A stretch of 64,000 bases of DNA from an uncultured Phycisphaerales bacterium (GTDB lineage: Bacteria > Planctomycetota > Phycisphaerae > SM23-33). The notes beneath the pieces were generated by a model that was not told the origin of the DNA, made no database searches, and saw only the letters and a program-made list of their open reading frames with translations. Location of the stretch: positions 783 to 64,782 of the forward strand of contig CBDUQP010000002.1 of the NCBI GenBank assembly GCA_965369385.1, given 5' to 3'. Numbering within the stretch: the stretch's first letter is position 1; each line of letters begins with the position of its first letter. The position numbers and the translations under genes were made by a program. Positions 1-64,000 of the stretch are shown one piece after another.

Positions 1-597
1 GCCTATGACTACCGCGTCGATCCTGCACCGCCTGGGGCGAAAAACGGCGGAATTGCCACCCGCGAACATCGGGGTGACAGCTTTGCCGCGCGGCCTGCGA
101 GCGGTACTTTGATTCGCCACTCGTTCACCGGTGAAACTGGAGTCACTGGAACTCGCCACCTTCGTACTGCGAAGATACCTTCGCGTTACAAACAAATGAA
201 TAAGTGCAGTCACTATGCGAACGATGTCGTCACGACTCGCTTGCGTGCCACCAATTTCAGGTTTTCGGACACAATCCATAGCCCCCATCGCAAGGGCCTT
301 GACGGTGATATCGGAAGATGTCTCATTCTCGCGGCTGGTCATAATGACTCCGACATCAGGATATTCGCGCCGCAGTACCTTCAAAGTGGCAAGCCCATCA
401 TTATCAGGCATTTCAATATCCAGCAGCACAACATCAACAGCGAGTCGCGTCATCTTGTCCAAGGCAATCCTGCCCGTAGCGGCTGAGCCTACCACGGTGG
501 CGTCCTGGATTCGCTCAACTGTCTCGACGACGAGTCGCCTGCATGCGACCGCACTATCGACCACGAGAACATTGGAAATAGTCGTGTGTGAATCCAG
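1..597 (-). CDS. cheB: Chemotaxis response regulator protein-glutamate methylesterase CheB. Partial: the C-terminal methylesterase domain runs off the window 5' edge.
   Basis: Manual reverse-strand translation gives ...ISNVLVVDSAVACRRLVVETVERIQDATVVGSAATGRIALDKMTRLAVDVVLLDIEMPDNDGL..., a CheB/CheY-type receiver with the phospho-acceptor Asp in VVLLDIEMP. An in-frame TAG lies at 613-615. There is no ATG/GTG/TTG before the beta-1 strand, so the start is non-canonical (CTG 595-597 or ATT 577-579) or unresolved. The plus-strand ORFs 109-486 and 215-616 are antisense artefacts. Confidence 0.7.
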   Translation of the reverse strand, partial: MDSHTTISNVLVVDSAVACRRLVVETVERIQDATVVGSAATGRIALDKMTRLAVDVVLLDIEMPDNDGLATLKVLRREYPDVGVIMTSRENETSSDITVKALAMGAMDCVRKPEIGGTQASRDDIVRIVTALIHLFVTRRYLRSTKVASSSDSSFTGERVANQSTARRPRGKAVTPMFAGGNSAVFRPRRCRIDAVVIG

Positions 598-654
598 TTT
601 TCTTACTCCGGCCTAAATAAGGGCATATCAAACATCAGAGGATCAACTTTCCTC

Positions 655-1149
655 TCAGACCAACGTTACCGCTTGCTTCTTCAGCAGTTCTTCCACATTC
701 AGTATCAAGAGAAGTTCACTGTCCAGTTTTACAACTCCAGAAATATACTTCCCGATTGTCTCACATAAGTTTGCGGGAGAGGATTCTATCTGTGACTCAT
801 CAACATCCACAACGTCGCCAATATCATCCACGAGGAACCCGGCAACATCATCACTCGTCTTCAAAGCATGCAAATCGTCACCCCTTATCCGTCGAATAGA
901 AACAAGCTCGTCTTCGCTTTTCAGAATAATATTGTGGCTATCACCGGATATAGTCCGCTCGCCAAACCCCATCCGTACGCCAAGGTCAACAATCGTCACA
1001 ATGTGCCCCCGCAGATTGATGAGTCCGCGAACAAACCCAGGCGAATGCTGAACACGGGTAATCTCAGTCTGGCGATTGATTTCCCGAACAAGCATGACAT
1101 CCACGCCAAACAGTTGACTGTCAAGCCTGAAAGTGGCGAACTGTATCAT
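655..1149 (-). CDS. cheW: Chemotaxis coupling protein CheW
   Basis: 164-aa single CheW-like domain (..FGVDVMLVREINRQTEITRVQHSPGFVRGLINLRGHIVTIVDL..), immediately downstream of cheA on the same strand. Confidence 0.85.
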   Translation of the reverse strand: MIQFATFRLDSQLFGVDVMLVREINRQTEITRVQHSPGFVRGLINLRGHIVTIVDLGVRMGFGERTISGDSHNIILKSEDELVSIRRIRGDDLHALKTSDDVAGFLVDDIGDVVDVDESQIESSPANLCETIGKYISGVVKLDSELLLILNVEELLKKQAVTLV

Positions 1150-3912
1150 CTATCCTGCCTCCCTGAATGAACATACCTTGTCAACAAACTCGACCGGATC
1201 AAGGAAGATTGTCAGATGCTCGTTCACAATCGCAGTGCCTTGCATGCCCGGACCACTGACCGTGCCCTCATCAAGAGAAACATCCACGTCCAATGCATCC
1301 ACTATCCCGGCAGCTATGATACCGGCTTTGGCTTGCATCTCACTGCCGTAGCCACTGTGCTTGGGAATAATCACGAACAATTCCTGCTGCTCGTGGCCGA
1401 TTCTCTCAAGCGAAAGATGGTCTTCGAGGCGTATAAGCGGAAGACCTGAACCCCTGTAATGGATGAATTCTCGATCGCCAATTCTCTTGATATCCGAAGC
1501 GGATATGCGTTCCAGACGCAGCACCTTGTCCTGCGGAATGGCCAAGTACTCACCGGGAGCATTCTTCAACAAAATGACGGATCGACGATTGGCGGAAGAT
1601 GCGGCGTTCAGACCGGCAAGTCTTTCCGTGTAACGCTTTACCTCGGAATCCCTATCAGTGAAGCTCAGAGCAGCCCTATCCGCCAGGCCGACAGCGTCAA
1701 TAATCATCACTACCCTACCGTCACCCATGATCGTTGACCCCGAGAAGCATCCGCTACCCTTGACGAGAGATGACAAGGCCTTGACCACAATTTCTTCACT
1801 ATCAAACAAACTGTCCACGATAACGCCAAACTTGTGGTTCCCTGACCTCAGCACCATGATGTTATAGTCACTCCGCCAACTTGCCCGCCGACCGTCTCCC
1901 TGGCGATGGGTGGTATGCCAGCATTCCTCCCCAGGCACAGGCAAATCATCGGAGCAAATATTTCCTGCTCGCCTGTCTACGATGCTCTCGCGGCGATCGC
2001 CAAACCCACCTTGCAAGCCGCTTTCCGCGTTCCTGTACGTCCGGGCCATGCCAAGAACATCCGACAACCGCACAAGCGGCAGGAGCATATCACGAATCCT
2101 TACGACACAGGCGCCATGAACGCTCTGTATGCAATTCTTCGCTTCTTTGGCACGTATGCATAGGAGCTCGACAATATCTTGTTGTGGGACAGCAAAACGC
2201 TGCCCCTCTGTGCCCACGATTAATGCCGGAACAATAGCCAAAGTCAGTGGAAGTCGCAGAAGCAGTGTTGTCCCCTTGTCAACTTGCGTGTCTATCTGAA
2301 TATGTCCACCAAGCTTCTCGATATTGTTGCGAACCACATCCATGCCAACACCTCTTCCCGAAATGTCGGTTACCTTTTCAGCCATGGAGAAACCAGGAGC
2401 AAGAATAAGATTCACCGCCTCTTGATCACTCATCCCCACAGCATCCGCGTTGGTGACCAGTCCCATTTCTACTGCCTTCGCCAGCACTTTCCTGCTGTCA
2501 ATTCCCCTGCCATCATCGCTGATCGACACGTTCACCATCCCTGATTCGTGATAGGCACGAAGGTGAATCAGCCCGGTTCTCAGCTTGCCGCCTTTATGTC
2601 GCTGTTCAGGGGTTTCCAATGCGTGATCCGCACAATTACGAACAATATGCATAAGCGGATCGCAAAGAAGCTCTATTATGCTCTTGTCCATCTCAACGTC
2701 TGAACCTTCGATCCGAAGCTCGATCTCTTTACCAAGCTTACGAGCAAGATCACGGACGACGCGAGAGAAACGCCCGAATACCAAACCTATCGGCTGCATT
2801 CGGGTCTGCATCACGCTCTCCTGCAACTCGCTGGTAACGTGATCTATATCCTGCAGTATCTCCCCCAAACCACTTATGGAATCACCATGTCCGTCAAGTG
2901 CGCTCATCAAACGATTTCGCCCCAGCACAAGCTCCCCCACAGTGTTCATCAGACGAGTGAGCAAATCCACACGCACACGCAACGTCTCCCCCCCCGACGG
3001 TTTGGCGCCATTGCTGGCGTCATTGCCACCAACATCGAGCGGTCCGGCGACATTAGATTCAGCGACACTTGCTCCACGCGTTGAATGGGCCTGGCGAGAC
3101 TCGGCAATACGTTGCTTCATCGCCGACACGTCTATCTCTTCGATACGGTCGGCCGGCAACGCTATCCCTTCGGGCAGGAACTTCGGTTCAAGCACTGATG
3201 CGAAAACCAACGAGAATGCGGTATCAGAATCTTGTGTCAGATCGAGTTTATCAGCCCGGTCGGGCAAAGCGATGACCTGTCCGACCGATGACATTGTCTT
3301 GAGCATCGCCTCAAGATCCATGCCTCGACTCAACAGGTCTTCCCCAATATTCAGGTTTACCCTGTAAACAAACATTCCCCGTTCTACCAGGGCCCTAACC
3401 CGCTTGTCGCCAAGATCACACTCGGCGTGCATTGCTTCCCTTTCCGGCATGGTTTCATCAACAGTTTTGGATACTCGCCGGGAAGGCAAAACGGGCAATC
3501 CAGATTGCGGAAGATCATCCCGATGAGTATTTTCGGAGAGAATCCGCTTGAACTCATCTATCTCTTCCTCACAGGGGACGCTGTCACTGGCATGGATGTC
3601 GTCTATCATCGCGCGAAGTTTGTCGACCCCTCGCAGCAAGACATCCATTATTTCCCGAGTGATGGCGAATCGCCCGTTACGGATAGGCACAAAAACGCTT
3701 TCCATGCAATGGCTGAGATTCTTGAGGGACTCAAATGAAAATGACCCCGCCGAACCCTTTATGCTGTGAATCGCCCTGAAGACACTGTTCAGTGTATCCG
3801 GCGAAATATTCTCCGGGTCCTTCTCCATCTTGAGCAGCTCTGGTTCGATAGCGTCAAGATTCTCGCGACTCTCTGTGACCAGATCGTTCAGCAGTTCTTC
3901 GGCAAAACCCAC
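1150..3912 (-). CDS. cheA: Chemotaxis histidine kinase CheA with two C-terminal CheW-like domains
   Basis: N-terminal HPt domain with phospho-His motif RAIHSIKGSAGSF, a dimerisation domain, a HATPase_c domain (..GRGVGMDVVRNNIEKLGGHIQIDTQVDKGTTLLLRLPLTLAI) and then two consecutive CheW-like domains. 920 aa. Confidence 0.9.
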   Translation of the reverse strand: MGFAEELLNDLVTESRENLDAIEPELLKMEKDPENISPDTLNSVFRAIHSIKGSAGSFSFESLKNLSHCMESVFVPIRNGRFAITREIMDVLLRGVDKLRAMIDDIHASDSVPCEEEIDEFKRILSENTHRDDLPQSGLPVLPSRRVSKTVDETMPEREAMHAECDLGDKRVRALVERGMFVYRVNLNIGEDLLSRGMDLEAMLKTMSSVGQVIALPDRADKLDLTQDSDTAFSLVFASVLEPKFLPEGIALPADRIEEIDVSAMKQRIAESRQAHSTRGASVAESNVAGPLDVGGNDASNGAKPSGGETLRVRVDLLTRLMNTVGELVLGRNRLMSALDGHGDSISGLGEILQDIDHVTSELQESVMQTRMQPIGLVFGRFSRVVRDLARKLGKEIELRIEGSDVEMDKSIIELLCDPLMHIVRNCADHALETPEQRHKGGKLRTGLIHLRAYHESGMVNVSISDDGRGIDSRKVLAKAVEMGLVTNADAVGMSDQEAVNLILAPGFSMAEKVTDISGRGVGMDVVRNNIEKLGGHIQIDTQVDKGTTLLLRLPLTLAIVPALIVGTEGQRFAVPQQDIVELLCIRAKEAKNCIQSVHGACVVRIRDMLLPLVRLSDVLGMARTYRNAESGLQGGFGDRRESIVDRRAGNICSDDLPVPGEECWHTTHRQGDGRRASWRSDYNIMVLRSGNHKFGVIVDSLFDSEEIVVKALSSLVKGSGCFSGSTIMGDGRVVMIIDAVGLADRAALSFTDRDSEVKRYTERLAGLNAASSANRRSVILLKNAPGEYLAIPQDKVLRLERISASDIKRIGDREFIHYRGSGLPLIRLEDHLSLERIGHEQQELFVIIPKHSGYGSEMQAKAGIIAAGIVDALDVDVSLDEGTVSGPGMQGTAIVNEHLTIFLDPVEFVDKVCSFREAG

Positions 3913-4306
3913 AAAGTCACCTTTCCTTTGTCACTTAACTGCACAATCTACCTGCCCGTCGCAGCACCCTATATTCGGCGGCAGGCACATGTGACTCAGA
4001 CATAACTCCAGTAAACAACAAGGCTCTGCACTACGCACAAACACCATTCTGCGGACAGTTCAAAGCCCCTTCCCTATTGCCTGCTATCGGATAGCAAGCA
4101 CCTCAACTTTGCTAGTCTCTCGCAACCCTTTACACCCTATTGCGATACACTGCTCAAAACCTGCCGTCGGATCGAATCGCAGACGAGCCCCTCCTGGCGG
4201 AAATTTGCGTGACACGCTGCAAAAGGTTGGCCAGTAAATCACCGACATACGAAAAGGACGCACTGGAGACCGTATTTCCCTGTGCGCCAAAATCAGGACC
4301 CATGGC

Positions 4307-5167
4307 ATGACAGAAACAATCGATAATCTCGAAGCCCTGATTCACACCCTGCCCGACTACCAGAACTGGGCATTTATCAGTGACGTTGACGATGCCCTCG
4401 CCACGGACTATCTGGCGAGCACCGAGGAACGACTGGAAGATATCGAAGCCAATGCGCTTGAGTGGGAATCGAATCCGGAGAACACCGAATTCCTCGAAGC
4501 CATTCTTCGCCAGTTACATACCATTAAGGGCGATGCGGGATTTGTCGGCCTGGGCGACCTTGGCAAGGTAGTACACTCCATAGAAACGTGCCTGGGCAAC
4601 ATTCCCAAAGGCCAGGCCCAAACAGGCAACCTTCTAATAGCCAAAGATTGGTTAAGCGAAGTGATGGCTTTCCTGCGTAATGGAAGCATCGGAACTTCTT
4701 TGGACGATTCCGGCAAACAATGCCAGACTCAGAACAATGATGCCGGTTGCAACGATACAATTACACCTGCGGCAAACCTGAGGATTCTCATCGCCGTCGA
4801 TGACTTCATCAGTCAACAGCTCGTTATGGAACTGTCGAGGCACCTCGGCGATTGTCACCTGACCGGCTGCGGAAAAAGCGGTGTGGACGCATTCCAGAAC
4901 GCCCTTGAGCAAGGCACACGCTATGATCTCGTCTGCCTCGTGGGTAATGCAGGCGAAATAAGCGATTCCCTCGCTGCTATGCGATCATGCGAGAGCACCC
5001 ATAATATCAGCTCAGACGATTGCGCCAAAGTGATCGTGCTTACCGGATTCGACGGCAAGCGACCAACTTCAGCCGAAAGCAACTCCAGATGCGAATCGTA
5101 TCTCCACAGCCCGATCATGCCGACTAATCTCACCAAAGCCATCAGAAACCTGGGATTAGTCGCATAA
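4307..5167 (+). CDS. HPt-domain protein fused to a degenerate (pseudo-)receiver domain
   Basis: N-terminus has an HPt motif (..FLEAILRQLHTIKGDAGFVGLGDLGKVVHSIE..). The C-terminus is receiver-like (LRILIAVDD...KVIVLTGFDG) but the conserved phospho-acceptor Asp position reads ...RYDLVCLVGN (no Asp), and the conserved Lys is also lost. Transcribed divergently from cheA. Confidence 0.6.
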   Translation: MTETIDNLEALIHTLPDYQNWAFISDVDDALATDYLASTEERLEDIEANALEWESNPENTEFLEAILRQLHTIKGDAGFVGLGDLGKVVHSIETCLGNIPKGQAQTGNLLIAKDWLSEVMAFLRNGSIGTSLDDSGKQCQTQNNDAGCNDTITPAANLRILIAVDDFISQQLVMELSRHLGDCHLTGCGKSGVDAFQNALEQGTRYDLVCLVGNAGEISDSLAAMRSCESTHNISSDDCAKVIVLTGFDGKRPTSAESNSRCESYLHSPIMPTNLTKAIRNLGLVA

Positions 5168-5663
5168 TTGCCGGCTGACTGAACGAATCCAGATGCGAAG
5201 GCGGCCCAATGTGCGTGCAGCACAAATCGTCGCTGAGTCGCACACGAAGCCCAATGTATTTGCAGAAACCGTATGTCCCCAGATGAATGCGATATCTGCC
5301 TGAAACACCCAACCGTAACGGCAGCTCAACCGGCTGCAACGGCCAGGATTTAGAATTATTCGCCCATAACCTCGGAGGTAAACCCAAACGACCAGGGCAC
5401 ATACGGCGGAGCCTTGCCTTCGAAAACCATTCTCACTACTTCTCGCGACGTCATATGTGTCTCCTTCGGGATTTCTCCGCTGCTATGCGTATCGCGAATG
5501 AATGTAACCTCCGCCGACTGAATAGCGAATACACGTATCGGTCAATGATATGGACTTTCTTGCCATTCCTGCTATTATTACTCCATATGGCAAGATGATG
5601 ATGAAGAGATGATTAGAAGACTCCTGACGAGCAAAAATGCGGCAGTAACCGAAGAAAAGACAA

Positions 5664-6512
5664 ATGAAGCAGGCAAATGCCACCATTCTCGATCCGCAAG
5701 TGCAAACCATGCTGGACCACTTCTGCGTGCTGCTATCGATACGCATCGCGTTCATCTCCACCGACGGAGATGAACTAGCCACCGGCGGTAACTGGCGAAG
5801 CTGCCGCTATTGCAGGTATCTCAGGGAACGTCTCGGATTCGAGCACAAGTGCAGAGCGTTGGATATGGCGATGTTCACCCAGACCTCCCAAACGAAGCAG
5901 CTCGTATCCTACGAATGTCATGCCGGGCTCAGCGAAGCGGTAATGCCCGTCTACCTCTACGAAGAGCTGCTGGGCTTCGTGATGATCGGGCAGTATCGCT
6001 GCCGCAAGAAGATGCCCGCATCGATTCGCAAACAGTGGTCCGAACGATACAAGACAGAGCAACTCGCCAGGGCTTTCGAGATAACTCCCTACCTGACACC
6101 CGTCCGCAAAGAGCACGTGCTTGGGCTCGTGCAGGTACTTGCCGATCACATAGTCTCCCGCCACATGGTACGATTTGGCAGCGATGGCATACTTCGTCCC
6201 GTGCTGGAACATATGCAGCAGAACCTGTACCGCAATGTTTCGCTGGCAGAAGCCGCCGCGATAGTCCATCGTAGCCCGCACACGCTTTCGCACATGTTCG
6301 CCAAGCTCCTTAACAGAAGCTTCAAGCAGGTGCAGATAGACATGAAGCTCGACAAGGCCCAGGAACTCCTGCGAAGCCCCGAAGGGACCACCGTAAAAGA
6401 AGTGGCATACCAGCTAGGGTACCGCGACCCGCTCTACTTCTCGCGACTGTTCCGCAAACATCGCGGCATGGCCCCAAGTCAATACGCAAAATACCGTCCC
6501 AGCGTGGCATAA
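5664..6512 (+). CDS. AraC-family transcriptional regulator with N-terminal PocR-type sensory domain
   Basis: N-terminal PocR-like ligand-binding region and a C-terminal AraC double HTH (..SLAEAAAIVHRSPHTLSHMFAKLLNRSFKQVQIDMKLDKAQELLRSPEGTTVKEVAYQLGYRDPLYFSRLFRKHRGMAPSQY). Confidence 0.75.
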   Translation: MKQANATILDPQVQTMLDHFCVLLSIRIAFISTDGDELATGGNWRSCRYCRYLRERLGFEHKCRALDMAMFTQTSQTKQLVSYECHAGLSEAVMPVYLYEELLGFVMIGQYRCRKKMPASIRKQWSERYKTEQLARAFEITPYLTPVRKEHVLGLVQVLADHIVSRHMVRFGSDGILRPVLEHMQQNLYRNVSLAEAAAIVHRSPHTLSHMFAKLLNRSFKQVQIDMKLDKAQELLRSPEGTTVKEVAYQLGYRDPLYFSRLFRKHRGMAPSQYAKYRPSVA

Positions 6513-6605
6513 AACTGCAACAGCACACAGCATAAGCTTGATCAAGCATAGCCATTTCACTATAAGACATAGATCGCCACCGATGAGTGAAAGAGGATAA
6601 ACACG

Positions 6606-7763
6606 ATGTTGAATTTCGAGTTCCACAACCCTGTAAGAATCGCCTTCGGGCGAGGGACTATCGCCGAACTGAAGAACCTGCTGCCAGAAGATGCACGGAT
6701 CATGATTATCTATGGCGGCGGGTCCATAAAGCGAAATGGCGTTTACGATCAGGTTATGGAAGCGATCGCTGGGCGAGATGTATGCGAGTTCGGCGGGATC
6801 GAGCCAAACCCGCTCCACGAAACTTGCATGAAAGCTGTAGAGCAGGCCAAATCCGCCAACGCCAATTTCCTGCTGTCAGTCGGTGGCGGATCGGCGTTGG
6901 ACGCCACCAAATACATAGCCGCCGCAATGCTGTACGAAGGCGAAGATCCGTATGACATGTGCCTCAAGAAAACACAGTGCCAGGCCGCCATCAAACTCGG
7001 CTGCGTGCTCACGCTGCCTGCTACCGGTTCGGAGATGAACATTAACGCGGTGATCTCCCGCGCATCCACACAGGAGAAACATGCTTTCTTCTCCGAGCAT
7101 GTGTATCCGCAATTCGCCATACTCGACCCCGAAACCACATTCACCCTGCCCGAGCGCCAGACCGCAAACGGCATCGTTGACGCGTTTATTCACGTGATTG
7201 AGCAATATGTGACATACGACGTCAACAGCCCCTTGGTCGACCGACAGGCTGAAGCAATCCTCCTTACGCTGATCGAGGAAGGCCCGAAGGTAATGGCGAA
7301 CCCCACGGACTATGACGCGAGAGCAAACATAATGTGGTGCGCTACACATGCCCTCAACGGAATCCTGAAATGCGGAGCAGTCGGGGACTGGGCCACGCAC
7401 CTGATCGGCCACGAGTTGACCGCCCTTTATGACTTGGACCACGCGCGTGCACTGGCAGTTGTCCTGCCTGGCCTATGGCAACACGAGCGAGAGCGAAAGA
7501 AAGGCAAGCTCCTGAAATACGCAGAGAGAATCTGGCAGATCACTGACGGCAGCGAGGACGAGCGAATCGACGCCGCCATCGCCCGCACAGAAACATTCTT
7601 CCGCTCACTCGGCTTGGGGACCACTTTCGCAGAATGCGACATCCCCGCTGACACCCCGCAGAAAGTGTTCGAACGATTCACCGCCCGTGGTGGAGTCCAA
7701 CTGGGCGAACACCAGGACATAGGCGCCCAGGAAGCGAAGGACATCCTGGCCCTGCGGGCGTAG
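6606..7763 (+). CDS. Iron-containing alcohol dehydrogenase (Fe-ADH; YqhD/FucO-like NAD(P)-dependent alcohol/aldehyde reductase)
   Basis: 385 aa with a GGGSALDATK nucleotide-binding motif and metal-binding His residues (HALNG, HLIGHELT). Full-length Fe-ADH architecture, immediately downstream of the PocR-AraC regulator. Confidence 0.85.
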   Translation: MLNFEFHNPVRIAFGRGTIAELKNLLPEDARIMIIYGGGSIKRNGVYDQVMEAIAGRDVCEFGGIEPNPLHETCMKAVEQAKSANANFLLSVGGGSALDATKYIAAAMLYEGEDPYDMCLKKTQCQAAIKLGCVLTLPATGSEMNINAVISRASTQEKHAFFSEHVYPQFAILDPETTFTLPERQTANGIVDAFIHVIEQYVTYDVNSPLVDRQAEAILLTLIEEGPKVMANPTDYDARANIMWCATHALNGILKCGAVGDWATHLIGHELTALYDLDHARALAVVLPGLWQHERERKKGKLLKYAERIWQITDGSEDERIDAAIARTETFFRSLGLGTTFAECDIPADTPQKVFERFTARGGVQLGEHQDIGAQEAKDILALRA

Positions 7764-7888
7764 CTCTGCACCTCGCAAGCAAGCACAATGGATTAGCAGT
7801 TTGAGCAAATCGTGGCCGAGCATGTTCTCCGTTGGTTCGACGATGAAACCGTAGCGATTCAGCGACGCTGAAGTATGTAGATGAACAT

Positions 7889-8173
7889 TTGGATGAGCCG
7901 GAATTGTTGACAAACAGCGAGTTGGCCAATCGGGCGAGTTTCTCCCGCTCGCAGTTTCAGGTGAAATTTCGTCAGTCGACCGGTATGTCTCCCGGCGAGT
8001 ATGTCATGCGCAGGCGGATCGAACAGGCGTCGAAGTTGCTTTCCGGCGGGCGACACTCTGTGACCGAGGTCGCCTTTCGACTTGGTTTTTCCTCCAGCCA
8101 GTATTTCGCGACGGTTTTTCGGAAATACACGAATAAACTCCCGTCCATGTTGACTCCTGCCGGCCGCAAATGA
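7889..8173 (+). CDS. AraC-family HTH-only protein (C-terminal DNA-binding domain without a sensor domain; possible gene remnant)
   Basis: 94 aa: LTNSELANRASFSRSQFQVKFRQSTGMSPGEYVMRRRIEQASKLLSGGRHSVTEVAFRLGFSSSQYFATVFRKYTNKLP is a complete AraC double HTH. It uses a TTG start. An in-frame stop lies only ~45 nt upstream, so no N-terminal effector domain exists. Confidence 0.5.
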   Translation: MDEPELLTNSELANRASFSRSQFQVKFRQSTGMSPGEYVMRRRIEQASKLLSGGRHSVTEVAFRLGFSSSQYFATVFRKYTNKLPSMLTPAGRK

Positions 8174-8281
8174 TCCAGTGGGCTCGAAATCTCTCCGATG
8201 CGCAGGAGGGGTTCGTGAAGGGCGAATTCATATCTCCCCATAATGAATAGTATTGCCAACACATACTCCGACCTCTACCAT

Positions 8282-8303
8282 TGCATGCACTCAGGTGCAT
8301 GCG
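8282..8303. promoter_or_regulatory. Perfect 9-bp inverted repeat TGCATGCAC-tcag-GTGCATGCA (candidate operator or hairpin)
   Basis: Read directly from the sequence. It lies ~30 bp upstream of the left target-site duplication of the MITE-like element, i.e. where the promoter/operator of the 8720 gene would have sat before the insertion. Confidence 0.4.
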
Positions 8304-8333
8304 AGTTACAGCAGGTAACGAAAGCACTGGAAA

Positions 8334-8719
8334 GGAGTCTGACATGAATGGCACTGCCGTCCGTTTTGGCCGTTCTTTGCCGTTCGGGCCGGAGGTCCGA
8401 TGGGCAGTAAGCCGGGCGGTGACCGAAGGGAACCCCCGGAACCGGATCGGACCCCCCAATATCAGAACCCCGCAAGGGGTGGCGAGAGAAGCTTCACAGC
8501 GGGTTGGATGCCTGATAACTGGGCAAATTTTGTGCCAATTGTTCGTGTCACTTCGCAGGATGGCGTCTCCCCCCGGCCCTTCGGGACGGGGAGTTATTTG
8601 TCGCGTATCCGGGGGCTGCGCCGCGACTTACGTCGCAGCTTACCCCCGGCTAACCGCCCATCGGACCTTCGGCCCGAACGGCAAGAAACACGGACGGCAG
8701 CGCCATTGGAGTCTGACAT
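8334..8719. mobile_element. MITE-like non-autonomous element (core 8346-8707, 362 bp) with ~65-bp imperfect terminal inverted repeats, flanked by a perfect 12-bp direct repeat GGAGTCTGACAT (8334-8345 and 8708-8719)
   Basis: Left end GAATGGCACTGCCGTCCGTTTTGGCCGTTCTTTGCCGTTCGGGCCGGAGGTCCGATGGGCAG. The reverse complement of the right end is AATGGCGCTGCCGTCCGTGTTTCTTGCCGTTCGGGCCGAAGGTCCGATGGGCGG. The 12-bp direct repeat sits immediately outside both ends. The interior has no credible ORF and is GC-rich and hairpin-rich. Confidence 0.7.
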
Positions 8720-10501
8720 ATGTCTGATACCACGAAATCCGGAGTGCACTTCCTTTGGTTGCCTATCCTTGCATTCTGCGTGATGGTGAGCCAAGCGTCG
8801 GCCGCTGAATTGCGATTCGGACTGACTGCGGACAATAAGATATGCTACACCGTCGAGTCAGGGGATAAGCTGGAAGTCCTGCAGAACTTCGACGGACGTC
8901 TGAGTTTCATGGGCGATGCCGGGAAGGGTATGCAATGCCTCTTGCGAGATGGTTCAAAAACGCCAAGCGGGAAGATTAGAGTTGGAGGCATAATCGTCAA
9001 GACCGTCGAAGGCCAGGCCAAAGCCCAAGTCAAGATCTTTGTCATCGAAGACGTTTCGAAGAAATACATATCCGGAAGAACCGATTACATAGGACTCGGC
9101 GAACTGGCAAAGGTGCCCTGCCCCCTTCAAAGTTATCAGTACGCGATCACGGAGAACAATGAACTGATCCTGGCCAGGCCGATCCCGGTATTGGCGGCGG
9201 CCCGAGTCCTGAAGGATTTCACTCGCGGGTCTGTGCTGAATGACAAGTTAACCGCTAATCATTTCATGAATGGCAAGTTCGCGATGGTTTCGGGGAAGAT
9301 ATTGCCTGATGGTCGAATTCGTCTACCCGGCAAGCAACCCGCAACTGGCCGGCCGCAGGTTGCCCGGAAAAACGGGAAAACGAAGTTACGAACGGTTATA
9401 CCGTCCAAGGGGCCCGGCATATGGGTGACCGCCATCGGACACTACGGCCAGGCCAAAGATTCGGACGTCATCGTCTACGTGTTAACGGATACGGAATTCG
9501 CCCGGTACGAGAAGAAGCAGACCCCGCTGCGACGTGGCGAAAAAGCGCCGCTGATGCTTCGTAACCTGAAGCCCGGCAGATATCATGTCGGCGTGGAGCA
9601 GCTACTGGACCCTTCCTTCATTCGGCCGAGACTGTTCAAACGACCCGCGGTGGGAGACCTGCTGGCCGGCAAGCCAACGAAAACGCAAGATCCGCTGTCT
9701 GACTACCTTGATGACCGCCCCGCAAAACGCGCTGTGGAGATTCGCGTTGTTTCCGACAGTGACAGCAAGGGCAAAACTGCTTACTATCAGATGAAGTGGT
9801 ATGTTGTCGAGGTTACGGAGAGCCACCTCGTTCCCGTGGTCTGCCTGCTTCTTCAGAAAGGGGTTCCGCTAGACAAACTGGCCGGTGAGTATCCCCGGGA
9901 GCAGCAATTCGACATCACCGCTTCCGAGGAGCTGATGCAGACATTCTGGCGCGGTATTGGCCGGTTCGGACCGGAACTGACGCCAAAGCAGCGGGAGATA
10001 ATCACGCGGCTCTTGCGGCGGGGCGGAAAGGTTTGTCTGCCTGGCGCGAGAACGCCCGCCATCGTTTCCGTTGGACCTGTGGGCAAACCACGCGCTCGGT
10101 TTGGCCTTGGCAATATCAAGCAACCTGGAAAGTCGGATCTGGTGACGCTGAATGAACCGGTTATCGTCGCCGAGTCGACGAATCGGTCCAAACCAGCTAG
10201 CTCATTACCTCGCTTCAAAGAAGAACTGAGAGGCACCAATCAGGTTCAAATCGTTAACCCCAATAAGTTCTCCGTCGAGGTACGTCTTCGCTCGGGAAAC
10301 AAGGGGGCGAATTTCACGGTAGCACCCGAACGCACCGAATCGGTCTTTGTCGGTGACGGCTGTTATGAAGTGTACTTCGTCTATTCGAATCAGCCCAAGG
10401 TGCTGTATCGTGGCGAAAGCGTAAGCCTTCATGGCAGTGGGGTGCGGATCAAACTCGTGCAAGTGGCCGGCGGTAACTACTCTATTCGTAAGGCCCAATA
10501 G
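8720..10501 (+). CDS. Secreted hypothetical protein (593 aa, no recognisable domain)
   Basis: ATG preceded by GGAG (the right-hand direct repeat of the MITE-like element) at -12. N-terminal signal peptide FLWLPILAFCVMVSQASAAE. Long uninterrupted ORF with no matches to families I recognise. Confidence 0.6.
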   Translation: MSDTTKSGVHFLWLPILAFCVMVSQASAAELRFGLTADNKICYTVESGDKLEVLQNFDGRLSFMGDAGKGMQCLLRDGSKTPSGKIRVGGIIVKTVEGQAKAQVKIFVIEDVSKKYISGRTDYIGLGELAKVPCPLQSYQYAITENNELILARPIPVLAAARVLKDFTRGSVLNDKLTANHFMNGKFAMVSGKILPDGRIRLPGKQPATGRPQVARKNGKTKLRTVIPSKGPGIWVTAIGHYGQAKDSDVIVYVLTDTEFARYEKKQTPLRRGEKAPLMLRNLKPGRYHVGVEQLLDPSFIRPRLFKRPAVGDLLAGKPTKTQDPLSDYLDDRPAKRAVEIRVVSDSDSKGKTAYYQMKWYVVEVTESHLVPVVCLLLQKGVPLDKLAGEYPREQQFDITASEELMQTFWRGIGRFGPELTPKQREIITRLLRRGGKVCLPGARTPAIVSVGPVGKPRARFGLGNIKQPGKSDLVTLNEPVIVAESTNRSKPASSLPRFKEELRGTNQVQIVNPNKFSVEVRLRSGNKGANFTVAPERTESVFVGDGCYEVYFVYSNQPKVLYRGESVSLHGSGVRIKLVQVAGGNYSIRKAQ

Positions 10502-10509
10502 GCCCGTCG

Positions 10510-11548
10510 TCAGCCTTCGCTATTGGGGCCGGCGAGCGTGGAGCCTTCTTCGAATTCACCCGGCAGGATGAGCCTGGACCTGCATGGCTTGTCCGGGGAT
10601 TCCAATCGCCCCAGCAACATGGCCGCGGCCTCGTAGCCCATGTCGTAGCGGGCGTAGCTCATTCGCGTCAGTGCCGGCCAGATAACTTCCATGAAGTGAT
10701 CGCCATCGCAACACGCCAGACCGTAGTGAACGCCCGGCAGCATACCGCGTGTCTGCATAACGTCACGAGTCCAGGCGGCGTATGACGGCGATTGTGCGAT
10801 CACGGCCACATCCGGAGCAAGCAGCGATGCAAGCTCGTCGCTTCGCCCTTCGGCATCTTCGCGTCGCTGTGCGGTGAACTCTCGCACTTCGAGCCCCGCT
10901 TCGGCTGCCCCCGAGATTACACCGCGGTATCTCGCCTGGGCGGAGTAGTGAGGTTGCAGGCCACCTTCGGTGGTTTCCATATCGAACGAATACCAGAGGA
11001 TACTGCTGTAGCCCTTCTCCGCGGCCGCCAGCGCCAGCGTCCTGCCGACAGTCAACTCGTCACGCCTCACGCATCCCTCATCCCGCCAGACATTGTTGTC
11101 CAGCCAGATGCACCTGTCCTTGAACTCTTCATCCACGCGGGCGGTCACCTTATCGGACAAGACATCGAGCAGGATGATCCCATCCAGGACATGCTCCTCG
11201 AAGATGCGAGAATGCGTCCCGTCGCGGGTATCGCTGATCCTTATAAGCCCCATATACCCCTGAGCGTTGAGGCAGTCGTTAATGCCGAGAAAGAACTCGT
11301 ACGCCGGCAGGTACTTGAAGCGTTTCTTGCCAGGCTCGCTTCGGGGCAGGACGCCTATGGCCTTCGTTTTGCCGGTTCGCATCGCCCGGGCGACCAGGTT
11401 CGGGCGGTAATTCATATCCCTGGCTGCATCGAGCACCAGCTTCTTCGTCTCGTCCCGGAATCTACCGCGATTGTTCAGCACGTGGCTGACGGTCGGCAGC
11501 GAAAGGCCGGTCTTCTGGGCGAGTTGTTTTGAGTGTTACGCGGGCCAT
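10510..11548 (-). pseudogene. LacI-family transcriptional regulator interrupted by a 1-bp insertion (frameshift) in an A4 run just after the start codon
   Basis: ATG at 11548-11546 gives MARVTLKTTRPEDRPFAADRQPRAEQSR*. A -1 shift after MARVTLK restores ..QLAQKTGLSLPTVSHVLNNRGRFRDETKKLVLDAARDMNYRPNLVARAMRTGKTKAIGVL.., near-identical to the intact paralog at 17847-18887. The shift is in the CTCAAAACAACTC run (plus-strand TTTT 11527-11530). The ORF track's 10510-11481 is the internal GTG-initiated remainder. Confidence 0.7.
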
Positions 11549-11569
11549 GGCTACAAATCCTCTGTCTGA

Positions 11570-11586
11570 CGATAATAACGTTATAT
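11570..11586. promoter_or_regulatory. Candidate LacI-type operator, palindrome GATAATAACGTTATATC (perfect 10-bp core ATAACGTTAT)
   Basis: Read from the sequence, ~22 bp upstream of the LacI-1 ATG. Related AACGTT-centred palindromes occur at 18901-18924 and 12661-12689. Confidence 0.45.
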
Positions 11587-11717
11587 CAATTATATCGCTA
11601 TTCCGGGTAAGCACAAGCTCATTCCCGGCCGCCGATGGCCTCGCCCGGCGGCGGCCAGCGCACAGCAACGCCTCGCAGTTGCCCGCGAGGCGTTGGTATA
11701 TTGGCGAAAGGGGGATA

Positions 11718-12393
11718 TCAGAAGCTGCGTTTACGGCGAAGCAGCGTCAGCAGCCCGCCAAGGCCCAGCAGGCTCATCGTGGCCGGCTCGGGGACGGCGT
11801 CACATCGTATCTCACTCAGGCCGGCAATCGTGCTACCGTAACTGGTTGTGATGTTGAATTTGACCAAGCGGGCGTCGGCCGCGGCAGAGAAGCTGCTCAG
11901 ATCAATCGTCTGTCCGAAGTCAACGTAGTGCAGCCCAGGGGCTTCTGTGAACGTGAAGTTGCCCAGCGATGTGAAGGCGCCGCCTACGCTGGAGGCTATA
12001 AGGATTTCCACGTTGTTCGCCCCCCGGTCCGTCATGCCGAGTTCGTTGTAGTTCCACACCTTGAATGAATCCAAATCGTAGTTGGCTTCAAGATCAAAAG
12101 TGATGTCCACCGGCAGGAGATCATCAGGATCACCGAACGTGGCGTATGTAACCCACATGGTGCCTGCGGTGCCCGGCAACTATGGTGTGGTAACATGGAA
12201 GCCCGTAGCCTCGTCGAATCCGCTCCCGTCAACGACATGAATGCCAGTGCGATCTTAGCTGCCGGCCAGGACCAGTTCGGATGAGACGCCTTCGATGGTG
12301 ACTCCCGTAATCGTCTGGCCATAGACCGATGAACCACCAAGTGCCGAGATCACGGCCAATATGCAACATAACAGCGATGCGAATCTCTTCATT
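11718..12393 (-). pseudogene. PEP-CTERM-anchored exported protein with two in-frame stop codons (TAA 12256-12258, TAG 12181-12183) in an otherwise continuous frame
   Basis: Manual translation: MKRFASLLCCILAVISALGGSSVYGQTITGVTIEGVSSELVLAGS*DRTGIHVVDGSGFDEATGFHVTTP*LPGTAGTMWVTYATFGDPDD...AVPEPATMSLLGLGGLLTLLRRKRSF. It has a signal peptide at the N-terminus and a PEP-CTERM sorting signal at the C-terminus, with the same frame throughout. The ORF track only shows the 153-aa tail (11718-12179). Confidence 0.6.
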
Positions 12394-12660
12394 TTACGCT
12401 CCTCTCATATCATATGAACCAAATCGTGGCCCAACCCTTGTGGCAGGGCACACATCCTTGATTAGCACGACAGCGCTAGATTTGGCGATTGCGCCCTTGG
12501 CCGGAACGTAGTTGCAGGAGTTACGTCGCGTTCGCACCTGATGGTCTTGCCAAGACAAACGACTTACGAAGAAGTAGCGCTGTCGTGTTAGAGAAGTAGA
12601 ACGTTGAATCGCCATCGCGATTTGCCTCTGCATCGAGGTAACGAGCTAGTGCTATGTAGA

Positions 12661-12689
12661 TACAACGCTATACCAATACAACGTTATAT
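12661..12689. promoter_or_regulatory. Two adjacent AACG(T/C)T half-palindromic sites (TACAACGCTATA / TACAACGTTATAT), candidate LacI-type operators upstream of the PEP-CTERM gene
   Basis: Sequence similarity to the ATAACGTTAT operators at the two LacI paralogs. Confidence 0.3.
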
Positions 12690-12945
12690 TAATCGTGAAT
12701 TGCAATTCTGTCAAGGCGCAATTCGGTGACAGTCTCATCGCCAAGAATCGCCAAACCCGCCAGCGTCAGATACGCCTGGGCCGACAACCCCATCTGCAAT
12801 CTCTACAACCGCGAAAACCTGCCCGCCTGCCCGTTTAGAACAGATGCAGACTAACCTGAATCTGACCTGCCCAACGAGCAACAGCCCCCTTGCCGAGACA
12901 TCATGAGTCGCGGCCGAGGGGCTGTTCTGATCAACGATCCGGGTA

Positions 12946-15900
12946 TCACTTCGCCAGTTGGGCTGATGCGCCGATGATGAAGGAGATTGTGTTGTTGGTC
13001 TTCGCACTGACGATATCGATCGTCTTGATCTCGACTTTCGGGCGGGGATTCTTCCACTTGAGCATATAGGCGCAGATCGGCATCTGAATCTCGTTGCGAC
13101 CCACCCAAGCCACCTGAGCGTTCTTGTCCTTCGATGGAAGCGGCACGAACCACCAGTTTCTCATGTGAGTGCCATACTTCACGGGCACCATCGCAGTCTT
13201 CCCGTCAGCATAGTTGATCTGAAAACTGAAACATGTCTTGCCCACACCAGCCGACCAGCCGCAACCGAACATGAAGTACAACGCCTTTGCCTTTACGCGG
13301 CACTCTATCCCGTCAAGGCGATTAGGAAGGTTAGGAGTGTGCTTACCTCGCAATACAGCCAACCCGCTGATATTGAACGGTATACCTTTGAACTTCACAC
13401 GCTCGCCAAGTGGCAGTTGTGCGAGATTATTGATTCCGTTCACCAGCTTTGTTTCGTCGGTCCCATCTATCTCGGCATGCGTACTGTGATTCGCAACCGG
13501 CTTCATCGACAGCGGCTTGAACGTCCCAGTGACGGCTGACTTGCGATTGTCGAAGGCGGAGAAACCAGCTCCAACGTTTGAAAGCAGCGCGACGGCGTAG
13601 TTCTTGCCCACGCCCACTGCATCTTCAAGGTGCCAGTTCACCTGGTCCAGAATAAGCCTGCCCTTGCCTACCCTCATGCATGCTAACGCCACTGAGGTCT
13701 TCTTCAAGGCGTCTTCCACTTTCCCAGTAACGTGCATCCACTTATCCGGCGTCACTACAAGCACATCGTCATCGGCAATGCCCGACAATACGTAGCTGCA
13801 TATGGGAGCGACAACTCTGGTACAGTCTGCGCGCGGGCCGTATCCGTCCCAGTTGCCCACACGCCACCACAAGTCGTATTGCCCCATGCCGCTGGTAAGA
13901 TTGCTGTCGGCAACTCTCACGCCCTGATGGGGAACGATTGCCTTCGCCGCCACCTTTGGCCCGCCAAGAGCAGCCACGAGATTAACATTTCGGTCTGTCA
14001 GATTACGAAGGATTACCGTGCCGCCATTGTGCAGATACTTCCGCAAGGCGGCAACCATATCAGGCGACTTCACATCTTCGCTCTGAGCGATAAGCACCTT
14101 GTACTTGCCGAGCCTCTTCAAACCGTCAATTTCCAGCGGCATGGTGTACTTCAGCCCAAGCTGATCGCAGCGTGTCTTGATCCTTGTATTGGTAGATGCC
14201 ACAAGGCCAATGCGTTTGGGCGTTGGATTTCGCCTGCCAAGATAAACCAGCATGTTCTGCAGAAGCTTTCGGGCGACTGGGTCAGATCGCAACTTCTCAG
14301 CCACCAGCATCTGGCACCAAATCACACGCCCCTTGCCCTCGAATGTCTCCATCAGTGCCGGCCAGCGAAGGCCGAGGGGATCACCGGCTTGGGCGATCAC
14401 ACGGTAATTCCCCTGTGTGGTCGGAATCATCCCGCGAGCCACCCAATGATCCTCGCCCCACCATCGCAGATCCTGCGACTTCAGCCCTGACAGGATCGGA
14501 TGATCAGTGCGGCTGGCGAACGTGATGGTTGCATTGCTGTTGAATATGCGCGTGGTTCGGCCGGGTTTGCGAAGGCGAATATGCGAAGTCTTGTTCTGAC
14601 GCAACACTATCACATTTCCGCCGCGATCCAGAAACTTGCCTAGTGAGGGCCTATTGATCTGTGAATTCCACTCGACATCGTCAGTCAGACCCGGCCCAAC
14701 GATAACCAGATCCAAACGCTTGATCGATTTGGCGTCGAGCGTCTTGAGTGACTTGAACTTCACGCCTGTCTTGCGGGCATCTTTGGCAAACGTGCCCTTG
14801 GGATCGTACACGCCTATCCGCATCCGCCACGGAGTCGTGATCCCGCGATACGGAAACACCGTCACCTTGCGAGACGACTTGCTCCACTGCTTCTTGCCGG
14901 CACTAACGCTCGCCCGCCACACATAGCCTGTGCGTTTCTTTGCCTTCGGCGCATCGAACTCGATGGTGATGTATTTGATCTCGCCTGCAGGCATGTCATA
15001 CGTTTGGGTGCGAGACAATACGGGTGGGGCGCCAGGATTATCGCTGGGCACTAGCTGCCAATTGACCGCGAGCTTCTGCGGGTACCACACCTCGTTAGCC
15101 AGTCCGAAATGCAGCTTCACCTTGCGGCCGCTGATGAAATTCTGGTTATAGTTCTTCGCCAGCAGCTTAACAGGCTCGGCCACGCGGCTGTTGTACGGCT
15201 TGACGGCAGGGTCGGCTGGGTTGATCACCGCGATATTGCTCATGCGGTAGATATCGGTGTGAATGCGATTGTTGTCTCTGATTATGGGATTGCCACGATA
15301 GTACGGCCCGGCGAGATAGAAGTCTTCCCCGCCGAATGCCGCATAGCTGCCATTGGGCCCGCGGAAGCTATTAAAAAAATCCTCGCCGACGATCACCGGC
15401 TTGTCGCGCTTGCCGTACTTCTCGCTGCTGCCGGCGTGATGATTATCCTTGAGCCACCAGAAATCATTTGGCACGTACCAGCGCGAAGCCAGGTTCGACG
15501 GATAGTGCCAATCGCGGAACGCAGACAGACCCCATGAATCGTCGCCGGCGGCCATCGTCACAAAACTGCTCTTGTCGGTATCTCTCAGAATGCGGAAGAT
15601 ATCCTTGTAGTGCTTCGCCGGCGGCCAGGCGGGTTTGTCCCACTTCCCAAACGGGACAGACTCGTTGGCGATACCGTATGCAATCACGGAGGGATGGTTT
15701 CGGCTTGCCTTTGCAATGCGGCGGTTGAGTTCCTTGAACGCCTTCCAGTAGCCATCGCTCATCGTGTAGTTGGCGGTCAGCCACATTTCGTTTTCCTGCC
15801 AGATCAGCATACCGAGCTTGTCGGCCTCTTCCAGCAGTTCAGGCGATGCGGGCACACAGTGCCAACGAAGGCAGTTCAACCCCCAACTCTTGTACTGCTT

Positions 15901-16911
15901 CATTTGGTGGCGGACGGAACCTCGGTCAGTACGTATCCAGGCCAGCCCCTCGGTCTGCCGACGAATCGGTGCTCGCACGCCGTTGAAGCGGATTATTGTG
16001 CCATCGACCCATGCCTCGCGGAAACCAAAACGCGTGAGCTTCTCGTCAACGGTCCTGCCGCCGACTTTCAGCACGGTCTTGAAATCATACAGGTACGGAT
16101 CGTGCGGGAACCACAGGTGCGGCCGGGCCCATGGCTTCTCGATGGTGACGGTCTTGGTCTCGCCTGGTTTGAGTCTGACGCCGCTCGAAGGCATGGCAAG
16201 CGCTACGTTCTTTCCGTCGGCAATGACGGCTGAATTCAGCGTTACCTGCTGCGGAACAGCCGACTTGTTCGTAATCTCAACTTCGGCGATCAGCTTCTTC
16301 TTGCGGAACGATGGTCGAACGTAGACATCGCTGACGTGCACGTTTGGGTGCGACTTGATCCAGGCTTCGTAATACAGGCCGGTACCGCGCTTACTGACAA
16401 ACACGTTCGGCAGGGACCAGGGCCTGCCACCTGTTTTCGTGGCACACACGCGGGCACTTTCCATGCCGATCAAGATCTCATTGTCCTGACCAAACCTGAT
16501 GTGCTTCGTAATATCCGACGCCCACGGGACGCAGATGAATGAGTTTTCGCCGATGTACTGCCCGTTCACGTACAGCATGGATCGAAAACCGATACCATTG
16601 AAGACGGCTTCGACTCTGCCGGGGCTCATGGTGGCTGGGATTTGCACTACCTTGCGATACCACACGCGATCCGCACCCGCCGATGCTCCACTGAAACCGT
16701 GAGGCGTCTTCACCTGCCGCCACTTGGTCTTGCTCACGTCAGGCATGACGAGCTTGTTGCCTGCACTCTGGGTCCATGCCTGCCATGCACCGTTCAGGCT
16801 GACCTTGTCGCGAAATCGCGAACCAGTCGCACTATCCGCCCGAACCCCACAAGCGGACAACAGCAGGCACGCCAATGCAATTACCCCGACAAAACTCGAT
16901 CGCATCTTCAT
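12946..16911 (-). CDS. Glycoside hydrolase family 2 protein (beta-galactosidase/beta-mannosidase-like) with a large C-terminal extension, secreted
   Basis: GH2 sugar-binding and TIM-barrel regions (..LNGAWQ.., ..WGLNCLRWHCVPASPELLEEADKLGMLIWQE.., acid/base ..GIANES..). The likely start is MKMRSSFVGVIALACLLLSACG (signal peptide) at 16911, preceded by GGGAGA. The ORF track's 16965 start would add 18 non-signal residues. About 1320 aa. Confidence 0.75.
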   Translation of the reverse strand: MKMRSSFVGVIALACLLLSACGVRADSATGSRFRDKVSLNGAWQAWTQSAGNKLVMPDVSKTKWRQVKTPHGFSGASAGADRVWYRKVVQIPATMSPGRVEAVFNGIGFRSMLYVNGQYIGENSFICVPWASDITKHIRFGQDNEILIGMESARVCATKTGGRPWSLPNVFVSKRGTGLYYEAWIKSHPNVHVSDVYVRPSFRKKKLIAEVEITNKSAVPQQVTLNSAVIADGKNVALAMPSSGVRLKPGETKTVTIEKPWARPHLWFPHDPYLYDFKTVLKVGGRTVDEKLTRFGFREAWVDGTIIRFNGVRAPIRRQTEGLAWIRTDRGSVRHQMKQYKSWGLNCLRWHCVPASPELLEEADKLGMLIWQENEMWLTANYTMSDGYWKAFKELNRRIAKASRNHPSVIAYGIANESVPFGKWDKPAWPPAKHYKDIFRILRDTDKSSFVTMAAGDDSWGLSAFRDWHYPSNLASRWYVPNDFWWLKDNHHAGSSEKYGKRDKPVIVGEDFFNSFRGPNGSYAAFGGEDFYLAGPYYRGNPIIRDNNRIHTDIYRMSNIAVINPADPAVKPYNSRVAEPVKLLAKNYNQNFISGRKVKLHFGLANEVWYPQKLAVNWQLVPSDNPGAPPVLSRTQTYDMPAGEIKYITIEFDAPKAKKRTGYVWRASVSAGKKQWSKSSRKVTVFPYRGITTPWRMRIGVYDPKGTFAKDARKTGVKFKSLKTLDAKSIKRLDLVIVGPGLTDDVEWNSQINRPSLGKFLDRGGNVIVLRQNKTSHIRLRKPGRTTRIFNSNATITFASRTDHPILSGLKSQDLRWWGEDHWVARGMIPTTQGNYRVIAQAGDPLGLRWPALMETFEGKGRVIWCQMLVAEKLRSDPVARKLLQNMLVYLGRRNPTPKRIGLVASTNTRIKTRCDQLGLKYTMPLEIDGLKRLGKYKVLIAQSEDVKSPDMVAALRKYLHNGGTVILRNLTDRNVNLVAALGGPKVAAKAIVPHQGVRVADSNLTSGMGQYDLWWRVGNWDGYGPRADCTRVVAPICSYVLSGIADDDVLVVTPDKWMHVTGKVEDALKKTSVALACMRVGKGRLILDQVNWHLEDAVGVGKNYAVALLSNVGAGFSAFDNRKSAVTGTFKPLSMKPVANHSTHAEIDGTDETKLVNGINNLAQLPLGERVKFKGIPFNISGLAVLRGKHTPNLPNRLDGIECRVKAKALYFMFGCGWSAGVGKTCFSFQINYADGKTAMVPVKYGTHMRNWWFVPLPSKDKNAQVAWVGRNEIQMPICAYMLKWKNPRPKVEIKTIDIVSAKTNNTISFIIGASAQLAK

Positions 16912-17057
16912 CTTAATCTCCCGTATGTTCCGAGTGCGGACAACCCGCAAGCCGCCCCTTGGCATAGCGTGATAGGCGCAGGTATGTATCTGTGGAATTC
17001 AGTCGTGCGTAAAGCAAAACGCAGGCGGATTCAAATCGCGGTTGTCCCGCCGCTTAG

Positions 17058-17786
17058 TTACGGCCTGACCAATGGCCCCCAGGGGATAGTGACGCCAGGC
17101 GCACCCGTACCCCACCCCAGTGGGGTCGCGGTAGCTTCATCCAGAGGACGTAAACTACCGTCAGCATAGGTGAAGTTGCATTTGTTCGCATGCCTGTATG
17201 CCGGCCATTGGCCCCAACGGAATATCGTCATGGCGGCACCGGTGGGAGGAGGGCTAAAAGAATAGGGATTGGTGACGTCATTGGATATGTCGCCAAGCAT
17301 CGCCAACTCCGACGGATTCCGAAGATCGCTCTCGTTAATCTTGTAGCACATTTCATTATCGGGGTTGGAGGGAACAGGATCGGGTATGCGGGGGGCCAAC
17401 CAGTAATTATAGCCGATATCCATGCTCCGGCAGGGGCCGTATTCACGCTTGACCGACGGACACCTGATAAGCCATCGGGTGGACTCGTAATATTCCTCTT
17501 CACCGAGCGGCAGTATGCACCAGGGCAGGCCCGACCCTGTATATCCACCAAAGCCATCGTTACCTCGCCAGAGACCGTTGGTTTCCGAAGGCGGATAGTT
17601 ACCGTTGTTATCCCTCACGTAGTCGACTAACCGCAACCCCAGAGCACGATGATGGCTCATGCACTCGACCCCTCGCGCCATATCCAGAGCACGGTTAACC
17701 GCGGGCAATAGCAGCGACGCGAGAATAGCAATAATCGCGATCACCACAAGTAACTCTATTAGTGTGAATGCTTGTCGTTTAATCAT
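17058..17786 (-). CDS. Prepilin-type N-terminal cleavage/methylation domain protein, DUF1559 (H-x9-DG) family
   Basis: [30 protein letters not shown] pseudopilin N-terminus and C-terminal [14 protein letters not shown] (H-x9-DG). Family abundant in Planctomycetota/Lentisphaerota/Kiritimatiellota. Confidence 0.85.
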
Positions 17787-17846
17787 CTTTGCACCTCTTC
17801 AATCTCTTTGCCTTTGCAGGACAATAGCCCGTCAAAAGCAGGCCAG

Positions 17847-18887
17847 TCAGGATTCCATCTGGGGGCCAGGAAGCGTAGACCCCTCCTCAAATTCACCGGG
17901 CAGTACCAATCTCGACCTGCACGGTTCGTTCGGTGATTCCAATCGTCCAAGCAGCATGGACGCTGCCTCGCGGCCCATGTCATAGCGGGCATAAGCCATC
18001 CGCGTCAGCGCCGGCCATGTGTCTTCCAGATAGTGATCGCCATCGCAACACGCCAGACCATAGTGAACACCCGCCAGCATACCACGCAACTCCATCACAT
18101 CACGAGTCCAGCAAGCAAACGATGGTGCATGGGTGATCACGGCCGTGTCGGATGTGATCAGCGATGCCAGCTGGTCGCCCCCGGCTTCGGCATCTTCGCG
18201 CAACTCCGAAGTGAACTCGTGCACTTCAAGCCCTGCTTGCCTGGCACCTTCCAGCACTCCACGACGCCTGGCCCCGGTAGAATAGTGACGCGGTGAACCT
18301 TCGCAAATTGAATCAAGGTCCGAGGAATACCAGACGATGCTGCGATAGCCTTTCTCCGCGGCCTTCAAAGCCAGCGTCCGGCCAACAGCTTCCTCGTCAC
18401 GCCTTATGCACCCGGCATCCCGCCAGACATTGTTGTCCAGCCAGATGCAACTTTCATTGAACTCATCGTCCACGCGTCGGCTCACATCATCCGGCAAGAC
18501 ATCAATCAGGATAATCCCGTCCACCGCATGCTCCTCGAACACGCGCGAACGCGACCCGTCGCGGACATCGCCAATCCTCACAAGACACAACACATATCCC
18601 TCGGCATCGAGACGGTCGTTTATGCCCAGAAGGAATTCGTACGCCGGGAGGTACTGAAAGAGTTTGTGCCCTGGCTCGTTGCGAGTCAGCACACCAACAG
18701 CCTTCGTCTTGCCAGTCCGCATAGCCAGGGCAGCCAAATTCGGCTTGTAGCCCAACTCACTGGCGGCAGCTAGAACCAGCTTCTTCGTCCTGTCGCGATA
18801 GTTCCCACGCTCGTTCAGCACGTGACTAACCGTCGGCTGCGAGAGCCCTGTCTTCTGGGCGATCTGCTTGAGTGTTACGCGAGCCAT
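17847..18887 (-). CDS. LacI-family transcriptional regulator (intact paralog)
   Basis: MARVTLKQIAQKTGLSQPTVSHVLNERGNYRDRTKKLVLAAASELGYKPNLAALAMRTGKTKAVGVL.. HTH plus periplasmic-binding-fold effector domain. The ORF track begins at TTG 18902. ATG 18887 with AGAGGA at -12 is the more likely start. Confidence 0.8.
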   Translation of the reverse strand: MARVTLKQIAQKTGLSQPTVSHVLNERGNYRDRTKKLVLAAASELGYKPNLAALAMRTGKTKAVGVLTRNEPGHKLFQYLPAYEFLLGINDRLDAEGYVLCLVRIGDVRDGSRSRVFEEHAVDGIILIDVLPDDVSRRVDDEFNESCIWLDNNVWRDAGCIRRDEEAVGRTLALKAAEKGYRSIVWYSSDLDSICEGSPRHYSTGARRRGVLEGARQAGLEVHEFTSELREDAEAGGDQLASLITSDTAVITHAPSFACWTRDVMELRGMLAGVHYGLACCDGDHYLEDTWPALTRMAYARYDMGREAASMLLGRLESPNEPCRSRLVLPGEFEEGSTLPGPQMES

Positions 18888-18900
18888 AATTCCTCTAATC

Positions 18901-18924
18901 AATAATCATAACGTTGTGGTTATT
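18901..18924. promoter_or_regulatory. Candidate LacI-type operator AATAATCATAACGTTGTGGTTATT (10/12 symmetric around AACGTT)
   Basis: Imperfect palindrome 14 bp upstream of the LacI-2 start, suggesting autoregulation. Confidence 0.4.
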
Positions 18925-19095
18925 ATATCATAACGAAATGCCCTGTCAATCCCATTTGTTCACGACACCCCCGACGACAACTTCACAACCCGCACGCAAC
19001 ATCTGGAATAATTGTCAAATACACACGCAAACCCTCTTGCGTAATCTCGAAAACAGGAGTATAAAGCAATCAACTGCATCGAGGCTCTATGCACT

Positions 19096-20193
19096 ATGGA
19101 TACAAAACAGATACAACCTCCACAACCACGCTATCTTAGCGTAAAAAACGCCCTGACAGAGGAGATACGCTCCGGCGACCTCACCCCTGGCGATAAGTTA
19201 ATGTCTGAAAGGGCATTACAGAAACATTTCAGCGTCAGCTATGCCACCGTCGCAAGGGCTCTCAAGGAACTCGCCGACGCCGGACTCATCGTGAGAAAGT
19301 GGGGAAAAGGCACATTCGTCACCGATGCGCCCCAGACCGTCATGAACATCGCGGTCACCTTCAACGATATCCACTCCCCCAACGATCCATACCTGCTCCC
19401 GATCACAAACGGAATCTGCCAGGCGGCAGCGAAGCTCAACTGGAGAAGCCAACTCTACCCCATGCCAGGATCGCAAATGTTCAGTGGCGGCAGCCAGAAC
19501 CTGCTGGCCGCCCTGCTCAACGAAGGGCGCATCGGCGGAGTCATCTCCTGCGATCCAAGCCCGCCGGAAGACATGGACCGCCTGCGATCCATGGGATGCC
19601 CCGCGGTATCCGTACTCAACAGCTATCCGCAATCTGGATCGTCATGCGTTATCGCGGACACCGCCAGCGGAGCAGAACAGATAATCAAACACCTTGTCGA
19701 CCAACTCGGCCATCACAAACTGATGCTCGTCATGGGCGGTAAACGCAACAGATCCGCACGAGTAAGCCGCGCATCGGTTCGCCTCTGCGAGGCACTGCTC
19801 GATCAATGCCGCCAGAGGGGAATCCGCTTCAAAGACAGCAATATCGTATACGAAGGTTTTAGATGGAGCAATGTCGCTTATGCGGTCACCGAGCGTTTGC
19901 AGGGGCCCGACCGCCCCAGCGCAGTTGTCTGCATATCCGACAGCGTAGCCATGAAAGTAGTGGAAACCGCAACACAATTGGGACTCTCAGTCCCACAGGA
20001 TCTCTCCGTTGTCGGCTGGGGAGACCCTATCGATGGCCTGAACCTGAGCTCCGTCCGCGTGCCCTATATGGATATGGGGCGCCAGAGCGTGAACATGCTG
20101 AATCAATTGCTGCAAGGTGAGGGACCGACCGAAAGCAGAGCCCCCGTAAAGCTCATGGCCAGAACCACTACCGCCCAAGCCCCCTGCAGCTAA
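19096..20193 (+). CDS. GntR-family HTH regulator fused to a LacI/PBP-type sugar-binding domain
   Basis: N-terminal GntR wHTH (..LMSERALQKHFSVSYATVARALKELADAGLIVRKWGKGTFV..) followed by a periplasmic-binding-protein-like domain. Confidence 0.75.
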   Translation: MDTKQIQPPQPRYLSVKNALTEEIRSGDLTPGDKLMSERALQKHFSVSYATVARALKELADAGLIVRKWGKGTFVTDAPQTVMNIAVTFNDIHSPNDPYLLPITNGICQAAAKLNWRSQLYPMPGSQMFSGGSQNLLAALLNEGRIGGVISCDPSPPEDMDRLRSMGCPAVSVLNSYPQSGSSCVIADTASGAEQIIKHLVDQLGHHKLMLVMGGKRNRSARVSRASVRLCEALLDQCRQRGIRFKDSNIVYEGFRWSNVAYAVTERLQGPDRPSAVVCISDSVAMKVVETATQLGLSVPQDLSVVGWGDPIDGLNLSSVRVPYMDMGRQSVNMLNQLLQGEGPTESRAPVKLMARTTTAQAPCS

Positions 20194-20213
20194 TACACTG
20201 ACTGGAACACACC

Positions 20214-20576
20214 ATGCCGCCTGCCTTCCAAGTAACAAGAACCGTGCACACACCACACAGCACCGAATTCGGCGCTCCGCTGTCGTTCATGCGTTACCTC
20301 GGCAGCGGACTGCGAAGAGAAGAAACGCTCGCATACCAAGCCGGGAGCGATCTGACGGTCGACCATCACGTTCGCGCATCTGATGATAACGGGCAAACCT
20401 GGACCGACGAGATAAACTTCGGGCCGTTCCTGACCACAGGATACGCCGATATCGTAGCCACAGGCCCTGGCAGGTTCCTGTGCGCCTTTGACTGCACACC
20501 ACCACAACCATGGACACAACACGCGGCGCACTGGATTGGCGTCGTAGATGTTACCGTAGAACAAGAAAAGGAATAA
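20214..20576 (+). CDS. BNR/Asp-box repeat fragment (sialidase-like C-terminal remnant?)
   Basis: 120-aa ORF containing a canonical Asp-box SDDNGQTW, too short for a functional glycosidase. It is followed at 20582-20836 by a second short ORF (MSLEIKGTGLIYRNPIP...) carrying an FRIP-like YRNP motif. Confidence 0.3.
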   Translation: MPPAFQVTRTVHTPHSTEFGAPLSFMRYLGSGLRREETLAYQAGSDLTVDHHVRASDDNGQTWTDEINFGPFLTTGYADIVATGPGRFLCAFDCTPPQPWTQHAAHWIGVVDVTVEQEKE

Positions 20577-20832
20577 CTACTATGTCACTTGAGATAAAAG
20601 GCACAGGCCTCATCTACCGCAACCCGATTCCGCACATCAAGAGCGTACATCGGGACCGCATGCCAGCGGGGACATGTATAAGAAGCTTCGCCGCAGGCGA
20701 AGCGCACATACGTGTCCCCCTACGCGACCAAAGACGCACTGCCGCACACCACGTGCCACCGCAGCCACAGTATTGCAGATGGGTGAAGAGTTACAAACAA
20801 TCAAGTAATCATACAGAACAGGTAGATAGCGA

Positions 20833-21843
20833 ATGACAAGCCGCGAAAGAATCAAAACAATCATCTCCGGACAGGAAGCAGATCGTTGTGGCCTGTGGCT
20901 GGGCGATCCCCATGAAGACACCTGGCCGATCTATCACGAGTACTTCGGCACGAAAACCGAAGAGGACTTGCGCCAGAAGACTGGTGATGACTTTCGTTGG
21001 ATATGCCCACAGTTCTTCGCTAATGCCTACCAACATCCCGACGGCAAGCCCATGTTCGATGAAGGGCTTAACAGGGAGTCGCATACCGACTTTCCGCTTG
21101 CGGGCGCTGAAAACGTATCGGACATTGAAGATTATGAATGGCCGAACCCGGATTACCTGAACTTCGATGACTGCCTCGAAACGCTCCGCAACGCAGGTGA
21201 TGTTTACCGGGCGAGCGGATTCTGGACGTGCTTCTATCATAACGTGATGGACCTGTTCGGAATGGAGAAGTACATGATGGACATGTTCCTGAATCCCGAA
21301 CTTGTCCACGCGGTAACCGACAAGGTCTGCGAATTCTACTACGAAGCCAACGAGCGATTCTTCGCCGAAGCAGGCGACATGGTAGACGGATACTTCTTCG
21401 GTAATGATTTCGGTACGCAACTGAGCCTGATCTGCGGGCCGGACCAGTTCGACGAGTTCATCATGCCGTGGTTCCGCAAATTCACCGCCCAGGGACACAA
21501 CCACGGATACCAGGTGATCCTGCACTCTTGCGGCGCGATCCATGATGTAATCGGCAGGCTCATTGACGCTGGCGTCGACTGCCTGCACCCCTTGCAGGCG
21601 CTTGCCAGCAATATGGACGCCGACACCCTTGCCCGTGACTTCAAGGGCAAAATTGCCTTCATGGGCGGCATCGACACGCAGGACCTGCTCATGAACGCCA
21701 CGCCCGAACAGGTCAAGGAAGATGTCAGGCGAGTCAAGGCATTGCTCGGGCCCAACCTTATAGTAAACCCAAGCCACGAAGCCATCCTGCCAAACGTCCC
21801 GCCGGAGAACATCCAGGCAATGGCCCAGGCCGCTGTGGCATAG
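20833..21843 (+). CDS. Uroporphyrinogen decarboxylase (URO-D)-like family protein
   Basis: 336 aa, URO-D/MtaA-like fold signature (..FFGNDFGTQLSLICGPDQFDEFIMPWFRKF..ILHSCG..). Confidence 0.6.
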   Translation: MTSRERIKTIISGQEADRCGLWLGDPHEDTWPIYHEYFGTKTEEDLRQKTGDDFRWICPQFFANAYQHPDGKPMFDEGLNRESHTDFPLAGAENVSDIEDYEWPNPDYLNFDDCLETLRNAGDVYRASGFWTCFYHNVMDLFGMEKYMMDMFLNPELVHAVTDKVCEFYYEANERFFAEAGDMVDGYFFGNDFGTQLSLICGPDQFDEFIMPWFRKFTAQGHNHGYQVILHSCGAIHDVIGRLIDAGVDCLHPLQALASNMDADTLARDFKGKIAFMGGIDTQDLLMNATPEQVKEDVRRVKALLGPNLIVNPSHEAILPNVPPENIQAMAQAAVA

Positions 21844-21942
21844 CAGCACCTCCGCGACTCAGAAATTGACGAGAAGCACAAGAAGGCAGGCACGGTTAAC
21901 CCCGCATCTGCCTTCTTCTATTGACACACGTAAGATGAGTAC

Positions 21943-23184
21943 TCACTGCCAGACGCTATCTATCACCTCGCGGGCAAGCTGCACCCACTGGCGGGCACGG
22001 GTCGGGTCTTTCTCGACGGTCTCAACATCCTTCAGCGTAATATCAACGTGCCTGCCGAGACATGCTTTCAGGTCGCTTTCGAGGATCGATGTGATCCGCC
22101 CCCTGTCGAAACCGTACCCAACCATATCTGTCGGGCTGGGACGATAGCTGATTACGTAGTCGGTGCCTATCTGGTCGGCGCAGGCGGCTACGTCGGCAAA
22201 TGGCGACACTGCTATGCGACGCAGATTCCTGATCTTACGCAGCATGTCTATCTTCCGAGTCAGATCCTCGCAACAGCCGTAAGTCACCAGGCCGAATTTC
22301 TCCATAATCGGCATCTGGTACCGCAGCAGGAACTCCTCGTGCATGTCGGGTGAAACCAGTGCGTATTCCTGGGCGGCCATGAAACACCACAACTGCTCGC
22401 GTTTGACGCCCGGCGAGTTGGCGGCAGGATCCGGCAATTCGGCTGCATAGCACATCGCCTGGTTCTCGTGCGAAGTTAGGCACCAGTCGCCATCAGCTTC
22501 GGCTTTGTCATGCACAGCCATCACACCATCCCGCATGAACGCCAACAGTCCATGAAGCCATTGCGGATTATCGAACATATCGAGCATGAAGTTTTCCATG
22601 CCACGCAGATGCCCCAGGTACATTGAAATATCCCCGTAGAATGCCCGAAAGAAGGGACCACGATCCAGGTTGACCGTGAGAATGTCGCCGATGGCATCGG
22701 TGAGCATGCCGACGTTGGCGGCGGTGGCTGGTTCGTCAATACCATGCCACGGCGTCACAAGCTTCTCGATGTCGGCAGGATCGGCGAGCGGGTGTACCGC
22801 CTTATAGGAACCGGCACTATCTCCCGTGGTCTGCCTTTGCGACTCTACCCCCCAGCCCACGCACTCGTAAACCGGCGAAACATTTACCCACGGCTCGAAC
22901 ACCGAGTCATCGTCAAGCGAAGCCCAGAACAGCTTGTGCCGCAATTGGTTCTCAATTGTGCGAAACAGCCCATCGGTGCACTCGCACCGCGATTCGGCCA
23001 TTTCGCCCCACGCAAAGGCCCGCATATATATGAGCGGCCTGGTAGGTATCAGGCTGTTCTTCTTTCGCCACAAGTCGCGACGGGTCTCCTGAACAGGATC
23101 GCTGCAAACATCGGCATACCGCCTGGCCAGCTCCCTCAGAATCTCCACATCCCGCTGCCTTGACTGCATATCACTGGAACACAT
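21943..23184 (-). CDS. Uroporphyrinogen decarboxylase (URO-D)-like family protein, second copy
   Basis: 413 aa, URO-D-like TIM-barrel family features, divergent from the AraC regulator at 23266. Confidence 0.5.
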   Translation of the reverse strand: MCSSDMQSRQRDVEILRELARRYADVCSDPVQETRRDLWRKKNSLIPTRPLIYMRAFAWGEMAESRCECTDGLFRTIENQLRHKLFWASLDDDSVFEPWVNVSPVYECVGWGVESQRQTTGDSAGSYKAVHPLADPADIEKLVTPWHGIDEPATAANVGMLTDAIGDILTVNLDRGPFFRAFYGDISMYLGHLRGMENFMLDMFDNPQWLHGLLAFMRDGVMAVHDKAEADGDWCLTSHENQAMCYAAELPDPAANSPGVKREQLWCFMAAQEYALVSPDMHEEFLLRYQMPIMEKFGLVTYGCCEDLTRKIDMLRKIRNLRRIAVSPFADVAACADQIGTDYVISYRPSPTDMVGYGFDRGRITSILESDLKACLGRHVDITLKDVETVEKDPTRARQWVQLAREVIDSVWQ

Positions 23185-23265
23185 ATCGGTATCTCCACGC
23201 TAAACACCCGGACGCCGATTGGCGACCTCTCCAATGCATTTTGCCTTGGAAGCCCCACAATACCA

Positions 23266-24108
23266 ATGGCAATACACGATGCTTTTTTGTATTATTACGA
23301 CATGCCCGCAAAGAACTGGCAAGTTCGCATCAATCCTCCAAGCCCAAATACCGTGCAATGCGCTGGTGATTGGAGCTGGAATATTTCACCAGGCATGGCC
23401 GATTACGACCTGCTCGCTATCCATAGCGGGCTAGGTCATTATCGCATTGTGGGCGACAACACGGTAATACAAGCGACGGCTGGGACGTGCATCCTGCTTC
23501 GCAAAGGGTGCGAATATTTCTGCACTACGGACCATGCCAACCCCATGCGAGTGTCATATGTTCATTTCGAGTATGTGAACCCACGCGGCCGGGTGATAAC
23601 CCCTGAGCCCGAAATTACGGGCGATCTGTCGAGGCAATTCCACGCAAACCACCTTATATTCGAACTGCTCAGCAGAATGTCAGATGCCTGGCGATTCCAG
23701 AACGACCAGTCGGCGGCTGGCAAATGGCTGGACGCGGCGATTCTTGAATACCTCCGGCCGCCAGACACCTGTGAAGGCAGCTCCGGCAACCGGGCTGGGC
23801 AGATACGCTCTCTTTGCAGACAGATACGCCAGGAACCCGATCGCATCTGGCGAATTGAAGACCTGGCCACCCAGGCCGCATGCACACGCGACCACCTGGG
23901 GAGGCTTTTCCGCAAATTCGTCGGCCTGTCGCCGGGTGAATACATAATCCAGGCAAGGATCGAGGCCGCAATGCAATTGCTCAAAACGTCCGATCACTCA
24001 ATCACCCGAATTGCCGAACTGCTTGGTTACTGCGATGTTTACGCGTTCAGCCGCCAATTCAGCAACAGAACCGGCCTGTCGCCAAAGGCTTATCGCAAGA
24101 AACGCTGA
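23266..24108 (+). CDS. AraC-family transcriptional regulator (cupin-like N-terminal domain)
   Basis: C-terminal AraC double HTH (..IEDLATQAACTRDHLGRLFRKFVGLSPGEYIIQARIEAAMQLLKTSDHSITRIAELLGYCDVYAFSRQFSNRTGLSPKAYR). Confidence 0.8.
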   Translation: MAIHDAFLYYYDMPAKNWQVRINPPSPNTVQCAGDWSWNISPGMADYDLLAIHSGLGHYRIVGDNTVIQATAGTCILLRKGCEYFCTTDHANPMRVSYVHFEYVNPRGRVITPEPEITGDLSRQFHANHLIFELLSRMSDAWRFQNDQSAAGKWLDAAILEYLRPPDTCEGSSGNRAGQIRSLCRQIRQEPDRIWRIEDLATQAACTRDHLGRLFRKFVGLSPGEYIIQARIEAAMQLLKTSDHSITRIAELLGYCDVYAFSRQFSNRTGLSPKAYRKKR

Positions 24109-24983
24109 CCGACAAAACTCAGGGCAATCGCATCTGAATCAGGCTGGTTTGCGCGAGAGGCATCCTCCGGCGGGCAGGCACGTATGTGAACTTCGACTGC
24201 GGCTGCGATTCTCTGTACATGTCCCGCCACGGCGGGCAGGCCCCGCTGGCATGCGGCACGGGGATCACGACCCTGCGGCACTGAAGCTACCTGCCTGCCG
24301 GACAGGCAGCTGCAGGACAGGCGCAGTCCTATATCAACATACTGACCGATGGGGCGGATTGTGATGCAGGGAATTGTGGGTTTTTATGGGGTTTTGTGGG
24401 GGAAGAGTGAGAAACGAATCGTGAGACTCTCCCGACCGACACGCCAAAACGTTGCAAAAATGGCGATTTCTGCAAATGTTACATGGTCTAACGTCAAATC
24501 AAATTGTGAGTAATGGCTAACGGCTGGCGTGATCGGCCATTAACGGCCGATTTTCAACGCTATAAAAAGGTGCACAAGATGGTATTCATGCACCAATTTT
24601 CGCAATTCTGCACCTTTTTGCACCATTGCGAATTACGCAATATCCGGGGGAGCCATGCTTGTGAAGTCGGCCGGGTTTCGTGGGAATCCGCACAAGCATT
24701 TATAGTCAGAAATCGGTTGCTGGTGAGGCCTCACCGTTCGATGGAAGGCATACTCTGTCGACTCGCAGGGCAGGGCGCAACCCGTAGAAAAGCATGAAGA
24801 AATTCCTCGGTCCGAACTCCTCTGATTAGATGCGTAGGCCCTGGGACAAAACGCCGCACACCTTGAAAGATAGGCAACTTGCATCTAGAATCACTCTGTG
24901 GCTACCGTACGAGACCGTCGACAACGCATGATGACACGATCCTAACAGGCAATTAAGGGGCACCGGAGCCCGGGACTGATGAA

Positions 24984-27170
24984 ATGGCAGCAACCGTAAC
25001 CGCTCGATACGAACAGCTCCTGGCGAAAGCCGGGGAAGTGGTCGACAAACGTGGATACCCGAAGAAGATACGAATCCAGGTTGGCAACGCCACATGCGAA
25101 AACGCCGCTGGCTCACGAGAAGTTCTCGATGAACTGACAAAACATCTGGAGGCATCTGGCAGGAGCGACATCACCATACACCAGACAGGTTGCACTGGCA
25201 GATGCAGTTGCGAGCCCATCGTGGGGGTCGCCCTTCCAGGCGAATCTCTAGTCAAATACCAACGTGTCGATCGTGAAAAGGCACATGAGATATTCAGCAC
25301 CCACGTGCTTGGCGGGAAACCGGTCGAGAATCTGATTCTTGACGATCAGCCGGGTGTCCGTGCCCGCAACGAGTTCTTTTTCTGCAATCACCCCAACTGC
25401 AAGAACCGTACTGAGATGGACATGAAGAACCGGTTCGAGCAGATGCTTGCCGAAAGCGATCTGGAAGCAGGTACCGCTGCAGTGATACAGGCAAACTGCC
25501 TCGGCCTGTGCAAAAATGCGAGCAATGAGAATGCAGCCTATATACTTGCCCTGCCTTCACGAACAGTCTATCAAGTCAATGAAGAGTCCGACCTGCAGGA
25601 AATACTGGACTGCCACATTGCCAAGGGGCAGACAGTCGAGCGATTGGCAATCCAACATACCTCACCAGCTACGCAACTGTTCTTTGAACTCTACGGTGAC
25701 GTTGCGTTTTTCAACAAGCAGAGTCGCATCGCCCTGAGAAATGCAGGCATCGTCAATCCCGAGGATATCGACGAGCACATTGCACTGGGCGGATTCCATG
25801 CACTGGCGACCACTTTGGATAAGAACGATCCGCAATGGCTTATCGGAGTAGTAACCGATTCCAAGCTGCGAGGCAGAGGTGGCGGCGGGTATCCAACCGG
25901 AAAGAAGTGGGCAAACGCGGCCGCCGAGCAAAGCGACACGAAGTACATCATCTGCAACGCGGACGAAGGCGATCCTGGCGCGTTCATGGATCGCAGCATG
26001 CTGGAGAGCGATCCACTATCGGTGCTTGAAGGAATGGTCATAGGTGGATTTGCGATAGGTGCCTCCTGGGGATACATCTACGTGCGTGCGGAATATCCCC
26101 TTGCGATCAACCGAATAGAAAACGCCCTGAGTCTCGCCCGACAGCGTGGGCTCCTGGGCAAGAATATTCTCAATAGCGGGTTCGACTTTGACGTGGAAAT
26201 ACGCCTGGGAGCAGGCGCTTTTGTGTGCGGAGAAGAGACCGCCCTGATACATTCGATAGAGGGCAAACGCGGCGAACCCAGAATCCGCCCGCCCTACCCG
26301 AGCACCAGCGGACTGTGGGGCAAGCCTACTGTCATAAATAACGTTGAGACATTCGCAAACATCCCGGTCATAATCCAGTACGGTGCGGAATGGTTCGCAC
26401 GCATCGGCAGCAAAACAAGCGGGGGAACGAAGGTTTTCGCCCTGGCGGGCAAGGTTCGCCAGACCGGGCTGGTCGAAGTGCCAATGGGCACAACGCTTCG
26501 ACAAATCGTGTACGATATCGGCGGCGGAATACCCAACGACAAGAAACTGAAAGCCATCCAAACTGGCGGGCCCGCGGGCGGGTGCCTTCCCGAAGAATGG
26601 TTGGACACACCGGTGGATTTCGACAGCCTCGCCAAGGCTGGCTCCATCATGGGTTCAGGGGGAATGATAATAATGGACGAGGACGACTGCATGGTCGATA
26701 TCGCCCGTTACTTCCTCACCTTCTCGCAGGATGAGTCGTGTGGCAAGTGCACCCCATGCCGCGAAGGATCAAAGCGAATGCTGGAAATCCTGAACCGAAT
26801 AACTACCGGAAAGGGAGTGCCTGAGGACATCGCCAAACTCCAGCGCCTTGGCAAGCTCATGCAGAAAGCATCGCTCTGCGGGCTTGGACGCGCTGCGGCC
26901 AACCCAGTACTCAGCACACTGAAATACTACCGTGATGAATACGATGCCCACATAAATGACAAATACTGCAGCGCACACAAATGCACATCACTGGTGACAT
27001 ATATTATCAATGAGGACAAGTGCATCGGATGCACTGCATGCGCACGCAACTGCCCGGTAACATGCATATCGGGCAAACCAAAAGAATCGCATTTGATAGA
27101 CCAATCACAATGCATCAAGTGTGGGCGGTGTTATGAAGTATGCAAATTTGACGCGGTGATTCGCCAATAG
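24984..27170 (+). CDS. hydB: [FeFe]-hydrogenase NAD(P)-binding subunit HydB/HndC (NuoF-like, with N-terminal thioredoxin-like [2Fe-2S] and C-terminal 2x[4Fe-4S] domains)
   Basis: NuoF core (..KYIICNADEGDPGAFMDRSMLESDPLSVLEGM..GAGAFVCGEETALIHSIEGKRGEPR..). C-terminal ferredoxin CIGCTACARNCP...CIKCGRCYEVCK. 728 aa. Confidence 0.85.
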   Translation: MAATVTARYEQLLAKAGEVVDKRGYPKKIRIQVGNATCENAAGSREVLDELTKHLEASGRSDITIHQTGCTGRCSCEPIVGVALPGESLVKYQRVDREKAHEIFSTHVLGGKPVENLILDDQPGVRARNEFFFCNHPNCKNRTEMDMKNRFEQMLAESDLEAGTAAVIQANCLGLCKNASNENAAYILALPSRTVYQVNEESDLQEILDCHIAKGQTVERLAIQHTSPATQLFFELYGDVAFFNKQSRIALRNAGIVNPEDIDEHIALGGFHALATTLDKNDPQWLIGVVTDSKLRGRGGGGYPTGKKWANAAAEQSDTKYIICNADEGDPGAFMDRSMLESDPLSVLEGMVIGGFAIGASWGYIYVRAEYPLAINRIENALSLARQRGLLGKNILNSGFDFDVEIRLGAGAFVCGEETALIHSIEGKRGEPRIRPPYPSTSGLWGKPTVINNVETFANIPVIIQYGAEWFARIGSKTSGGTKVFALAGKVRQTGLVEVPMGTTLRQIVYDIGGGIPNDKKLKAIQTGGPAGGCLPEEWLDTPVDFDSLAKAGSIMGSGGMIIMDEDDCMVDIARYFLTFSQDESCGKCTPCREGSKRMLEILNRITTGKGVPEDIAKLQRLGKLMQKASLCGLGRAAANPVLSTLKYYRDEYDAHINDKYCSAHKCTSLVTYIINEDKCIGCTACARNCPVTCISGKPKESHLIDQSQCIKCGRCYEVCKFDAVIRQ

Positions 27171-27296
27171 CACTAGTACTCTGTCACACGCGACAATTAG
27201 CGATGGTAACCTGGCCGCAACGGCGGACAGGCAACGACTTACGAATATTCAGGTTCGCAAATTTCGCCGTGACAAAGCACCCGGGCAGGGATATCC

Positions 27297-29090
27297 ATGA
27301 GCAAGAACACAAAAGAGATAATCAACATAACCCTTGACGGCCAGGAAGTTGAGGTAGCCAAGGGGCAGACGATAATGCAGGCCGCCGAGCGATTCGGCAT
27401 CCACATCCCACGTCTGTGCTACCACCCGGAGCTGAGCCTGGCTGGGGCATGCCGCGTCTGCATTGTCGAGGTGGAGGGCATGCCTTCTCACATGGCATCT
27501 TGCTCGGTTGAAGTATGGGACGGTATGAAGGTGTTAACGCACTCACAGGAAATCCACCAGGCGCGGCGAGATATTGTGGAACTGCTTCTGGACAACCATA
27601 ATAAGGACTGCCAAACATGCCATCGCGACGGAAATTGCGAGCTCCAGAATCTCGCCTACTCACTCGGGATTCGCGAAAGACTCTTCGAGGGCGAACGAAA
27701 AGACTTCGCCCCGGACAACACAAGTCACTCGGTCGTGCGGGATCCGTCCCGCTGCATACTTTGCGGCAGATGCACCCGCGTTTGCAGCGAAATTCAGGGG
27801 GTGAGCAATCTGGGGAGAATGGGTCGCGGATTCAACACGCTGGTATCCCCGGCCCACGGGATGGATATGGACGAGTCGGTGTGCATTCAATGCGGCCAGT
27901 GCATAATGGTGTGCCCCACCGCCGCCTTGGTGGAAAAATCAAGCATAGATGACGTCTGGCAGGCACTTGCCGACCCCAACATGCATGTTGTGGTGCAGAC
28001 GGCCCCGTCGATACGGGCCGCCATCGGCGAAGGGTTCGGGCTCAAACCCGGGACACCGTCCACTAACAAAATGGTCTGCGCCCTGCGACATTTGGGGTTT
28101 GATCGCGTATTCGATACAAACTTCGGCGCCGATTTGACGATAGTTGAGGAATCCAATGAACTGATAAATCGCCTGAATGGCGATGGCCCGCTACCAATGC
28201 TCACGTCGTGCTCGCCGGGATGGATAAGCTTCATGGAAAAATTCTATCCGGAGCTGATACCCAATGCATCTACATGCAGATCGCCAATGAGTATGACATC
28301 GGTCCTGGCAAAAACCTACTACGCACATAAGGTCGGCATCGATCCAAAGAACGTCTACATGGTGGCTGTCATGCCCTGCGTAGCCAAGAAATACGAAGCC
28401 GCGCGGCCGGAACATGCAACACCCGACGGAACGCCATATACCGACGCGGTACTGACTACGCGAGAACTTATCCAGATGATAAAGTCTTGGGGAATCGGAT
28501 ACTGGACCATGCCAAACATAGATATATGGCAGCTCCCTAACGATGAGTTTGACGATCCCATGGGCAGTTCCAGCGGCGCTGGCGACATCTTCGGCGCGAC
28601 CGGCGGCGTTATGGAAGCGACATTGCGAACAGCTGCAGAAAGAATCACCGGGCAAAAACACGGTAAGATAGACTTCCGGGAAGTCCGTGGCGTTAAGGGA
28701 CTCAAGGAAGTAAGCATGGACATTGGCTCAAAAACACTGAACATTGCGGTCGCAAACGGTTTGGCCAACGCGAAACGCGTTCTGGACATGGTAGTCAGCG
28801 GCGAAAAGGAATTCCACGTAATAGAGGTAATGGCATGCCCCGGAGGATGCATCGGAGGTGGAGGACAGCCGTATCCTCCCAAAGACTCCTACGCCATGGA
28901 CCCCGAGTTGCTCGAAATGCGAACCGAAGCGCTCTACTCGATCGATGCCGACAAGGAAGTACGACGATCCCACATGAACCCATCGATACAGAAACTCTAT
29001 GAAGATTTCCTGATCGAACCCGGCAGTAAGTTCGCACACGAATTGCTGCACACCAGCTACCAACCGCGTCTTCCTAGGGGCATTCAATGA
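27297..29090 (+). CDS. hydA: [FeFe]-hydrogenase catalytic subunit HydA (M3 type)
   Basis: N-terminal 2Fe-2S ferredoxin plus His-ligated and 2x[4Fe-4S] domains. H-cluster motifs L1 TSCSPGW, L2 MPCVAKKYE and L3 EVMACPGGCIGGGGQP. Confidence 0.9.
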   Translation: MSKNTKEIINITLDGQEVEVAKGQTIMQAAERFGIHIPRLCYHPELSLAGACRVCIVEVEGMPSHMASCSVEVWDGMKVLTHSQEIHQARRDIVELLLDNHNKDCQTCHRDGNCELQNLAYSLGIRERLFEGERKDFAPDNTSHSVVRDPSRCILCGRCTRVCSEIQGVSNLGRMGRGFNTLVSPAHGMDMDESVCIQCGQCIMVCPTAALVEKSSIDDVWQALADPNMHVVVQTAPSIRAAIGEGFGLKPGTPSTNKMVCALRHLGFDRVFDTNFGADLTIVEESNELINRLNGDGPLPMLTSCSPGWISFMEKFYPELIPNASTCRSPMSMTSVLAKTYYAHKVGIDPKNVYMVAVMPCVAKKYEAARPEHATPDGTPYTDAVLTTRELIQMIKSWGIGYWTMPNIDIWQLPNDEFDDPMGSSSGAGDIFGATGGVMEATLRTAAERITGQKHGKIDFREVRGVKGLKEVSMDIGSKTLNIAVANGLANAKRVLDMVVSGEKEFHVIEVMACPGGCIGGGGQPYPPKDSYAMDPELLEMRTEALYSIDADKEVRRSHMNPSIQKLYEDFLIEPGSKFAHELLHTSYQPRLPRGIQ

Positions 29091-29626
29091 AAACAAACAC
29101 TCCCGTAAACACCCTGGAAAGCGTCCAGACCCTCGCCCGCAAGGCACTGCCGAAAGATGTGGTCGACAAAATCAATGACGCCCTCAAAGAGGAGCAACCT
29201 CGCGGCAGATTGATCTCCATCCTGCACAAACTCCAAAGCCACGAGGGCTACCTCAGCACAATGCAGATGGACGCTGTAGCCCAACTGCTAGGCGTGCCGA
29301 CCAGCGAGGTCTGCGGGGTAGCTACGTTCTACCATTTCTTCAATCTCGTGAAACCCGGCAGATTCCGGATCAGCGTATGCATGGGCACCGCATGCTATGT
29401 AAAGGGGGCCGACAAGGTGCTGGACAGAATCCAACAGGAGCTTGGCATATCGCTCGGAGAAACCACCCCGGATGGCATGTTCTCGCTGGCACAGGCACGC
29501 TGCCTGGGCACCTGCGGACTCGCACCGATCATTACCGTCAATGAAACAGTCTACGACCGAATAACCGCCGACCAGATCCCGGCAATCATCGACAAATACG
29601 TGACCGAAGCGCACAGCAGCATGTGA
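29087..29626 (+). CDS. hydC: [FeFe]-hydrogenase small thioredoxin-like [2Fe-2S] subunit HydC/HndA (NuoE-like)
   Basis: 179 aa NuoE-like (..CMGTACYVKGADKVLDRIQQELG..CLGTCGLAPIITVNE..). Start overlaps the hydA stop (ATGA). Confidence 0.8.
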   Translation: MKTNTPVNTLESVQTLARKALPKDVVDKINDALKEEQPRGRLISILHKLQSHEGYLSTMQMDAVAQLLGVPTSEVCGVATFYHFFNLVKPGRFRISVCMGTACYVKGADKVLDRIQQELGISLGETTPDGMFSLAQARCLGTCGLAPIITVNETVYDRITADQIPAIIDKYVTEAHSSM

Positions 29627-29651
29627 CGCTCCGGCCATGTATCTTTACGAA

Positions 29652-30758
29652 TTAATCGTCCAGCACACCAGCCAGCAGACCCGTAGACATCGCAGCCGGT
29701 CTTGTCAGCGGAGTGACAATATCTACGTACTTTCCGGTATCGCTTGATGTCCCGAACGCTTCCATTATCTCAAGCACATGGCAGGCAAGATCCCCGCTCG
29801 CCCTGTGCCCGCGGCCAGTCCGTATCGCATGGGCCATATCAGCAAGGCCAACGCTACGGCTCTCCTCCGTGTAGATATGCGTAAGAGGCATCTGGCGTTT
29901 CTCGCCGCCTCTCATCTGCACATGCACATCGCCGCCGAAGCAGTTAGGGTCAGGAACAAACAGCGAGCCCTTACTTCCGTATATTTCGATGTTTGGAAGA
30001 TTCGCGGCACATATGTCAAAGCTCATCACGATTGTCACTACCGCGCCGGACACGAACTGAACCGTGCCGGCCACGTGCGTTGGGACCTCAACATCAATCG
30101 ACTGGCCGAACCTGGGCTCGCAAGTGCATGTGCGAGTATCGAAACTAGCCTGCGACATGCCACACACACGCTTGGCCGGACCAAGCATATTCACCAGAGC
30201 CGTCAGGTAATACGGCCCCATATCCAGCATTGGGCCTCCGCCCGGCTTGTAGTAGAACTCCGGATCGGGATGCCAGCTCTCATGGCCGCGACAGGTCATG
30301 AACGCAACGCCCGCCACCGGCCGCCCGATCCATCCGTCATCAATAATCTTGCGTGCAGTCTGGTGCGATCCACCAAGAAACGTATCCGGCGCACAACCCA
30401 GACGAAGACCCTTCGCCGCCGCCAGTTCAAGCACCTCTCTGCCGTCAGCGTAAGTAGTTGCCAACGGTTTCTCGCTATACACGTGCTTGCCCGCCTCAAG
30501 ACTCGCGATGTCGACTTCCTTATGCACACCCGGAATCGTCAGGTTCAGGATAACCTCTATTTGCTCGTCGGCGAGGACATCTTCTACGCTGCAAACGCGT
30601 CCGATTCCGAACTCCTCGGCCTTGGCTGCTGCACGGGCGGAGTCAATATCCGCGCACGCAACAACGTCCAACACGCCGAATCGCTTCTGGCCACCCAGAT
30701 ACGCCCCGCTGATATTCCCGCAACCGATCACGCCTACTTTTACTGATTCGACACTCAT
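29652..30758 (-). CDS. Gfo/Idh/MocA-family oxidoreductase
   Basis: N-terminal Rossmann VGVIGCGNISGAYLGG... and EKP motif (YSEKPLA). 368 aa. Confidence 0.8.
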   Translation of the reverse strand: MSVESVKVGVIGCGNISGAYLGGQKRFGVLDVVACADIDSARAAAKAEEFGIGRVCSVEDVLADEQIEVILNLTIPGVHKEVDIASLEAGKHVYSEKPLATTYADGREVLELAAAKGLRLGCAPDTFLGGSHQTARKIIDDGWIGRPVAGVAFMTCRGHESWHPDPEFYYKPGGGPMLDMGPYYLTALVNMLGPAKRVCGMSQASFDTRTCTCEPRFGQSIDVEVPTHVAGTVQFVSGAVVTIVMSFDICAANLPNIEIYGSKGSLFVPDPNCFGGDVHVQMRGGEKRQMPLTHIYTEESRSVGLADMAHAIRTGRGHRASGDLACHVLEIMEAFGTSSDTGKYVDIVTPLTRPAAMSTGLLAGVLDD

Positions 30759-30794
30759 TGCACTTGCTCCTATGAGATTAGTCTGTGATGATTG

Positions 30795-31460
30795 CTACTT
30801 GCGGCTGGCAACTGCCCACAACATGCCACGACGCACTATTTCCTTGGCTTCGGGCACGTCGAAGTCCTCAGGCGTGTGGCCGAGCGAACTGTAGAACACG
30901 CGGCCCTTGCCCCACATACGTTTCCACACCACAGGCATGGTGCATCCGTTGAACTCGAACGTGGTCGACGCCAGCACGTGGTTAGATGGGTCCACATGCA
31001 TATAATACTGCTCCGACTCCATATCGAAATAATCCAGACCGGCTGTGATCTCGTCGGCGTGATCAACAACATGAACGCGATAGCGGATAATATTGCCCGG
31101 ATGCGCGACCCACTGGCCGCCTACCATGAACTGATAATCAGTGTTTGCGCGGAAGGAGTCGGCCATTCCGCCGTGCACGCCTGCAATACCAACCCCGCGG
31201 GAAACCGCCTCGTTGAGCCCGGCCCACTGCTCGGCCGATATCTCACCCATCGTCCAGTTGGGGCATACCAGGTCGACGCCGTCCATGAGTTCCTTGTCTG
31301 CATACACTTCCATCGTGTCAGACATCTGCACTGACACACCCTCAGCTTCCAACAGGTCTTTCTGGATATGTGCAACTTCCTTCGGGCTGTGCCCGTCCCA
31401 TCCGCCATACACAATTAACGCTTTCATTATAGCACTCCTGAAGAATTGGCCAATAGACAC
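30795..31460 (-). CDS. ThuA-like (trehalose-utilisation / class-I glutamine amidotransferase-like) protein
   Basis: MKALIVYGGWDGHSPKEVA... ThuA family signature. The true start is probably the internal Met at 31427. Confidence 0.65.
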   Translation of the reverse strand: MSIGQFFRSAIMKALIVYGGWDGHSPKEVAHIQKDLLEAEGVSVQMSDTMEVYADKELMDGVDLVCPNWTMGEISAEQWAGLNEAVSRGVGIAGVHGGMADSFRANTDYQFMVGGQWVAHPGNIIRYRVHVVDHADEITAGLDYFDMESEQYYMHVDPSNHVLASTTFEFNGCTMPVVWKRMWGKGRVFYSSLGHTPEDFDVPEAKEIVRRGMLWAVASRK

Positions 31461-31487
31461 TCTATCACTTCCTGCTCACGATAAAGC

Positions 31488-32354
31488 ATGTTTACACCCG
31501 AAACAATGGACACTATAATCGTTCTTATGGATCATTTTATCACCCACCTTGCCCCGCTGATGCGGTGGTTTCCCTCACGGACGCCGGTTCGGACCATCGG
31601 CCATGACCCCCACAAGACCTCTTGGGTGGATATGACTTTCGACACATTCAACTTCTCACTCATACTCAAAGGCTGCGGCTACTACCACTCTTCTGGGGGC
31701 ATCTGGCGAGTGGAGGCACCGTGCGTGATAACCCAATGGCCCGGTATTCCTGTCCGCTACGGACCTGACGAGGAATGGACCGAGTTGTTCTTCATGTATA
31801 TGCCGGAGAACCTACCTATATTCCGAAATATGGGGTTGGCTGATTCCAGCAGGCCCGCATGGAACATGGCGAGCGACTGTCCGGCCCTTGGCCGAGTGGA
31901 TGAACTGATGGCCCTGGCAAAGGATGCAGAGAAACCCGGCCGCACTGATGAGATAGACCGCCTCTGCGAGTTGGTAGTGGTCGAAAGCCTGCTCAGCCTG
32001 ACGCCGCCAAGTGGCGACAGACACATGCAGGCGATAGAGGCCATCCGCATGATGGTTCACCGCGATTTCCGCAAGCGAATCGACTTTGACAAACTGGCGG
32101 CCGCCCACCACATGAGCCCGGCCACTTTCCGCAGACATTGGCAACGTGTGGTTGGCTGTCCCCCCGGGCAGTACGCATGCTCGCTGCGCATCCAACATAC
32201 TTGCAGATTACTGGCGGAAACCGACCTGCCAATAGGCGAAATAGCATTGCAGGCCGGCTTCGAAGATGCGTTGTATTTCTCACGCCGCTTCGCCCAAACA
32301 ATGCAAATGACCGCCACCGAGTACCGCCGCCTGAACCAGATACGAAATATGTAG
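31488..32354 (+). CDS. AraC-family transcriptional regulator
   Basis: C-terminal AraC HTH (..HMSPATFRRHWQRVVGCPPGQYACSLRIQHTCRLLAETDLPIGEIALQAGFEDALYFSRRFAQTMQMTATEYR), divergent from the thuA-like/gfo pair. Confidence 0.8.
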   Translation: MFTPETMDTIIVLMDHFITHLAPLMRWFPSRTPVRTIGHDPHKTSWVDMTFDTFNFSLILKGCGYYHSSGGIWRVEAPCVITQWPGIPVRYGPDEEWTELFFMYMPENLPIFRNMGLADSSRPAWNMASDCPALGRVDELMALAKDAEKPGRTDEIDRLCELVVVESLLSLTPPSGDRHMQAIEAIRMMVHRDFRKRIDFDKLAAAHHMSPATFRRHWQRVVGCPPGQYACSLRIQHTCRLLAETDLPIGEIALQAGFEDALYFSRRFAQTMQMTATEYRRLNQIRNM

Positions 32355-32482
32355 CAGCCCGTCCTGCGAATCTCCTGCGCTAATCACACGATTTCGTTCA
32401 AGGTTATCGCGACATCACGTGACAGGGTTCGGCCTGCGGGTTATCATGCCGGACAGAATTTACGCGATAAGAGAGAATACCT

Positions 32483-33355
32483 ATGCCTGCTGACAACACA
32501 CCTGCCAACACCGCAGACGAGAACGCACGACGCGAATACTGGACGCAACTGCTGGACCAAGCCGCCGACTTCATGGACGCAATCCGCAACACGCCCGTAA
32601 GCGAGTGCAACCAGCCCGTAGTCTATATGCCTGATGCCGCCAAGAACGCCGGCATCGAGATAACGTTCTCCACAATACCCTATCCCATAGATGCCGAGCG
32701 AATGTTCTACATACGTGAAGGAATCATCGGCGACCTGCTGAGCGTGGCCGAGGCAATGAACCGCCGCGGGTGGGTGCTGCATATTGAAGATGCCTATCGA
32801 TCAGTTCAGGTTCAACGCGAACTTGGCTGCCAGGACTATACGTTTGACGTGATTCTCCACCGTGTAATGTGGGAACTGCGAGGCGAGCTGCCAACGCCTG
32901 AATTCATGGCACGCCGCGCGGCCGGGCTGATAGCCGACTCGCCAAAAGTCGGCACGCACATGTCGGCATCGGCTGTGGATATCTCGGTATTCCGCAAGGC
33001 AGACGGCAGCGAAGTCAGCCGCGGCTTCCCCTACCTTGAGATGACCGCCTCTACGCCAATGCAATCCCCATTCGTAGACGCCGATGCCCGTCGGAATCGT
33101 GATGAGATAACGGACATGTTTGCTCAGTTCGGCTTCGTGACATACCCCTATGAATTCTGGCATTACAACAAGCACGACGCCTACCATGCCCACTTGACCG
33201 ATGGCGAAATTCCCGCCCGCTACGGTGCGGTTGACGCGGACCTGGCAACAGGCCTCGTAACGCCCATCGCAAACCCGACCGACCTGCTGGTCTCGCTGGA
33301 CGAGACAACGCAAATGATAGGCACCGCCCTGGCGAAACTTCGCACCCGTAAGTAA
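32483..33355 (+). CDS. D-Ala-D-Ala dipeptidase-like zinc peptidase (VanX/DdpX, M15D family)
   Basis: VanX-type motifs GTHMSASAVDIS (SxHxxGxAxD) and EFWHY (ExxH). Confidence 0.65.
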   Translation: MPADNTPANTADENARREYWTQLLDQAADFMDAIRNTPVSECNQPVVYMPDAAKNAGIEITFSTIPYPIDAERMFYIREGIIGDLLSVAEAMNRRGWVLHIEDAYRSVQVQRELGCQDYTFDVILHRVMWELRGELPTPEFMARRAAGLIADSPKVGTHMSASAVDISVFRKADGSEVSRGFPYLEMTASTPMQSPFVDADARRNRDEITDMFAQFGFVTYPYEFWHYNKHDAYHAHLTDGEIPARYGAVDADLATGLVTPIANPTDLLVSLDETTQMIGTALAKLRTRK

Positions 33356-33364
33356 GCTCTCGAA

Positions 33365-33576
33365 TCAGAGTCTCGGAAGATTCTTGTTGCGGTACACGCT
33401 GGGGGTGCAGTTCATGTGGTTCTTGAATGCGCGGCAGAAGTGTGCAACGTCTTCATAGCCCACGCGCCTGGCGATTTCCTTGATCGGCATCACGGTTTCT
33501 GCCAGCCATCGCACGGCCGCCGCCATCCGCATCTTCAGCAATAACGCCCCCGGCGAAATCCCGCAGCGTTGCCATC
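33365..33576 (-). pseudogene. AraC-family regulator C-terminal remnant (second HTH only, no start codon, stop immediately upstream)
   Basis: Manual reverse-strand translation: *PRRRWQRCGISPGALLLKMRMAAAVRWLAETVMPIKEIARRVGYEDVAHFCRAFKNHMNCTPSVYRNKNLPRL*. Confidence 0.55.
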
Positions 33577-33721
33577 TTCGACGCGGTCAAGAACTACAGG
33601 AAATAACAATATCTGCCAGACGCCGCGAGCCCAACCGGCAGCTAACGCCGGCACCTGAACTGGACCGGCCCCAGGCCGATATCCAGTTCGAGTTTGGCAG
33701 CACGTTCGGTGTAGCGATGCC

Positions 33722-34609
33722 TCATGAATAATCGTAGAAACCGCTGCCGGTCTTCTTGCCCAGCTTGCCTGCTGACACCATTTCGCACAGCAGTCCGCAC
33801 GGTTTGTACTTCGGATCGTCAAGTTGCGTCGCCAGCGACTCAAGAATGTCGACTACGATGTCAATACCGATCAGATCCGCAAGCGCCAGCGGCCCCATCG
33901 GGTGGGCTGCCCCCAGCATCATCGCGGTGTCAATGTCGGCTGGGCTGGCCACTTTCTCGGCGGCGGCGTGTGCTGCTTCGTTTATCAGGGGTATCACCAG
34001 CCGATTCACCACGAAACCCGGCGATTCGCTGACCTGAACTGGAGTCTTGCCGACAGCTTCCACAAAAGCCATCGCTTCCTTTACGGTTGGCTCGCTGGTG
34101 GCCGACCCGCACACAATCTCAACCAGCTTCATCGCAGGCACGGGATTAAAGAAGTGCATCCCCACCACCCTGCCCGGATCGCCGCATGCCGACGCGATAT
34201 CGCTGATGCTGAGCGCCGATGTGTTCGTCGCCAATATCGCAGCCGGATCGCATATCCTGTCCAATTCAGCGAAGAGTGCTTTCTTGGCGTCAAGGTCTTC
34301 TATGATAGCTTCTATCACAAGCCCCGCGCCCGCTGCCTTCTGGACATCGCTCACAGCCGACAGCTTCGCCAGTGTGGCATCCATCTGCTCGGGCGTGATC
34401 TTCTCGCGATCCACCGCACGCTGCAAACTACCGCGTATCTTGCCTATCGCTGCGTCGGCCAGTTCGTCACTCACTTCGCAAATCACCGCCGCGATCCCCG
34501 AAGCCGCGATAGTCTGGGCAATGCCCCGCCCCATCGTTCCGCCACCAATAACGCATACACGCTCAATCATGTTATACTCCTGCTCGCAGTCTCTACGCCC
34601 GCTGCACAA
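33722..34609 (-). CDS. hbd: 3-hydroxybutyryl-CoA dehydrogenase
   Basis: [19 protein letters not shown]... NAD-binding and 3HCDH C-terminal domains. The likely start is the internal Met (34570). Confidence 0.85.
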
Positions 34610-35855
34610 CCATCGTCACGCCCTCGCCGCCGCCAATGCACAACGACGCCAGACCATACTTGGACTCCCGCTTCTGCATCTCGTGCAGCAGCGTTACCAG
34701 AATCCGCGTTCCGCTGGCACCGATCGGATGGCCCAGCGCTATGGCGCCGCCATTGACGTTCACGCGGTCCATATCAGGTTCCAGTTCCCTGGCTACCGCC
34801 AATGACTGTGCTGCAAACGCCTCGTTGAACTCCATGAGATCCATATCCGACAGCTTCAGCCCTGCGATATCCAATGCCTTGCGCGTGGCGGGCACGGGGC
34901 CAATGCCCATTAGCGCCGGGTCCACACCGGCAGATGCATATGCCTTGATCGTACACATAACCGCCAGACCAAGTTCGTCTGCCTTCTGGCGTGACATCAC
35001 CATCACAGCGGCCGCGCCATCATTAATGCCCGATGCGTTACCGGCAGTTACCGTACCACCTTTCTTAAACGCTGCCCGCAGACCTGCAAGCTTCTCTGCG
35101 GTGCTGCTGGGTTTGGGGTATTCATCGGTATCGAAGACAATTGGATCGGCCTTTCGCTGCGGGATTTCAACAGGCGTAATCTCATCTGCGAATTTGCCTG
35201 CTTCCATGGCGGCTGCACATTTTGCCTGACTGTCGGCAGCAAAGGCGTCCTGTTGCTCACGGCTGATATCGTACTTTCCCGCAAGGTTCTCCGCGGTAAT
35301 ACCCATGTGATAATCGTTGTAGGCATCCCACAAACCGTCACGGATCATGGAATCCACCAGTTCGCCATGGCCCAGGCGATAACCATCGCGAGCCTTGTCG
35401 AGCAGGTATCTAGCCTGGTTCATATTCTCCATTCCACCGGCGATAATCACATCGGCGTCACCCGCCTTAATCGCCTGGGCGGCCAGGCATACCGCCTTCA
35501 GACCCGAACCGCACACCTTGTTTACCGACCATGCTGAAGACTCAACCGGCAAGCCTGCCGCCAACGCCGCCTGCCTTGCCGGGTTCTGCCCGCAACCGGC
35601 TTGGAGTACCTGGCCGAGAATCACGTCATCCACTGCAGCAGCTTCAACGCCTGTCTTGGCAAGCACATCAGCAATAACCTTACTGCCAAGAGCCGACGCA
35701 CTCATGGAACCAAGCGCCCCGGCGAACGCGCCGATTGCCGTCCTGCATGCACATACGATTACCGGATCTTTCATTAGACACTCTCCTTCTTCACCCAGCC
35801 GTAAACCGGCGCGATGAGAAAACAATATTGACGTTTGTGTCTTCTCAGGATACAC
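34593..35855 (-). CDS. Acetyl-CoA C-acetyltransferase (thiolase II)
   Basis: Thiolase signatures (..[12 protein letters not shown].., ..[15 protein letters not shown].., C-terminal [13 protein letters not shown]). The likely true start is MKDPVIVCA (~35774). Confidence 0.9.
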
Positions 35856-36424
35856 TGTTTCCTATGAAAGAACAAGCCATCGCGCAGAATATTCGCCGAC
35901 TTCGCACGCGGGCAGAGATGACCCTCGAAGAAGCCGCACAACACGCCGACCTCACCAAAAGCGCGCTGTCCAAAATAGAACGGGGACAGATTTCACCGCC
36001 GATCAGCACCATGCTTCGAATCGCAGCCGCTATCGGAGTATCAATAACGGACTTCTTCGTAGCCGAAGAGCAGGAACCGATTTACGTAGTCACCCGCAAG
36101 AACCAGGGCGACATGGTGAGTCGCGACGGAAACCAGTTCGGCTATGCGTACGAGGCGTTGGGCCTGCGGAAGCGAGACAAGGCGGCTGAGCCTTTCGTAA
36201 TAACCATCAATCCGGGTGACCCCTCGGGCGAATTCCACCATGAAGGCGATGAGTTCATTTACATGCTCTCGGGGCAAATGGAACTGACCGTCGATGACGA
36301 TCCCATAGAACTCAAGGCCGGCGATTCACTCTACTTCGATTCTTCACACGCACACAAGACACGCGTATGCGGCAAAAAGCCAGCCAAGTTCGTGTGCGTA
36401 TTCGTCCGAAAAAATACCAACTGA
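35735..36424 (+). CDS. XRE-family HTH regulator with C-terminal cupin domain
   Basis: HTH_3 (..[60 protein letters not shown]) plus cupin (..[22 protein letters not shown]). The true start is probably MKEQ (~35864). Divergent from the thiolase-hbd pair. Confidence 0.75.
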
Positions 36425-37191
36425 AGATACCAGGAGAGAACATGATACAGATAGACCTGTCAGGAAAGACCGCAGTAATCACCGGCGCAAGCCAGGGCCT
36501 GGGCGCAACGACGGCCCGCGTGCTGCACGAAGCCGGCGCTAACGTGGTAATCAACTACTTCGACGATGCCGAAGGTGCAAACAAGGCAAACGCGCAACAA
36601 CTCGCCGATTCGCTCGGTGATCGCGCTATGCCCATCGCTGCCGACGTTACAGACCTCCCCGCCGTCGAGGCAATGTTCCAGGCCGCTGTCGAGAAATTCG
36701 GCACTGTGGATATCGCCGTAAATAACGCTGGCATCGTCCGCGACCGCACCGCCAAGAAGATGTCCGAGCAGGACTGGCAGATGGTGATAGACACCAATCT
36801 CACCGGCGTTTTCCACGTCTGCAAGACGGCGGCAGGCACACTCGCCGAAGGCGGCCGGATAGTAAACCTGTCCTCAATCTCCGGCCAGATCGGTCTGTTC
36901 GGGCAGTGCAACTACGCTGCCGCCAAAGCGGGCGTAATGGGCCTGACGAAGGTCGTCGCCAAAGAAGTTTCCCGCCGAGGAATCACGGTGAACGCCGTTG
37001 CACCGGGCGTGGTGCTCACCGATATGGGCCTGTCGATTCCCGAAGCGGTTCGCGATGAAATGCTGAAGCTCGTCCCACTCGGCCGCTTTGGCGAGCCCCG
37101 TGAAATCTCCAACGTGATACTCTTCCTCTGCAGCGATCTGGCGTCCTACATGACCGGGCAGGTGCTGCACATAAACGGAGGTTGGATTTAA
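36367..37191 (+). CDS. SDR-family oxidoreductase (3-oxoacyl/acetoacetyl-CoA reductase-like)
   Basis: TGASQGLG cofactor motif, NNAG and YAAAK catalytic motifs. The likely start is MIQIDLSGK at 36442. Confidence 0.8.
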   Translation: MRQKASQVRVRIRPKKYQLKIPGENMIQIDLSGKTAVITGASQGLGATTARVLHEAGANVVINYFDDAEGANKANAQQLADSLGDRAMPIAADVTDLPAVEAMFQAAVEKFGTVDIAVNNAGIVRDRTAKKMSEQDWQMVIDTNLTGVFHVCKTAAGTLAEGGRIVNLSSISGQIGLFGQCNYAAAKAGVMGLTKVVAKEVSRRGITVNAVAPGVVLTDMGLSIPEAVRDEMLKLVPLGRFGEPREISNVILFLCSDLASYMTGQVLHINGGWI

Positions 37192-38741
37192 TGGCCGACC
37201 CACGCGACAGCAAGCTCTGCACCGCAGACCAAGCCGCAGCACTCGTTAAGGATGGCGACACGATAGCCTCTGGCGGATTCGTGGGCGCATGCCACCCCGA
37301 AGCGTTGTCGGCCGCCATCGAGCGAAGATTCCACAAAACCGGTCAGCCCCGGGATCTGACAGTGGCATACGCGGCCGGACAAGGCGACGGCAAGACTCGC
37401 GGCGCCAACCATTTTGCAGTTCCCGGACTGCTCAAACGCGTTATCGGCGGACACTGGGGACTGGCGCCCGCACTAGGCAAGATGGCGATAGAAGGCCAGA
37501 TCGAAGCATACAATTTCCCCCAGGGCGTTATATGCCAACTATTCCGCGACATCGCTGCCGGTCGCCCCGGATGCATCACTCACATAGGTCTCAATACTTT
37601 TGTGGATCCTGATATCGACGGCGGGCGGCTTAATTCCAACACGCCCGAAGACATGGTCGAGCGCGTTGAACTGGGCGGAAAGACGTGGCTGTGGTACAAG
37701 GCCTTCCCGATAACTATCGGCCTGATCCGCGCGACCGGCGCCGACCCTACCGGCAACATAATCATGAATCGCGAAGCCATCTTCGGAGAAGCGCTCGCGA
37801 TAGCGCAGGCCGTGCACAACTCAGGCGGAATTGTAATCGCCCAGGTCAGCGAACTGCTTGATCAGCCGATCGAGCCCCAACAGGTGATAGTGCCCGGCAT
37901 ACTGATCGACAGGATCGTGGTATCCGAGCCTCACGAGCACGAACAGACATTCGCCGAGGCGTACAATTGGCGATACTGTGCCTCGCAGCCGGCAGATGAA
38001 GCACCGGGGGGCCATCTGGAGCCGATGGAGCTGAATGAACGCAGGATCGTCTGCGCTCGCGCTTGCCAGGAAGTGCCCGAAAACGCGATTGCGAATCTCG
38101 GTATCGGCATGCCCGAAGGCATCGCCCGAATCGCCGCGGAGCAGGGTATTCTGAGCAAATTCACGCTGACGGTCGAAAGTGGACCGATTGGCGGAATACC
38201 GGCCGGCGGTATGAGCTTCGGAGCGTCCGTACACCCCGAAGCAGTGGTAGGCCAGCCAGAACAGTTCGACCTGTACGATGGCGGCGGCTTGGATTACGCA
38301 GCCCTCGGGGCCGCACAGATAGATGCACGCGGCAACGTGAACGTGTCAAAGTTCGGAACGCGCGTGCCGGGAATCGGCGGATTCGTCAATATCTCACAAA
38401 CTGCCAAACTGCTGGTTTTCTGCGGATCATTCACAGCCGGCGGTCTGAAGGTTGCAGTCGAAGGCGGCGAGTTGAAGATCATCCAGGAAGGCAAGGCACG
38501 TAAATTCGTCCAGACAGTCGAGCAAATATCATACAATGCTGATTACGCAATGCAGATCGGCCAGCAGGTGCTTTACGTAACCGAGCGTGCAGTGTTCACG
38601 CTGACGGCAGATGGATTGGAACTAACCGAAGTAGCCCCCGGCATAGATATCCAGACGCAGATTCTGGACTTGATGGACTTCAAGCCCATCATCAACAGCC
38701 CCACAACCATGGCCGCCAAGCTGTTCGCAGCCCCCAGCTAG
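37182..38741 (+). CDS. Acyl-CoA:acetate/3-ketoacid CoA-transferase, fused alpha/beta subunits (YdiF-like)
   Basis: 519 aa family I CoA-transferase with fused A and B halves. The likely start is ATG 37191 (MADPRDSK). Confidence 0.7.
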   Translation: MDLMADPRDSKLCTADQAAALVKDGDTIASGGFVGACHPEALSAAIERRFHKTGQPRDLTVAYAAGQGDGKTRGANHFAVPGLLKRVIGGHWGLAPALGKMAIEGQIEAYNFPQGVICQLFRDIAAGRPGCITHIGLNTFVDPDIDGGRLNSNTPEDMVERVELGGKTWLWYKAFPITIGLIRATGADPTGNIIMNREAIFGEALAIAQAVHNSGGIVIAQVSELLDQPIEPQQVIVPGILIDRIVVSEPHEHEQTFAEAYNWRYCASQPADEAPGGHLEPMELNERRIVCARACQEVPENAIANLGIGMPEGIARIAAEQGILSKFTLTVESGPIGGIPAGGMSFGASVHPEAVVGQPEQFDLYDGGGLDYAALGAAQIDARGNVNVSKFGTRVPGIGGFVNISQTAKLLVFCGSFTAGGLKVAVEGGELKIIQEGKARKFVQTVEQISYNADYAMQIGQQVLYVTERAVFTLTADGLELTEVAPGIDIQTQILDLMDFKPIINSPTTMAAKLFAAPS

Positions 38742-38754
38742 TGTTCAGCGATAG

Positions 38755-38937
38755 CACGCATAAGCGAAAATGGGAAGCGAAAATGGGGACTGTACCGATT
38801 CTGGGACTGTCCCCACTTTCGCGTCGTGCGCTATCTGACGCAGCATACGCTATCGACCGCAAAAGCGGGGACAGTCCCAACATCGGGACAGTCCCCGTTT
38901 TTGCTCGTCTTTGATCCGTCCCCGCCACATGTGGAGA
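38755..38937. repeat. REP/BIME-like structured repeat, copy A (two inverted ~46-bp arms, each built from GGGGAC(A/T)GTCCCC palindromes)
   Basis: Arm 1 is GCGAAAATGGGGACTGTACCGATTCTGGGACTGTCCCCACTTTCGCG at 38777-38823. Arm 2 is its near reverse complement at 38859-38904. Sits immediately after the CoA-transferase stop. Near-identical copies at 41200-41390, 42646-42756 and partially at 49641-49734. Confidence 0.8.
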
Positions 38938-39003
38938 CGGGGCGGCTGCCATTCAGAGAGAATCGCAACCGCCCCGCTCTTGTCTACCGCTATAATCAGT
39001 AAT

Positions 39004-39744
39004 CTACCTGCGGTTCCTGCGGAACATCGCCAGTGCGCCGAGGGCCAGCAAACTCAGCGTAGCCGGTTCGGGAACGGCAGCATACTCGACATGACCCGTC
39101 ACCGTAATACCTTCGGCAAAGCCATCGGTGAAACCAGCTATATCGAGTCCGAAAGTACGAGTCGAAGACGTGCCCGCAACAGCAACATCAGCTGGATTCC
39201 AGCTAACAAGATCATAATCATTTACCAGTGCCCAAGACAGACCGCTGCCGGTCAGGGCAACTGCTGCCGACGTGCCGGTATTGCCTGCCGTGGTCTCCGC
39301 CCAGTTAGCATAATCATCACCAGCAACCTGGTAAACGGTGGCGTGGCGGCCGGCATAGACGCTGATACTGTCAATCACGAGCGTCATCGGGGCAGCGCCT
39401 TGCCCTGTCAGTCCACCGGTATACTCCGCAGCAATCGTAACGCCGAAGCTGATCCTGCCGGAGTAATTGCCGGTAGTTCCATCAGCAAGTATCCCGGACC
39501 CAAATGTTGGCCCAGTACTCGACCAGAAGGCACCTACCGGACCTGGGGCAATAGTGACAGTCACATCAAAATCACCCGTTACCCCGGTGTTGGTAGCGGA
39601 CGTTTCGGTGTCACCCCAACCAGCTTCAGTACCGCACCCATACGCCAGCGAAAACGTGTTGCTGGTCAGAACTTGGGCCGACGCCCCGGTCGTCACCGCG
39701 ACCAAAACAGCCAACGCTGCTACAATTCCTAGAGTTCTCATCAT
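39004..39744 (-). CDS. PEP-CTERM domain exported protein
   Basis: Signal peptide MMRTLGIVAALAVLVAVTTGASAQ and C-terminal VPEPATLSLLALGALAMFRRNRR sorting signal. Gly/Thr-rich body. Confidence 0.8.
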   Translation of the reverse strand: MMRTLGIVAALAVLVAVTTGASAQVLTSNTFSLAYGCGTEAGWGDTETSATNTGVTGDFDVTVTIAPGPVGAFWSSTGPTFGSGILADGTTGNYSGRISFGVTIAAEYTGGLTGQGAAPMTLVIDSISVYAGRHATVYQVAGDDYANWAETTAGNTGTSAAVALTGSGLSWALVNDYDLVSWNPADVAVAGTSSTRTFGLDIAGFTDGFAEGITVTGHVEYAAVPEPATLSLLALGALAMFRRNRR

Positions 39745-40043
39745 CTTGGCTCTCCTTGAATCTCCGTCTACATTTGATTCTTGTCAGTCAATCAATTCTT
39801 CACCGCTCCCACATGACACCTTGACCTACCCAACCTGGAGCCTCACTTTTCCGTCTTGACGCAAGTCGATTTGGTGTTGTTCGCAGCTCTAATCGAGTGA
39901 CCTGATGCCGGGCACCCTGCCCGACACCACATACGATACCACCGATTCTGGTATTGTCAAGGTCTTAAATAGGATTATCTCTTGGATGTATTGGATATTG
40001 TGGTATATTAAGACTGTGACGAAGTTGTTGATGTATCCGCTAC

Positions 40044-41195
40044 GTGGTAGTAGATTGCATTACTGAAGAAGCGAATTGCAGCACTGATGTACGGCGAATT
40101 CATAGGATTATGAGAAGAATACCGGCACAAACCGACCTTGCAAACGACCTTGCCAATGCCCTGCTACAGGACGTTCGTGACAGGGGATTGCAAGAGGGCG
40201 ACCGCTATTACACCACGGAAGAAGCCGGCCATAAGTTCTCCGTTTGCAAAGAAACGGCAAGAAAGGCCATGAAAATACTGGCCGGACGCGACGTGCTGGT
40301 GCGCCTCCGGCGGAGGGGAACTTTCGTGGGCTCGATGGCCGCAGCCAGACCGCAGCCCAAAGTCGCCCGAAGGCGGCTTCTCGTGCTGACACCGCCTGTC
40401 GTTTGCAGTTCCCCACAACTCGAATTCAGTCAGATTCCGCATTTTCTGGATCAGGCGATGAACAACATCTTCATCCAGAGCCATATCCTCCCTCTGGATG
40501 CGGACGTATCGATTATTCGGGAAATGGTCGACAACGTCAGAAACACCGGCCATCTTGACGGGATAGTCAGCGGTTCCCGCACGCGCGAGGTGCATGATTA
40601 TATGACCTCACTTGATGTCCCGGCGGTGGTTCTGGGCACGCTGGATTCGGGACAGACCGACCTGTCATCGCTGGACCTGGATTACAATCAAGCCGGTAGA
40701 CTGCTGGCGGAATATGTGATTGGACTGGGACACACCCACGTAATCGCCCAGTTGGCCAATAATTTTCGCGGGGATCATCACTTCGCCGACAGCATCGCCG
40801 ACGTTATGTCGGCAGCTCATTTACCGCCGAGTTCCCTGAGAGTAAGAACCTTCTGCGGTGATCTTGAAACCGTCCGTGCCAATTTCAGAGACCTGCTGAG
40901 CAATAACAACCGCCCGACAGCCATCATAACGCGCGGCCGGGCGCTGGCGGATACTGCGGCGGCGGCAGCCGATGACGTGGGGCTTTGCATCAGCAAGGAT
41001 ATCGAGATCGTCTGGTCGGGAAGCGCACTGAAAGTCGAAGAGTATTCCCCTTACGTCAACGTCCAGTCAAAACTCGGCATGGACGAGATAGCGTCGATGG
41101 TAGCGAAGATGCTCGAAGACCAGAGAGAGGGCAGAGCGCTTGAGGAAAAACACGTCTTCATCCCCGCCGAACTGTGCATGCCCTCGGTAAATTAG
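40044..41195 (+). CDS. GntR-type HTH regulator with PBP-like effector domain
   Basis: wHTH (..YYTTEEAGHKFSVCKETARKAMKILAGRDVLVRLRRRGTFV..) followed by a LacI/PBP-like domain. The true start may be an internal Met (~40108). Confidence 0.6.
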   Translation: MVVDCITEEANCSTDVRRIHRIMRRIPAQTDLANDLANALLQDVRDRGLQEGDRYYTTEEAGHKFSVCKETARKAMKILAGRDVLVRLRRRGTFVGSMAAARPQPKVARRRLLVLTPPVVCSSPQLEFSQIPHFLDQAMNNIFIQSHILPLDADVSIIREMVDNVRNTGHLDGIVSGSRTREVHDYMTSLDVPAVVLGTLDSGQTDLSSLDLDYNQAGRLLAEYVIGLGHTHVIAQLANNFRGDHHFADSIADVMSAAHLPPSSLRVRTFCGDLETVRANFRDLLSNNNRPTAIITRGRALADTAAAAADDVGLCISKDIEIVWSGSALKVEEYSPYVNVQSKLGMDEIASMVAKMLEDQREGRALEEKHVFIPAELCMPSVN

Positions 41196-41199
41196 GCCC

Positions 41200-41390
41200 C
41201 TCGCGGTGGCTCGCATGTGCGAAAATGGGAAGCGAAAATGGGGACTGTACCGATTCTGGGACTGTCCCCACTTTCGCGTCATACGCTATCTGACGCAACA
41301 TAGGTTATCGACCGCAAAAACGGGGACAGTCCCAGAATCGGTACAGTCCCCGTTTTTGCTCGTCTTTGATCCGTCCCCGCCACATGTGGC
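41200..41390. repeat. REP/BIME-like structured repeat, copy B (most complete copy)
   Basis: TCGCGGTGGCTCGCATGTGCG-AAAATGGGAAGCGAAAATGGGGACTGTACCGATTCTGGGACTGTCCCCACTTTCGCG...GCAAAAACGGGGACAGTCCCAGAATCGGTACAGTCCCCGTTTTTGC-TCGTCTTTGATCCGTCCCCGCCACATGTGGC. Starts 5 bp after the regulator stop codon. Confidence 0.8.
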
Positions 41391-41583
41391 ATTTTTATGT
41401 TCAAACCTGTGCCAAAGCATGGAAAAATGATCCCTCAGAGCGCAAGATATGCATCGTTCAGATGGTTTGGCACAATGGGCCATGCGAATCCGTCTGGCAG
41501 ACCGGCAACCGGTGACAGAGCGTCGCCGAAGACCCGGAAAAATCCCGGACAAGCTACCAGGCCCAGATACAGGATAGAATAAC

Positions 41584-42603
41584 GTGACTACTCCTCTTCG
41601 TTTTGCGTTCGTTGGTTTCAGACATGGACACATCATGGCCCTGCTGGCGGCCGTCAAGGAACACGCCTGCTGCGAGCTGGTTGCCTGCTGCGAGGAAGAT
41701 GTTGAAAACTCGCTCGTGAATGACAACATCGAAATAACCCACACCGATTACGACAGGATGCTCGCCGAAGTTGACTGCGATGTGATAGCCGTGGGCGACT
41801 ACTACGAAAAGCGCGGCGCGATCATTATCAGTGCACTGAAAGCAGGCAAGCACGTGATCGCAGACAAACCGATCTGCACAACGCTTGATGAACTGGCCAC
41901 GATAGAGAACCTCTCCAAAGCGAAACAGCTTTCGGTCGGCTGCCAGCTTGACCTCCGCGGCGTGGGCTGGTGCCGCACCATGCGCACCATGGTCAACGAA
42001 GGCAAAATCGGCGAAGTTCACACCATCACATTCTCCGGCCAGCATCCCCTGGCTGTGGGCGAGCGTCCCGACTGGTACTTCCAGGACAATTGCCACGGCG
42101 GAACCATCAACGATATCGCCATCCACGGTATTGACCTGATACCCTGGATGACCGGACGAAAGATTGTGGAAGTGGTGGCAGCACGCGGCTGGAATGCACG
42201 ATGCAAAGCGAACAAGAGCTTCCAGGACGGCGCTCAACTGATGCTGCGTCTGGATAACGATGGCGGTGTGCTGGCAGATGTATCGTACCTGAAGCCCGAA
42301 AAATGCACTGCGAACCTCCAGCAGTACTGGCGTTTCACCGTCCACGGCAGCGGTGGCATGATGGAAGGTTACTATGGATGTGACTCAATCGAGTACGTGA
42401 GCATGGAAGATGAAGGCGTCACAACGATCCCGTGCGAACCTGACGCCGTCGCAGCCTACCTCAACGATTTCCTCAAGGAAATAGCAGGCGAAACCCCAGA
42501 CGCTATCGATCTGACAACCGAGCAGGTGATAGAGTCGGCGAAGATCACGCTGCTGACGCAGAAGGCAGCCGATGAAGGCTGCTGCAACTTGTCTTGCAAG
42601 TAA
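41584..42603 (+). CDS. Gfo/Idh/MocA-family oxidoreductase
   Basis: Rossmann N-terminus (FAFVGFRHGHI..), EKP-like ADKPICT motif. 339 aa. Confidence 0.75.
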   Translation: MTTPLRFAFVGFRHGHIMALLAAVKEHACCELVACCEEDVENSLVNDNIEITHTDYDRMLAEVDCDVIAVGDYYEKRGAIIISALKAGKHVIADKPICTTLDELATIENLSKAKQLSVGCQLDLRGVGWCRTMRTMVNEGKIGEVHTITFSGQHPLAVGERPDWYFQDNCHGGTINDIAIHGIDLIPWMTGRKIVEVVAARGWNARCKANKSFQDGAQLMLRLDNDGGVLADVSYLKPEKCTANLQQYWRFTVHGSGGMMEGYYGCDSIEYVSMEDEGVTTIPCEPDAVAAYLNDFLKEIAGETPDAIDLTTEQVIESAKITLLTQKAADEGCCNLSCK

Positions 42604-42645
42604 CGCGGATGACACGTCAGCGCGACAAGCGGTGACGCACAATCG

Positions 42646-42756
42646 AGCGAAAATGGGGACTGTCCCGTCGTTGGGGACTGTCCCCACTTTCGCGGCGTAC
42701 GCTATCTACCGCAAAAGCGGGGACAGTCCCAGAATCGGTACAGTCCCCGTTTTTGC
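42646..42756. repeat. REP/BIME-like structured repeat, copy C (shorter spacer, variant arm 1)
   Basis: GCGAAAATGGGGACTGTCCCGTCGTTGGGGACTGTCCCCACTTTCGCG...GCAAAAGCGGGGACAGTCCCAGAATCGGTACAGTCCCCGTTTTTGC. The spacer is shortened, consistent with a deletion between the GCTATC direct repeats. Lies after the oxidoreductase stop. Confidence 0.8.
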
Positions 42757-42974
42757 TGCCTGACAACGGCACCTCCACTTCTAATCCGGGAATACTACAA
42801 TTCTTCAATATCCACTATTCTCTGTTCCTCGCGGGCAACATCGACCAGAAAACCTACGAGATGCCCGTAGATGGAATCTTCCAGGAAGGTAGCCGAAATC
42901 GATGGTGCCTGGCCGCGAATGACCTGCATGAAATCATTCACCACGATGGTGTTCCGCTGAAGCGATGTGAAAAA

Positions 42975-43199
42975 TCAGTCGGCCTTCCGCATATGCCATG
43001 CCCGTTTGATGGCGTCTGCGAGCTTAACCTTCGTCACATGGTTGCGATAGCTCATCTGGACGTGATCCACGTCCTGGAGCAATCCCAAATCATCTGGAAC
43101 ATAAGTCGCTATTCTTGAAATACTTAAAGCCTTCTCGCTTCGATCTACCGTCATACTGGGCTGCTCTGCCATCACTTTTCCTCTCTCTGCTATGGTCAA
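42975..43199 (-). CDS. Small hypothetical protein (74 aa)
   Basis: ORF MTIAERGKVMAEQPSMTVDRSEKALSISRIATYVPDDLGLLQDVDHVQMSYRNHVTKVKLADAIKRAWHMRKAD. A second ~50-aa reading frame follows on the same strand (42972-42810, ..RNTIVVNDFMQVIRGQAPSISATFLEDSIYGHLVGFLVDVAREEQRIVDIEEL), directly after its stop codon. No family assignment possible. Confidence 0.3.
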   Translation of the reverse strand: MTIAERGKVMAEQPSMTVDRSEKALSISRIATYVPDDLGLLQDVDHVQMSYRNHVTKVKLADAIKRAWHMRKAD

Positions 43200-43538
43200 T
43201 GTTCATTCTTACAAATGTACCCATGCCCTTCCGCTTAGAACAACCCCATAGAAACATTCGGCAGTAAAGGACCCAAAGTTTACACTTATGCCATTTTTCC
43301 GAGATTTTCCCCGATCAATTCCCGGAAACTTCCCGGAAAACCCCAAATGACCGCCCGATCTACGAACCGGTCGACTTGTAGTAACGCAGTCCGAGTTAAC
43401 AAAGGTGAGTACGCGGTATCGAGATTTCTGGAGGCAGGGCAATCGCATCTAATGTCCCTGCCGACAGAGACTTGAGAATCAAAACAAACGCTATCCGGCG
43501 GTTCACTGCCCACTATCCGTCTCTGGCGCCAAATCTGA

Positions 43539-45077
43539 TCACAGCTTTCGCCAAGCGCGGGCGAGTTTCTTTAGGTCCTTCATGGGCAGCTTGTCGGCCT
43601 TCTTGCCGTAATGCACGAAATGCTCGGCGTAGAACAGGCACGGAACGCCCAGCTCGCTGCTGCGGAGGGTGTAGTCCAGCCATTTGTCGTATTCATCGCT
43701 GATCCAGTCGTCGGTATCGATCAGGGCCGCGGGCAGAGTCGCCCTGGAAAGCTCAGCGCGGAGCTTCATCCCGTCAAACACATCGCAGCCGGTGAAGATG
43801 GTATCGTGCAGACGAACCATATCCAGCGTGTCATAAAAATAGGGATGCACCGTACTGCTGGTGACCAGGGCGTCGGCCTTGGCGCACTTGGCGGCGGCGT
43901 AGATATCCTTCTGGTGCAGATAGAGCAGTTCCATGCCCCACCTATCAGCGGCAACTTTCATCTTGGGCAACTTGGGCGCAGGATTCTTTGCGGATTTCCT
44001 GGGCGGCTTCACAAAGAACGGGCTACCGAGCACAGAACATCCGCGAACGCGATGCTCACAGGGAACGTACTGCAGTTGGTCTATCTTGAAACCGTCGGCA
44101 TTGTAGCATCCCTTATCGGGCGAGATGAGCTTATGCACCTGGGCCTTCACAAAACACCGATAGGCGGGGTTGCTGGGGTCGGCCACAAGTTTGGTCTTGC
44201 CCGAATGCACGCACCACTCATCCGGCAGGCCCTCGCAGAACCACGTGGGAATCCACAACAGAACGCGACGTCCCTTGTCGTGCTGGCGATCAATGAAGCC
44301 TCGCAGGTCCGGCCAGCGAGTATATAGCGGGTCCCAAACACCACCAAGCGACCATCCGGCGTCGATGGTTACCGTGCCGATAGGCACCTCGGCCTGCTCG
44401 AGTCGCGCCAGCCAGCGTTCGTACAACCCCTGCGTGCAGTAATTATTCGCACGTTGCTCGTCGCCGGGACCTTCTAGTGCCAGTGACATCGCCACCTGAT
44501 CGCCCCATCCGCAATAGTTCGGCCGACACCACCAGTCAGGCGCATCGGCACTCTTGCGATATGCGGCGGGATATGCCTTCGTCAGCCCGCGTGTGAGCAG
44601 TTCCATGGGCGTCTCGCCATCGCGAATATCCACCAGTAGCACGCTCACATGCTTCGCCACGCGCGATGGCGTGCTGTGACCTTCCAGATCGATTCGGACT
44701 TCAACACCACTCTTGCTCGCTACGAACTCGGCGAGATTCCACAAATGCCATCCGCAATCCGCCTTCACGCACACAAGCGTCTTGTTGCAGTCACCTTCGG
44801 CGACAATGGCAACGGGGTTTGGCGTGAGCTTGGCGCAGGCTTCTGGCGTATCGTAGGTGCCGGTCCGTATGGTCTTCGGCAGACGATACGACTCGGTGCG
44901 GTGGGTCTCGGTGGGAACCGGGCACCACGCTCGCTTCGGCACAAAGCCCAGCATTTCGGGCGTTATGATGGCGGATATATGCGATTTACCGGAAGCTTTG
45001 AAGTCAATTCGCCGAGTCTTCATCAGGCACGTCCTCTCTGCAAGAGTGTCACGAGCCCGAGATTGTACGCACGCCAA
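43539..45077 (-). CDS. TIM-barrel glycoside hydrolase (GH27/GH31/GH36-clan-like)
   Basis: ..VTIDAGWSLGG.., ..ADGFKIDQLQY.. motifs typical of clan GH-D-like alpha-glycosidases. The likely start is MKTRRIDFK (~45023). No signal peptide. Confidence 0.5.
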   Translation of the reverse strand: MACVQSRARDTLAERTCLMKTRRIDFKASGKSHISAIITPEMLGFVPKRAWCPVPTETHRTESYRLPKTIRTGTYDTPEACAKLTPNPVAIVAEGDCNKTLVCVKADCGWHLWNLAEFVASKSGVEVRIDLEGHSTPSRVAKHVSVLLVDIRDGETPMELLTRGLTKAYPAAYRKSADAPDWWCRPNYCGWGDQVAMSLALEGPGDEQRANNYCTQGLYERWLARLEQAEVPIGTVTIDAGWSLGGVWDPLYTRWPDLRGFIDRQHDKGRRVLLWIPTWFCEGLPDEWCVHSGKTKLVADPSNPAYRCFVKAQVHKLISPDKGCYNADGFKIDQLQYVPCEHRVRGCSVLGSPFFVKPPRKSAKNPAPKLPKMKVAADRWGMELLYLHQKDIYAAAKCAKADALVTSSTVHPYFYDTLDMVRLHDTIFTGCDVFDGMKLRAELSRATLPAALIDTDDWISDEYDKWLDYTLRSSELGVPCLFYAEHFVHYGKKADKLPMKDLKKLARAWRKL

Positions 45078-45121
45078 TCGCTGGAATCAACAATCCGCTA
45101 AACCGATTTGTTTGTGCACAT

Positions 45122-45964
45122 TTAGAGTGACCGCAAATAATCGGCCGCTCGCCTTACCGCTTCGGCGGGATGATACTTATCGCCTTCGTACTCGATATTG
45201 ATGGTCCCGTCGTATCCGAACTCTCGCATCGCAGCCACCACACCGGCGTTGTCGACTTCGCCCTCACCTATCAGGGCGGCCTTGGTGTACTTGCCACTCA
45301 GCATCGGTGTAGGACGGAAATCCTCGCGAGGTTCATCACTGAAGTACCAGTCCTTGAGGTGGGCATGCACCGTGTGAGCGGCGACATCCTTGAAGCTCTG
45401 TATGGGCTCTTCGCCCGTGGCGCATCCGCCGCTGTCATACGTAACCTTGCAGCCGGGCACCTGATCGACCGATTCCATCATATCAGCGGCTGTCACGAAC
45501 GGGCTTTCGGTGGACCCGAAGTTCTCAAGTGTCAGTGTCACACCTGCAGCCGCGGCCATCGGCGCCACTTCCTTGAGCCCTTCAAGCCAGTATCCACGAG
45601 CGGTATCGCGATCCATCCCTGCGGTAGGAAGTGTCGGAATCATGATCACCGGGGCACCTAGAGTGACTGCATCTTCGATGCCCTGCTTGGCAAGGTCCAC
45701 ACCGACAGCACGGTCTTCAGGAGATGCAAGCCCCATCGCCGCCAGGAAGGTGAAGCACACTACTTTGATGCCAAGGTCATCGGTCTTCTTGCGGAGCTCG
45801 GCGGCCTCGTAACCGTGAAGGGTCACGAAATCTATACCGTAGAGATCCAGCTCGCGTGTGAGCTTGAGCATTTCGTCGAGATCAAACAGTTCCGCCCGGC
45901 GGGACATGGTGTAAGACATCATCGTAAGTTTCATTGGAACATCCTTTCGCAGACTGGCAATCAC
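45122..45964 (-). CDS. Sugar phosphate isomerase/epimerase (xylose-isomerase-like TIM barrel)
   Basis: 280 aa AP-endonuclease-2/xylose-isomerase-like fold features (..VTLTLENFG.., metal-binding His/Asp/Glu). Confidence 0.65.
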   Translation of the reverse strand: MIASLRKDVPMKLTMMSYTMSRRAELFDLDEMLKLTRELDLYGIDFVTLHGYEAAELRKKTDDLGIKVVCFTFLAAMGLASPEDRAVGVDLAKQGIEDAVTLGAPVIMIPTLPTAGMDRDTARGYWLEGLKEVAPMAAAAGVTLTLENFGSTESPFVTAADMMESVDQVPGCKVTYDSGGCATGEEPIQSFKDVAAHTVHAHLKDWYFSDEPREDFRPTPMLSGKYTKAALIGEGEVDNAGVVAAMREFGYDGTINIEYEGDKYHPAEAVRRAADYLRSL

Positions 45965-47229
45965 TTGCCGGCCAGTTCATTTATCATTTCGATTACAGCT
46001 TCGACGACCAGATCACCCGTCTCGGGTGCCATGCAACTTGAGCTGAGGAACGTCGTCTCGTATCCGCCACGTGTGAATGCTATCTTCGTAGGCACGTATC
46101 CGATGTGATCGTTTCCGAGGCCAACCATCTGAGCCCGCAGCGGATGAGCGGCCATCTTGACCTGCAATCCGAGCTCGACAAAGAACTCGCCCGGCAGAGA
46201 TGCATAGAGAACATCGCCAATGCGGATGACCTGCAGTTCGGTGGTCCGCGTCTTCTCTCTGCGAATCATCTCCGCCAGTTCGCCCGTGTACTTGTCATAG
46301 ATTGTCGGATCCACAAAACGTTGAGCGCCGACGGCTGTGCCTTTGATCTGCTCTTCGGTTGGCTCGCGGTATGGCAGTTTGATCTCTCTGGAGATACAAC
46401 CGATTTCACAATCGGCGGAGAAGCTTATCTTCTCAATCGCCTCTTGCACGTCGGCTGCCAGTATCGCGCCGGTTTCTTCCTTCGGGAGCGGCGGGATGCC
46501 TTCGCTGCCATTGGTGGCGATATTCCCCTGAGCTCCGTTCTGATACACCGTCACCGGACATCCCGCCCGCTTCATCAGGTTCGCAACTACGCCCGGGAAC
46601 CCGGCTGAGAACTCCTCGCTGCCGCCATGATCAGTGGGATGGCAGGTGAAATCCACGATGCATCCGAGAAGCTCACCGCCCGGTCTGCGGGCGGCCAGCA
46701 CACCAACTTCCGGATCGATAGTACCTTCAAGACACAGCGTGTCCGGCTCGCAAAGCTGGAAGTGCGTCTTGACGGTACCATCACGCATAACCGTGCGGCG
46801 GTTGAAAGAGACATCGCTCTCGGAGACGCTGGCAAATCCGAACTCTACATCTTCCATCGCCTCCAACGCCGCGTCAAAACTCCTGACACACTTGTATATC
46901 AGCGTCTTGACGTAATCCTCGTCACATTCGACCTCGCCGCAACTCATCACGGCAGGCCCGGCGTGATTGTGGGTTGCACTCACCATCACCGCCTCGCCTG
47001 GAAAACCGCAACTCGCACTGATGCCATCGCGAATTCGTTTGGTCAGATCGCGGCTGGTGAACAATGTATCACACTGGACAAAGCCCACCCGGCTTCCTTC
47101 GCTCTCGAAGACGGCGGTCCTGACATACAACGGATCCAGCACTTCATTGCATACTATCTTCTTTATCCATCCGATCTTCTCACTTCCGATCGGCGGTGTA
47201 ATGTCAACTTCTGCAAATCCGGCTTTCAT
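45961..47229 (-). CDS. Neutral/alkaline ceramidase-like hydrolase family protein
   Basis: N-terminus MKAGFAEVDITPPIGSEKIGW...PLYVRTAVFESEGSRVGFVQCD parallels the ceramidase N-terminal motif (ADITGP...RLRARAF...FVNLD). Confidence 0.5.
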   Translation of the reverse strand: MKAGFAEVDITPPIGSEKIGWIKKIVCNEVLDPLYVRTAVFESEGSRVGFVQCDTLFTSRDLTKRIRDGISASCGFPGEAVMVSATHNHAGPAVMSCGEVECDEDYVKTLIYKCVRSFDAALEAMEDVEFGFASVSESDVSFNRRTVMRDGTVKTHFQLCEPDTLCLEGTIDPEVGVLAARRPGGELLGCIVDFTCHPTDHGGSEEFSAGFPGVVANLMKRAGCPVTVYQNGAQGNIATNGSEGIPPLPKEETGAILAADVQEAIEKISFSADCEIGCISREIKLPYREPTEEQIKGTAVGAQRFVDPTIYDKYTGELAEMIRREKTRTTELQVIRIGDVLYASLPGEFFVELGLQVKMAAHPLRAQMVGLGNDHIGYVPTKIAFTRGGYETTFLSSSCMAPETGDLVVEAVIEMINELAGK

Positions 47230-47265
47230 CGTCCTGTCCTTTCATAGACATCACACAACTACGTG

Positions 47266-48582
47266 CTACTCGGCGAGAATCGCGTCGGGATCGATGCTTG
47301 CGATATTATCGAACACCTTTTTGAACGCCACTACCACCTGCTCGGCAATATCCGTGCGGTTGGGAGCACGCAGCGGAACGGTCATTCCGAAGTGCGTATC
47401 ACAATGCTTCTGGGCAACGGGATAATCCTCGGGATTATACTCCACGCCTTCGCCCGCACCATTGCAGGACCACGGGCACCCGCCGCCATAAGCGTTCTTC
47501 GCGCGGAACACCGTCATCGAAGGAAGTATGAAGTTCTGCCATACGCTCACCGGTGCGCCTTCGGCCTGGAGTGCCTTCATTACCGCATCCCGCATCCGGG
47601 CCGGATCGCCGGTCCAGCCGATAGCATCCATATCAATGCGGCTGGTGTAATTGTACCAGTTACTCGTGCAGCGGTCGGGCTCGCCGGGCAGCAGCAGGCC
47701 CTTGACATCCTTAAGACCCTTGTTCAGCACAGCCCCGTTTTCCCGCTGGATGGCGTAGTAGTCATCTATCTTCGCCAGCTGCGAGCGGCCGAAAGCGCCG
47801 GTCAGGTCATTACCGCGATACATCCAGCCGAGTGCATAGGCATGATAATCCCTGGACTCCATTGGCGTGCGTGTCTCGCCGAAACTCCAGACCATGGCCG
47901 CAGAGGCGCAAATATCCGGATCATTCGTCACAAACATCCCGCCCTCACCCGCACACAGGCATTTGTTCTGATTGAAGCTGAAGGCCGCGCAGTCACCGTG
48001 CAAACCCACCTTCTTGCCGTCAAACATCGCTCCGTGCGCCTGGCATGCATCTTCGATAACCTTCAGGTTATGCTTGCGTGCGATCGTCATTATCTTGTCC
48101 ATCTGCATAGGCATGCCGTGCAGGTGAACAGCGATGATCGCCTTGGTTCGCGGCGTGATCGCCTGTTCGATCTTATCAATATCCATGTTCATCGAATCGA
48201 AATCCAGGTCCACAAAGATCGGAATCGCGTTGTGGTGGATTATGCACGTTGCGCTGGATGACCAGGAATAGGAAGTCACCAACACATGATCGCCTGCACT
48301 GACTCCGCAGGCCGCGATACCCATGTGCAGAGCACCCGTACCGCTATTTGTGAAGATCGCATGCTTGTTGCCATTCCAGGCGGCAAACTCATCCTGAAAC
48401 GCCTTTGCATTGGGTCCGTATGAGTGATTGTCGACGTCCAGCGCCGCCAGCACCATCTCCCTGTCCGTATCATCGATGGGCGGCCACTTCTGGACAGCGC
48501 CTTCGGGGATAATTCTTTCACCGCCAAGAACGGCCAGTGTGTTATTTGAGGATGTCATTTGTAGTCCTTTCGCCTGGGGCAA
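47266..48582 (-). CDS. DegT/DnrJ/EryC1/StrS-family PLP-dependent sugar aminotransferase
   Basis: ..GDHVLVTSYSW.., PLP-lysine region AFSFNQNKCLCAGEGGMFVTND. 438 aa. Confidence 0.85.
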   Translation of the reverse strand: MPQAKGLQMTSSNNTLAVLGGERIIPEGAVQKWPPIDDTDREMVLAALDVDNHSYGPNAKAFQDEFAAWNGNKHAIFTNSGTGALHMGIAACGVSAGDHVLVTSYSWSSSATCIIHHNAIPIFVDLDFDSMNMDIDKIEQAITPRTKAIIAVHLHGMPMQMDKIMTIARKHNLKVIEDACQAHGAMFDGKKVGLHGDCAAFSFNQNKCLCAGEGGMFVTNDPDICASAAMVWSFGETRTPMESRDYHAYALGWMYRGNDLTGAFGRSQLAKIDDYYAIQRENGAVLNKGLKDVKGLLLPGEPDRCTSNWYNYTSRIDMDAIGWTGDPARMRDAVMKALQAEGAPVSVWQNFILPSMTVFRAKNAYGGGCPWSCNGAGEGVEYNPEDYPVAQKHCDTHFGMTVPLRAPNRTDIAEQVVVAFKKVFDNIASIDPDAILAE

Positions 48583-48700
48583 ACGTATATTTCGTCACGA
48601 ACCCCATGATGACGCCGTCGCACGAATGCGACAAGACAAAGGATTTGCGAATATGTGCGCAATATTGCTCTACCTGCTGAAGCTTATGGTGCAGAAATGA

Positions 48701-49762
48701 TTACGCTTTGCGCGATGCCGCAAAATCACGCGGTGAGCACCCGCAGTTCTTCTTGAATACGCGGGAGAAGTAGTTGGCATTCTCGTAGCCGACAGCCCGG
48801 GCGACCTCGGCAACGTTCATCTCTCCGGTCCGCAGCAGCGAACGCGCCTTATCCATGCGAAGCGCGGTCAAGTAGCCGAACAGCGAAAAATCGCTCTCTT
48901 CGCTGAACACGTGCGACAGATAGTAGGAACTGACATTGATCTCGGCGGCTATCTCATCCAGCGAAACGCACTGGCTATAGTGATCCTGAAGATAGGCCTT
49001 GGCCTGTTCGATTATCTGCTGGCGACGGAGGCTTCGCCTGTCGGCTGCGGCGTCTTGGGGCGAGTCTTCATCGACCAGTCCGAAAATGCCGTAGCGAAAT
49101 ACGGTGAGCATAATCGTGGTCATTCGCGAACGAGCAAGCATGCGGTGCACTTCCGTGCCTCCGGCGATATCGCCCGTCAGCCCGGCGAACATTTGCCCAA
49201 GCTGCGCCGAGACCTCTTCAGGCATATTCAGCAACAACTCATTATCCACGGTATGCATCGCTTCTTTGGCCTGGGGCCAATCGGAACTGCAATAGAACAC
49301 CTCCAGGCCGGAATCGGGATCGAACTGGTCGCGATGCAGCGTACCGGGGGGAACCAGCAACGTCTGGCCGGCGCGGGCGGTCCATGAACTGCCTTCGGTA
49401 ACAAGCTCAACCTCCCCGCTGATCACGTGCAAAAGTTCGCAATCGCGGGTCATGTGCATGCGGTCGGCCCATACGGGGTCGAACATCATCAAACCCATCG
49501 TATGGATATCCAGACGACTGTTGGACAGGGCTTTTTCGAGATCGGCAGCTTTCATACGGATATTGTACCAACATTGCGCAAAGATGAGCCAATACCGATC
49601 CACCGATGGGCAAAAATGCATAAGAAAAACGCAAAACACGTCGCGGTGGCACGCATGTGCGGCTGTGGGTCTTTGATCGCGAAAGAGGACACGGCCGACT
49701 GCTACCGCAGCCGGACATGTCCCCGCCACATACGGCATTACTTCGCAGTCAGCAAATACCAC
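48701..49762 (-). CDS. AraC-family transcriptional regulator (cupin N-terminal domain)
   Basis: C-terminal AraC HTH (..VSLDEIAAEINVSSYYLSHVFSEESDFSLFGYLTALRMDKARSLLRTGEMNVAEVARAVGYENANYFSRVFKKNCGCSPRDF). The true start is probably MKAADLEKALS (~49559). The track's upstream extension overlaps repeat copy D and the GH5 gene. Confidence 0.75.
   Translation of the reverse strand: MVFADCEVMPYVAGTCPAAVAVGRVLFRDQRPTAAHACHRDVFCVFLMHFCPSVDRYWLIFAQCWYNIRMKAADLEKALSNSRLDIHTMGLMMFDPVWADRMHMTRDCELLHVISGEVELVTEGSSWTARAGQTLLVPPGTLHRDQFDPDSGLEVFYCSSDWPQAKEAMHTVDNELLLNMPEEVSAQLGQMFAGLTGDIAGGTEVHRMLARSRMTTIMLTVFRYGIFGLVDEDSPQDAAADRRSLRRQQIIEQAKAYLQDHYSQCVSLDEIAAEINVSSYYLSHVFSEESDFSLFGYLTALRMDKARSLLRTGEMNVAEVARAVGYENANYFSRVFKKNCGCSPRDFAASRKA
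49641..49734. repeat. Partial copy D of the REP/BIME-like family (terminal modules only, palindromic core replaced)
   Basis: TCGCGGTGGCACGCATGTGCG-GCTGTGG-GTCTTTGATC-[38-bp insert]-GTCCCCGCCACATACGGCATT matches the left and right terminal modules of copy B (41201-41221 and 41360-41393). Lies immediately 3' of the GH5 stop. Confidence 0.6.
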
Positions 49763-52050
49763 ATCGTCTTGTACTTCGGATCGAGCTGAATGGTATAGGT
49801 ACCGTCCTTGGCCATCTTCAGCGGTACTTCGGCGACAGCTTCACCAGCGGCGTTGAGCGCCTGGCATTTCCAGTCTTTGGTGACACCAAACAGCCACCTC
49901 TTCTGCTTCAGGAAGTCCAGCCCGGCAATTTCGCCCTTGATCGGCTCGATCAGGATCGGTGCCTTGCCCCACTTGTTGGAGACCGAATCACGCCACTCGT
50001 TGAACACCATACCGGTATTCTCGCAGCGGAAGATCGCTGTGACGAGGATCTTCTTCGAATCCGTGAACTCCTTGCCGTCCATCGTGTTCATCGTCACGAC
50101 CGCATACTTGGGGCTTTCGAGCTTGAAGTTCTCGCTACCATCCATCCTGGCAGCCCGGCCCATCCAGACCATTGCACTGGGGCCCTTGACAATGTACCGG
50201 CCCTGACCTTCATCCAGGTCCCAGATCATCTTGGACCTGGCAGCCGCTGCGTCACCGGCGACAGGCTTGTTGACGCCATCGAGGTTGATTTCCATCCGAA
50301 CGTTCAGGAAATCCTTCCACGTTACGCCCTGGCGGTCTTCGAGAATCTTGTACAGGTCATAGTTGCGTTTGATCTGGCCTTCAGCGAGATCGACAAGCGG
50401 CTGCGTTGTGCCGCAGTAGCTCATCTCCTTCACCTGGGTGGCCGGCGTTATACCCGAATCCTTGAATATAACGGAACCAGCCTGTGTGAAGCCCCATTGG
50501 GAGGGGTTGCTGTCCATGTCGAACCAGTTGATCGTGGTATGCTTCCCCGAGCGATTTTGGGCCAGGAAGAACCACATGCCGTCCCAATCCTGAATCGCAC
50601 CAAACGAAGCCATCACGGGCACGCACTCGCCCTGATAGTCATTCGGGGCACAGTGATTGTACTCGCTCACGGTGAAGGGCTTGCCCTTGAGCTGCTGGGC
50701 GGCCTGGAAGAACATGATGCCGGAGATCGGGTCCAGGTCGGTTACGGTCTCGTTGGGGCTGTCGGCCATCGCGAGCGAAGGCAGGGTCCACTTCGCGCGG
50801 TTCCAGCGAGTGACGCCCTTGTCCCAACGCGGGTGGCCCCAGTAGGCGTGGCAGTCGATCCAGTCCATATCGCGCTGGGCATACAGGCCGAGCGGACCAA
50901 ACACGATCGAACCGGAGATCAGGCCCTTGTAGCCTGCGGTCTCTTTGCAGTGCTTGTAGATACCGTTCCAGTAGCTCTCTTCCACTTCAAGCAGGCACAG
51001 CAGCAGGTCCACCGAACGCACCTTGGGATACTTGGTAATGTCCGGGCCAATGACCGCTTGAACGGTGCCCTTTTCGATAGACTCGGCCTCGCCGAGGTGA
51101 GCGGCCCACTTTTCGCGAAGCTTTGCGGTGGTTCCGTATTTCTTCTTCAGGTAGGCGTTGAAATACTTTTTCACGAGGCCCTTGTAGTGGGCCGGCAGCT
51201 TGGGAATGCAGGTATTCCAGTCCCAGATGAACAGGCTGTTCTCGTTATTGATCTCGACGAACGCAATGGCGGGGTCATCGGCGTAGCTCAGTTTGCGATA
51301 TGGATTGACATGCTTCAGCAAATTGGAGGCGAACTTCTTCTGGCGTTCGATGATTTTGGGCTCGAGGATATCGCATACCTTGCTGCCGAACCACGGGCCG
51401 GAGCCCGGCACCTTGACCTCTTTGGTGTAGTCGCGGCTGACGTGCAGATTCAGATTCGTGTAGATACCGCGCTCGGCCAGCACGTGCAGGAGATAGTCGA
51501 ACTGGTCCTGCTGGGCCTTCTGGGCCTTGTTCAGCTTTCTGCCGTCCCACATCCACTCGCGAAACTCCAGGCCGTGAAAGCGGATGGAGTTTATGCCGGC
51601 ATCGGCGAGGCGATCTGCGAGCTTATCAGCGTCCTTGTGGGTAACGTTGATGGTACCGCCGATGTTATATCCAAAAATCTTGACGCGTTTGCCACCAACG
51701 ACGAACTTGCCGTCAGTAACGACAATCCGCGGCGAATCGGGCTTGATGGGCTCGTAATTGAGTTTGATCAGCGACTTGGGATTCGAAACTTCGGGAATAT
51801 GGAAAGGTACCATGCCCTTCTGGTCAGACGGAGTCCAGATGGTGTTCGCTGGCGAGGGAGGCTTGGGGGCAACCTTCTTCGGCGCAGGCTTCGGCGCTGA
51901 TTTCTTGGGTGCTGGCTTCGCAGCCGGCTTCTTGGCGACGGGTTTCTTCACCGCAGGTTTCGTAGCTGGTTTCGTAGCTGGGGCTGCTGCGAGCAACTGG
52001 CTGGCGACGAACATGATAGCTATCAACGGAAGGAGTCTCTTAAGGAACAT
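49738..52050 (-). CDS. Glycoside hydrolase family 5-like secreted enzyme with N-terminal K/P/A-rich repeat linker
   Basis: Signal peptide MFLKRLLPLIAIMFVASQLLAAA, then a (PA(T/K)KP)n low-complexity linker, then a catalytic domain with acid/base motif FVEINNENS and a (beta/alpha)8 glycosidase-like layout. Confidence 0.55.
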   Translation of the reverse strand: MFLKRLLPLIAIMFVASQLLAAAPATKPATKPAVKKPVAKKPAAKPAPKKSAPKPAPKKVAPKPPSPANTIWTPSDQKGMVPFHIPEVSNPKSLIKLNYEPIKPDSPRIVVTDGKFVVGGKRVKIFGYNIGGTINVTHKDADKLADRLADAGINSIRFHGLEFREWMWDGRKLNKAQKAQQDQFDYLLHVLAERGIYTNLNLHVSRDYTKEVKVPGSGPWFGSKVCDILEPKIIERQKKFASNLLKHVNPYRKLSYADDPAIAFVEINNENSLFIWDWNTCIPKLPAHYKGLVKKYFNAYLKKKYGTTAKLREKWAAHLGEAESIEKGTVQAVIGPDITKYPKVRSVDLLLCLLEVEESYWNGIYKHCKETAGYKGLISGSIVFGPLGLYAQRDMDWIDCHAYWGHPRWDKGVTRWNRAKWTLPSLAMADSPNETVTDLDPISGIMFFQAAQQLKGKPFTVSEYNHCAPNDYQGECVPVMASFGAIQDWDGMWFFLAQNRSGKHTTINWFDMDSNPSQWGFTQAGSVIFKDSGITPATQVKEMSYCGTTQPLVDLAEGQIKRNYDLYKILEDRQGVTWKDFLNVRMEINLDGVNKPVAGDAAAARSKMIWDLDEGQGRYIVKGPSAMVWMGRAARMDGSENFKLESPKYAVVTMNTMDGKEFTDSKKILVTAIFRCENTGMVFNEWRDSVSNKWGKAPILIEPIKGEIAGLDFLKQKRWLFGVTKDWKCQALNAAGEAVAEVPLKMAKDGTYTIQLDPKYKTMWYLLTAK

Positions 52051-52147
52051 TATGCTGCCTTTCTTCTGTGTGTTTAGAAACCCTGCACTCTTTCGAGGCG
52101 TCAGTGTATGTGTGGCGGCCGGGACGGCGCAGCCGGTGTAATCGAAT

Positions 52148-54031
52148 CTACAATCTCACGATCAGTTTGAAGCGGTTAGCGATCATCGTAGCAACGGTAC
52201 AAACTGCACAGTATGGAATGGCCCACACCCAAACTGCAGTCCAGCCAATAGTCCACCATGCGCCGGGATGAGCACTGAGATACCCGGGAATATACTTTGC
52301 GGGTAATTCTGCCCGGCCTGCCCCAACCACGATATAGCCTGGCGTGGATCTGATCGTCGGGAAGTCGACGTCCCAATTCATCTTCATCCACTCCACGACT
52401 TCGGCCGAGTTCAGGTACATCGACATCCCTGCAACCAAACCGTACATGAACATGTATGCGAACAAGGGGTTTTTGCCCAGAGCGCTGAACGGGCTGACGA
52501 GAATCTCCGCCCACTTTCGCCCCTGCAACGGCCGGCATATTTCCCAAATCAGCCAGAAGCCAAGTATAGATGCACCAATCAGGATCAGTGTCCTGCGAAT
52601 GGACGCCGGCCTGAATGTGGACAAGTCGCTGCCGGCGAGCATCGCTACCACCAGCATACCCACGCCCATCACAAGCATCGAGAGCCGGGTTCGCCAGACC
52701 CAACGGGAATCATCGGGATCCCGGTCCATGAACATCTCGCCCAGGATCACACCCGCCAGAACCATGCTTCCGTAATAGCCCACGCGTGAACCCAGATCAA
52801 AATACGTGACGAACCACGGGAACCACTGCGTCAAGAAGGCATTCTCATATTGCAGATGAACCATGAATCCCAACAGAAAGACCATCGCAATCCACTTGGC
52901 CGGTTTCCAACGACGAATCGCCAGCCACAGCAGCGCGATAACCATGTATGCGAATCCGAGGTAACCCAGAATCGAAGCGGGGAAAACACCGGGAACGTTC
53001 CATGCAGTGCGCGGATATGACGCAAAAATGGGAGCTTTGATACCCGGAACATACCCACCATCAAGGAAACCGCCAGGCCCCGCGGGCAATATCTTGGTCG
53101 TGGTATTGCCATCCTTATCAGCTAGCTGTACTTCGCTGCCCGGTCTGGCTACCGGACCAACGATGAGCGCGAGCACGAAGATAACCAGCAGAACACCGGC
53201 TACCGCGCGAACCGCCCAGCCGGTAGCAACCAGCCCGCGTTTCGCACTGCGAATCAGCATGTCAGCAGGGAACGCAAACAACACTCCCATGAGAACGCAA
53301 ACATACATCAGGTACTCGCGCAACCAACCAATTACACCAGTGGGAACGCTGCTGCCCCAGTTGGCACTGTTGGTGTGGTTTGGTCCCTGCAATACAATGC
53401 AAGTCATGCCAGCCAGGAACGCTATCGACAGACAACGAACGAGGCATCCAAATACCTTGATCGCTATATGCTTGCTGCGAATGAATACGTGACTCGAGAA
53501 CAAACCGATCGTGAACACCCCACCCCAGAAATACCAGCAGCCTATCGAGAAACCCACGCCAGAACCGGGCCTCGCGTAGCCCATCTTGGTACCAACCCAA
53601 TGCGTCAGAACACTACTGCCTTCCACCACATCGTACCACCACTGGATGAGCGACGCCCCCGCCTCTGTGCGGCCGTAGTATGCCTGAAGAGCAGTGCCTA
53701 TCCATATAAGCATCGCCGCCCTGAACACAATGTGCCACACAAGCCGGTACCACTTGTCGCCCTTATTGAGCCTCGCCGTAAGCGCCAGCGGGATCGCTGC
53801 TCCCATAATCACCATGAACATCGGCGATACGAAATCCGCCCAGGCGAGGTGATTGTTATGCGCAGAGATGTTGAACGAATGCTCCATCCACCATGGCAGG
53901 CCCGTGATCTTCATGCAGGTCTCGGCCATCATCATGCCCAGAATCGTCAGCCCCCTGTACACGTCCATAGCCAAAATGCGATTGCTTTTGCTGCCGGGAA
54001 TGAGTGGTGATTGCGGCTGAGCCATTAACAA
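52148..54031 (-). CDS. Polytopic membrane acyltransferase, heparan-alpha-glucosaminide N-acetyltransferase-like (DUF5009/DUF1624)
   Basis: N-terminus NRILAMDVYRGLTILGMMM (RxxSxDxxRG-like motif) followed by more than 10 predicted TM helices. 627 aa. Confidence 0.5.
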   Translation of the reverse strand: MLMAQPQSPLIPGSKSNRILAMDVYRGLTILGMMMAETCMKITGLPWWMEHSFNISAHNNHLAWADFVSPMFMVIMGAAIPLALTARLNKGDKWYRLVWHIVFRAAMLIWIGTALQAYYGRTEAGASLIQWWYDVVEGSSVLTHWVGTKMGYARPGSGVGFSIGCWYFWGGVFTIGLFSSHVFIRSKHIAIKVFGCLVRCLSIAFLAGMTCIVLQGPNHTNSANWGSSVPTGVIGWLREYLMYVCVLMGVLFAFPADMLIRSAKRGLVATGWAVRAVAGVLLVIFVLALIVGPVARPGSEVQLADKDGNTTTKILPAGPGGFLDGGYVPGIKAPIFASYPRTAWNVPGVFPASILGYLGFAYMVIALLWLAIRRWKPAKWIAMVFLLGFMVHLQYENAFLTQWFPWFVTYFDLGSRVGYYGSMVLAGVILGEMFMDRDPDDSRWVWRTRLSMLVMGVGMLVVAMLAGSDLSTFRPASIRRTLILIGASILGFWLIWEICRPLQGRKWAEILVSPFSALGKNPLFAYMFMYGLVAGMSMYLNSAEVVEWMKMNWDVDFPTIRSTPGYIVVGAGRAELPAKYIPGYLSAHPGAWWTIGWTAVWVWAIPYCAVCTVATMIANRFKLIVRL

Positions 54032-54207
54032 CTCCTGCTATCGTGATGAACGCTCGCCCCCGCCCCTTCATGCAGTAGCGATTTCGCCCTGCCGAGGCCC
54101 TCCGGCTGTGGTCTATAAGCATAGTCAAACCATGGTTGATTTCAAGGATTTTGCCCCCAAGTGAGTGGCGGTTACCGCACCATTAGCGATTTTTTGATTG
54201 CCCGGGC

Positions 54208-54248
54208 TTGACTCGGCCCGCCCTTAGTGCTATAGTGATATATAGCAC
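54208..54248 (+). promoter_or_regulatory. Sigma70-type promoter TTGACT-17-TATAGT overlapped by palindromic operator GTGCTATAGTGATATATAGCAC
   Basis: -35 at 54208-54213, -10 at 54231-54236. The inverted repeat GTGCTATA-N6-TATAGCAC at 54227-54248 is 20 bp upstream of the gntR ATG (SD AGGAAG). Confidence 0.55.
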
Positions 54249-54268
54249 CATAGCACAGGAAGTGAAAA

Positions 54269-54658
54269 ATGCTACTATCAGTCAACGCAAACGATCCGAT
54301 TCCGATATATCGGCAACTGGTAAGTCAGATCAGGCATGCAGTTGCATCGGGTCGGCTTGCGCCTGGAGACAAGCTTCCCTCCCAGCGAGAACTTGCCGGG
54401 GAACTGGTAATCAACCATCTGACCGTGAAGAAGGCCTACGAAACGCTCGAAGCCGAGGGACTGATATGCACAGCCCGCGGCAGGGGCACATTCGTAGCCG
54501 ACAGCTCGCCCGGAGACCTGAAGGACAAGGGAGTAGACCAGCTCAGGGACCGGGCGAGCAAACTGGCTCTGGACGCCCGGCAGTTAGGGATGTCAGACGC
54601 AGAGTACACCAAAATGCTGAACGACGCATGGCAGGACGCAAAGGAGAAATCAAAATGA
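54269..54658 (+). CDS. GntR-family transcriptional regulator, YtrA-like subfamily
   Basis: 129 aa: wHTH (IYRQLVSQIRHAVASGRLAPGDKLPSQRELAGELVINHLTVKKAYETLEAEGLICTARGRGTFV) plus a short C-terminal helix pair. Followed by ABC transporter genes. Confidence 0.8.
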   Translation: MLLSVNANDPIPIYRQLVSQIRHAVASGRLAPGDKLPSQRELAGELVINHLTVKKAYETLEAEGLICTARGRGTFVADSSPGDLKDKGVDQLRDRASKLALDARQLGMSDAEYTKMLNDAWQDAKEKSK

Positions 54659-55563
54659 GCATAGTTGAATTCAGAGAAGTTACGCGCGATTACCCCAAGG
54701 GAGTCCATGCACTGCGAGGCGTGGACCTGGATATTCCCGAAGGCAAGGTGGTGAGCCTTCTGGGACGCAACGGTGCGGGCAAGACCACCCTTCTGCGGAT
54801 GATCCCCGCCCTGCTGCACCCCACCAGCGGCACGGTAAGAGTTTTCGGGCTCGAGCCCTGGGCATCGCAGCAGGAAGTCAAACGCGACATCGGATATGTG
54901 TCTGAGAATCAGGACCTTCCAGCGAACATCAGGATTCGCGACGTGACCGACATGCACGCGAGCGTCTATCCCACGTGGGACGCGCAGATGGCCGCAAAAC
55001 TGCTGAAGCAGTTCGGTCTCGACGAGATGCGAAAGATCGGGAAGGTGTCCAAGGGCCAAGCCAGGCAGGTTGCGCTCACATGTGCGGTGAGCCATCGTCC
55101 CAAGCTGCTGGTGCTGGATGAACCGGCCGGCGGCCTGGACCCGGTAGTACGCCGCGAGTTCCTGGAAGTGGTAATCGACCTGCTGGCGGACCACGGCTCG
55201 ACAATCTTGTTCTCATCGCACATCCTCAGCGATGTAGACCGCATAGCGAACCACGCGACGATACTGCACGAGGGAACAGTGCTGCTGGACGAGAACATGG
55301 ACACGCTGAAGGAGAACATTTGCCGGGTGGAACTGGCCGGGCTAGGCGCAAATGCGGCCGAGAAGCTACAAGCCTCCGACAAGTGCCTGCGCGCCAAGCA
55401 GACCGGGTCGACAGCGACCGCGACCCTGCTATGTGCAGCCGGCGATGTTATGAAAACACTGAAGACCGCACTCCCCAGTGCCACAGATATTCACGTCACA
55501 AACACAATACACCTCGGCCTGGAAGACATCTTCATAGAACTGACGGGGGAAGTGCAATGCTGA
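54655..55563 (+). CDS. ABC transporter ATP-binding protein
   Basis: Walker A GRNGAGKTT, signature and Walker B LLVLDEPAGGLD. Start ATG 54655 overlaps the gntR stop. The ORF track's 54208 start is an out-of-context upstream extension. Confidence 0.85.
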   Translation: MSIVEFREVTRDYPKGVHALRGVDLDIPEGKVVSLLGRNGAGKTTLLRMIPALLHPTSGTVRVFGLEPWASQQEVKRDIGYVSENQDLPANIRIRDVTDMHASVYPTWDAQMAAKLLKQFGLDEMRKIGKVSKGQARQVALTCAVSHRPKLLVLDEPAGGLDPVVRREFLEVVIDLLADHGSTILFSSHILSDVDRIANHATILHEGTVLLDENMDTLKENICRVELAGLGANAAEKLQASDKCLRAKQTGSTATATLLCAAGDVMKTLKTALPSATDIHVTNTIHLGLEDIFIELTGEVQC

Positions 55564-57245
55564 TGCTCATGAGACATTCGCTACGGCGAATCAATAATGG
55601 ACTGATAGTTATGCCGCTAATGTTCATGTTGATCTCCACATGGACCACATCATACTTTGCCCTCGGACCAGGACATGGCGGCATGGACGGTGCGCTCGGC
55701 AGTATACTTGTCATGATAGTTGTTTTCATGGGATTGTCCGTTCCAACCGAGACGACTCTTTCCATGCCAATCAGCCGTAGAAAACTCCACATGTCGCGCC
55801 TGCTCTGTGTGTGGCTCGCCGTGATTGCCATGCTCTCCAGTGCAGCCGTTGGGGCATTATTGGGGGCGCCACGTGAGTACATCGCAGGAATCATGGAGAC
55901 GCTGGCGACACTGCTGTGTCGCTACATCGCTATCACTTCGGCACTCGTGATGCTCTCATATCGGCTTGCGCATGCAGGTTACAAGGGCCTCGCAATCATC
56001 TTCGTACTGACAATGGCGTTATCGATCGGCGCAGCAATTGTAGACAGGGAACAGATGCTTCCCCGCGGCTGGGTGGCTGGCTTTGCGCTGCTGGTTGCTG
56101 GAGTCTTCACATTGCTAGGCCTGCGCAGCATCGAGAAGTACGAGGTAGTCCCTCACGGAACCAAAACCGCAGAAGAACCGACAGCCACACACACAAGATC
56201 TGTTCACACACTCGGTTACATCGATTCATTCAGGCCGGTCTTCCGCATCGCATTGCGACATGTGTGGCTGAACCCCTTATACATCCTGCTCCCGGTACTC
56301 TTCTCCTTCCAGGGGATAGTCTCGCTTCACACTATCTTGGTATCGCATGGACCGCTCAACCTGTTCAGCCTTCAATACGCCCTGACTTTTCCAATAATGG
56401 TTGGCATCTTCTCTCGTATGGCCTGGGGGACGGCCCCCAAGCTTCTGGCGACTGGCATGAGCAAACGCACAGTCTTCAGGGTGATTGCACTGCCATGGCT
56501 GACAATCTTTGCCCTGCTTATACTCGTGATCTCCGGCGTGAGCATAACGTCTCGCTACGTCCATGGTGATGTTCACGAAAACACGGCAGCCCCTGTCAAC
56601 ATTAGGCCTGACTTCTTTTCGACAGTTCCCCCAACACTATGCCCGCCGCCCACGCCTGTGCCGTATGTCACGCTCAACGGGAGGCAAGACAAGGTCACTC
56701 CGCCCAATGCAAATGCATGCGATCTGCCGCAGGTAATGAACAGTGATGACATCGAACACGACCTCGTGCTCCCGCCCCCCGTCTATGTGCCATCGAAATA
56801 CATGGGCGCATTCAATGAACTCCCCAGGAGTCTGCTGAGTACCTCTCCTCACGCTGTCACAATACTCTGCCTGCCGTGGTTTGCAGCCATTCTGCTTGCG
56901 ATATGGATCGGCATTCCGATTCCGGGATGGTGGAGAAAGATTGCAGCGTATGGCTTCTTCGGCGGAATAATACTGAGCAGCGTGGGAGGCTTGGCAATCG
57001 TGTCTTATGCACCTCACAACACTCCGTTCATCAATGCAACCAACTTGCCACTGAAACCGCTGATATTGCATTGCAGAGCATTCTTCTGGCCGCTGCTGGC
57101 TGTGGGATTGGGATTATGCATAGGCCTGTGGCGGCTAGCGGAAAGAGCGTTCGATTATGCCGAACTGGATGGACTCGTTCATGCCCAACGCAAGGCACGC
57201 GCCTCCAGCCCATTTGCACGGTGGCGATCCTCGTCGACCACCTGA
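55557..57245 (+). CDS. ABC-2-type transporter permease / polytopic membrane protein
   Basis: Start ATG overlaps the ATPase stop (ATGCTGA). About 560 aa with at least 10 hydrophobic segments. Completes the YtrA-like GntR/ABC module. Confidence 0.55.
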   Translation: MLMLMRHSLRRINNGLIVMPLMFMLISTWTTSYFALGPGHGGMDGALGSILVMIVVFMGLSVPTETTLSMPISRRKLHMSRLLCVWLAVIAMLSSAAVGALLGAPREYIAGIMETLATLLCRYIAITSALVMLSYRLAHAGYKGLAIIFVLTMALSIGAAIVDREQMLPRGWVAGFALLVAGVFTLLGLRSIEKYEVVPHGTKTAEEPTATHTRSVHTLGYIDSFRPVFRIALRHVWLNPLYILLPVLFSFQGIVSLHTILVSHGPLNLFSLQYALTFPIMVGIFSRMAWGTAPKLLATGMSKRTVFRVIALPWLTIFALLILVISGVSITSRYVHGDVHENTAAPVNIRPDFFSTVPPTLCPPPTPVPYVTLNGRQDKVTPPNANACDLPQVMNSDDIEHDLVLPPPVYVPSKYMGAFNELPRSLLSTSPHAVTILCLPWFAAILLAIWIGIPIPGWWRKIAAYGFFGGIILSSVGGLAIVSYAPHNTPFINATNLPLKPLILHCRAFFWPLLAVGLGLCIGLWRLAERAFDYAELDGLVHAQRKARASSPFARWRSSSTT

Positions 57246-57346
57246 CGGCCGTGAGCCGGAGCATTCCAGATAGCTGATATTGGGAATGCTCCGGCAACTG
57301 CACTGGCCAAACTGGATCCGCCTCAGCGAACATCTGGACCGCGACT

Positions 57347-57729
57347 TCACTTACCGGTTGGCTTGAGCTTGATTTGCTGGATGTACGCAAAGCCGGGCTT
57401 CTGGTTGAGCTTCGGGCGGGTGGCTCTGAACTTTGCATGCGTTGTGCCTGTTGGGCTGCTGTAGTGGGCTGTGTACTGGCCGGCTGCGGGCAGATGAAAC
57501 CATGCCCTGCCCTGTTTGTCCGGCATGCATGCAAGCGGGGCAGGTAGGTTCGCGCCGGTGATCCAGACGGGAACGCCCTCGCCGATAGCCTTGCCGCCAG
57601 CGGCAGAGGAGCCCACCAAAACCCACAGCATATGCCATTGATCGCCCGCAGAACACAGAGCACCCAGATGGTCGGCGAAAACGGCATCATGGCAGTCACA
57701 ATCGTGCCGGCCACGCTTGCCAGCATCAT
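57347..57729 (-). pseudogene. Possible MFS-transporter remnant (two overlapping frames, no complete gene)
   Basis: Fragments MMLASVAGTIVTAMMPFSPTIWVLCVLRAINGICCGFWWAP (RxxxGxxxG-like) and ..GANLPAPLACMPDKQGRAWFHL.. (motif-A-like GxLaDrxGrr) lie in different frames and overlap at 57590-57631. Confidence 0.25.
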
Positions 57730-57972
57730 CCGCTTTGCGCCAAGGCGATCAGCATGGTGTACGCCAAATCTTTCTGGCGGCCGTTAAGGTGGTTGATCAT
57801 TTGTTGTTGCGTCGGCATTGAAAGTAGAACAGGTGATCAGGAGACCGCAGGTGAGCGAGCCTATTCAAGATCTGTCCAGCAGGCGGTCGTTTGGCTCTGT
57901 TGTTTCACCTGTTCACCTCCGGCGTCGAAGATCCCGACCTGCCTGCCGGCAGGCAGGTGCACATCGGGACTC

Positions 57973-58012
57973 ACCTGCTCTGTGTGTGAGAATTCTTTCC
58001 TGCCAGAAAGAA
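57973..58012. promoter_or_regulatory. Strong inverted repeat GTGTGAGAATTCTTTC-ctgcca-GAAAGAATTCTCGCACAC (hairpin, operator or terminator)
   Basis: 16-bp arms with one extra base, read from the sequence. Located ~30 bp upstream of the -35 of the promoter at 58039. Confidence 0.5.
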
Positions 58013-58038
58013 TTCTCGCACACCTCAGCCCTCTCCGC

Positions 58039-58067
58039 ATGCTTATATCTTGACATCAGGTACCAAT
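58039..58067 (+). promoter_or_regulatory. Consensus-like sigma70 promoter TTGACA-17-TATCAT for the GH5-SGNH gene
   Basis: -35 at 58039-58044, -10 at 58062-58067, ~65 bp upstream of ATG 58132. Confidence 0.5.
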
Positions 58068-58131
58068 CCTAATATCATAGCAATTAGTGTATTAGTGTAT
58101 CTTTCCGCCGCCCCACGGAGACATCGCCCCC

Positions 58132-59940
58132 ATGAGAATGCCCATTGCCCCGGCCATCAGAACCCAATGCATCCTTACTCTTTGCTTGATCGCCATCACG
58201 TGTTCGCCGGCGTTCGGCAAATCTCGTGCTGCCAACGCCAGCAAGAAAACGATATATCGCGGGTTCACCGTAGCCACGCTCGACAAGAAGATGCTGCAGG
58301 CCGCCATTGACGATTGGGGCGCTAACCAGGTTCGCTACATGATATGCCCGTCGTGGCGGGCGCGTAGTCTCGGTGCAAAGACGCTCCAGGAGTCCTGGCA
58401 GAAACTGCTGGCCAAACTGCCCGAGGGGCTGGACAACGCAAAGGAACTCGGCCTGGCGGTTATCATCGATCTGCACCAGATCCCCAACGACAAACCCAAC
58501 AGGCCCTACCCCAAAGGTCGCAAGAAAGCCTCTCGCGCGTGGTGGCTGGACAAGAGCAACCGCCGCGTAATGCTTGACTGCTGGAAGCAACTGGCGAGGA
58601 TCACTGCCGCCAGACGCGATCAGGTGATCTGGCTGGAGATCTATAACGAACCGCTCGATTGGAAGAGTTTCCCACGATACCCCAAACTCTGGCCCCGCTG
58701 GGCGCAGGACGGTATCGACGTAGTCCGCAAGATAGACAAACACAACCCCATCGTGATCGCATCGGGCCCGGGCAGCCTGTGCTGGGGCTTCAAGGGATTC
58801 CCTCTACTCAAGGGCCGCGGGGGTGAGATAATCTATTCGCTGCACGCCTACGAACCACACACCTATACGCATCAGGGTGTGAGCACCGAGTGGCCCAATG
58901 CAGTGGACTGGCCCGCCGGCGGAGTTGGGCGAATAGAGAAGATGCTGAGCGCGGCCATCAGATTCCAGAAGAGACACAAAGTGCGGATGCACGTGGGCGA
59001 ATTCAGCGTGGCCCGCTGGGCACCCGGCGCAGCCAATTACATAAGCGACTGCATCGAAGTGTTCGAGAAGCACGGCTGGGACTGGAACTATCACGCATTC
59101 CGGGAAGCAGGCGTCTGGAGCCTCGAAAGGGGTGTGCAGACCGCACTGGTGCGGACAATGCCCGATGGCACGAAGAAGACCTTCGCAGGCGTAGCCCGCC
59201 CAGGCGCGAAGAACATTGGATATGCCAAATACGGCGCCCCTCATGGGCTGAAGTTCACCTCCGTTGAAGGAGATGGTGAAATGGCAAGGGTAGTCCGCAG
59301 AGGCCTGAAGCTCAATGGCACTGCCACCAAGGCTAAGGCCCAGGCCAAACAGCGAATCCGCAAGATACTCATCATCGGTAACAGCCTCACCAGCCACGGA
59401 GCCGCCAAATACCTTGACTGGTCCAACAACTGCGGGATGGCCGCCACCAGCGTGGACAAAGACTACGTCCACCAACTGTACAAGATAATCTGCGAGTACC
59501 AGACCGGCGCGAAACCGAAACTCAAACTCGGCGTCATCGGCAGGGAGTGGATGATGGTCGGACACGATCACCTCGTGCCCACCGATGCGGACATAATCAT
59601 CGTGCAGCTCGGCGACAACTATCGCGGTAAGGCCAACAAGGAAGAACTTCAGGACACTTACGCAACGATGCTCACCGCACTGAAGGGTGACCGCGACGTG
59701 CTTATCTACTGCCTGGGCACGTGGGGTGGCGGCGGGCGAGACAAGTTCATGAAGGCTGCCGCCAAAAGTCAGGGTGCCAAGTTCATCCCACTCAGACCGC
59801 TGGCCACTCCCGCCAACTGTGCAGGCTCGGAAGGCCACTTCACAAATGCCGGCGTAAACTGGCACCCGGGCAACCGAGGCATGAAGGCCATCGCCGATAC
59901 AGTATGGAAAGTGATCAAAGCAGACCTCGACGCCAAGTGA
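58132..59940 (+). CDS. Secreted bifunctional protein: N-terminal GH5 glycoside hydrolase domain fused to C-terminal SGNH/GDSL hydrolase (esterase) domain
   Basis: Signal peptide. GH5 acid/base LEIYNEP and nucleophile region VGEFS. C-terminal SGNH blocks ILIIGNSLTSHG and DADIIIVQLGDNY. Confidence 0.75.
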   Translation: MRMPIAPAIRTQCILTLCLIAITCSPAFGKSRAANASKKTIYRGFTVATLDKKMLQAAIDDWGANQVRYMICPSWRARSLGAKTLQESWQKLLAKLPEGLDNAKELGLAVIIDLHQIPNDKPNRPYPKGRKKASRAWWLDKSNRRVMLDCWKQLARITAARRDQVIWLEIYNEPLDWKSFPRYPKLWPRWAQDGIDVVRKIDKHNPIVIASGPGSLCWGFKGFPLLKGRGGEIIYSLHAYEPHTYTHQGVSTEWPNAVDWPAGGVGRIEKMLSAAIRFQKRHKVRMHVGEFSVARWAPGAANYISDCIEVFEKHGWDWNYHAFREAGVWSLERGVQTALVRTMPDGTKKTFAGVARPGAKNIGYAKYGAPHGLKFTSVEGDGEMARVVRRGLKLNGTATKAKAQAKQRIRKILIIGNSLTSHGAAKYLDWSNNCGMAATSVDKDYVHQLYKIICEYQTGAKPKLKLGVIGREWMMVGHDHLVPTDADIIIVQLGDNYRGKANKEELQDTYATMLTALKGDRDVLIYCLGTWGGGGRDKFMKAAAKSQGAKFIPLRPLATPANCAGSEGHFTNAGVNWHPGNRGMKAIADTVWKVIKADLDAK

Positions 59941-59973
59941 ACCCGCGATGACAGGCCGGGATCGTACGGCTTG

Positions 59974-62900
59974 CTATCGCCAGAATCGCAGGATGCGGAC
60001 TTCGCCCGGGCCCAGTTGCATGGGGACTTTTGCGGCCCGCATTCGTACGCCTGCGCGGATGTCTTCTATGTTATAGGGGCGTTTGAAACGAACCGATGTG
60101 GATACCGGCTTGACGTCACGATTGATCACGTACACCAGCGACTTTCCGTCACGCTCCACGAAGTACAGATGCGCCGGTCTGTCGGTGACTGCGGGTAGGT
60201 TGACATAAGGCTTCACCAGTTGCTTCAGCTCGGCGGATGTTTTGTCTGTCTGGCTGAATCCATATGCCGACACCACGACTGTGCCCTTGCCCACTTTGCG
60301 GCTGACTATTGCGGGGCTGCCATCTGCGAATTTAGCGATAACCTTCGCACCAGCAGCCTTTATTTGCCACCGGTGCGCCTTGGGTGATGTGAACTTGGCC
60401 CGGAGCTTTCCGGCGGCTGCGAACACAACCGCCTTGGCGGGCCCACGTCCAGTCACTTCCACGCCGCACACACGCTTCAGGAAGTCACCACTCTTGAACG
60501 CATACTGGTCATACACGCCGGCCGGTCCGCTGAGAATCAGCCTGCCGCCCGCACGGACATACTTCTCAAGCATGTCCGCGTGCTGCTTGTTCATGAATAT
60601 GCCCTGCGGAACGATCAGCACCGGGTATTTCGAAATGTCGGGATTGTTCGGGCCAATCGGATCGCTCTGGATGTCCAGCGAACTGTAAAGAGTGTTGAAG
60701 ATTGCCACCTGATCGCGGGCACTGAACATAACGTCGGTCTGGATTTCGCTGCCGGCTTCCTGGGCTATGCTCTCCGGCATTTCCATCAGTGCGACCTGCG
60801 AGACGGCCTTGGCCCCATCGAGCTCACCTGCCACACGCGCGAACTCCTTTGCTGCGTACTTGAGGCCGAACATTTGCCTTCGCCACGTCACGTGCGATGG
60901 CGCGTACATGTTATATACCTCAACGCCCGCCCCGCCCGGTGCGTGAATGTGGAAGGTTCGCACGCCGCGCGAAATGCATGTCCAGAAGTTGCGCGCGGCG
61001 GCCGCCATGTTCACGTTCTCGCTACTGAGCTTAGGCATGGCCCACTGGCCGTCCGGCCCGCGATGCAACGTGCCCTTGAAGTCATACGGGCCGTCGACGC
61101 CGAGCATGTAATATTCCGAAAGTCCGGGGGTAGCCTTGTTGCACTGGGCCCGCATCTGGTCGAGCGAATACAGGCTCCAGATATGAACACCGCCGACATC
61201 GAGGTGTTTCGTGAGACGGTAGTAAGGTGCGCGGGCGCGGCTTGCGATTGTGTTGGGCATGCCGGCGGTAGTGAGTTCACTGAGGCGGTCTCGCACGTAC
61301 TTGTCAGGCGAGATCCGCTTGATGGTCTCATAGTCCCGGCGAAAATGGTTCACGTAGACGTCATCTTCGAACTGTCGCCACTCGTGCCACATCGCGCGAC
61401 GAGCTTTCGGCCCCATGCCATGTTTGCGAAGCAGTTCGAATGCCGGCGGAACGATTGTATCGAAATCCCTATAGCTGCTGCGATGCACTCTGTTCAGCGA
61501 GGCAACAGTCTTGTACTTCTTCGCCAACCACTTTCGGAACTCCGCCACGGGCCCGGCAAACTGCATCATCCCTGGAGACGATTCGTTGTCCACATCATAG
61601 CCGACCACTTCCGGCGTGTTCTTGTAGTACTCGACTACCTTCTCGAGAACCGCCTGGCGGCGAGACAGGAACAGCTCGCTGGTATAGTTGGGCGAATACC
61701 GAAAGCGACCTTTGCTGACTTCGTACGGCTTGGCTACCAACGGGACGCCCTTGTGGAAGTATGAATAATCCCCGCCAGTCCAGCCGAAGTAGTCGCTCGG
61801 ATCCACGCTGATGAACGCATTCCACCCCTTGTCTTTGCAGGCACGAATCAGATCGTCATACACCCACAGGTTCAGATCCTCATCGTCCACCGTGGTAGCG
61901 TCGGCTTTGCGTTTCACGAAGTAGACCATCGAAACATGCCCAGCCAGCGAATTGAAGCCGACAATCTCCATCTGCTCCATCATTCGCTTGATGGCATGCT
62001 CGCGAACGCCGTGATTGGAGTTGAACCCGCTGCAATACGAAACGCCATTACCGTGCGGGCCAACGCTCGCCGGTTTGCCGGATTTCACAATGATCGGCGT
62101 GAGCTTCTTGCCGGCGGCGGCTTCGTTCTTCAGCGATTTGCCCGCAACCTCCGTTCTGTCTGCGAGATCGCGACTGGCGGCGAGGGCCTTTGCGTACTGC
62201 GAGAGAGCTTCGGCGAGCTTGAAGTGAGTGTAGATGCGGTCGGCGTCCTGAACGAGAGCGTTAATCCTGCTGACTTCCTTCTGGAGCGGTGCGACTACGC
62301 CTGGTTTGCCCAGATAGACAGCCAATGCCCGCACATTTTCCAAATCCGCGATCACGCGCGAGTGAACGTCAAACACGTCCTGACGCGCGCGCTGGATAAC
62401 GGGAATCTTGCCGAGGAACCTGGCGGTGTCCTCGCGGCCGGTGAGCCAGTAGAGCATCTGGGCGTAGTAATTGGCCTTCTCCCATGACCAACGGTACATG
62501 GCGATGATGCCCATATACGAATTGAAATCATATGGCATCGCAATAAACAGCACGCGACCCTTGCCAACTCGCCCATGCACAATCGCAGGCATCCCGTTGG
62601 AGAACTTCGCGATTACCTCGGCGCCCCTGGCGACCTTGACCGGATAAGTAATACGGCTGGGCGAGGTAGTTTCGCATGTCGATGCCGACGAACATCGGGT
62701 GGTTCGCGTCAACGGGCTCAACTGTTATGCAGTCTTTCTTGTCGGCGACGATTACCGGGAGCTTGCCGGCGAGCGTGACTGGCATTATTTCGCGAAGGAT
62801 GCCGAGTTCTTTAACCGGCGGCCGCGCTATTACGAGCGATCCGCCGCCCTTCACGAAATCGACAATCTTCTTTGCCTCGGCCGCGTTGGGAACACCTTTT

Positions 62901-64000
62901 GTAATCCCGTTGAGCTTGGCCCCCATCAGCAGCACATCGTCCTGGCCGGGCACCACACCGTAACCGCGCGTGGCGGTGATGCCCTTCACATTGAGCTTCT
63001 TGGGGTCCAGCCATCCGGCGACGACACCGGCTCCGCTACCGATGCGATACTGCAACTTCGGCAGCACCGGCGGACCGGCGGACCGCGGGGGGGCTGGCAA
63101 TCTCAGCCACTTACTGGAAAGCGTCATCGCCACGATACCGTTCAGGGCGTTGCCTTCGCCACGTTTTTCTATGCGGATGGCCTTTATCGCGACGCCCGGA
63201 CGCTTTATGCGGAAGCTCGACAGACCGATGCGGATGCGGGCTTTGGCGTTGGAACCTTCCCATACGGAAATGAAGTTCTCAGCCGACTCGGTGCCCCAGA
63301 AATTCAGGCTGTCGCGGCCGAACATTATCTCGTGCGATTCGGTCTTCCCGTCGGCATAGCAGATCACAAACGCACCGATGACCTTGCCCATATCGCGAGG
63401 CCCGCTCCATCCCGAAGCGTGCAGGACGTGCAAGCCGCCTGCGGTTACAGATTCGAGCGGAACAGAAACCTGTCGCGGGAAGCTCTCGCCATGCCTGGCA
63501 CTGCCCTTGATGATTATGGTTGATTTGCCGTGGTTGGCGGCTGGGTCTATCACGTCGAACGCGATACCCTTGAACATTCGCCTGCCAACGGGAAAATCGG
63601 CCAAATCATTGGTGGAGCCCTCGTCAAACCAGCCGCCCACGCCGTCACCAGATGCGTTATCGGCAAAGTCCATATTGCAACTGCTTCGCATGTCAACGGT
63701 GGTGAATGCCAGATCCTGACCATCGCCGAAGGCAATTCGCAATGAGAATTCAGCGCCCCTGTCGCCGGGCCTCACGAACACCCTGCGGTTGGCGAACTTG
63801 GGATTGCGTCGCGTGTCCTCAAAAGCGAACACACGTCTGCCAACGGATGATATGGTGATATCGCCAACGCCTTCGCCGCCCAGATGCAGCCTCCTGAGAC
63901 CGCCAAGCGTGGGATTCCTGTAGACCGCGTCAACTACGAGCTTACCGCGTCTTTCCTTGCCCGAGGCGTATCGCCCGATAAAGTCGGCCCCGCGGATTGC
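59974..64000 (-). pseudogene. GH42-like beta-galactosidase family protein (more than 1340 aa). Frame interrupted by a +1 frameshift near 62640-62650. The 5' end lies beyond the window.
   Basis: Track ORFs 62528-63832 and 59974-62721 overlap by 194 bp in different frames. Meaningful sequence ends in the first at ..VDANHPMFVGIDMRNYLAQPYYL and resumes in the second at YPVKVARGAEVIAKFSNGMPAIVHGRVGKGRVLFIAMPYDF, which repeats the later QIKAAGAKVIAKFADGSPAIVSRKVGKGTVVVSAYGF module. Flanking residues in each frame are low-complexity out-of-frame translation. GH42 features: ..VVGYDVDNESS.. and the trimerisation/GATase-like ..KYPVLIVPQGIFMNKQHADMLEKYVRAGGRLILSGP... Upstream, the frame stays open to 64000. 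Confidence 0.55.

Follow-up and report, generated by a model that had tools for sequence, protein, structure and literature searches.

A 363-bp non-coding element has, in all likelihood, inserted as a MITE with the ends of an IS4-family clade into the interval from the promoter region to the Shine-Dalgarno sequence of a gene encoding a putatively secreted 593-aa protein, within the 64,000-nt stretch of Phycisphaerales DNA analyzed in this work (the window). The element has the traits of a MITE: a length of 363 bp, no transposase gene, terminal inverted repeats, a flanking duplication and termini shared with insertion sequences (IS). A second copy with unrelated flanks and five full-length IS4-family elements with the same termini were found in metagenomes, and the insertion would now place a long hairpin-forming segment in the leader of an otherwise intact gene.

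Extent and composition of the element

A repeat finder run over the window detected the direct repeat GGAGTCTGACAT at 8334-8345 and 8708-8719, identical at 12/12 positions, and the bases beside the two copies differ (A versus T before, G versus A after). The junctions read cactggaaaG-GAGTCTGACAT/GAATGGCACTGCCGTCCG...CGGACGGCAGCGCCATTG/GAGTCTGACAT/ATGTCTGAT. From the inverted repeats and the limits of similarity to the second copy (locus L151, described below) we place the MITE at 8346-8708, flanked on the plus strand by the left target-site duplication copy GAGTCTGACAT at 8335-8345 (the 12-bp repeat as first reported starts at 8334) and by the right copy at 8709-8719, which together with G8708 makes GGAG-N8-ATG. 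An exact match of 11-12 nt abutting both inverted-repeat ends has a probability of the order of 4^-11 per placement, and chance is excluded. We also considered CAT...ATG as the ends, with TCTGA as a 5-bp duplication, and rejected this parse, as it would need an 11-nt indel in the inverted repeat. Identity as an IS200/IS605-type or REP/BIME element, which has hairpin ends and no target duplication, was likewise rejected because a perfect duplication flanks the element; the REP-like repeat family of the window is unrelated to it in sequence.

The left terminal inverted repeat occupies 8346-8417 (plus strand) and begins with the 19 nt GAATGGCACTGCCGTCCGT, while the right one occupies 8645-8708 (minus strand) with CAATGGCGCTGCCGTCCGT as its terminal 19 nt. 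Aligned globally with its reverse complement, the element shows repeats of ~72 nt at ~90% identity with one 6-7 nt indel, so that the imperfect inverted repeats of ~65 bp reported earlier are present and extend somewhat further than was stated. Weaker palindromy continues inward from them. The repeat finder reports the arms as 8372-8416/8645-8689 (45 nt, 89%) and 8337-8367/8687-8717. The G+C content of the element is 63% versus 56% for the window, and both strands fold into structures far more stable than those of dinucleotide shuffles (z = -9.8 and -10.3). Its conserved core is CGTTCGGGCCGRAGGTCCGATGG.

Blastn and a profile search found the element in single copy in the 64-kb window. Comparison of all six frames with Pfam gave no matches, and no transposase-gene remnant is supported; protein homologues were none besides ORFs called across other copies of the element. 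Against Rfam 15 the best scores were 15-18 bits with E above 1, and a tRNA/tmRNA scan of the element region detected none.

A second copy and full-length IS4-family relatives

Relatives were reached by translating one open frame of the element and searching proteins exhaustively with HMMER. Two matches, P0129 (E = 2.5e-13) and P0132 (E = 1e-4), proved to be ORFs called across related element copies. P0129 leads to L151, a scaffold of 827 bp from a metagenome in ENA. Its positions 295-782 align with the window element with 82% of the columns identical, including a block of 50 identical nt. The similarity has the termini of the window element as its limits, (G)ATGGCACTG at the start and GCCATTG at the end. 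Flanking sequence is unrelated in the two copies, and L151 lacks the 12-nt repeat found in the window, as one would predict for target DNA. A second copy with different flanks bears out the view taken in the preliminary description that this is a non-autonomous transposon with a target-site duplication. The L151 copy lacks a clean duplication (6/11 in register). Its flanks belong to a REP-like repeat family that also occurs at 38776-42760 in the window, and because of this common family the host of L151 is probably related to the window organism. P0132 is encoded on an NCBI/ENA contig of 78,028 bp; its match is confined to the 105 nt at the right of the element and provides a third trace, at the protein level. 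The terminus variant of the L151 type, CCGTCTGT, is missed by the terminal 17-mer used in the scans below, which makes this 17-mer a poor probe for MITE copies.

Full-length elements were found when a profile built from two copies gave a weak double match in L075, a locus of the metagenome terminal 17-mer scan. Further loci came from tblastn of the L075 protein against the fetched loci and from a mismatch-tolerant terminus search. The 17-mer scan yielded at least 120 matches; among the matches listed, eight loci carry IS4-family elements or ends, and the remaining ones are mostly one conserved human-gut gene. Five of the loci hold full-length elements: L075 (355-2007, 1653 bp), L080 (330-1982, 1653 bp), L062 (1120-2762, 1643 bp), L108 (35-1683, 1649 bp) and L034 (2-1680, 1679 bp). 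L073 holds a partial element, and L015 and L068 isolated IS ends. In the L075 element the inverted termini, GAATGGCACTGCCGTCCG at 355-372 and 1990-2007, are perfect over 18 nt, and the 470-aa ORF matches the NCBIfam model NF033592 "IS4 family transposase" (E = 3.9e-60, 203.7 bits, cut-off 115) as well as Pfam DDE_Tnp_1. The five transposases share 65-71% identity with each other and, along their full length, 23-28% with E. coli IS4 InsG. Each of the five has the aligned DDE residues and the motif Y-(2)-R-(3)-E-(6)-K typical of the IS4 family; the stretch YG[FY]RWN[AV]ELDIRx[IV]K, present in 5/5, aligns with YSHRWEIELGYREIK of InsG, and each transposase is encoded by a single ORF as in IS4. Among plasmid-borne genes, the closest relatives are annotated as IS4 family and reach at most 39% identity.

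The termini tie the MITE to these elements. All ten ends of the five full-length IS begin with GAATGGCACTGCCGT(CCGT); their right ends share GAATGGCACTGCCGTCCGT, to which window positions 8346-8364 are identical (19/19), and the right end of the window element matches the right-end consensus at 17/19. The earlier prediction of a full-length partner outside the window with AATGGC-type ends is thus supported by IS4-family elements in metagenomes, and, also as described earlier, the 64-kb window itself holds no cognate IS: no transposase gene encoded in it was found. About 19-22 nt of the ends are common to the MITE and the full-length IS, and beyond ~22 nt the sequences are unrelated. Because of this the MITE, although it shares the IS ends, is apparently not a simple internal deletion of a full-length IS, and it seems to have two right-end-like ends. 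The five IS represent a clade within the IS4 family that has not been described before and are the probable drivers of the MITE, which their transposase would mobilize in trans.

Members of the IS4 subgroup have ends of the form -AATR--------WTW----, direct repeats of 10-13 bp and sizes of 1400-1650 bp (De Palmenaer et al., 2008, PMC2266710, Table 1). The nAATG start is found at all ends of the MITE and the five IS, while positions 14-16 (WTW) read GTC, with the central T alone matching; the full-length relatives, at 1643-1679 bp, lie at or just above the 1650-bp upper limit. The E. coli K-12 copy of IS4 has nAATG ends and a 12-bp duplication, and the likeness extends to the termini (TAATGCC in IS4, GAATGGC here) and to a duplication of about one helical turn, 12 bp in K-12, 10-13 bp in the subgroup and 11 bp in this clade. 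The window element differs from IS4 in its length of 363 bp and lack of a transposase. A non-autonomous element with IS4-family ends has a counterpart in the MIC231/IS231-derived cassettes of Bacillus cereus, which are moved in trans by the transposase of the IS whose ends they bear; those cassettes, found in Firmicutes, fall into another subgroup (CAT ends) and frequently contain passenger genes.

Searches for further copies were negative. The core 22-mer had 0 occurrences in 185,579 species-representative genomes, and the terminal 19-mer had 6 in the same genomes, all of them chance matches. Blastn with the element against plasmids and phages returned none; the terminal 17-mer gave 19 seed-only chance matches in viral contigs, where five other scans gave nothing; a six-frame chimeric protein query against a word-indexed protein collection also gave nothing. 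The loci of the closest hydrogenase relatives (74-75% identity) carry no copy. In a collection of 15 billion proteins, each of the seven window proteins looked up forms a singleton cluster at 90% identity; the nearest [FeFe]-hydrogenase shares 75% identity, and the named matches are from Planctomycetota. Since the lineage is without close relatives in the databases, the negative copy searches have little power.

Duplication length and target choice

In the preliminary description the duplication was given as 12 bp and the element as 362 bp at 8346-8707. The 12/12 repeat and the left edge stand, whereas the duplication is most likely the 11-bp GAGTCTGACAT and the element 363 bp long (8346-8708). 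Three observations speak for the 11-bp register. The IS in L080 is flanked on both sides by GGGTCAGGAAC, identical at 11/11 positions, and a 12-nt register fails there. In the full-length relatives nucleotide 1, before AATGGC, is G/C, with G at every full-length end, and nucleotide 1 of the right end is C in both MITE copies. Finally, a one-base shift of the register yields a score of -11 bits on the target matrix described below. The simplest reading is that the twelfth matching G (8334/8708) is coincidental and that G8708 is the last base of the element itself. A 12-bp duplication in the window element is possible, as the IS4 subgroup range of 10-13 bp (PMC2266710, Table 1) includes that length and the K-12 copy of IS4 has it. 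Of the four full-length copies for which both flanks are available, three show no duplication, and for these, as for L151, we assume chimeric assembly across repeats together with age.

The flanks of the clade, when read toward the element end, mostly conform to GGGWCWGNMAC or its complement, and flanks of the type GGGAC(A/T)GTC.. occur in at least five loci. Scored with a matrix made from the non-window flanks, the window 11-mer GAGTCTGACAT ranks 222 of 127,232 positions (0.17%). The best sites for this matrix in the window are REP-like palindromes (GGGACAGTCCC and similar), and the L151 copy sits within a REP-like repeat. The flanks, about ten in number and all from metagenome contigs, suggest that the IS4 clade chooses its targets by sequence and is probably directed to REP-like repeats. 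E. coli IS4 has the target AAA-N20-TTT, consistent with the K-12 flanks inspected, which differs from the GGGWCWGNMAC of this clade. A preference for palindromic repeats is also known from IS1397/ISKpn1 (IS3 family) and IS621 (IS110 family), which target short intergenic palindromic repeats with other transposase families and chemistry; here the preference is deduced from those ~ten metagenome flanks. The selectivity of the clade fits the marked, "spectacular" target specificity of some IS4-subgroup members (PMC2266710).

From these features the following course of events is proposed. The element, which has no gene of its own, would carry at both ends the 19-nt terminus recognized by the transposase of the IS4 clade. 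Acting in trans, the transposase would cut the element from a donor and paste it into GAGTCTGACAT, a site resembling the GGGWCWGNMAC favoured by the clade; a staggered cut at that site, followed by repair, would leave the 11-bp duplication on either side. The insertion would thereby come to lie between the promoter region and the Shine-Dalgarno sequence of the secreted-protein gene, whose leader would then hold a 363-nt hairpin-forming insert with GGAG-N8-ATG kept.

The downstream gene and alternative readings

The gene behind the element (8720-10501, plus strand) is intact and encodes 593 aa with a signal-peptide-like N-terminus and no Pfam family. Upstream lie genes for a PocR/AraC regulator (5664-6512) and an iron-type alcohol dehydrogenase (6606-7763), followed by a 94-aa ORF (7889-8173) that retains only an AraC helix-turn-helix, has stop codons before it and is a gene remnant; a LacI-type regulator is encoded downstream on the minus strand (10510-11481). 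Only two homologues of the 593-aa protein, with 58% and 50% identity, were found among 5.8 billion clustered proteins. Both back the start at ATG 8720, as the N-termini align as MxxTTK. The DNA upstream of the homologues (L001 and L002) has no significant similarity to the element or to the native upstream DNA, which identifies the element as an addition to the locus and not a conserved leader, as judged from these two distant loci. No empty-site allele was recovered, and the two homologue loci are unsuited for this with their unrelated upstream DNA. The reconstruction of the empty site first offered omits two bases and should read aaaGGAGTCTGACATATGTCT; the junction sequence without the insert is AAAGGAGTCTGACATATGTCT. 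In this reconstruction the gene start reads AAAGGAG-N8-ATG, and the L001 homologue has AAAGGAG-N8-GTG with equal spacing.

A consensus scan finds a sigma-70-like promoter candidate, TTGCCA-17-TACCAT (8253-8281, plus strand), upstream of the insertion, although this may not be the promoter type of the host. Directly after its -10 candidate lies the inverted repeat TGCATGCAC-N4-GTGCATGCG (8282-8303), noted earlier as a 9-bp repeat and indeed present, with 8 of 9 positions complementary; it is possibly an operator or a leader hairpin of the native gene. The insertion moves the start codon 374 bp further from the promoter candidate and extends the 5' leader from ~55 to ~430 nt. The ribosome-binding site is kept, as had been described (GGAG at 8708-8711, 8 nt before ATG 8720), and the first G of the GGAG is now the last base of the element, G8708. 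The junction also creates an upstream ORF of 127 codons (8344-8727, plus strand) that is open through the whole element. Its ATG consists of the AT of the duplication and the first G of the element and stands six nucleotides after AAAGGAG; its stop TGA at 8725-8727 overlaps the gene start at ATG 8720 (ATGTCTGA). The openness of this ORF is unremarkable against shuffles (p = 0.064), and G+C by codon position is 0.61/0.61/0.63 versus ~0.59/0.42/0.63 in real genes. With this flat profile, the openness of both plus-strand frames was ruled out as a sign of coding. Since its openness is not unusual and a coding signature is absent, the junction ORF appears to be a by-product of the insertion, possibly relevant to translational coupling.

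The element contains two further features. One, on the gene's sense strand, is a G+C-rich hairpin with a UUCG loop followed by TTATTTGT (8565-8601, plus strand, -17.3 kcal/mol); it resembles a terminator and is kept, perfect, in L151. Facing away from the gene is a match to the sigma-54 -24/-12 consensus, TGGCACaaaatTTGC (8523-8537, minus strand), the only perfect one in the window; in the L151 counterpart the -12 GC is GT, which makes the site probably incidental. Lowered or otherwise changed expression, caused by the long double-stranded stem and the terminator-like hairpin, would be the likeliest effect of the insertion on the gene. A read-through transcript would fold into a long terminal-repeat stem, which by analogy with the Correia elements described below would be a substrate of RNase III, and some transcripts might end at the internal hairpin. 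If translated, the junction ORF could partly offset this effect by opening the structure and bringing ribosomes to the true start.

The best model for such an action on the gene is provided by the Correia elements (nemis) of Neisseria, which have a TA duplication and differ from the window element in parent, duplication, size (~100-150 bp) and copy number (hundreds). According to two reports on them, Correia elements are small MITEs often located just upstream of genes and co-transcribed with them, and their inverted repeats form a long RNA stem that is cut or bound by RNase III and can alter the expression of the neighbouring gene (PMC2649163; PMC10969869).

That the MITE has since been co-opted, with its hairpins, terminator-like site or junction ORF regulating the gene or the sigma-54-like site driving an antisense RNA, seems unlikely to us. 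The element sits exactly in the interval between promoter and RBS of an intact gene, its terminator-like hairpin is kept in L151, the ATGTCTGA overlap would suit termination-reinitiation, the only perfect sigma-54 motif of the window falls inside it, and the Correia elements give a precedent for promoters and RNase III sites carried by MITEs (PMC2649163; PMC10969869). The perfect duplication, however, argues for a recent insertion rather than a long-selected arrangement, the -12 element of the sigma-54 site is not kept in L151, and conservation of the hairpins is expected anyway where two arms must stay alike. A bolder version makes the element a mobile riboregulator, a stem-loop RNA that is co-transcribed with whichever gene lies behind it and sets its expression, or makes the IS4 clade a dedicated REP-targeting lineage with an 11-bp site; the stem-loops are indeed kept between the window and L151 copies despite ~18% differing positions, and we would still give this proposal only a small chance.

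A conserved structured leader RNA, riboswitch-like or an attenuator, in which the direct repeats are the ribosome-binding sites of a leader peptide and of the gene, is very improbable and already largely refuted. Such a leader would account for the very stable fold, for the UUCG- and GNRA-capped hairpins and for the upstream ORF that runs from the first repeat to the overlap with the gene start. It would also fit the RNAalifold prediction from the window and L151 sequences (these two only), in which 118 pairs are predicted and none is broken by substitution, with 2 compensatory and ~10 one-sided changes. Yet the same conservation of pairs is expected if one transposase must recognize both ends, or if the arms homogenize each other; at position 17 of the terminal repeat the two window arms have C and the three L151 arms have T. 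Structure conservation between these two copies is by itself no argument for an RNA function. The segment moreover has no Rfam match, both gene homologues lack it, the L151 copy lies in a REP-like repeat rather than ahead of a homologue of the gene, the upstream ORF shows neither a coding signature nor unusual openness, and the termini equal IS4-family inverted repeats. The single copy in the window would also suit an origin without transposition, either capture of foreign DNA by illegitimate recombination at a 12-bp microhomology or an artefact of metagenome assembly. This we consider extremely improbable, given that the inverted repeats are imperfect with an indel, unlike the palindromes made by assemblers, that an element with the same termini occurs in an independent assembly (L151), and that these termini are those of IS4-family elements with an 11-bp duplication. 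We therefore retain insertion of a MITE by transposition.

MITEs and IS4-family elements are textbook mobile DNA, and both the class of the element and the type of event are well known. The MITE family is new to the searchable collections and undescribed, from a poorly sampled, apparently Planctomycetota-like lineage. Its modest novelty lies in the naming of the probable drivers, an IS4 clade no more than 39% identical to annotated plasmid-borne relatives, and in the hint that this clade aims at REP-like palindromes via a target of 11 bp. Annotation should treat the long 5' region ahead of the 593-aa coding sequence as inserted DNA and not as its native leader. Were the insertion polymorphic in the population, it would constitute a natural on/off or dosage variant of the 593-aa gene.

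Sequence features inside and upstream of the MITE

The MITE, a 363-bp non-coding insertion at window positions 8346-8708, contains a sequence (8523-8537, minus strand) that fits the sigma-54 -24/-12 consensus TGGCAC-N5-TTGC without mismatch, the sole such site in the 64-kb window; it is oriented away from the downstream 593-aa gene. A second copy of the MITE, found on metagenome scaffold L151 (L151:295-782), carries GT in place of the -12 GC. Upstream, between an alcohol dehydrogenase gene and the MITE, lies a 94-aa ORF (7889-8173, plus strand) that encodes only an AraC-type helix-turn-helix domain and is preceded by in-frame stop codons. This ORF appears to be what is left of the 3' end of a regulator gene.

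Other copies of the MITE and unrelated matches

In the L151 copy, the left repeat is interrupted by an insertion of 29 nt (L151:324-352), and an AT-rich insertion of ~70 nt lies close to the right terminus (L151:696-762), with the direct repeat CTGCCGTCTGT on either side. Because of the latter, the 19-nt true terminus of this copy is split from the truncated inner arm. A third, more diverged copy is represented at the protein level by the predicted protein P0132 (195 aa; on a 78,028-bp NCBI/ENA contig), in which residues 112-152 are the translated right end of the element. This contig may come from the assembly that also contains the window. When the metagenome collection was scanned with the terminal 17-mer of the MITE, the matches listed were dominated by one abundant gene: most were a single conserved human-gut metagenome sequence (GCTGGTCACG.CCGGCCAC.TCCAGAATGGCGCTGCCGTCCGTCCG...), accounting for about 60 listed loci between L004 and L121 (for example L004-L006, L009, and L012). 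This sequence is unrelated to the MITE.

REP-like repeats and full-length IS4-clade elements

A separate family of intergenic repeats, ~190 bp each, occurs at window positions 38745-38935, 41200-41390, and 42650-42790. The unit consists of two inverted 48-nt palindromic modules (AGCGAAAATGGGGACTGTACCGATTCTGGGACTGTCCCCACTTTCGCG) spaced by 34 nt, two of the copies are ~90% identical, and the family is REP/BIME-like. Their GGGAC(A/T)GTCCC cores fit the target consensus of the IS4 clade, the full-length elements sharing termini with the MITE, better than any other site in the window, yet none of them carries an insertion.

Among the loci with full-length elements, the one at L075 seems to have split a gene for a serine hydrolase (beta-lactamase-like); no duplication was found in its flanks (L075:300-354 and 2008-2848), and about 8 codons of the interrupted gene are apparently absent, suggesting either that adjacent DNA was deleted or that the contig is chimeric. 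At L080, the 11-bp duplication is directly followed by a 39-nt fragment identical to the left end of that locus's own element. Next come GGGACAGTCAC and one end of another element of the IS4 clade (GAATGGCATTAAG...). At L080:1983-2060, insertions have therefore occurred repeatedly and lie nested at sites that resemble the target.

Follow-up and report, generated by a model that had tools for sequence, protein, structure and literature searches.

The sugar-responsive repressors of the LacI/GalR family, such as E. coli LacI, PurR and RbsR, combine an N-terminal HTH with a periplasmic-binding-protein-like core, and their operators are classically built on AACGTT, with CG at the centre. In the +1 frameshifting of prfB (RF2), the P-site tRNA on CUU-U re-pairs with the message in the +1 frame. 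Poly(A)/poly(T) tracts are enriched at the 5' ends of prokaryotic genes, where they are capable of efficient silencing (PMC2831843). The contingency tracts of Campylobacter and Neisseria are ~7 nt or longer (PMC4965091, PMC4085013). In Listeria inlA, A6 changes to A7 at ~1e-7, and the interrupted A2GA4 allele yields no detectable revertants (PMC2831843). Here we describe a LacI-family repressor gene, lacI-A, which is probably a genuine and very recently inactivated duplicate that decays as a module together with the adjacent PEP-CTERM surface-protein gene. The window referred to below is the whole 64-kb stretch of DNA that was analysed.

As it stands, lacI-A (10510..11548, minus strand) is disabled by a +1 insertion. 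GAGGA and a TATAAT box lie ahead of its start codon, the minus-strand ATG at 11548-11546. The first seven codons are MARVTLK, followed by AAAA, and the frame then goes on as TTRPEDRPFAADRQPRAEQSR up to a TAG at 11464-11462; direct translation of 11462..11548 (minus strand) gives 28 codons, MARVTLKTTRPEDRPFAADRQPRAEQSR, and then this TAG. When one A is removed, an uninterrupted frame of 345 codons runs to its end at 10510. The restored product, 345 aa long, carries the LacI HTH (PF00356) at residues 5-50 (E = 2.8e-11, 43.5 bits against a cut-off of 27) and the Peripla_BP_3 core (PF13377) at residues 194-337 (43.2 bits against a cut-off of 26.5), and the HTH match is present only with one A removed. 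The first-pass annotation had read MARVTLK followed by a frameshift, and had stated that deletion of one A restores a full-length LacI regulator; both statements were reproduced, the former from the ATG at 11548-11546 into the A4 run at 11527-11530, and the latter with 345 codons and both Pfam matches.

A repressor of this type requires the HTH and the core on one polypeptide. In lacI-A, the frame from ATG 11548 stops after 28 codons, and no start codon of the core frame lies ahead of the HTH recognition helix. Public gene callers give only a truncated product of 308 aa (P0001, 'Peripla_BP_3'). The head of restored LacI-A, '...GLSLPTVSHVLNNRGRFRDET', is almost identical to 'GLSLPTVSHVLNNRGRFREET' of the outgroup protein P0004, and its first 25 residues include 23 that are identical in the intact paralog, in agreement with the near-identity noted earlier. 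Judged from its sequence, the restored frame is not a chance ORF, as 338 open codons with a dN/dS of ~0.2 against the paralog cannot arise by chance.

The intact paralog, lacI-B (17847..18887, minus strand, 346 aa), opens a same-strand cluster and shares 70.7% identity with restored LacI-A over 345 aa. When the two genes are placed in register at the DNA level, they are 7340 apart over 11251-11529 and 7339 apart over 11529-11548. This one-base change at 11529 locates the indel in the A4 run (11527..11530, minus strand; TTTT on the plus strand), where the first-pass annotation had also placed it. At the position of the run lacI-B reads AAG CAG, and the frames of lacI-B and of three outgroups (P0003-P0005) are uninterrupted across the lesion site. 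The intact state of lacI-A would be A3, that is, AAA CAA, encoding Lys-Gln.

The comparison of the two copies also bears on the age of the lesion. dN/dS between lacI-A and lacI-B is 0.17-0.22, with dS of ~1, and their identity at codon positions 1, 2 and 3 is 78.6%, 87.2% and 56.2%, respectively. Such a dN/dS indicates that purifying selection acted on both copies during almost the whole of their divergence. A-specific and B-specific replacements number 14 vs 19, 17 vs 18 and 23 vs 14 with the three outgroups, none of these differences being significant; against the outgroup majority they are balanced (11 vs 13), and the ancestral head residues are kept better by lacI-A than by lacI-B. No relaxed constraint was seen in lacI-A, as judged by dN/dS (~0.2), by the balanced rates and by the lack of a second lesion in the ORF. 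About 3.2% of random substitutions in the lacI-A ORF create a stop. With one lesion in 1035 nt, the neutral divergence since inactivation would be less than ~1.4-3.9% (95% bound, assuming indel:substitution ratios of 0.05-0.2). Because the rest of the frame is flawless, the inactivation is taken to be recent; the damage to lacI-A appears to be either very recent or, as far as the frameshift alone is concerned, artefactual.

Outside the source contig, the collections that were searched yielded no close relative of lacI-A. A protein search with restored LacI-A returned the two copies on the source contig and otherwise only sequences of <=38% identity, and neither a scan of species-representative genomes nor a metagenome scan found a close relative. 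The best NCBIfam match is RbsR, with 82 bits against a cut-off of 382, and there is no named equivalog. With its nearest relatives outside the contig at 36-38% identity, LacI-A belongs to an unsampled LacI subfamily.

On the minus strand, the gene order is lacI-B, a prepilin-type N-methyl protein gene (17058-17786), a gene for a GH2 beta-galactosidase-like enzyme of 1339 aa (12946-16965), a 550-bp spacer, the PEP-CTERM gene, a hairpin and lacI-A; the N-methyl protein and GH2 genes belong to the lacI-B cluster. The PEP-CTERM gene is a single gene that is transcribed separately from lacI-A. Between the two lies a G+C-rich hairpin of 10 bp, AACGCCTCGC-N8-GCGAGGCGTT (11666..11693, minus strand), read directly from the sequence, which is likely a transcript boundary though it lacks a T-run; it was not called by the terminator scan. 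The gene after lacI-A is convergent and encodes a 593-aa protein. No compositional anomaly or foreign island was found in the lacI-A region. A codon-usage scan separated sense from antisense frames poorly and provides a rough map only.

Several other features of the window were recorded. Divergent from lacI-B is a gene for a regulator with a GntR-HTH and a periplasmic-binding-protein core (19096-20193, plus strand), and three sugar-type regulators, this one, lacI-A and lacI-B, thus lie within 9 kb. An open frame of 124 codons at 20202-20573 (plus strand) contains a BNR/sialidase-like 'SDDNGQTW' motif but matches no Pfam family and lacks a convincing start codon, and is possibly a fragment of a gene. 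Upstream of the gene for the 593-aa protein, a gene-poor stretch of 950 bp contains a 45-nt inverted repeat (8372-8416 / 8645-8689), the arms of which are 89% complementary and separated by 228 nt. A short ORF directly after an Fe-alcohol dehydrogenase gene (7847-8170, plus strand) encodes only an AraC-type HTH_18 with no sensor domain, and may be either a stand-alone HTH protein or the remnant of a longer AraC regulator. Furthermore, a dispersed intergenic repeat of ~187 nt occurs at 38748-38934, 41203-41389 and 42644-42760, with two copies 93% identical and the third partial; it is built of nested palindromic units, AAAACGGGGACAGTCCC...GGGACTGTCCCCATTTT, resembles REP or MITE elements and creates spurious short ORFs.

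The gene upstream of lacI-A (11718..12392, minus strand) encodes a small, secreted PEP-CTERM/DUF4457 (discoidin-like) surface protein. Its 224 codons lie in one frame, which is interrupted by two nonsense codons, so that it reads as a pseudogene, a fact that the first-pass annotation had missed. The first is a TAA at codon 46 (12255..12257, minus strand), at the position of a near-invariant Phe in an F-x-R motif; the second is a TAG at codon 71 (12180..12182, minus strand), in a variable column where homologs have Gly, Asp, Glu or Asn. When both codons are read through, the product aligns end to end with ~45 homologs, which are mostly intact and ~210-235 aa long and cover 87-100% of it, and the family-invariant residues are otherwise all kept. 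Public gene calls contain only the C-terminal 146 aa (P0007), without the signal peptide. Both lesions are substitutions, which rules out homopolymer miscalls as their origin. Stop-codon reassignment was considered for the internal stops and rejected: TAG, TAA and TGA end 12, 10 and 9 genes, respectively.

Synteny between LacI and DUF4457 genes was not found at the loci of the DUF4457/PEP-CTERM homologs (L008-L010). A distant LacI relative, P0006 (~35% identity), has a PATR-repeat PEP-CTERM protein encoded directly after it (L011 6001-8719, L012 4049-6767), in a neighbourhood of Planctomycetota type (PSCyt2/PSD1/DUF1501). Given this adjacency, an association of LacI regulators with PEP-CTERM genes may be a recurrent one. 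The host is probably a PVC-type bacterium, judging by the PEP-CTERM and N-methyl genes of the window, by homologs that are named as Planctomycetota and by the planctomycete-type genes beside those homologs.

Taken together, the lesions comprise two substitutions and an insertion, all three of them between 11527 and 12257, within ~730 bp and in two adjacent genes. One of the explanations in the first-pass annotation was a homopolymer sequencing error, according to which lacI-A is intact in the organism, with A3, and the fourth A arose in the consensus. Errors of this kind classically alter the length of a homopolymer by one base, the source seems to be a single 65-kb contig with no replicate assembly, possibly part of a metagenome bin, and a lone indel in a flawless and constrained ORF, with dN/dS of ~0.2 and balanced rates, is what an error would leave. 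However, A4 is short, and the assembly handles such runs well: across the 46.8 kb of the 32 intact genes there are 349 homopolymer runs of at least 4 nt, none of which causes a frameshift, including 65 runs of at least 5 nt (the longest being 8 nt), so the error rate per run must be very low. Moreover, a consensus error in lacI-A leaves the two nonsense substitutions in the adjoining PEP-CTERM gene unexplained.

The position of the lesions is a further point against an error. No other split gene was found on inspection of the rest of the window, and a generally error-prone assembly was rejected on the basis of the clean runs in intact genes and the lack of any other split gene. Three independent errors within 730 bp and none elsewhere are improbable unless local coverage has collapsed, and the composition here is normal. 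As a rough estimate, if three random errors fell on ~57 kb of coding sequence, the other two would fall in the same 1.7-kb module with a probability of ~(1.7/57)^2, or ~1e-3. Poor local coverage in a metagenome assembly could nevertheless make errors of several kinds cluster at the lesions. The proposal of a sequencing error thus survives in weakened form, the error-free runs and the substitutions in the neighbour counting against it, and we consider it unlikely while keeping it as a serious alternative. Recent pseudogenisation, which had also been proposed, is favoured by the death of the neighbour through two nonsense substitutions, by the clustering of the lesions and by the pristine frame past the frameshift.

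A possible functional connection between the two damaged genes comes from their promoters. The motif AYAACGTTRT has exactly three matches in the window, compared with 0.18 expected, and none of 100 shuffles reached three; all three sites are located at or just downstream of the -10 box of sigma-70-like promoters. In the lacI-A promoter, which has a TATAAT box (11589-11594) and a weak -35, the operator-like perfect palindrome ATAACGTTAT (11575..11584, on neither strand in particular) lies 4 nt downstream of the TATAAT. The PEP-CTERM promoter region (12664..12714, minus strand) contains TTGACA-17-TAATAT at 12714..12686, and the operator-like site ACAACGTTAT (12678-12687) abuts its -10 box; a second, imperfect operator-like copy (12664-12677) is located 16 bp from that site. 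The lacI-B promoter region (18908..18949, minus strand) consists of TTGACA-16-TATAAT, a 12/12 match with an extended TG, and carries the operator-like site ATAACGTTGT (18908-18917). When extended, the PEP-CTERM promoter site matches the lacI-A site at 13/14 positions.

From these sites we infer that lacI-A and lacI-B may form an autoregulated repressor pair sharing one predicted operator type, and that the PEP-CTERM gene would belong to their regulon, the shared motif being the one tie between lacI-A and this putative target. The first-pass annotation had suggested that the regulator controls a surface-protein operon. The surface-protein part of this suggestion is upheld by the same operator-like palindrome at the PEP-CTERM promoter, but what stands there is a single, separately transcribed pseudogene and not an operon.

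The PEP-CTERM leader is unusually long (~290 nt, window 12392-12686, minus strand) and contains a 16-nt inverted repeat (12463-12478 / 12575-12590, 94% complementary). No known RNA element was found in the lacI-A locus or in this leader by Rfam search, the best match scoring 19.5 bits against a gathering score of 46.7.

It was also proposed that the A run is a slippage-prone phase-variable switch. According to this explanation, which can also be put as 5'-homopolymer gene inactivation, A3 is the ON state and A4 the OFF state, and toggling between them relieves or imposes repression of the regulon. The run lies at the extreme 5' end of the gene, where poly(A)/poly(T) tracts are enriched and silencing is efficient (PMC2831843), and the regulator is tied to a surface-protein gene through the shared motif. 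The tract is, however, just 3-4 nt long, below the ~7 nt of recognised contingency tracts and at the length of the stabilised inlA allele, and lacI-B reads AAG CAG, so that no tract is conserved. In addition, the putative PEP-CTERM target carries two irreversible nonsense codons, which leaves nothing to control. The proposal thus finds no support, and a reversible switch is considered highly improbable. A weaker version, in which the A3/A4 run is a low-frequency reversible ON/OFF site, the population is mixed and the assembly caught the OFF allele, is given marginally less credence still. If it were true, the range of such switches would come to include far shorter tracts, and a regulator from an uncultured PVC-like bacterium.

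The same run of A could in principle be overcome during translation. In this explanation, a +1 shift on CUC-AAA-A makes full-length LacI-A, or else an HTH-less core, started at GTG 11481 or GTG 11436, modulates LacI-B through mixed dimers. From AAA, tRNA-Lys is able to pair again without mismatch on the AAA of the +1 frame, the downstream frame of 323 codons is intact, and gene callers predict a product of 308 aa. Nevertheless, ACA, which occupies the A site, is a common codon (19% of Thr codons and ~1% of all codons), there is no stop codon at the site and no GGAGG-like sequence in the preceding 18 nt, and the context is ordinary, with 33 in-frame AAA-A contexts in intact genes. The frames of lacI-B and of outgroups P0003-P0005 are unshifted. 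As for the HTH-less product, the internal starts lack a Shine-Dalgarno-like sequence, whereas the true starts of lacI-A, lacI-B and the PEP-CTERM gene have GAGGA/GGAG. Recoding in either form has, in our estimation, only a slender chance of being correct, comparable to that of the low-frequency site.

The explanation that we prefer, namely recent loss of a duplicated regulator together with its probable target, can be outlined as follows. A spontaneous one-base insertion would have changed AAA-CAA to AAAA-CAA at codon 7/8 of lacI-A. The normal start would now give a peptide of 28 residues, and with the HTH head no longer joined to the sugar-binding core, no repressor would be made. The PEP-CTERM gene and lacI-A are presumed to be a regulator-target pair that is no longer needed and is undergoing joint decay. 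With two lesions against one in lacI-A, the target may have been the first to die. LacI-B, whose DNA-reading head is nearly identical and which shares the operator core, probably covers the remaining regulatory need, and selection against the loss of lacI-A would thereby have been lifted. With the probable target already non-functional and LacI-B able to occupy the same predicted operators, the loss of lacI-A would have been tolerated.

In terms of annotation, the locus should be described as a LacI-family pseudogene beside a PEP-CTERM/DUF4457 pseudogene, and not as genes for a 308-aa 'Peripla_BP_3' protein and a 146-aa PEP-CTERM protein. The lesion in lacI-A matters little beyond this. The locus is a small and clean case in which a regulator is lost along with its probable target and the paralogous module stays intact, and it provides AYAACGTTRT as a candidate operator for an otherwise unsampled LacI subfamily.

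The locus resembles each of the described systems in part. With the LacI/GalR family (E. coli LacI, PurR, RbsR), restored LacI-A shares the N-terminal HTH and the periplasmic-binding-protein-like core; lacI-A also has a candidate CG-centred palindromic operator that would overlap its own promoter, and it is located near a GH2 beta-galactosidase-like gene. It differs from the family in that it is interrupted and gives no HTH-plus-core polypeptide, as well as in having no named equivalog and a nearest outside protein that is just 36-38% identical. Listeria monocytogenes inlA (A6/A7, 8-aa product) and lacI-A are alike in that a one-base poly(A) change within ten codons of the start leaves a very short peptide, but the inlA tract is 6-7 nt long and measurably unstable (PMC2831843), whereas that of lacI-A is 3-4 nt, the length of the stabilised inlA allele. 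Like prfB (RF2), lacI-A presents a P-site tRNA, here on AAA-A, that is able to re-pair in the +1 frame; unlike prfB, it has an A site with neither a stop nor a hungry codon and lacks a Shine-Dalgarno-like stimulator ahead of it, and neither the paralog nor the outgroups share the shift. The closest correspondence is with ordinary bacterial pseudogenes, which arise by small indels or nonsense mutations in redundant or dispensable genes. Apart from the poor sampling of its lineage, lacI-A has nothing that sets it apart from these: a disabling lesion lies in one copy of a duplicated regulator, further decay is not yet seen, and the linked neighbour is disabled too.

Follow-up and report, generated by a model that had tools for sequence, protein, structure and literature searches.

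This locus raises the question of why a gene for a PEP-CTERM surface protein, preserved in a single reading frame from its signal peptide to its sorting signal, is interrupted by two different stop codons. The gene, whose product is called the lectin below, lies next to a broken gene for a LacI-family regulator in the window, that is, the whole 64-kb stretch of DNA that was analyzed. The stops may be recent mutations, errors of the deposited sequence or codons that are read through.

Reading Frame of the Lectin Gene and the Deposited Record

Translation of the minus strand from position 12392 to position 11718 gave a single frame of 225 codons, composed of 222 sense codons, two internal stops and the terminal TGA. 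The signal-peptide-like N-terminus MKRFASLLCCILAVISALGGSSVYGQ and the PEP-CTERM signal are in a common reading frame, which closes with VPEPATMSLLGLGGLLTLLRRKRSF followed by TGA. In the alignment with MKRFASLLCCILAVISALGGSSVYGQ, the N-termini of the homologs are equivalently hydrophobic. An earlier sequence-only reading had placed both signals in one frame of 225 codons, and the minus-strand translation bore this out. It had also described two stops about 25 codons apart and no frameshift; the TAA and the TAG are indeed separated by 25 codons (75 bp), and no frameshift is required. The positions that it gave have to be corrected, since those of the stops (12256–12258 and 12181–12183) and of the gene end (12393) were each one base too high; the ATG occupies 12392–12390. 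Its main description, a PEP-CTERM surface-protein gene disrupted solely by two nonsense codons, is supported by the translation and by the Pfam matches.

The PEP-CTERM class was described by Haft et al. 2006 (PMC1569441) and is represented by the models TIGR02595 and PF07589. Like the PEP-CTERM/exosortase proteins, the lectin has an N-terminal signal peptide and, at the C-terminus, a VPEP motif, a hydrophobic helix and an Arg/Lys cluster. Unlike them, its frame is interrupted twice, by the TAA at codon 46 and the TAG at codon 71, and as the sequence stands, no uninterrupted ORF could yield a sorted product.

Both parts of the gene are present in the public record as separate gene calls, namely the N-terminal ORF of 45 aa (P0046) and a C-terminal remnant of 146 aa (P0001, MWVTY...), and both are found on the same 65,075-bp NCBI/ENA contig. 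Thus, the stops belong to the sequence as deposited, which the window reproduces. As a correction of the annotation, the two calls should be combined into a single gene that is marked as disrupted.

The neighboring proteins were all singleton clusters at 90% identity among ~15 billion proteins, so that, in effect, there has been only one sampling of the organism. An exact-flank DNA pattern had no matches in metagenome contigs. A protein-seeded genome scan revealed no close relative and only a 50% identical one, and in the corresponding scan of metagenomes, the only match was one of 59% at the C-terminal sorting signal (residues 126–152). No close ortholog was found in a search of 5.8 billion proteins, the best match having 59% identity.

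Organization of the Locus

On the minus strand, the genes follow each other in the order LacI2, prepilin-type protein, GH2-like glycosidase, a 553-bp spacer, lectin and LacI1. The coordinates of the features are given in Table 1.

Table 1. Features of the lectin locus (positions in the window; strand "." for palindromic sites).
Feature	Position	Strand	Basis
LacI2, intact LacI paralog, 346 aa	17847..18887	-	Pfam, comparison with repaired LacI1
Operator-like AYAACGTTRT motif upstream of LacI2	18908..18917	.	motif count
Prepilin-type N-methylation-motif protein	17058..17786	-	Pfam/NCBIfam
GH2-like glycosidase, 1339 aa	12946..16965	-	Pfam
Sigma-70-like promoter match TTGACA-17-TAATAT, 10/12, ~290 nt upstream of ATG	12686..12714	-	consensus match only
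Operator-like palindrome ACAACGTTAT / ATAACGTTGT upstream of lectin	12678..12687	.	motif count
Gene remnant for a secreted PEP-CTERM-anchored single-domain DUF4457/CBM32(discoidin)-like protein (lectin)	11718..12392	-	sequence, Pfam, homologs
Signal-peptide-like N-terminus, codons 1–26	12315..12392	-	sequence inspection and homolog N-termini
In-frame TAA, codon 46	12255..12257	-	base-level reading; F column of homologs, GxFDR motif
In-frame TAG, codon 71	12180..12182	-	base-level reading; D/E column of homologs
PEP-CTERM sorting signal (VPEP, hydrophobic helix, RRKR) and TGA	11718..11798	-	PF07589, TIGR02595
GC-rich hairpin ~20 nt downstream of TGA, -27.3 kcal/mol, z = -4.8	11661..11700	-	folding
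Operator-like palindrome ATAACGTTAT upstream of LacI1	11575..11584	.	motif count
LacI1, LacI-family regulator, +1 frameshift at codon 8	10510..11548	-	sequence, Pfam, LacI2 comparison
A4 run with extra A (AAA CAA -> AAAACAA)	11527..11530	-	sequence

The GH2-like protein showed GH2 domain matches in its first ~530 residues only, and no Pfam match was obtained for its C-terminal ~800 residues. The leader between the promoter-like site and the lectin ATG (window 12393–12685, minus strand) is unusually long, at ~285 nt. It contains an ORF of 79 aa (12394–12633) with no Pfam match, and the leader itself has no Rfam match. A Shine-Dalgarno-like GAGAGGAG is kept at the lectin gene. The hairpin downstream of the gene is strong and terminator-like but has no U-tract. 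A canonical intrinsic terminator after the lectin gene was rejected, as the terminator scan found none; the hairpin may be a non-canonical terminator typical of the lineage.

Protein Family and Predicted Fold

In the search of 5.8 billion proteins, the conceptual lectin matched 45 proteins at E ≤ 1e-5 (best 2e-60), and for many of them the query coverage was 87–100%, including both sides of both stops. The Pfam PEP-CTERM model PF07589 scored 27.5 bits (cutoff 20.7) at residues 199–221, NCBIfam TIGR02595 scored 26.2 bits (cutoff 16), and Pfam DUF4457 (PF14652) scored 35.1 bits (cutoff 26.7). The F5_F8_type_C model PF00754 remained below its cutoff (18.4 vs. 28.2). The protein matches spanning both stops, together with the Pfam scores above the cutoffs, show that the lectin frame is not a chance ORF. 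The aligned homologs have lengths of 207–238 aa, originate from metagenome assemblies of Planctomycetota and Verrucomicrobiota (Verrucomicrobiales) and have the same layout as the lectin, i.e., a signal peptide, one domain and PEP-CTERM. The lectin is a broken member of the known PEP-CTERM/DUF4457 class, and nothing in it departs from known kinds.

The closest intact homolog, P0002, is 59% identical to the lectin, and its AlphaFold2 model had a mean pLDDT of 86. Based on Foldseek, the best PDB matches of this model were galactose/GalNAc-binding CBM32/discoidin modules, including 4lks (Clostridium perfringens GH31 CBM32-3), 4a44 (GH89 CBM32-5) and 2v72 (NanJ CBM32). The E-values were about 1e-9 to 1e-8, the target-normalised TM scores were 0.78–0.83, and ~180–188 columns were aligned. 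A profile search against PDB sequences gave weak matches, again to CBM32/discoidin modules. Because the CBM32 matches extend over so many columns of the P0002 model, the domain very probably starts directly after the signal peptide, so that the fold would include the residues that precede the stops. If the domain does start there, the segment lost to the stops is part of the beta-sandwich. This segment includes the invariant residues V31, I33, S37, R48 and H66 as well as the DGSGF motif.

The lectin family thus resembles the CBM32/F5-F8 type C modules in the predicted fold of P0002, and the lectin gene adjoins a gene for a GH2-like glycosidase under sugar-type regulators. The differences are in the sequence identity, which is only ~12–22%, with the family filed as DUF4457, and in the architecture: the lectin module stands alone and is PEP-CTERM-tethered, whereas the CBM32 modules are appended to enzymes. 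Going by the fold and the genomic context only, the lectin would bind sugar.

Three kinds of settings were observed for the homologs. Some are encoded in tandem arrays of 4–5 small PEP-CTERM genes (L004, 8001–11385), some beside large DUF4457/Laminin_G_3 and CotH/LTD proteins (L003, L008), and others beside Peripla_BP-type regulators and sulfatases (L006, L009, L010). Elsewhere, too, homologs often adjoin Peripla_BP-type regulators and carbohydrate-active enzymes. The DUF4457 PEP-CTERM family could therefore be described as CBM32-like surface lectins that are often paired with sugar-sensing regulators. Synteny with the homolog loci L002–L004, L006 and L008–L010 was considered and rejected: the loci are not orthologous, and the GH2-like protein is unrelated to the product of the gene found upstream of P0002.

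A second PEP-CTERM gene, which is intact and encodes 246 aa, was found in the window at 39004–39744 (minus strand). Its passenger region has no Pfam match, and only the sorting signal is common with the lectin. This intact gene shows that the organism uses the PEP-CTERM system; no exosortase (EpsH/Xrt) gene is among the genes of the 64-kb window. The second PEP-CTERM gene is divergent from a gene for a GntR-HTH/Peripla_BP regulator at 40044–41195 (plus strand), and it seems that, in this organism, small PEP-CTERM proteins are repeatedly paired with sugar-type regulators.

Sequence Constraint in the Lectin Gene

The column of the TAA (codon 46) is occupied by F in 22 of 31 homologs, and that of the TAG (codon 71) by D in 16 and by E in 5 of the same number. 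None of the 45 homologs has a truncation or a stop at either column. Judged against these full-length proteins, from which the stops are absent, the lectin gene has the premature stops expected of a nonsense pseudogene.

Apart from the stops, no signs of relaxed selection, seen as an excess of changes at conserved columns, were detected in the lectin. Its mean identity to the family was 0.61 before, 0.52 between and 0.55 after the stops, and the homolog-to-homolog identity over the same columns was 0.56, 0.47 and 0.54, respectively. At the columns conserved to at least 90%, the lectin deviates at 2 of 48 (family median 3), and at the 80% level the count is 8 of 80 (median 8). This lack of drift implies that the inactivation is very recent or that the sequence is in error. 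It was also argued earlier that pseudogenes usually accumulate indels as well. This carries little weight here: a gene with no drift has suffered few mutations of any kind, so the absence of indels is uninformative.

Single-base substitutions that create a stop make up 55 of the 1998 possible in the lectin gene (2.75%), and under neutrality the mean wait for a second nonsense codon is therefore ~36 substitutions. Under neutral decay, it would appear within five substitutions in ~13% of cases and within ten in 24%. A second nonsense codon within the first handful of substitutions is thus unlikely but not extreme. The number of base changes depends on the ancestral codons. From the consensus codons TTY (F) and GAY (D), each stop needs two base changes; from codons for L (TTA), Y or E (GAG), one change per stop is enough. 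Since the nearest relative is only 59% identical, the ancestral codons are not recoverable.

LacI Genes and a Candidate Operator

The neighboring LacI gene had been reported as disrupted too, and this is confirmed: LacI1 has one extra A at codon 8, and when it is removed, the product is 71% identical to LacI2 over 345 aa. Peripla_BP_3 is present in LacI1. The LacI HTH in its main ORF covers only the profile positions 20–46 and scores 19.2 bits, below the cutoff of 27, so that an intact HTH joined to Peripla_BP is lacking, the HTH being split by the +1 frameshift. The same reading had contrasted the disrupted pair with an intact paralogous module at 17058–18887. This stands for LacI2 alone. The partner at 17058–17786 is a prepilin-type N-methylation-motif protein with neither PEP-CTERM nor DUF4457; no lectin paralog is present there, and the idea of a paralogous module was rejected.

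The 10-bp palindrome AYAACGTTRT occurs at exactly three sites in 64 kb, against 0.18 expected, and none of 100 shuffles reached three. Within the window, the sites are confined to the regions upstream of LacI1, LacI2 and the lectin gene. The site of the lectin gene abuts the -10 hexamer of the promoter-like site with a 1-base overlap. Based on this distribution, we propose AYAACGTTRT as a candidate operator common to both LacI paralogs, through which the lectin gene would be a LacI target. The LacI HTH and Peripla_BP_3 architecture and the upstream AYAACGTTRT sites resemble LacI repressors with CG-centred palindromic operators. The locus differs from typical cases in that one of the two paralogs is frameshifted within the HTH, and the operator binding is putative.

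Origin of the Lesions

Taking these data together, we are inclined to explain the locus by a very recent co-decay of a regulator–target pair, an explanation that we hold to be reasonably probable. The intact lectin would have been exported and, after exosortase processing, presented at the cell surface, where it would probably bind a galactose-type glycan. It would have belonged to a sugar-utilisation locus under LacI control, together with the 1339-aa GH2-like glycosidase. In the form deposited, the lectin gene is dead, with translation ending after 45 residues, at codon 46, and LacI1 is also dead, its helix-turn-helix being broken by the +1 frameshift. After one partner or the function itself had become dispensable, the other partner would lose constraint, and the lesions would be too young for other drift to have built up. 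The only long downstream ORF (146–153 aa) has neither the signal peptide nor the N-terminal strands of the fold; its product could be neither exported nor folded and therefore gives no functional surface protein.

The distribution of the lesions is consistent with this explanation. All three lie within ~730 bp in two adjacent genes, and given one lesion, two more would fall in the same 0.8-kb segment of the 64 kb with a probability of ~1.6e-4. According to Pfam scans, ~45 other long ORFs in the window contain no frameshift or internal stop; the Pfam-matched ORFs were mostly well covered, and about ten without a Pfam/NCBIfam match were not judged in this way. The scans also took in 10 short gap ORFs. 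Since no other clearly broken gene was found among the ~45 long ORFs, a generally noisy assembly is unlikely, and this explanation was rejected on the combined set of long and short gap ORFs.

As in young bacterial pseudogenes, the lectin gene has premature stops relative to full-length homologs, its regulatory signals are still present, and a functionally linked neighboring gene is also inactivated. It differs from them in that the two nonsense codons stand in a gene where drift is otherwise undetectable, a combination that is somewhat unexpected under neutral decay. It is also odd for a young pseudogene that each stop takes two base changes, if the consensus F and D codons are ancestral. We infer a biological origin of the lesions and not a sequence error. 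In that case, the locus would illustrate, on a small scale, the joint decay of a regulator and its target.

It is possible, although we rather doubt it, that the lesions are a consensus, sequencing or assembly artefact and that the lectin gene, and perhaps LacI1, is intact in the organism. Low local coverage, a polishing error or miscalled bases would then have caused at least one of the three lesions. The lectin otherwise looks fully constrained, and the promoter-like site, the operator, GAGAGGAG, the signal peptide, the sorting signal and the hairpin are all kept. The stops fall on conserved F and D/E columns whose consensus codons need two changes each, and the LacI1 lesion is a one-base homopolymer gain, which is a typical class of error. 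Furthermore, the source appears to be a metagenome assembly from a single sampling, so its bases come without independent confirmation. Published work shows many "pseudogenes" with internal stops to be assembly errors, linked to the coverage and the assembler used (Cooley & Wright 2024, PMC11017572). Against this, the absence of any other clearly broken gene in the 64-kb window indicates a low general error rate, and random errors are not expected to place three lesions in ~730 bp. Stop-creating substitution errors are rare in short-read assemblies. In addition, the lesions hit two apparently linked genes, which is predicted by biology and not by error. If the lesions are errors after all, the locus adds another spurious pseudogene to those in metagenome assemblies.

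It is very unlikely that the lesions are real but belong to different chromosomes, i.e., that coexisting loss-of-function alleles were spliced by the assembly consensus. Such a situation could arise if a surface protein that is derepressed or targeted by phages is selected against, as the loss of the LacI repressor might make expression constitutive and costly. Mixed alleles would explain two nonsense codons without drift. However, the stops are only 75 bp apart, and typical reads or long k-mers keep the phase over such a distance.

Highly unlikely, in our opinion, is the proposal that both stops are real and non-neutral, having been selected as knock-outs after the loss of LacI, or else that they are leaky. 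In the former case, the loss of the repressor would turn the derepressed lectin into a cost or a risk, for instance by exposing the cell to phages or predators that target it, and independent knock-out alleles would then be selected. In the latter case, the lectin would be kept at a very low level. If the non-neutral variant were true, the locus would capture adaptive gene loss under way in an uncultured anaerobe of the PVC type.

Functional recoding, by which a suppressor tRNA, programmed readthrough or an altered code would yield some full-length protein, has in its favor the intact frame and the undrifted sequence and nothing else; it is extremely unlikely, because decoding would have to extend to two different stop codons, the homologs have sense codons at both columns and are not truncated there, and neither stop is TGA, which excludes selenocysteine. 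Selenocysteine is encoded by UGA, and pyrrolysine does not explain TAA. TAA-G and TAG-T are not known to be leaky contexts. Among the 56 ORFs of at least 90 aa selected greedily in the window, TAA ends 13 and TAG ends 14. Since both codons terminate many other genes, the genetic code is standard, and an alternative code or stop reassignment was rejected on this basis and on that of ORFs of up to 1339 codons that remain intact. A suppressor tRNA or a nearby recoding RNA was likewise rejected: the window contains no tRNA gene, and no Rfam element of note was matched in the 10–14 kb region. The earlier ranking, which put recent inactivation or a sequence error far ahead of recoding, is upheld by the lack of drift, the usual TAA and TAG terminators, the lack of tRNA genes in the window and the homologs without stops.

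The significance of the locus beyond annotation is little. The by-products of the analysis are a structural label for the DUF4457 subfamily and the candidate LacI operator.

Other Features of the Window

Six long ORFs (413–770 aa) have no Pfam/NCBIfam match and are located at 8720–10501, 21943–23184, 43539–45077, 49738–52050, 55320–57245 and 62528–63832. The first of them (8720–10501) has a signal-peptide-like N-terminus and is convergent with the broken LacI1. An electron-bifurcating [FeFe]-hydrogenase-like set of three genes (NuoF-like, HydA-like and NuoE-like) was found at 24984–29626 (plus strand), and its presence suggests an anaerobic lifestyle. A chemotaxis-type signalling cluster at 655–3912 (minus strand) and 4307–5167 (plus strand) encodes CheW, a CheA-like kinase and an Hpt-domain protein; the CheA-like kinase is 920 aa long, with multiple CheW-like stretches matched.

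Follow-up and report, generated by a model that had tools for sequence, protein, structure and literature searches.

Hairpin repeats just past stop codons in a Phycisphaerales bacterium probably belong to the class that flanks TIRYT transposases

Three near-identical repeats lie just past stop codons within 4 kb of a contig from an uncultured Phycisphaerales bacterium, raising the question of what kind of element they are and how they came to be there. In the window, by which we mean the whole 64-kb stretch of DNA analysed, the copy number is three: copy A at 38748-38937, copy B at 41203-41392 and copy C at 42644-42760. The near-identity above 90% claimed by an earlier note on this DNA is borne out, as copies A (38748-38934) and B (41203-41389) align without gaps at 93% identity over 187 nt, and all three share a right part of 67 nt at 90-91% identity. 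The core GGGGACWGTCCC has 20 matches with at most one mismatch in the 64 kb, compared with 0.54 expected, and none of them lies outside the three copies. Four short ORFs that the note had termed artefacts are present in the sequence and overlap the repeats. The PVC-group host that the note surmised finds support: the window also encodes an [FeFe] hydrogenase whose best named relatives are from Planctomycetota, which makes a planctomycete host probable.

Each copy consists of two inverted arms of about 46-48 nt that are 85-90% complementary, separated by a spacer of 34 nt in the two longer copies, A and B, and of 13 nt in C, and GCTATC (GTTATC in one instance) occurs twice in A, twice in B and once in C, in agreement with the arm-and-spacer anatomy first described. 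The arm is not a simple palindrome: it reads GCGAAAAY, a core, a 6-nt loop, a second core and RYTTTCGC, and forms an imperfect hairpin with a GCGAAAAY/RYTTTCGC foot and a top made of two GGGGACWGTCCCC-type cores. The two cores of one arm are co-oriented, with either T or A at both centres, and the irregularities of the arm are conserved, namely the GTACC/GGGAC asymmetry and the T.T or A.A pair formed by the core centres. In copy A, a composite element without assigned strand, the left arm (38776-38823, + strand) reads GCGAAAAT-GGGGACTGTACC-gattct-GGGACTGTCCCC-ACTTTCGC with both cores central T; it is followed on the same strand by the spacer with its two GCTATC repeats (38824-38857) and by the right arm (38858-38905), which is the inverted left arm with both cores central A, in the GGGGACAG orientation. 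Copy B, likewise unstranded as a whole, carries an identical left arm at 41231-41278 and its right arm at 41313-41360 (both + strand). Copy C, also unstranded, is a short variant with two arms (42646-42695 and 42709-42757, + strand) and without clear terminal modules.

The terminal modules reported for A and B are indeed present. The right-hand module GTCTTTGATCCGTCCCCGCCACATGTGG is common to both; in copy A it reads CGTCTTTGATCCGTCCCCGCCACATGTGG (38906-38934, + strand), and on the minus strand GGGGACGGATC, a core type found beside Firmicutes-type genes for TIR-associated tyrosine transposases (TIRYT). Of the left module, B has a clear version, A a diverged one and C a faint trace (GCGGTGACGCACA). 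An extra, truncated half-site GCGAAAATGGGAA, read from the sequence, precedes the left arm of copy A (38764-38776, + strand), and the same letters stand in copy B at 41219-41231.

As single-stranded DNA, the arms are predicted to fold into 20-bp imperfect hairpins at –14 to –21 kcal/mol (z –6 to –8), with values of –17.4 kcal/mol (z –7.0) for the left and –19.5 kcal/mol (z –8.3) for the right arm of copy A. Whole copies are predicted to form single long hairpins at –55 kcal/mol (z –7.2) in A, –61.7 kcal/mol (z –10.5) in B, where the terminal CATGTG boxes are also paired, and –38.5 kcal/mol (z –8.5) in C. Inverted arm pairs, single long hairpins with z of –7 to –10 and positions past stop codons together uphold the REP/BIME-like organisation originally proposed. 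The inverted arm pair resembles a transposase unit reduced to its left and right ends after loss of the gene.

All three copies are intergenic and lie 3' of stop codons, their starts falling within the 0-45 bp given earlier; neighbouring genes were identified by Pfam. Copy A starts 7 nt past the stop of a CoA-transferase gene (38741, + strand) in a convergent intergenic region; on its far side a PEP-CTERM protein gene of the – strand has its stop at 39004. Copy B starts 8 nt past the stop of a GntR/periplasmic-binding (PBP) regulator gene (41195) and ends 190 nt ahead of the start of a Gfo/Idh/MocA oxidoreductase gene (41584), while copy C starts 41 nt, and its first arm 43 nt, past the stop of the latter (42603), and on its far side a minus-strand ORF ends at about 42797. 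Between A and B, two genes point away from each other and have a promoter region of their own.

This placement, with A and C between convergent genes, could suit host transcription terminators or mRNA 3'-end stabilisers whose likeness reflects selection for one good hairpin and not transposition. As RNA the arms are extremely stable (–26 to –36 kcal/mol), and a T-run (GTTTTTGC) stands at each outer arm end, pointing outward on each strand in the style of bidirectional terminators. A consensus terminator scan, however, flags none of the three copies, and the T-run (T5 at the outer end of the right arms) is predicted to be paired with the A-run of the foot. Nor would selection for termination account for the 93% identity over 187 nt, unpaired modules included.

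The distribution of the motif in other genomes bears further on this point. The half-site GGKACWGTCCCCRYTTTYGC occurs at more than 111 genome loci, compared with about 17 expected by chance, and the half-site GCRAAARYGGGGACWGTMCC forms palindromes or paired arms at 84 of the 111 loci listed, in at least 50 genomes and at least 15 phyla. The family is not host-specific: the identical 20-mer half-site is found in at least 15 phyla. The 46-nt left arm of copy B recurs at 87-89% identity over 45-46 nt in WOR-3 genomes and, at the same identity and length, in one virus-like IMG/VR contig. The spacer of copy A had no match in any other genome locus compared, and the arm's exact 30-mer was absent from metagenome contigs. 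Among the loci listed, copies are dispersed within single genomes, with at least nine in one Bacillota genome and at least five in WOR-3 UBA2258, and elsewhere lone perfect palindromes of 29 nt and lone arms are also seen. Equal codon phase on both sides was observed for 18 of 36 elements in other genomes compared with 368 of 448 random sites, indicating enrichment at gene boundaries; some copies lie in frame within genes. Beside the motif, no ordinary gene family was enriched among the 111 loci listed. The same central base is shared by both cores of the arm in 100 of 118 matches, and mismatches at stem positions 7-8 read A.C on the T strand and G.T on the GGGGACAG strand, a pattern that argues for one functional strand.

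A link to an IS200-like, RAYT-type tyrosine transposase, suggested earlier from the window alone, finds support in other lineages. Among the 111 loci listed, two have a Y1_Tnp gene directly at the motif. One is a Y1 HUH transposase gene of a Bacillota genome (L055; Pfam PF01797, E 1.4e-18; NCBI name ‘REP-associated tyrosine transposase’) with the palindrome 100 nt upstream, and the other gene (L025) is in a Paceibacterota genome. In the clade nearest the L055 transposase (P0001-P0006, 57-100% identity), palindromes with a GGGACWGTCCC core flank six of six genes where flanks exist, and their lower stems vary between lineages. Several of these contigs terminate precisely at the palindrome. In a wider set of 80 metagenomic relatives of the transposases, with 72 upstream and 67 downstream flanks scored, GGGGAC stands at –110 to –40 upstream in 47 of 72 and GTCCCC at +5 to +60 downstream in 45 of 67, the two flanks in opposite orientation, far above the 2.8% of background windows with either hexamer. 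About 65% of the 72 wider relatives have a GGGGAC hairpin on either side at a fixed distance. Stems beside the core are paired in 73-88% of cases compared with 39-62% for halves taken from different loci, and 47 different stems occur among 52 sequences, so that the hairpin is maintained by compensatory change.

The transposases found are 250-260 aa long and carry HVH and YIHQNP motifs as well as a C-terminal segment, ‘RQIARVTG’, that is conserved, with weak, sub-threshold HTH matches at the C-terminus (HTH_23/28/38/24, E 0.0008-0.07). A long protein, a Y---NP motif and a C-terminal HTH or Bac_DnaA_C-like extension are the hallmarks of TnpA-REP subclass 2.1. The direct link of the exact motif to a transposase is in Bacillota-like genomes, not in Planctomycetota; among the relatives of R. 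baltica rba2408, the single TIRYT group from planctomycetes that was looked at, the flanking palindrome is a different one, GAAAAGGTGTC...GACACCTTTT. The 64-kb window itself contains no Y1 transposase gene.

The terminator reading leaves unexplained both the same 46-nt arm in other phyla and the way the core flanks transposase genes, and the in-frame copies also speak against it; we consider it unlikely, although termination may be a side effect of the elements. Still less probable is an origin as MITEs of a conventional DDE-transposase insertion sequence, moved by cut-and-paste on double-stranded DNA with the ~47-nt arms as terminal inverted repeats. The build of the copies, two long inverted arms joined by a short spacer, and the near-identity of A and B over about 190 nt between unrelated flanks, would fit such an origin, but no target-site duplication is found at the ends of A or B, where the similarity stops, the single 29-nt palindromes and single arms elsewhere are below MITE size, and among the loci listed the transposase genes at the motif are solely Y1 HUH, with no DDE gene enriched nearby.

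It is very unlikely that the copies are operator arrays, for example for the GntR/periplasmic-binding-type regulator encoded between A and B, binding the dyad GGGACWGTCCC. The core does form a nearly perfect dyad in the size range usual for dimeric regulators, the regulator gene sits within the cluster, and a weak partial match, ACCGATTCTGGTATTGTC, lies in the regulator's promoter region (39941-39958). The copies, however, are 3' of genes and not at promoters, B alone preceding a gene; the identical motif stands beside unrelated genes in at least 15 phyla without a common neighbouring regulator, and the compensatory stem changes fit a folded strand and not a fixed double-stranded site. attC sites follow each gene of an integron cassette array and are near-identical within it, and structured near-identical 117-190-nt repeats directly 3' of successive genes within 4 kb recall such an array, chromosomal or as an integrase-less cluster; this reading is the most improbable of all, as neither strand shows a RYYYAAC...GTTRRRY pair in or up to 40 nt from a copy, the A-B interval with its two divergent genes and own promoter region is not a promoterless cassette, and the motif occurs singly in other genomes and flanks Y1 transposases.

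Compared with known repeat systems, the copies probably belong with the repeats flanking TIRYT genes. These inverted repeats share GGGGWSAS and form single, dimeric or clustered families (Di Nocera et al. 2013, PMC3733652), and TIRYT/TIRtrons have been equated with TnpA-REP subclass 2.1, a group with a C-terminal HTH that was reported to lack adjacent REP-like secondary structures (Quentin et al. 2018, PMC6006769). The core GGGGACAG fits this consensus (GGGG[AT][CG]A[CG]), and every arm carries it on one of its strands; the notion of a novel family unrelated to known ones is therefore not supported (PMC3733652, PMC6006769). Further likenesses are that the repeats flank Y1 transposases of other genomes in inverted orientation at roughly fixed distances, that these enzymes have a putative HTH-like C-terminal tail (by weak matches), that copies are single, dimeric or clustered and some self-complementary, those in the window being arm dimers, and that the distribution over phyla is patchy. 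By contrast, conservation here reaches well beyond 8 nt, to a half-site of 20 nt and a double-core arm of 46 nt (87-89% identity between phyla), each flank is a compensatorily maintained hairpin, at odds with the 2018 survey of subclass 2.1 (PMC6006769), and the host transposase is absent from the 64-kb window.

The REP/BIME and REPIN systems of Enterobacteria and Pseudomonas, with RAYTs of subclasses 2.2 and 2.5 (Nunvar 2010; Bertels and Rainey 2011, PMC3116915; Ton-Hoang/Messing 2012, PMC3479197), share with the copies imperfect palindromes that are mainly extragenic and frequently past stop codons, inverted doublets folding into long hairpins, mosaics with other modules, and the same palindromes on either side of the gene for an associated Y1 HUH enzyme. 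REPINs are further defined by a large population of near-identical copies within one genome, which a vertically inherited, single-copy RAYT (groups 2/3) serves. The Enterobacteria and Pseudomonas systems differ in their transposase subclass and in being species-specific, whereas the present repeats are conserved across phyla, have two cores per arm in direct orientation and lack an unpaired GTAG/CGTC tag at the foot, the 14 positions 5' of the foot carrying no information in 179 half-sites. CGTC directly follows the left arm in A and B, not in C. IS200/IS605 elements (TnpA Y1; IS608, ISDra2) likewise combine a Y1 HUH fold enzyme (PF01797) with imperfect subterminal hairpins recognised on one DNA strand, without terminal inverted repeats in the DDE sense and without target duplication, but their end hairpins share one strand, whereas the flanks here are mutually inverted, and the element carries its own transposase, whereas the copies in the window are gene-free.

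Taken together, A, B and C are probably non-autonomous, hairpin-forming mobile elements, REPIN/BIME-like in organisation and of the TIRYT-flanking repeat class (Y1 HUH, IS200/RAYT superfamily, subclass 2.1). We know of no biochemical demonstration that a TIRYT moves such repeats. If the copies are mobilised in this host in the way that the association in other lineages suggests, a transposase encoded elsewhere in the genome would bind the hairpin on single-stranded DNA, most likely on the strand reading GGGGACAG, and would cut and rejoin that strand, thereby spreading single, paired and clustered copies into tolerated sites, mainly just past stop codons. Once inserted, such very stable hairpins may, as a possible side effect, stop transcription or protect the 3' ends of mRNAs.

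The three hairpin repeats that the earlier note described in the window, copies A, B and C, are borne out by direct reading of 38600-43000 and by a repeat finder. Copies A (38748-38934) and B (41203-41389) align without gaps over 187 nt at 93% identity, and their right-hand 67 nt share 90-91% identity with the corresponding part of C (42691-42757). Each copy consists of two inverted arms of ~48 nt, 85-90% complementary, separated by 34 nt in A and B and by 13 nt in C. Allowing at most one mismatch, there are 20 matches to the 12-mer GGGGACWGTCCC in the 64-kb window compared with 0.54 expected, and all 20 lie inside the three copies. A search of the whole window for repeats revealed neither a fourth copy nor any duplication of the DNA between the copies, and an origin by tandem or segmental duplication is therefore rejected.

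All three copies lie close behind genes assigned through Pfam. Copy A starts 7 nt past the stop codon of a CoA-transferase gene (37182-38741, plus strand), between convergent genes, the other encoding a PEP-CTERM protein (39004-39744, minus strand). Copy B starts 8 nt past the stop codon of a gene for a GntR and periplasmic-binding regulator (40044-41195, plus strand) and ends 190 nt upstream of the next start codon, while the first arm of copy C begins 43 nt past the stop codon of a Gfo/Idh/MocA oxidoreductase gene (41584-42603, plus strand), with the end of the copy ~37 nt from that of a minus-strand ORF. The latter region (42797-43199) comprises a 74-aa ORF, a single TGA and 59 further in-frame sense codons to ~42797; it has no match in Pfam and may represent an in-frame stop or a decayed gene. 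Short ORFs do run over the repeats as claimed, and those tested have no Pfam match. Separately, ACCGATTCTGGTATTGTC at 39941-39958, in the divergent promoter region ahead of the GntR-type regulator, matches the inner part of an arm at 89%, and a promoter-like TTGACA...TATCGT on the minus strand overlaps it. It could be what is left of a fourth copy, or the match could be due to chance.

Each arm follows the layout GCGAAAAY-GGGGACWGTMCC-(6-7 nt loop)-GGKACWGTCCCC-RYTTTCGC. As single-stranded DNA, the arms are predicted to form imperfect 20-bp hairpins, with energies between -14 and -21 kcal/mol and z between -6 and -8. Each whole copy is predicted to form one long hairpin, and that of copy B also pairs its terminal CATGTG boxes; the energy is -55 to -62 kcal/mol in A and B and -38 to -41 in C, with z from -7 to -10. 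The predicted RNA values are proportionally lower than those for DNA. To the left, copies A and B additionally have a truncated half-site, GCGAAAATGGGAA, and to the right a module with the minus-strand reading GGGGACGGATC. The spacer and terminal modules have no counterpart among the other genomes sampled. No Rfam family matches at its gathering score, and a permissive Rfam search returned only sub-threshold eukaryotic miRNA hairpins (22-33 bits against cut-offs of 80-90), which we take as chance. Two other repeats were seen in the window. A 45-nt inverted repeat (8372-8416 and 8645-8689, 89% complementary, arms 228 nt apart), intergenic and ahead of an ORF starting at 8720, is a different element unrelated in sequence to copies A-C, and a ~1-kb direct repeat (10509-11529 and 17846-18869, 74-80% identity) reflects two paralogous genes on the minus strand that lie 7.3 kb from each other.

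The family is not specific to its host. Scanning one genome per species for GGKACWGTCCCCRYTTTYGC yielded at least 111 loci, compared with ~17 by chance as estimated for uniform base composition. Among the 111 loci listed, 84 have a full palindrome or a second core at most 90 nt away, and the remaining 27 are chance-like, some of them clearly coding. The 84 palindromic or paired loci come from at least 50 genomes and at least 15 phyla; among the matches listed, Planctomycetota contribute 12 genomes, WOR-3 five, Bacillota, Acidobacteriota and Alphaproteobacteria four each and Hydrogenedentota three, and Nitrospirota, Armatimonadota, Omnitrophota, Elusimicrobiota, Paceibacterota, Spirochaetota and others are also represented. 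JBMNFA01 (Bacillota), DDXO01 (WOR-3 UBA2258), JAFGRF01, CAWGAJ01 and JBGAQP01 are motif-rich. Mis-binning is ruled out as the cause of this spread because megabase contigs and one closed chromosome are among the carriers. JGI metagenome contigs contain no exact match to a 30-mer of the arm, and copy B shows no similarity to plasmids or cultured phages. The nearest named relatives of the window's [FeFe] hydrogenase (P0121) are Planctomycetota, at 68-70% identity, and the host is, from this sequence, probably a planctomycete. The locus of the nearest relative, with a hydrogenase 75% identical, has no downstream synteny with the window and no motif in 21.8 kb.

Intergenic placement in these G+C-rich genomes could not be discriminated by crude ORF calling and open-frame span, since the palindromes are without stop codons, and both were replaced by a codon-phase (GC3) test. 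By this rough measure, the phase is the same on both sides in 18 of 36 elements versus 368 of 448 random sites, suggesting a preference of the elements for extragenic positions across genomes.

The stems vary while the pairing persists. In the hairpins beside transposase genes from the wider metagenome scan described below, the six stem positions beside the core are paired in 73-88% of sequences, versus 39-62% when halves are mixed between loci, and 52 sequences contain 47 distinct stems; on this comparison, conservation outside the core concerns the hairpin and not its sequence. In 100 of 118 matches (71 versus 19 under a looser definition), both cores of an arm share one central base. Stem positions 7-8 contain 15 A.C or C.A mismatches and few G.T pairs on the central-T strand, and the same mismatches become G.T wobbles on the complementary GGGGACAG strand. 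The shared core centres and the wobbles on one strand together favour reading as a folded single strand in one orientation, which is how the Y1 HUH enzymes of the characterised IS608 and E. coli TnpA-REP systems read their substrates.

Arm architecture differs between lineages. The unit in a Bacillota genome is a single perfect palindrome of 29 nt, WOR-3 arms have a small G+C hairpin as loop, and most Planctomycetota carry an 'inside-out' arm (core-ATTTTCGC-x-GCGAAAAT-core), whose feet are enclosed by its two cores, as at L016 (2936-2980), L035, L077 and L107. Unlike most planctomycete genomes, the window has the arm type of WOR-3 and Hydrogenedentota. Its arm is 87-89% identical over 45-46 nt to those of WOR-3 genomes and of one IMG/VR contig, including the asymmetric GTACC/GGGAC inner halves, with the differences confined to the 6-nt loop. 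The IMG/VR arm is the single match in the viral contig collection. On that contig (IMGVR_UViG_3300032053_000406, 9192-9252), a complete 46-nt arm lies in frame within a 434-aa ORF that has a DPPY motif, apparently a DNA methyltransferase, and adds the residues ...PKTGTVPLGGLSPFSQ....

ORF clustering over the 111 listed loci found no gene family accompanying the motif, as fits dispersed elements, and no transposase gene lies within the 64-kb window. Searches of the listed loci by motif and with a homologue-derived profile detected two Y1 transposase genes, both directly at the motif. In L055, from Bacillota, the palindrome TGCAAAAATGGGGACAGTCCCCGTTTTTGCA lies ~100 nt ahead of the start codon of a gene whose product matches PF01797 (E 1.4e-18) and is named REP-associated tyrosine transposase by NCBI. 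In L025, on a Paceibacterota MAG contig (DASWIZ010000017.1, 2858-3583), the palindrome is in frame in a RAYT-type gene with an HYH motif, inserting ~18 residues (...AKAGTVPAFGE...) after the N-terminal strand and ahead of the HUH motif; REPs inserted in frame within genes, transposase genes included, have been described for another subclass (PMC6006769).

In all five closest relatives of the L055 protein, the gene sides present on the contig have palindromes with a GGGACWGTCCC core. The lower stems of these palindromes are lineage-specific (GAAACAGT/ACTGTTTC, GCAACAAAAT/ATTTTGTTGC and CCGAAC/GTTCGG), and several contigs break off exactly at a palindrome, as expected of a multi-copy repeat. A wider scan of metagenome contigs, made with an alignment of the proteins of this clade (P0001-P0006), gave 80 loci. 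GGGGAC occurs at -110 to -40 of 47 of 72 transposase genes and GTCCCC at +5 to +60 of 45 of 67, compared with 2.8% of background windows having either hexamer, and the hexamer orientation is opposite on the two gene sides. The commonest form, xxxCAAGGGGACGGTTCTCTTGxxx, has the 5-bp top and 3-nt loop of GGGGA-CWG-TCCCC, and its G.T pairs are confined to one strand.

A shared motif, CGAACAT-N3-(A/G)TT(C/T), follows the upstream hairpin and precedes the start codon in genes of the P0001-P0006 clade (L112, 60-80; L198, ~640; L199, ~2560; L055, ~2150; L207, ~125; L208, ~140). We take this to be 0-1 mismatch from the Gram-positive LexA (Cheo) box CGAACATATGTTCG, which hints at SOS control. In many Firmicutes-type relatives (L117-L196), the 3' half of the hairpin runs into TTGACA ~60 nt before the start codon, so that a -35-like box appears to be embedded in the upstream hairpin. 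The only planctomycete TIRYT group examined, relatives of R. baltica rba2408 (query from the supplement of PMC3733652), is a large family but was rejected as the planctomycete transposase of the motif, its flank palindrome being different (GAAAAGGTGTC). Its members at L202, L203 and L204/L205 are flanked by GAAAAGGTGTC...GACACCTTTT in the A-run, core, T-run layout of the window family, and upstream of the transposase gene in L204, CCGGCGAAGAAAAGGTG is repeated seven times in tandem.

RAYT-like 'TIRYT' genes are flanked by inverted repeats that share GGGGWSAS, some of them self-complementary; the copies within these repeat families are single, dimeric or grouped (Di Nocera et al. 2013, PMC3733652). 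They were equated with TnpA-REP subclass 2.1, found in 14.9% of strains, whose long proteins have a C-terminal HTH or Bac_DnaA_C-like tail and whose group 2.1.2 is patchy across phyla, suggesting horizontal transfer (Quentin et al. 2018, PMC6006769). The window core GGGGACAG fits the GGGGWSAS of these repeats, and the transposases found here resemble subclass 2.1 in length and motifs, with weak C-terminal HTH signals; the elements therefore belong to this known kind, and we consider it quite likely that copies A-C are TIRYT-associated repeats. The earlier note was largely right in calling them REP/BIME-like substrates of a RAYT-type enzyme and wrong in calling them novel. We infer mobilisation of the copies, and any transcript effect likewise.

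A primary role as transcription terminators is considered unlikely; termination may be a side effect of the hairpins. A terminator scan flags none of the three copies, and terminators would leave unexplained the identity in unpaired modules, the copies in other phyla and the transposase flanks. An operator array was rejected, since the copies are misplaced relative to promoters and the motif crosses phyla without a shared regulator, as were attC sites (no core-site pair, A-B interval not cassette-like) and a DDE-type MITE (no target duplication, units down to 29 nt).

What seems to go beyond the two published TIRYT studies is the unit length with its cross-phylum conservation, the double-core arm and the compensatory hairpins at subclass-2.1-type genes, beside which no REP-like secondary structures were found in the earlier survey (PMC6006769). 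A full-text literature search with the 12-13-nt core returned only unrelated eukaryotic primer matches. Work on REP-type elements has been confined almost entirely to Proteobacteria, in which each species has its own sequence, and we know of no biochemically demonstrated substrate of the TIRYT/subclass 2.1 clade.

More tentatively, and leaning slightly against it, we consider that the double-core module (GCGAAAAY-GGGGACWGTMCC-loop-GGKACWGTCCCC-RYTTTCGC) could be a single lineage spread horizontally over at least 15 phyla, including Planctomycetota, WOR-3, Hydrogenedentota, Bacillota, one candidate-phyla-radiation genome and a virus-like contig, its 87-89% identity over 46 nt being kept since one TIRYT clade reads its conserved irregularities on one strand. 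If so, it would be the most widely shared REP-like sequence known, capable of in-frame gene insertion.

The family can be searched for with the string GCRAAARYGGGGACWGTMCC, and its transposase genes with the domain PF01797; in annotation, it accounts for the spurious 'GTVP' ORFs, for some assembly breaks and for in-frame gene insertions. In the window alone, the copies are an ordinary genomic parasite that may affect the ends of transcripts. Across genomes, a 20-46-nt hairpin module, nearly unchanged in very distant phyla, is tied to one little-studied TIRYT clade; together with P0001-P0006 it provides a concrete set of oligonucleotide and proteins for binding and cleavage testing, and a marker to trace the horizontal spread of such systems.

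Follow-up and report, generated by a model that had tools for sequence, protein, structure and literature searches.

The window, i.e., the whole 64-kb stretch of DNA analysed here, contains three copies of an inverted-repeat element, designated A, B, and C. We consider it probable, at about three chances in four, that they are non-autonomous REPIN-like doublets whose cognate enzyme is a putative IS200-like HUH/Y1 transposase of the RAYT/TIRYT type, the gene of which would lie elsewhere in the genome. They add a new member to a known class of selfish or domesticated bacterial DNA and are not an operator for a neighbouring regulator. The window elements are regarded as non-autonomous because in their arm–spacer–arm layout a spacer of 14 or 34 nt takes the place where a gene would be. 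A tblastn search of the 64-kb window revealed no RAYT/TIRYT gene.

The coordinates of the elements and of their neighbours are given in Table 1. Each element consists of two units inverted around a short spacer (34, 34, and 14 nt in A, B, and C). The arms, approximately 48 nt in length, follow the formula GCGAAAAY-[GGGGACWGTMCC]-6 or 7 nt-[GGGACWGTCCCC]-RYTTTYGCG, and the dyad centres within one arm are 17–18 nt apart. The alignment of C with A and B indicated that the spacer of C is shorter due to the absence of one 19-nt spacer repeat. Left and right arms differ from each other at four fixed positions, and these differences are the same in all three copies; therefore, A, B, and C can be regarded as copies of one master doublet. 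The similarity of A and B extends beyond the arms to a segment of 187 nt, which includes a partial duplication, GCGAAAATGGGAA, on the left side of the doublet and TCGTCTTTGATCCGTCCCCGCCACATGTGG on its right side. The fact that A and B share these 187 nt, including sequence outside the arms, could be explained by a local segmental duplication instead of transposition.

Table 1. Positions of the elements, their dyads, and the neighbouring genes in the window, and of two transposase loci from other contigs (given in the coordinates of the locus).
Feature	Position	Strand	Details
Element A, REPIN-like doublet (left arm, 34-nt spacer, right arm)	38776..38905		Inverted repeat I5, 48-nt arms 85% complementary
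Element A, left arm	38776..38823	+	AGCGAAAAT-GGGGACTGTACC-GATTCT-GGGACTGTCCCC-ACTTTCGCG; T-centred 11-mers at 38786-38796 and 38803-38813
Element A, right arm	38858..38905	+	CGCAAAAGC-GGGGACAGTCCC-AACATC-GGGACAGTCCCC-GTTTTTGCT; A-centred 11-mers at 38868-38878 and 38885-38895; GGGGACAG fits GGGGWSAS
Element A, dyads	38786/38803/38868/38885		11-mer scan
Element B, doublet like A, 34-nt spacer	41231..41360		Inverted repeat I4, 90% complementary
Element B, dyads	41241/41258/41323/41340		11-mer scan
Element C, doublet with 14-nt spacer	42646..42757		Inverted repeats I14 and I16
Element C, dyads	42656/42674/42720/42737		11-mer scan
Extended segment around A, common to A and B	38748..38934	+	Direct repeat D1, 93% identity over 187 nt
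Same 187-nt segment around B, second copy	41203..41389	+	Direct repeat D1
CoA-transferase gene, 5' of element A	37182-38741	+	Stop 35 nt before A
PEP-CTERM protein gene, convergent to element A side	39004-39744	-	
GntR + periplasmic-binding-domain regulator (GntR-PBP) gene, 5' of element B	40044-41195	+	Stop 36 nt before B
Gfo/Idh/MocA oxidoreductase gene, 5' of element C	41584-42603	+	Stop 43 nt before C
First sizeable ORF past element C	43539-45077	-	About 780 nt away, no Pfam match
Locus L209, transposase gene	152-742		Dyads T,T at 106 and 123; dyad A at 783
Locus L025 (Paceibacterota), transposase gene	2861-3589		Dyad A at 2839; dyad T at 3623; extra copy in frame within the gene

The preliminary description of this DNA, made from the sequence alone, reported a dense array of dyads, about four per repeat element, and this is indeed the case: there are 12 sites, four in each of the three elements, and the interval 38777–38904 to which that description referred is element A. 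The sequence GGGGACWGTCCCC, with no more than one mismatch, has 8 matches in the 64-kb window, while 0.11 would be expected. The 11-mer GGGACWGTCCC with the same tolerance has 12 matches, a number reached in none of 100 shuffles, the expectation being 0.93. All 12 dyads are confined to elements A, B, and C; neither an nhmmer profile of the six arms nor the pattern GGGGAC-N1-30-GTCCCC detected further copies in the 64 kb. The dyad variants described earlier were located as well: A and B have GGGACTGTACC in the left arm, and B and C have GGTACAGTCCC in the right arm. Copy C had been said to carry two perfect tandem copies in one arm. Its left arm does contain two perfect 11-mers, but only one of them stays perfect when the sites are read as 13-mers, a single mismatch being present in the other. 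In the three elements, the central base of the dyad is fixed, being T in both dyads of each left arm and A in both dyads of each right arm; this rule is a detail that was missed at first reading. At least one dyad of every arm contains GGGGACAG on the appropriate strand, in agreement with GGGGWSAS, while the other dyad starts with TGGGAC, CGGGAC, or CGGTAC. GGGGAC-W-GTCCCC would be best seen as two element ends of the GGGGWSAS type placed head to head, with the arm as the putative folding unit and the doublet as the putative copied unit.

According to the predictions, the whole element folds into a hairpin of 39–48 bp. The energies of the full elements range from −73 to −89 kcal/mol as RNA (z from −11 to −15) and from −38 to −52 kcal/mol as DNA, far past the shuffles both ways. 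For element A, the values are −85.3 kcal/mol (z −12.7) as RNA and −48 kcal/mol as DNA; for element B, whose arms pair over 39 uninterrupted base pairs, −89.3 kcal/mol (z −14.5) as RNA; and for element C, −73.2 kcal/mol (z −10.8) as RNA. Single arms are near-palindromic; folded on their own as RNA, they leave each dyad centre mismatched and have energies of −26 to −36 kcal/mol. For element A, the left arm taken alone gives −26.3 kcal/mol and the right arm −36 kcal/mol as RNA; folded as DNA, the 48-nt arms have −17 and −20 kcal/mol, and the internal mismatches of these imperfect palindromes are fixed. Since the dyad centre is T on the left and A on the right, the long hairpin between the arms has perfect T–A pairing.

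All three elements are extragenic and lie 3' of genes, as is usual for REP and REPIN sequences, each beginning 35–43 nt past the stop codon of a + strand gene. Two of them, A and C, are probably located between convergent genes. The age of the insertions can be judged from a contig of a relative at 88% protein identity (L253). This contig starts inside the right end of element B at the orthologous site, so the repeats account for assembly breaks here, and it carries a mutated, decayed left arm of element C, also at the orthologous site, with the adjoining gene retained. As both sites are occupied in the relative, the insertions of B and C are older than the split of the two lineages. The elements decay where they are not maintained, and the sharing of B and C with the relative is as expected for vertically inherited repeats of the REPIN type.

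The core module was then sought in public data. A scan of reference genomes (596 Gb) with a 20-mer composed of one dyad and the T-tract flank revealed at least 111 loci, several or many of them in each of a number of unrelated MAGs, namely Bacillota SBF912LR0HQ0179, WOR-3 (UBA2258 and others), Usitatibacteraceae, Pirellulales, and Thermoguttaceae. A second dyad is located no more than 100 nt away in 60 of the 111 reference loci listed. By our own estimate, about 70 matches to the 20-mer would be expected by chance in 596 Gb. For this reason, and because ordinary terminators converge on a GC palindrome followed by a T tract, isolated 20-mer matches are weak evidence. A part of the cross-phylum signal may be convergence, the number of single matches with A/T-tract flanks being inflated by real terminators. 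A reading of the broad phylogenetic spread as proof of a universal motif was given up, and the single matches were down-weighted, since a GC palindrome with a T tract also picks ordinary terminators. The pattern used for metagenomes, GGGGACTGTMCC-N6-7-GGGACTGTCCCC, is far more specific than the 20-mer, and it was found in at least 120 contigs. In these loci, the gap between the dyads is variable (GCAC, GCAT, GAAC, and others), while the dyads are invariant; 152 neighbouring dyad pairs are 17 or 18 nt apart, as in the window, although the search pattern itself set the gap at 6–7 nt.

Several architectures recur among these loci. In the window type, the two dyads are at times separated by a variable GC hairpin, and in the recurrent planctomycete type, ATTTTCGC...GCGAAAAT form a stem between them. 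Tandem arrays were observed in three contigs (L123, L194, and L168), and the related contig L236 contains 15 dyads in 6.4 kb. The MAGs with the core are labelled as WOR-3, Hydrogenedentota, Planctomycetota, Bacillota, Paceibacterota, Usitatibacteraceae, Nitrospirota, Spirochaetia, Armatimonadota, and others. In viral contigs, the real core has 1 match, as does each of two permuted palindromic cores, so that this control does not separate them, and the motif is not phage-enriched. A search of the literature in full text for the motif string matched only unrelated eukaryotic primers. As far as we are aware, the consensus sequences of parS/Noc-type sites, CsoR-type operators, attC sites, CRISPR repeats, Tn3-family and Mu ends, and sequencing adapters do not fit either. 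We tentatively suggest that GGGGAC-W-GTCCCC with its GCGAAAAY flank might be the core of a pan-bacterial repeat superfamily mobilised by TIRYT/subclass 2.1/group 1 tyrosine transposases and colonising also essential genes in frame (cysteine desulfurase, IleRS, RimO, and secretion-signal domains) as well as the transposase gene itself.

The link with a transposase comes from loci of other organisms. All ORFs of 234 motif-selected loci were clustered, an unbiased step, and one specific family was revealed, the IS200-like Y1 transposases, present in 5 loci. This cluster surfaced only after the metagenome loci had joined the first 111 loci; among the neighbour genes of those 111, only generic families were enriched (response regulators, ABC ATPases, SDRs, and ECF sigma factors). 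The transposases match Pfam PF01797 (E from 1e-16 to 1e-18) and the NCBIfam model NF047646, "REP-associated tyrosine transposase", with 92.3 and 84.8 bits against a cut-off of 80. In L209, L025, and L168, dyads in inverted orientation lie 22–46 nt from both ends of the gene, and in L168 there are four or five of them on either side of a frameshifted gene. In L055, from the multi-copy Bacillota MAG, GCAAAAATGGGGACAGTCCCCGTTTTTGC is located approximately 115 nt upstream of the gene.

A check from the protein side was carried out by a profile search, which yielded 6,743 homologues, and the genomic contexts of six of them were inspected. One protein found in this independent way, P0058, is 69% identical to the L209 enzyme. 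Its gene is preceded by GGGGACTGTCCC-ATTAAG-GGGGACTGTCCCC and followed, 5 nt downstream, by GGGGGACAGTCCCC-TTAAA-GGGACAGTCCCC, so that this locus has the arm(T,T)...arm(A,A) layout of the window with the gene in place of the spacer. Distant homologues are accompanied by variants with the same foot: GGGGACAGG...CCTGTCCCC in Elusimicrobia, GGGGACAGGCTAC-loop-GTAGCCTGTCCCC, GGGGACTGGCTCC...GGTGCCWGTCCCC in Geomobilimonas and one more organism, and GGGGACGGTTC...GAACCGTCCCC. The last unit occurs in two contexts with the identity bounded by the repeat (L241 and L242), and the gene-bearing unit itself therefore appears to be mobile. Altogether, repeats flank the transposase gene in inverted orientation in L236/L237, L209, L025, L238-240, L241-243, and L245-252; a cognate RAYT flanked by the same units was seen in L209, L025, L168, L236, and L237, all from other organisms. 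The suggestion of the preliminary description that the sites are RAYT recognition hairpins thus gains support: the dyad module flanks genes of REP-associated tyrosine transposases in unrelated contigs and fits GGGGWSAS (PMC3733652).

RAYT-like genes flanked by inverted repeats were named "TIRYTs", or "TIRtrons", by Di Nocera et al. (2013), who noted that many of the flanking repeats have GGGGWSAS in common (PMC3733652). According to the same work, these TIR repeats are self-complementary and in some genomes form moderately abundant families of dimers or clusters; REPs prefer sites downstream of genes, and intragenic REPs are also reported (PMC3733652). Quentin et al. (2018) equated TIRYTs with TnpA-Y1 subclass 2.1 and with the group 1 RAYTs of Bertels and gave the signatures of this subclass as NHVH/NH[YF]H, W[EQ]/FQ, YIELNP/Y[IV]HLNP, and SS (PMC6006769). 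The enzymes encoded beside the module carry the signatures NH[YF]H/NHVH, WQ/FQ, Y...NP, and SS. In a comparison with the sequences from the supplementary alignment of PMC3733652, the identity to a published TIRYT was 52% for the L209 enzyme (Gbem_2474, E 8e-77) and 42% for P0058 (RB2408 of Rhodopirellula). On the basis of the motif signatures and the similarity to TIRYTs rather than a phylogeny, these enzymes would belong to subclass 2.1.

Some loci contain the module inside genes. The 30-nt cassette with two dyads has no stop codon in any of the six frames, and this property would allow it to colonise essential genes in frame. Just past the cassette, the first base is A in 55% of cases, and C occupies the fifth and sixth positions in 47% and 57%. 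The cassette is found in frame within conserved genes with Pfam domains matching around the insert: in a cysteine desulfurase (L117), the Aminotran_5 match spans the insert, and in a RimO-like enzyme (L208), the TRAM_2 match does so, while in IleRS (L139), the insert is located in a linker between two domains. Secreted proteins (L118, L122, L193, and others) were also noticed to have the cassette in frame in their C-terminal tails, where it reads ...VLFL-GDCPRTGTVPK-AVLLDISGRKV... These tails were taken, judging by eye, for sorting domains of T9SS-type secretion; in the single protein tried (L193), Pfam gave no match in this region.

The following mechanism can be proposed. The arms would fold on transiently single-stranded DNA, and the transposase would recognise the GGGGAC/GTCCCC foot of the folded arm, cut, and rejoin there. 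Over evolutionary time, the doublet would be copied to new sites, mostly just downstream of genes. Elements in place would be transcribed together with the upstream gene and would probably act as bidirectional terminators or as 3' stabilisers of mRNA, a putative role suggested by the long GC-rich hairpins with A- and T-tract flanks. Recognition and cleavage of folded single-stranded DNA are established for IS200/IS605 and for the TnpA-REP of E. coli. Because the substrate of this enzyme family is a folded single-stranded hairpin, the dyads are to be read as stem halves, and the idea that they are sites for a dimeric DNA-binding protein is probably the wrong picture.

Of the other explanations, the one that survives best, though it is unlikely, is that the elements do no more than terminate transcription strongly in both directions as intrinsic terminators, or stabilise mRNA as hairpins, having been duplicated locally and kept by selection on transcription with no transposase involved. 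The distance of all three from the stop codons and the probable position of two of them between convergent genes agree with this, as do the long GC-rich stems, which are followed by GUUUUUGC on the + strand and by AUUUUCGC on the - strand; in addition, many single matches in other genomes resemble terminators with an A tract, a hairpin, and a T tract. However, although runs of U5 and U4 are present, they are within the extended stem, and a consensus terminator scan calls none of the elements since the T tract itself sits in the stem. A terminator needs neither four copies of one 13-mer nor the fixed T,T and A,A centres, and termination fails to explain the module flanking transposase genes, the tandem arrays, or the in-frame coding copies elsewhere. 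As a secondary function of REPIN-like doublets, termination or mRNA stabilisation is plausible, such a role being compatible with the position of the elements and with their A/T-tract flanks.

We consider it improbable that the elements are a MITE that a conventional DDE transposase moves in trans, with the arms serving as double-stranded terminal inverted repeats. The length of approximately 110–130 nt, the long terminal inverted repeats, and the lack of coding capacity would suit a MITE, but no target-site duplication is visible by eye at the borders of A, B, and C, and the sole family enriched near the motif is the Y1 transposase, none of the DDE type being enriched there. A structured non-coding RNA, either an sRNA or a cis-regulatory element acting through the transcript, is equally improbable. 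The predicted folds are very stable on both strands, and owing to the four fixed differences between left and right arms, the transcript of each strand has two G–U pairs and two A–C mismatches, the strand deciding which; nevertheless, the two strands fold equally well, and the search of Rfam 15 gave no match at the gathering score, only miRNA-hairpin noise at least 47 bits below the gathering scores. Moreover, the elements are near-identical repeats and not diverged homologues with covariation, and the in-frame and tandem-array copies elsewhere argue for a constraint at the DNA level.

The least probable explanation, an operator array for a dimeric regulator such as the adjacent GntR-PBP protein that would control the neighbouring sugar and oxidoreductase genes, can draw on the perfect dyads in regular arrays and on element B lying approximately 270 nt upstream of the Gfo/Idh/MocA gene and beside the GntR-family gene, but hundreds of unrelated loci from many phyla contain the motif without GntR association, the sites are dispersed 3' of genes (A and C at 3' ends, probably between convergent genes) instead of being restricted to the promoters of a regulon associated with the regulator gene, the 17–18-nt spacing is not helical-phase, and the orthologous copy of C has decayed in the relative though the gene is retained. 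The preliminary description offered operators for neighbouring GntR-PBP regulators as one of its options and counted two unusual hybrid regulators of this kind nearby. Neither statement holds: the transposase is the sole gene family associated with the motif, and the window contains one such regulator, the other neighbour being the oxidoreductase gene, the nearest named homologues of whose product are proteins of Lentisphaeria and Phycisphaerae MAGs with an identity of no more than 58%. From this affinity, the host is probably an uncultured bacterium of the PVC group.

For the annotation of the window, reading the elements as REPIN-like doublets removes a tempting regulatory interpretation, as these are repeat elements and not operators of a sugar regulator. 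Of most interest is how widely the core module is distributed. GGGGWSAS ends were earlier described from a few dozen cultured genomes, and the largest RAYT subclass was said to be without a REP partner; the loci collected here suggest that one very short end module occurs across many uncultured phyla as REPIN-like doublets, tandem arrays, and in-frame insertions in housekeeping genes. If confirmed, the module would provide a simple conserved substrate for studying DNA recognition by this group of transposases. It would also serve as a marker of repeat-driven misassembly and of miscalled gene starts in metagenomes, which show up as spurious "MGTVP..." N-termini.

Comparison with known systems indicated both similarities and differences. 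Like bidirectional intrinsic terminators, the window elements combine a GC-rich hairpin with an A tract and a T tract, and two of them probably lie between convergent genes; unlike such terminators, they are near-identical repeats with nested dyads whose T tract is paired in the stem and escapes the scan. Rickettsia palindromic elements and intragenic REPs resemble the relatives of the module found in frame within conserved genes, where a short loop rich in Gly, Pro, Thr, and Ser is encoded; however, the three window copies are intergenic, and the cassette elsewhere has a length of about 30 nt compared with 100–150 nt in RPEs.

The resemblance to the REP/REPIN and RAYT systems of E. coli and Pseudomonas (PMC3116915, PMC2817692) is closer. 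As in those systems (Bertels and Rainey 2011; Nunvar 2010), short imperfect palindromes are arranged as inverted doublets with a short spacer and form one long hairpin, their position is extragenic and mostly 3' of genes, they persist vertically for a long time, and the gene of the cognate Y1 transposase is flanked by the same units, in the case of this module in other organisms. The differences are that the feet of the window hairpins, AATGGGGAC and AGCGGGGAC, are without GTAG or GTGG, and each unit is built of two copies of a smaller palindrome. Since GT[AG]G is absent from the hairpin foot, the window element is not a canonical GTAG REP. REPs and REPINs reach tens to hundreds of copies per genome; the window has 3 elements in 64 kb, all within 4 kb.

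The TIR repeats of TIRYTs share the GGGGWSAS end motif with the window, and the enzymes found beside the module elsewhere are 42–52% identical to Gbem_2474 and RB2408. Unlike the TIRYT repeats, the window elements fuse two ends into a 13-bp palindrome, which is doubled within each arm, and have a spacer instead of a transposase between the arms. Finally, whereas Quentin et al. found no REP-like sequences for subclass 2.1 (PMC6006769), the module described here is dispersed in many phyla.

The segment shared by the repeat elements A and B is 187 nt long (window 38748-38934 and 41203-41389) and extends beyond the inverted doublet itself. To the left of the doublet it carries a partial duplication (GCGAAAATGGGAA), and its right tail terminates in the palindrome CCACATGTGG. 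A 19-nt duplication is present in the spacers of A and B and missing from element C. Copying may have involved a unit that exceeds the doublet; alternatively, segmental duplication may have given rise to A and B. The hybrid regulator gene between these two elements encodes a protein whose GntR and LacI-type domain matches both fall under the Pfam gathering scores. Of the named homologues of the oxidoreductase nearby, the best are from Lentisphaeria and Phycisphaerae MAGs, at no more than 58% identity, suggesting a poorly sampled host of the PVC group.

The contig L253 of a relative is orthologous to this stretch, with 88% protein identity. Its first base falls within element B (L253:1-45 versus window 41345-41400), so the assembly broke at the repeat. 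The left arm of element C is also found in L253, in the decayed form of GGGGAATGTCTC and GGAGACTATTCCC (L253:1265-1401 versus window 42600-42700).

In four dyads of the window (38786-38796, 41241-41251, 41340-41350, and 42737-42747), GTCCC/GGGAC is replaced by GTACC/GGTAC. The same variant was found in 18 of the 43 distinct two-dyad units, which belong to different phyla, and each time it affects the same dyad of the arm. Outside the window it occurs at loci L005, L009, L018, L021-L023, L033, L037, L042, L043, L052, L054, L062, L076, L078, L103, and L106. Within the arm hairpin, the variant leaves a mismatched position that is conserved and that may serve for recognition or cleavage.

The dyads are also found within conserved genes. 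In addition to the three genes listed in the table, an in-frame 30-nt two-dyad cassette is present at L118, L122, L137, L138, L193, L206, L213, and L234. Some of these cassettes lie in the C-terminal tails of secreted proteins (L118, L122, L193, and others), which look like T9SS-type tails when judged by eye; a Pfam search with the cassette-bearing tail region, performed for L193, gave no match. The cassette is nearly identical between loci, while the coding DNA on either side has diverged. None of its six reading frames contains a stop codon, and its translation yields loops such as GDCPRTGTVP or GTVPERGLSP.

Coordinates of the genes near the elements, the head-to-tail dyad arrays and the in-frame cassettes
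Feature	Location	Strand
PEP-CTERM-anchored protein gene, adjoining element A	window 39004-39744	-
GntR and LacI-type sugar-binding hybrid regulator gene	window 40044-41195	+
Head-to-tail dyad array	L123:2303-2491	
Head-to-tail dyad array	L194:~4691-4770	
Head-to-tail dyad arrays	L168:361-403, 1225-1291 and 2032-2148	
Head-to-tail dyad array	L115:3689-3752	
In-frame cassette, cysteine desulfurase gene	L117 ~5185-5214	
In-frame cassette, IleRS gene	L139 946-975	
In-frame cassette, RimO (RimO-like) gene	L208 ~5114	

The ATG within AAAATGGGGAC was taken as a gene start by ORF finding in L015 (~1150-1200) and L017 (~3694), resulting in the spurious N-termini 'MGTVPFF...' or 'MGTVPIW...'. By reading, these ORFs encode a GTPase-like protein (YchF-like from the N-terminus) and a short-chain dehydrogenase. 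This ATG probably gives rise to mis-annotated gene starts in MAGs.

The head-to-tail arrays in L123, L194, L168, and L115 consist of at least 4 dyads, up to 8 or more, and repeat every 17-19 nt; this period is neither a multiple of 3 nor in helical phase.

The RAYT gene of a Paceibacterota MAG (L025) itself contains one repeat copy in frame (3399-3409, AAAAGCAGGGACTGTCCCCGCTTTTGC), which inserts ~30 residues after the N-terminal region and ahead of the HUH motif.

One transposase gene with GGGGACGGTTC...GAACCGTCCCC ends was found in two different genomic neighbourhoods (L241:2960-3700 versus L242:2960-3700). The repeats bound the stretch of identity at both sides; thus, this autonomous unit appears mobile. 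In the contig L236, two reverse transcriptase (RVT_1) genes (1387-2151 and 4627-5511) surround a repeat-flanked transposase, with an antitoxin-like gene also nearby and 15 dyads within 6.4 kb; mobile and defence-like genes thus form a hotspot here.
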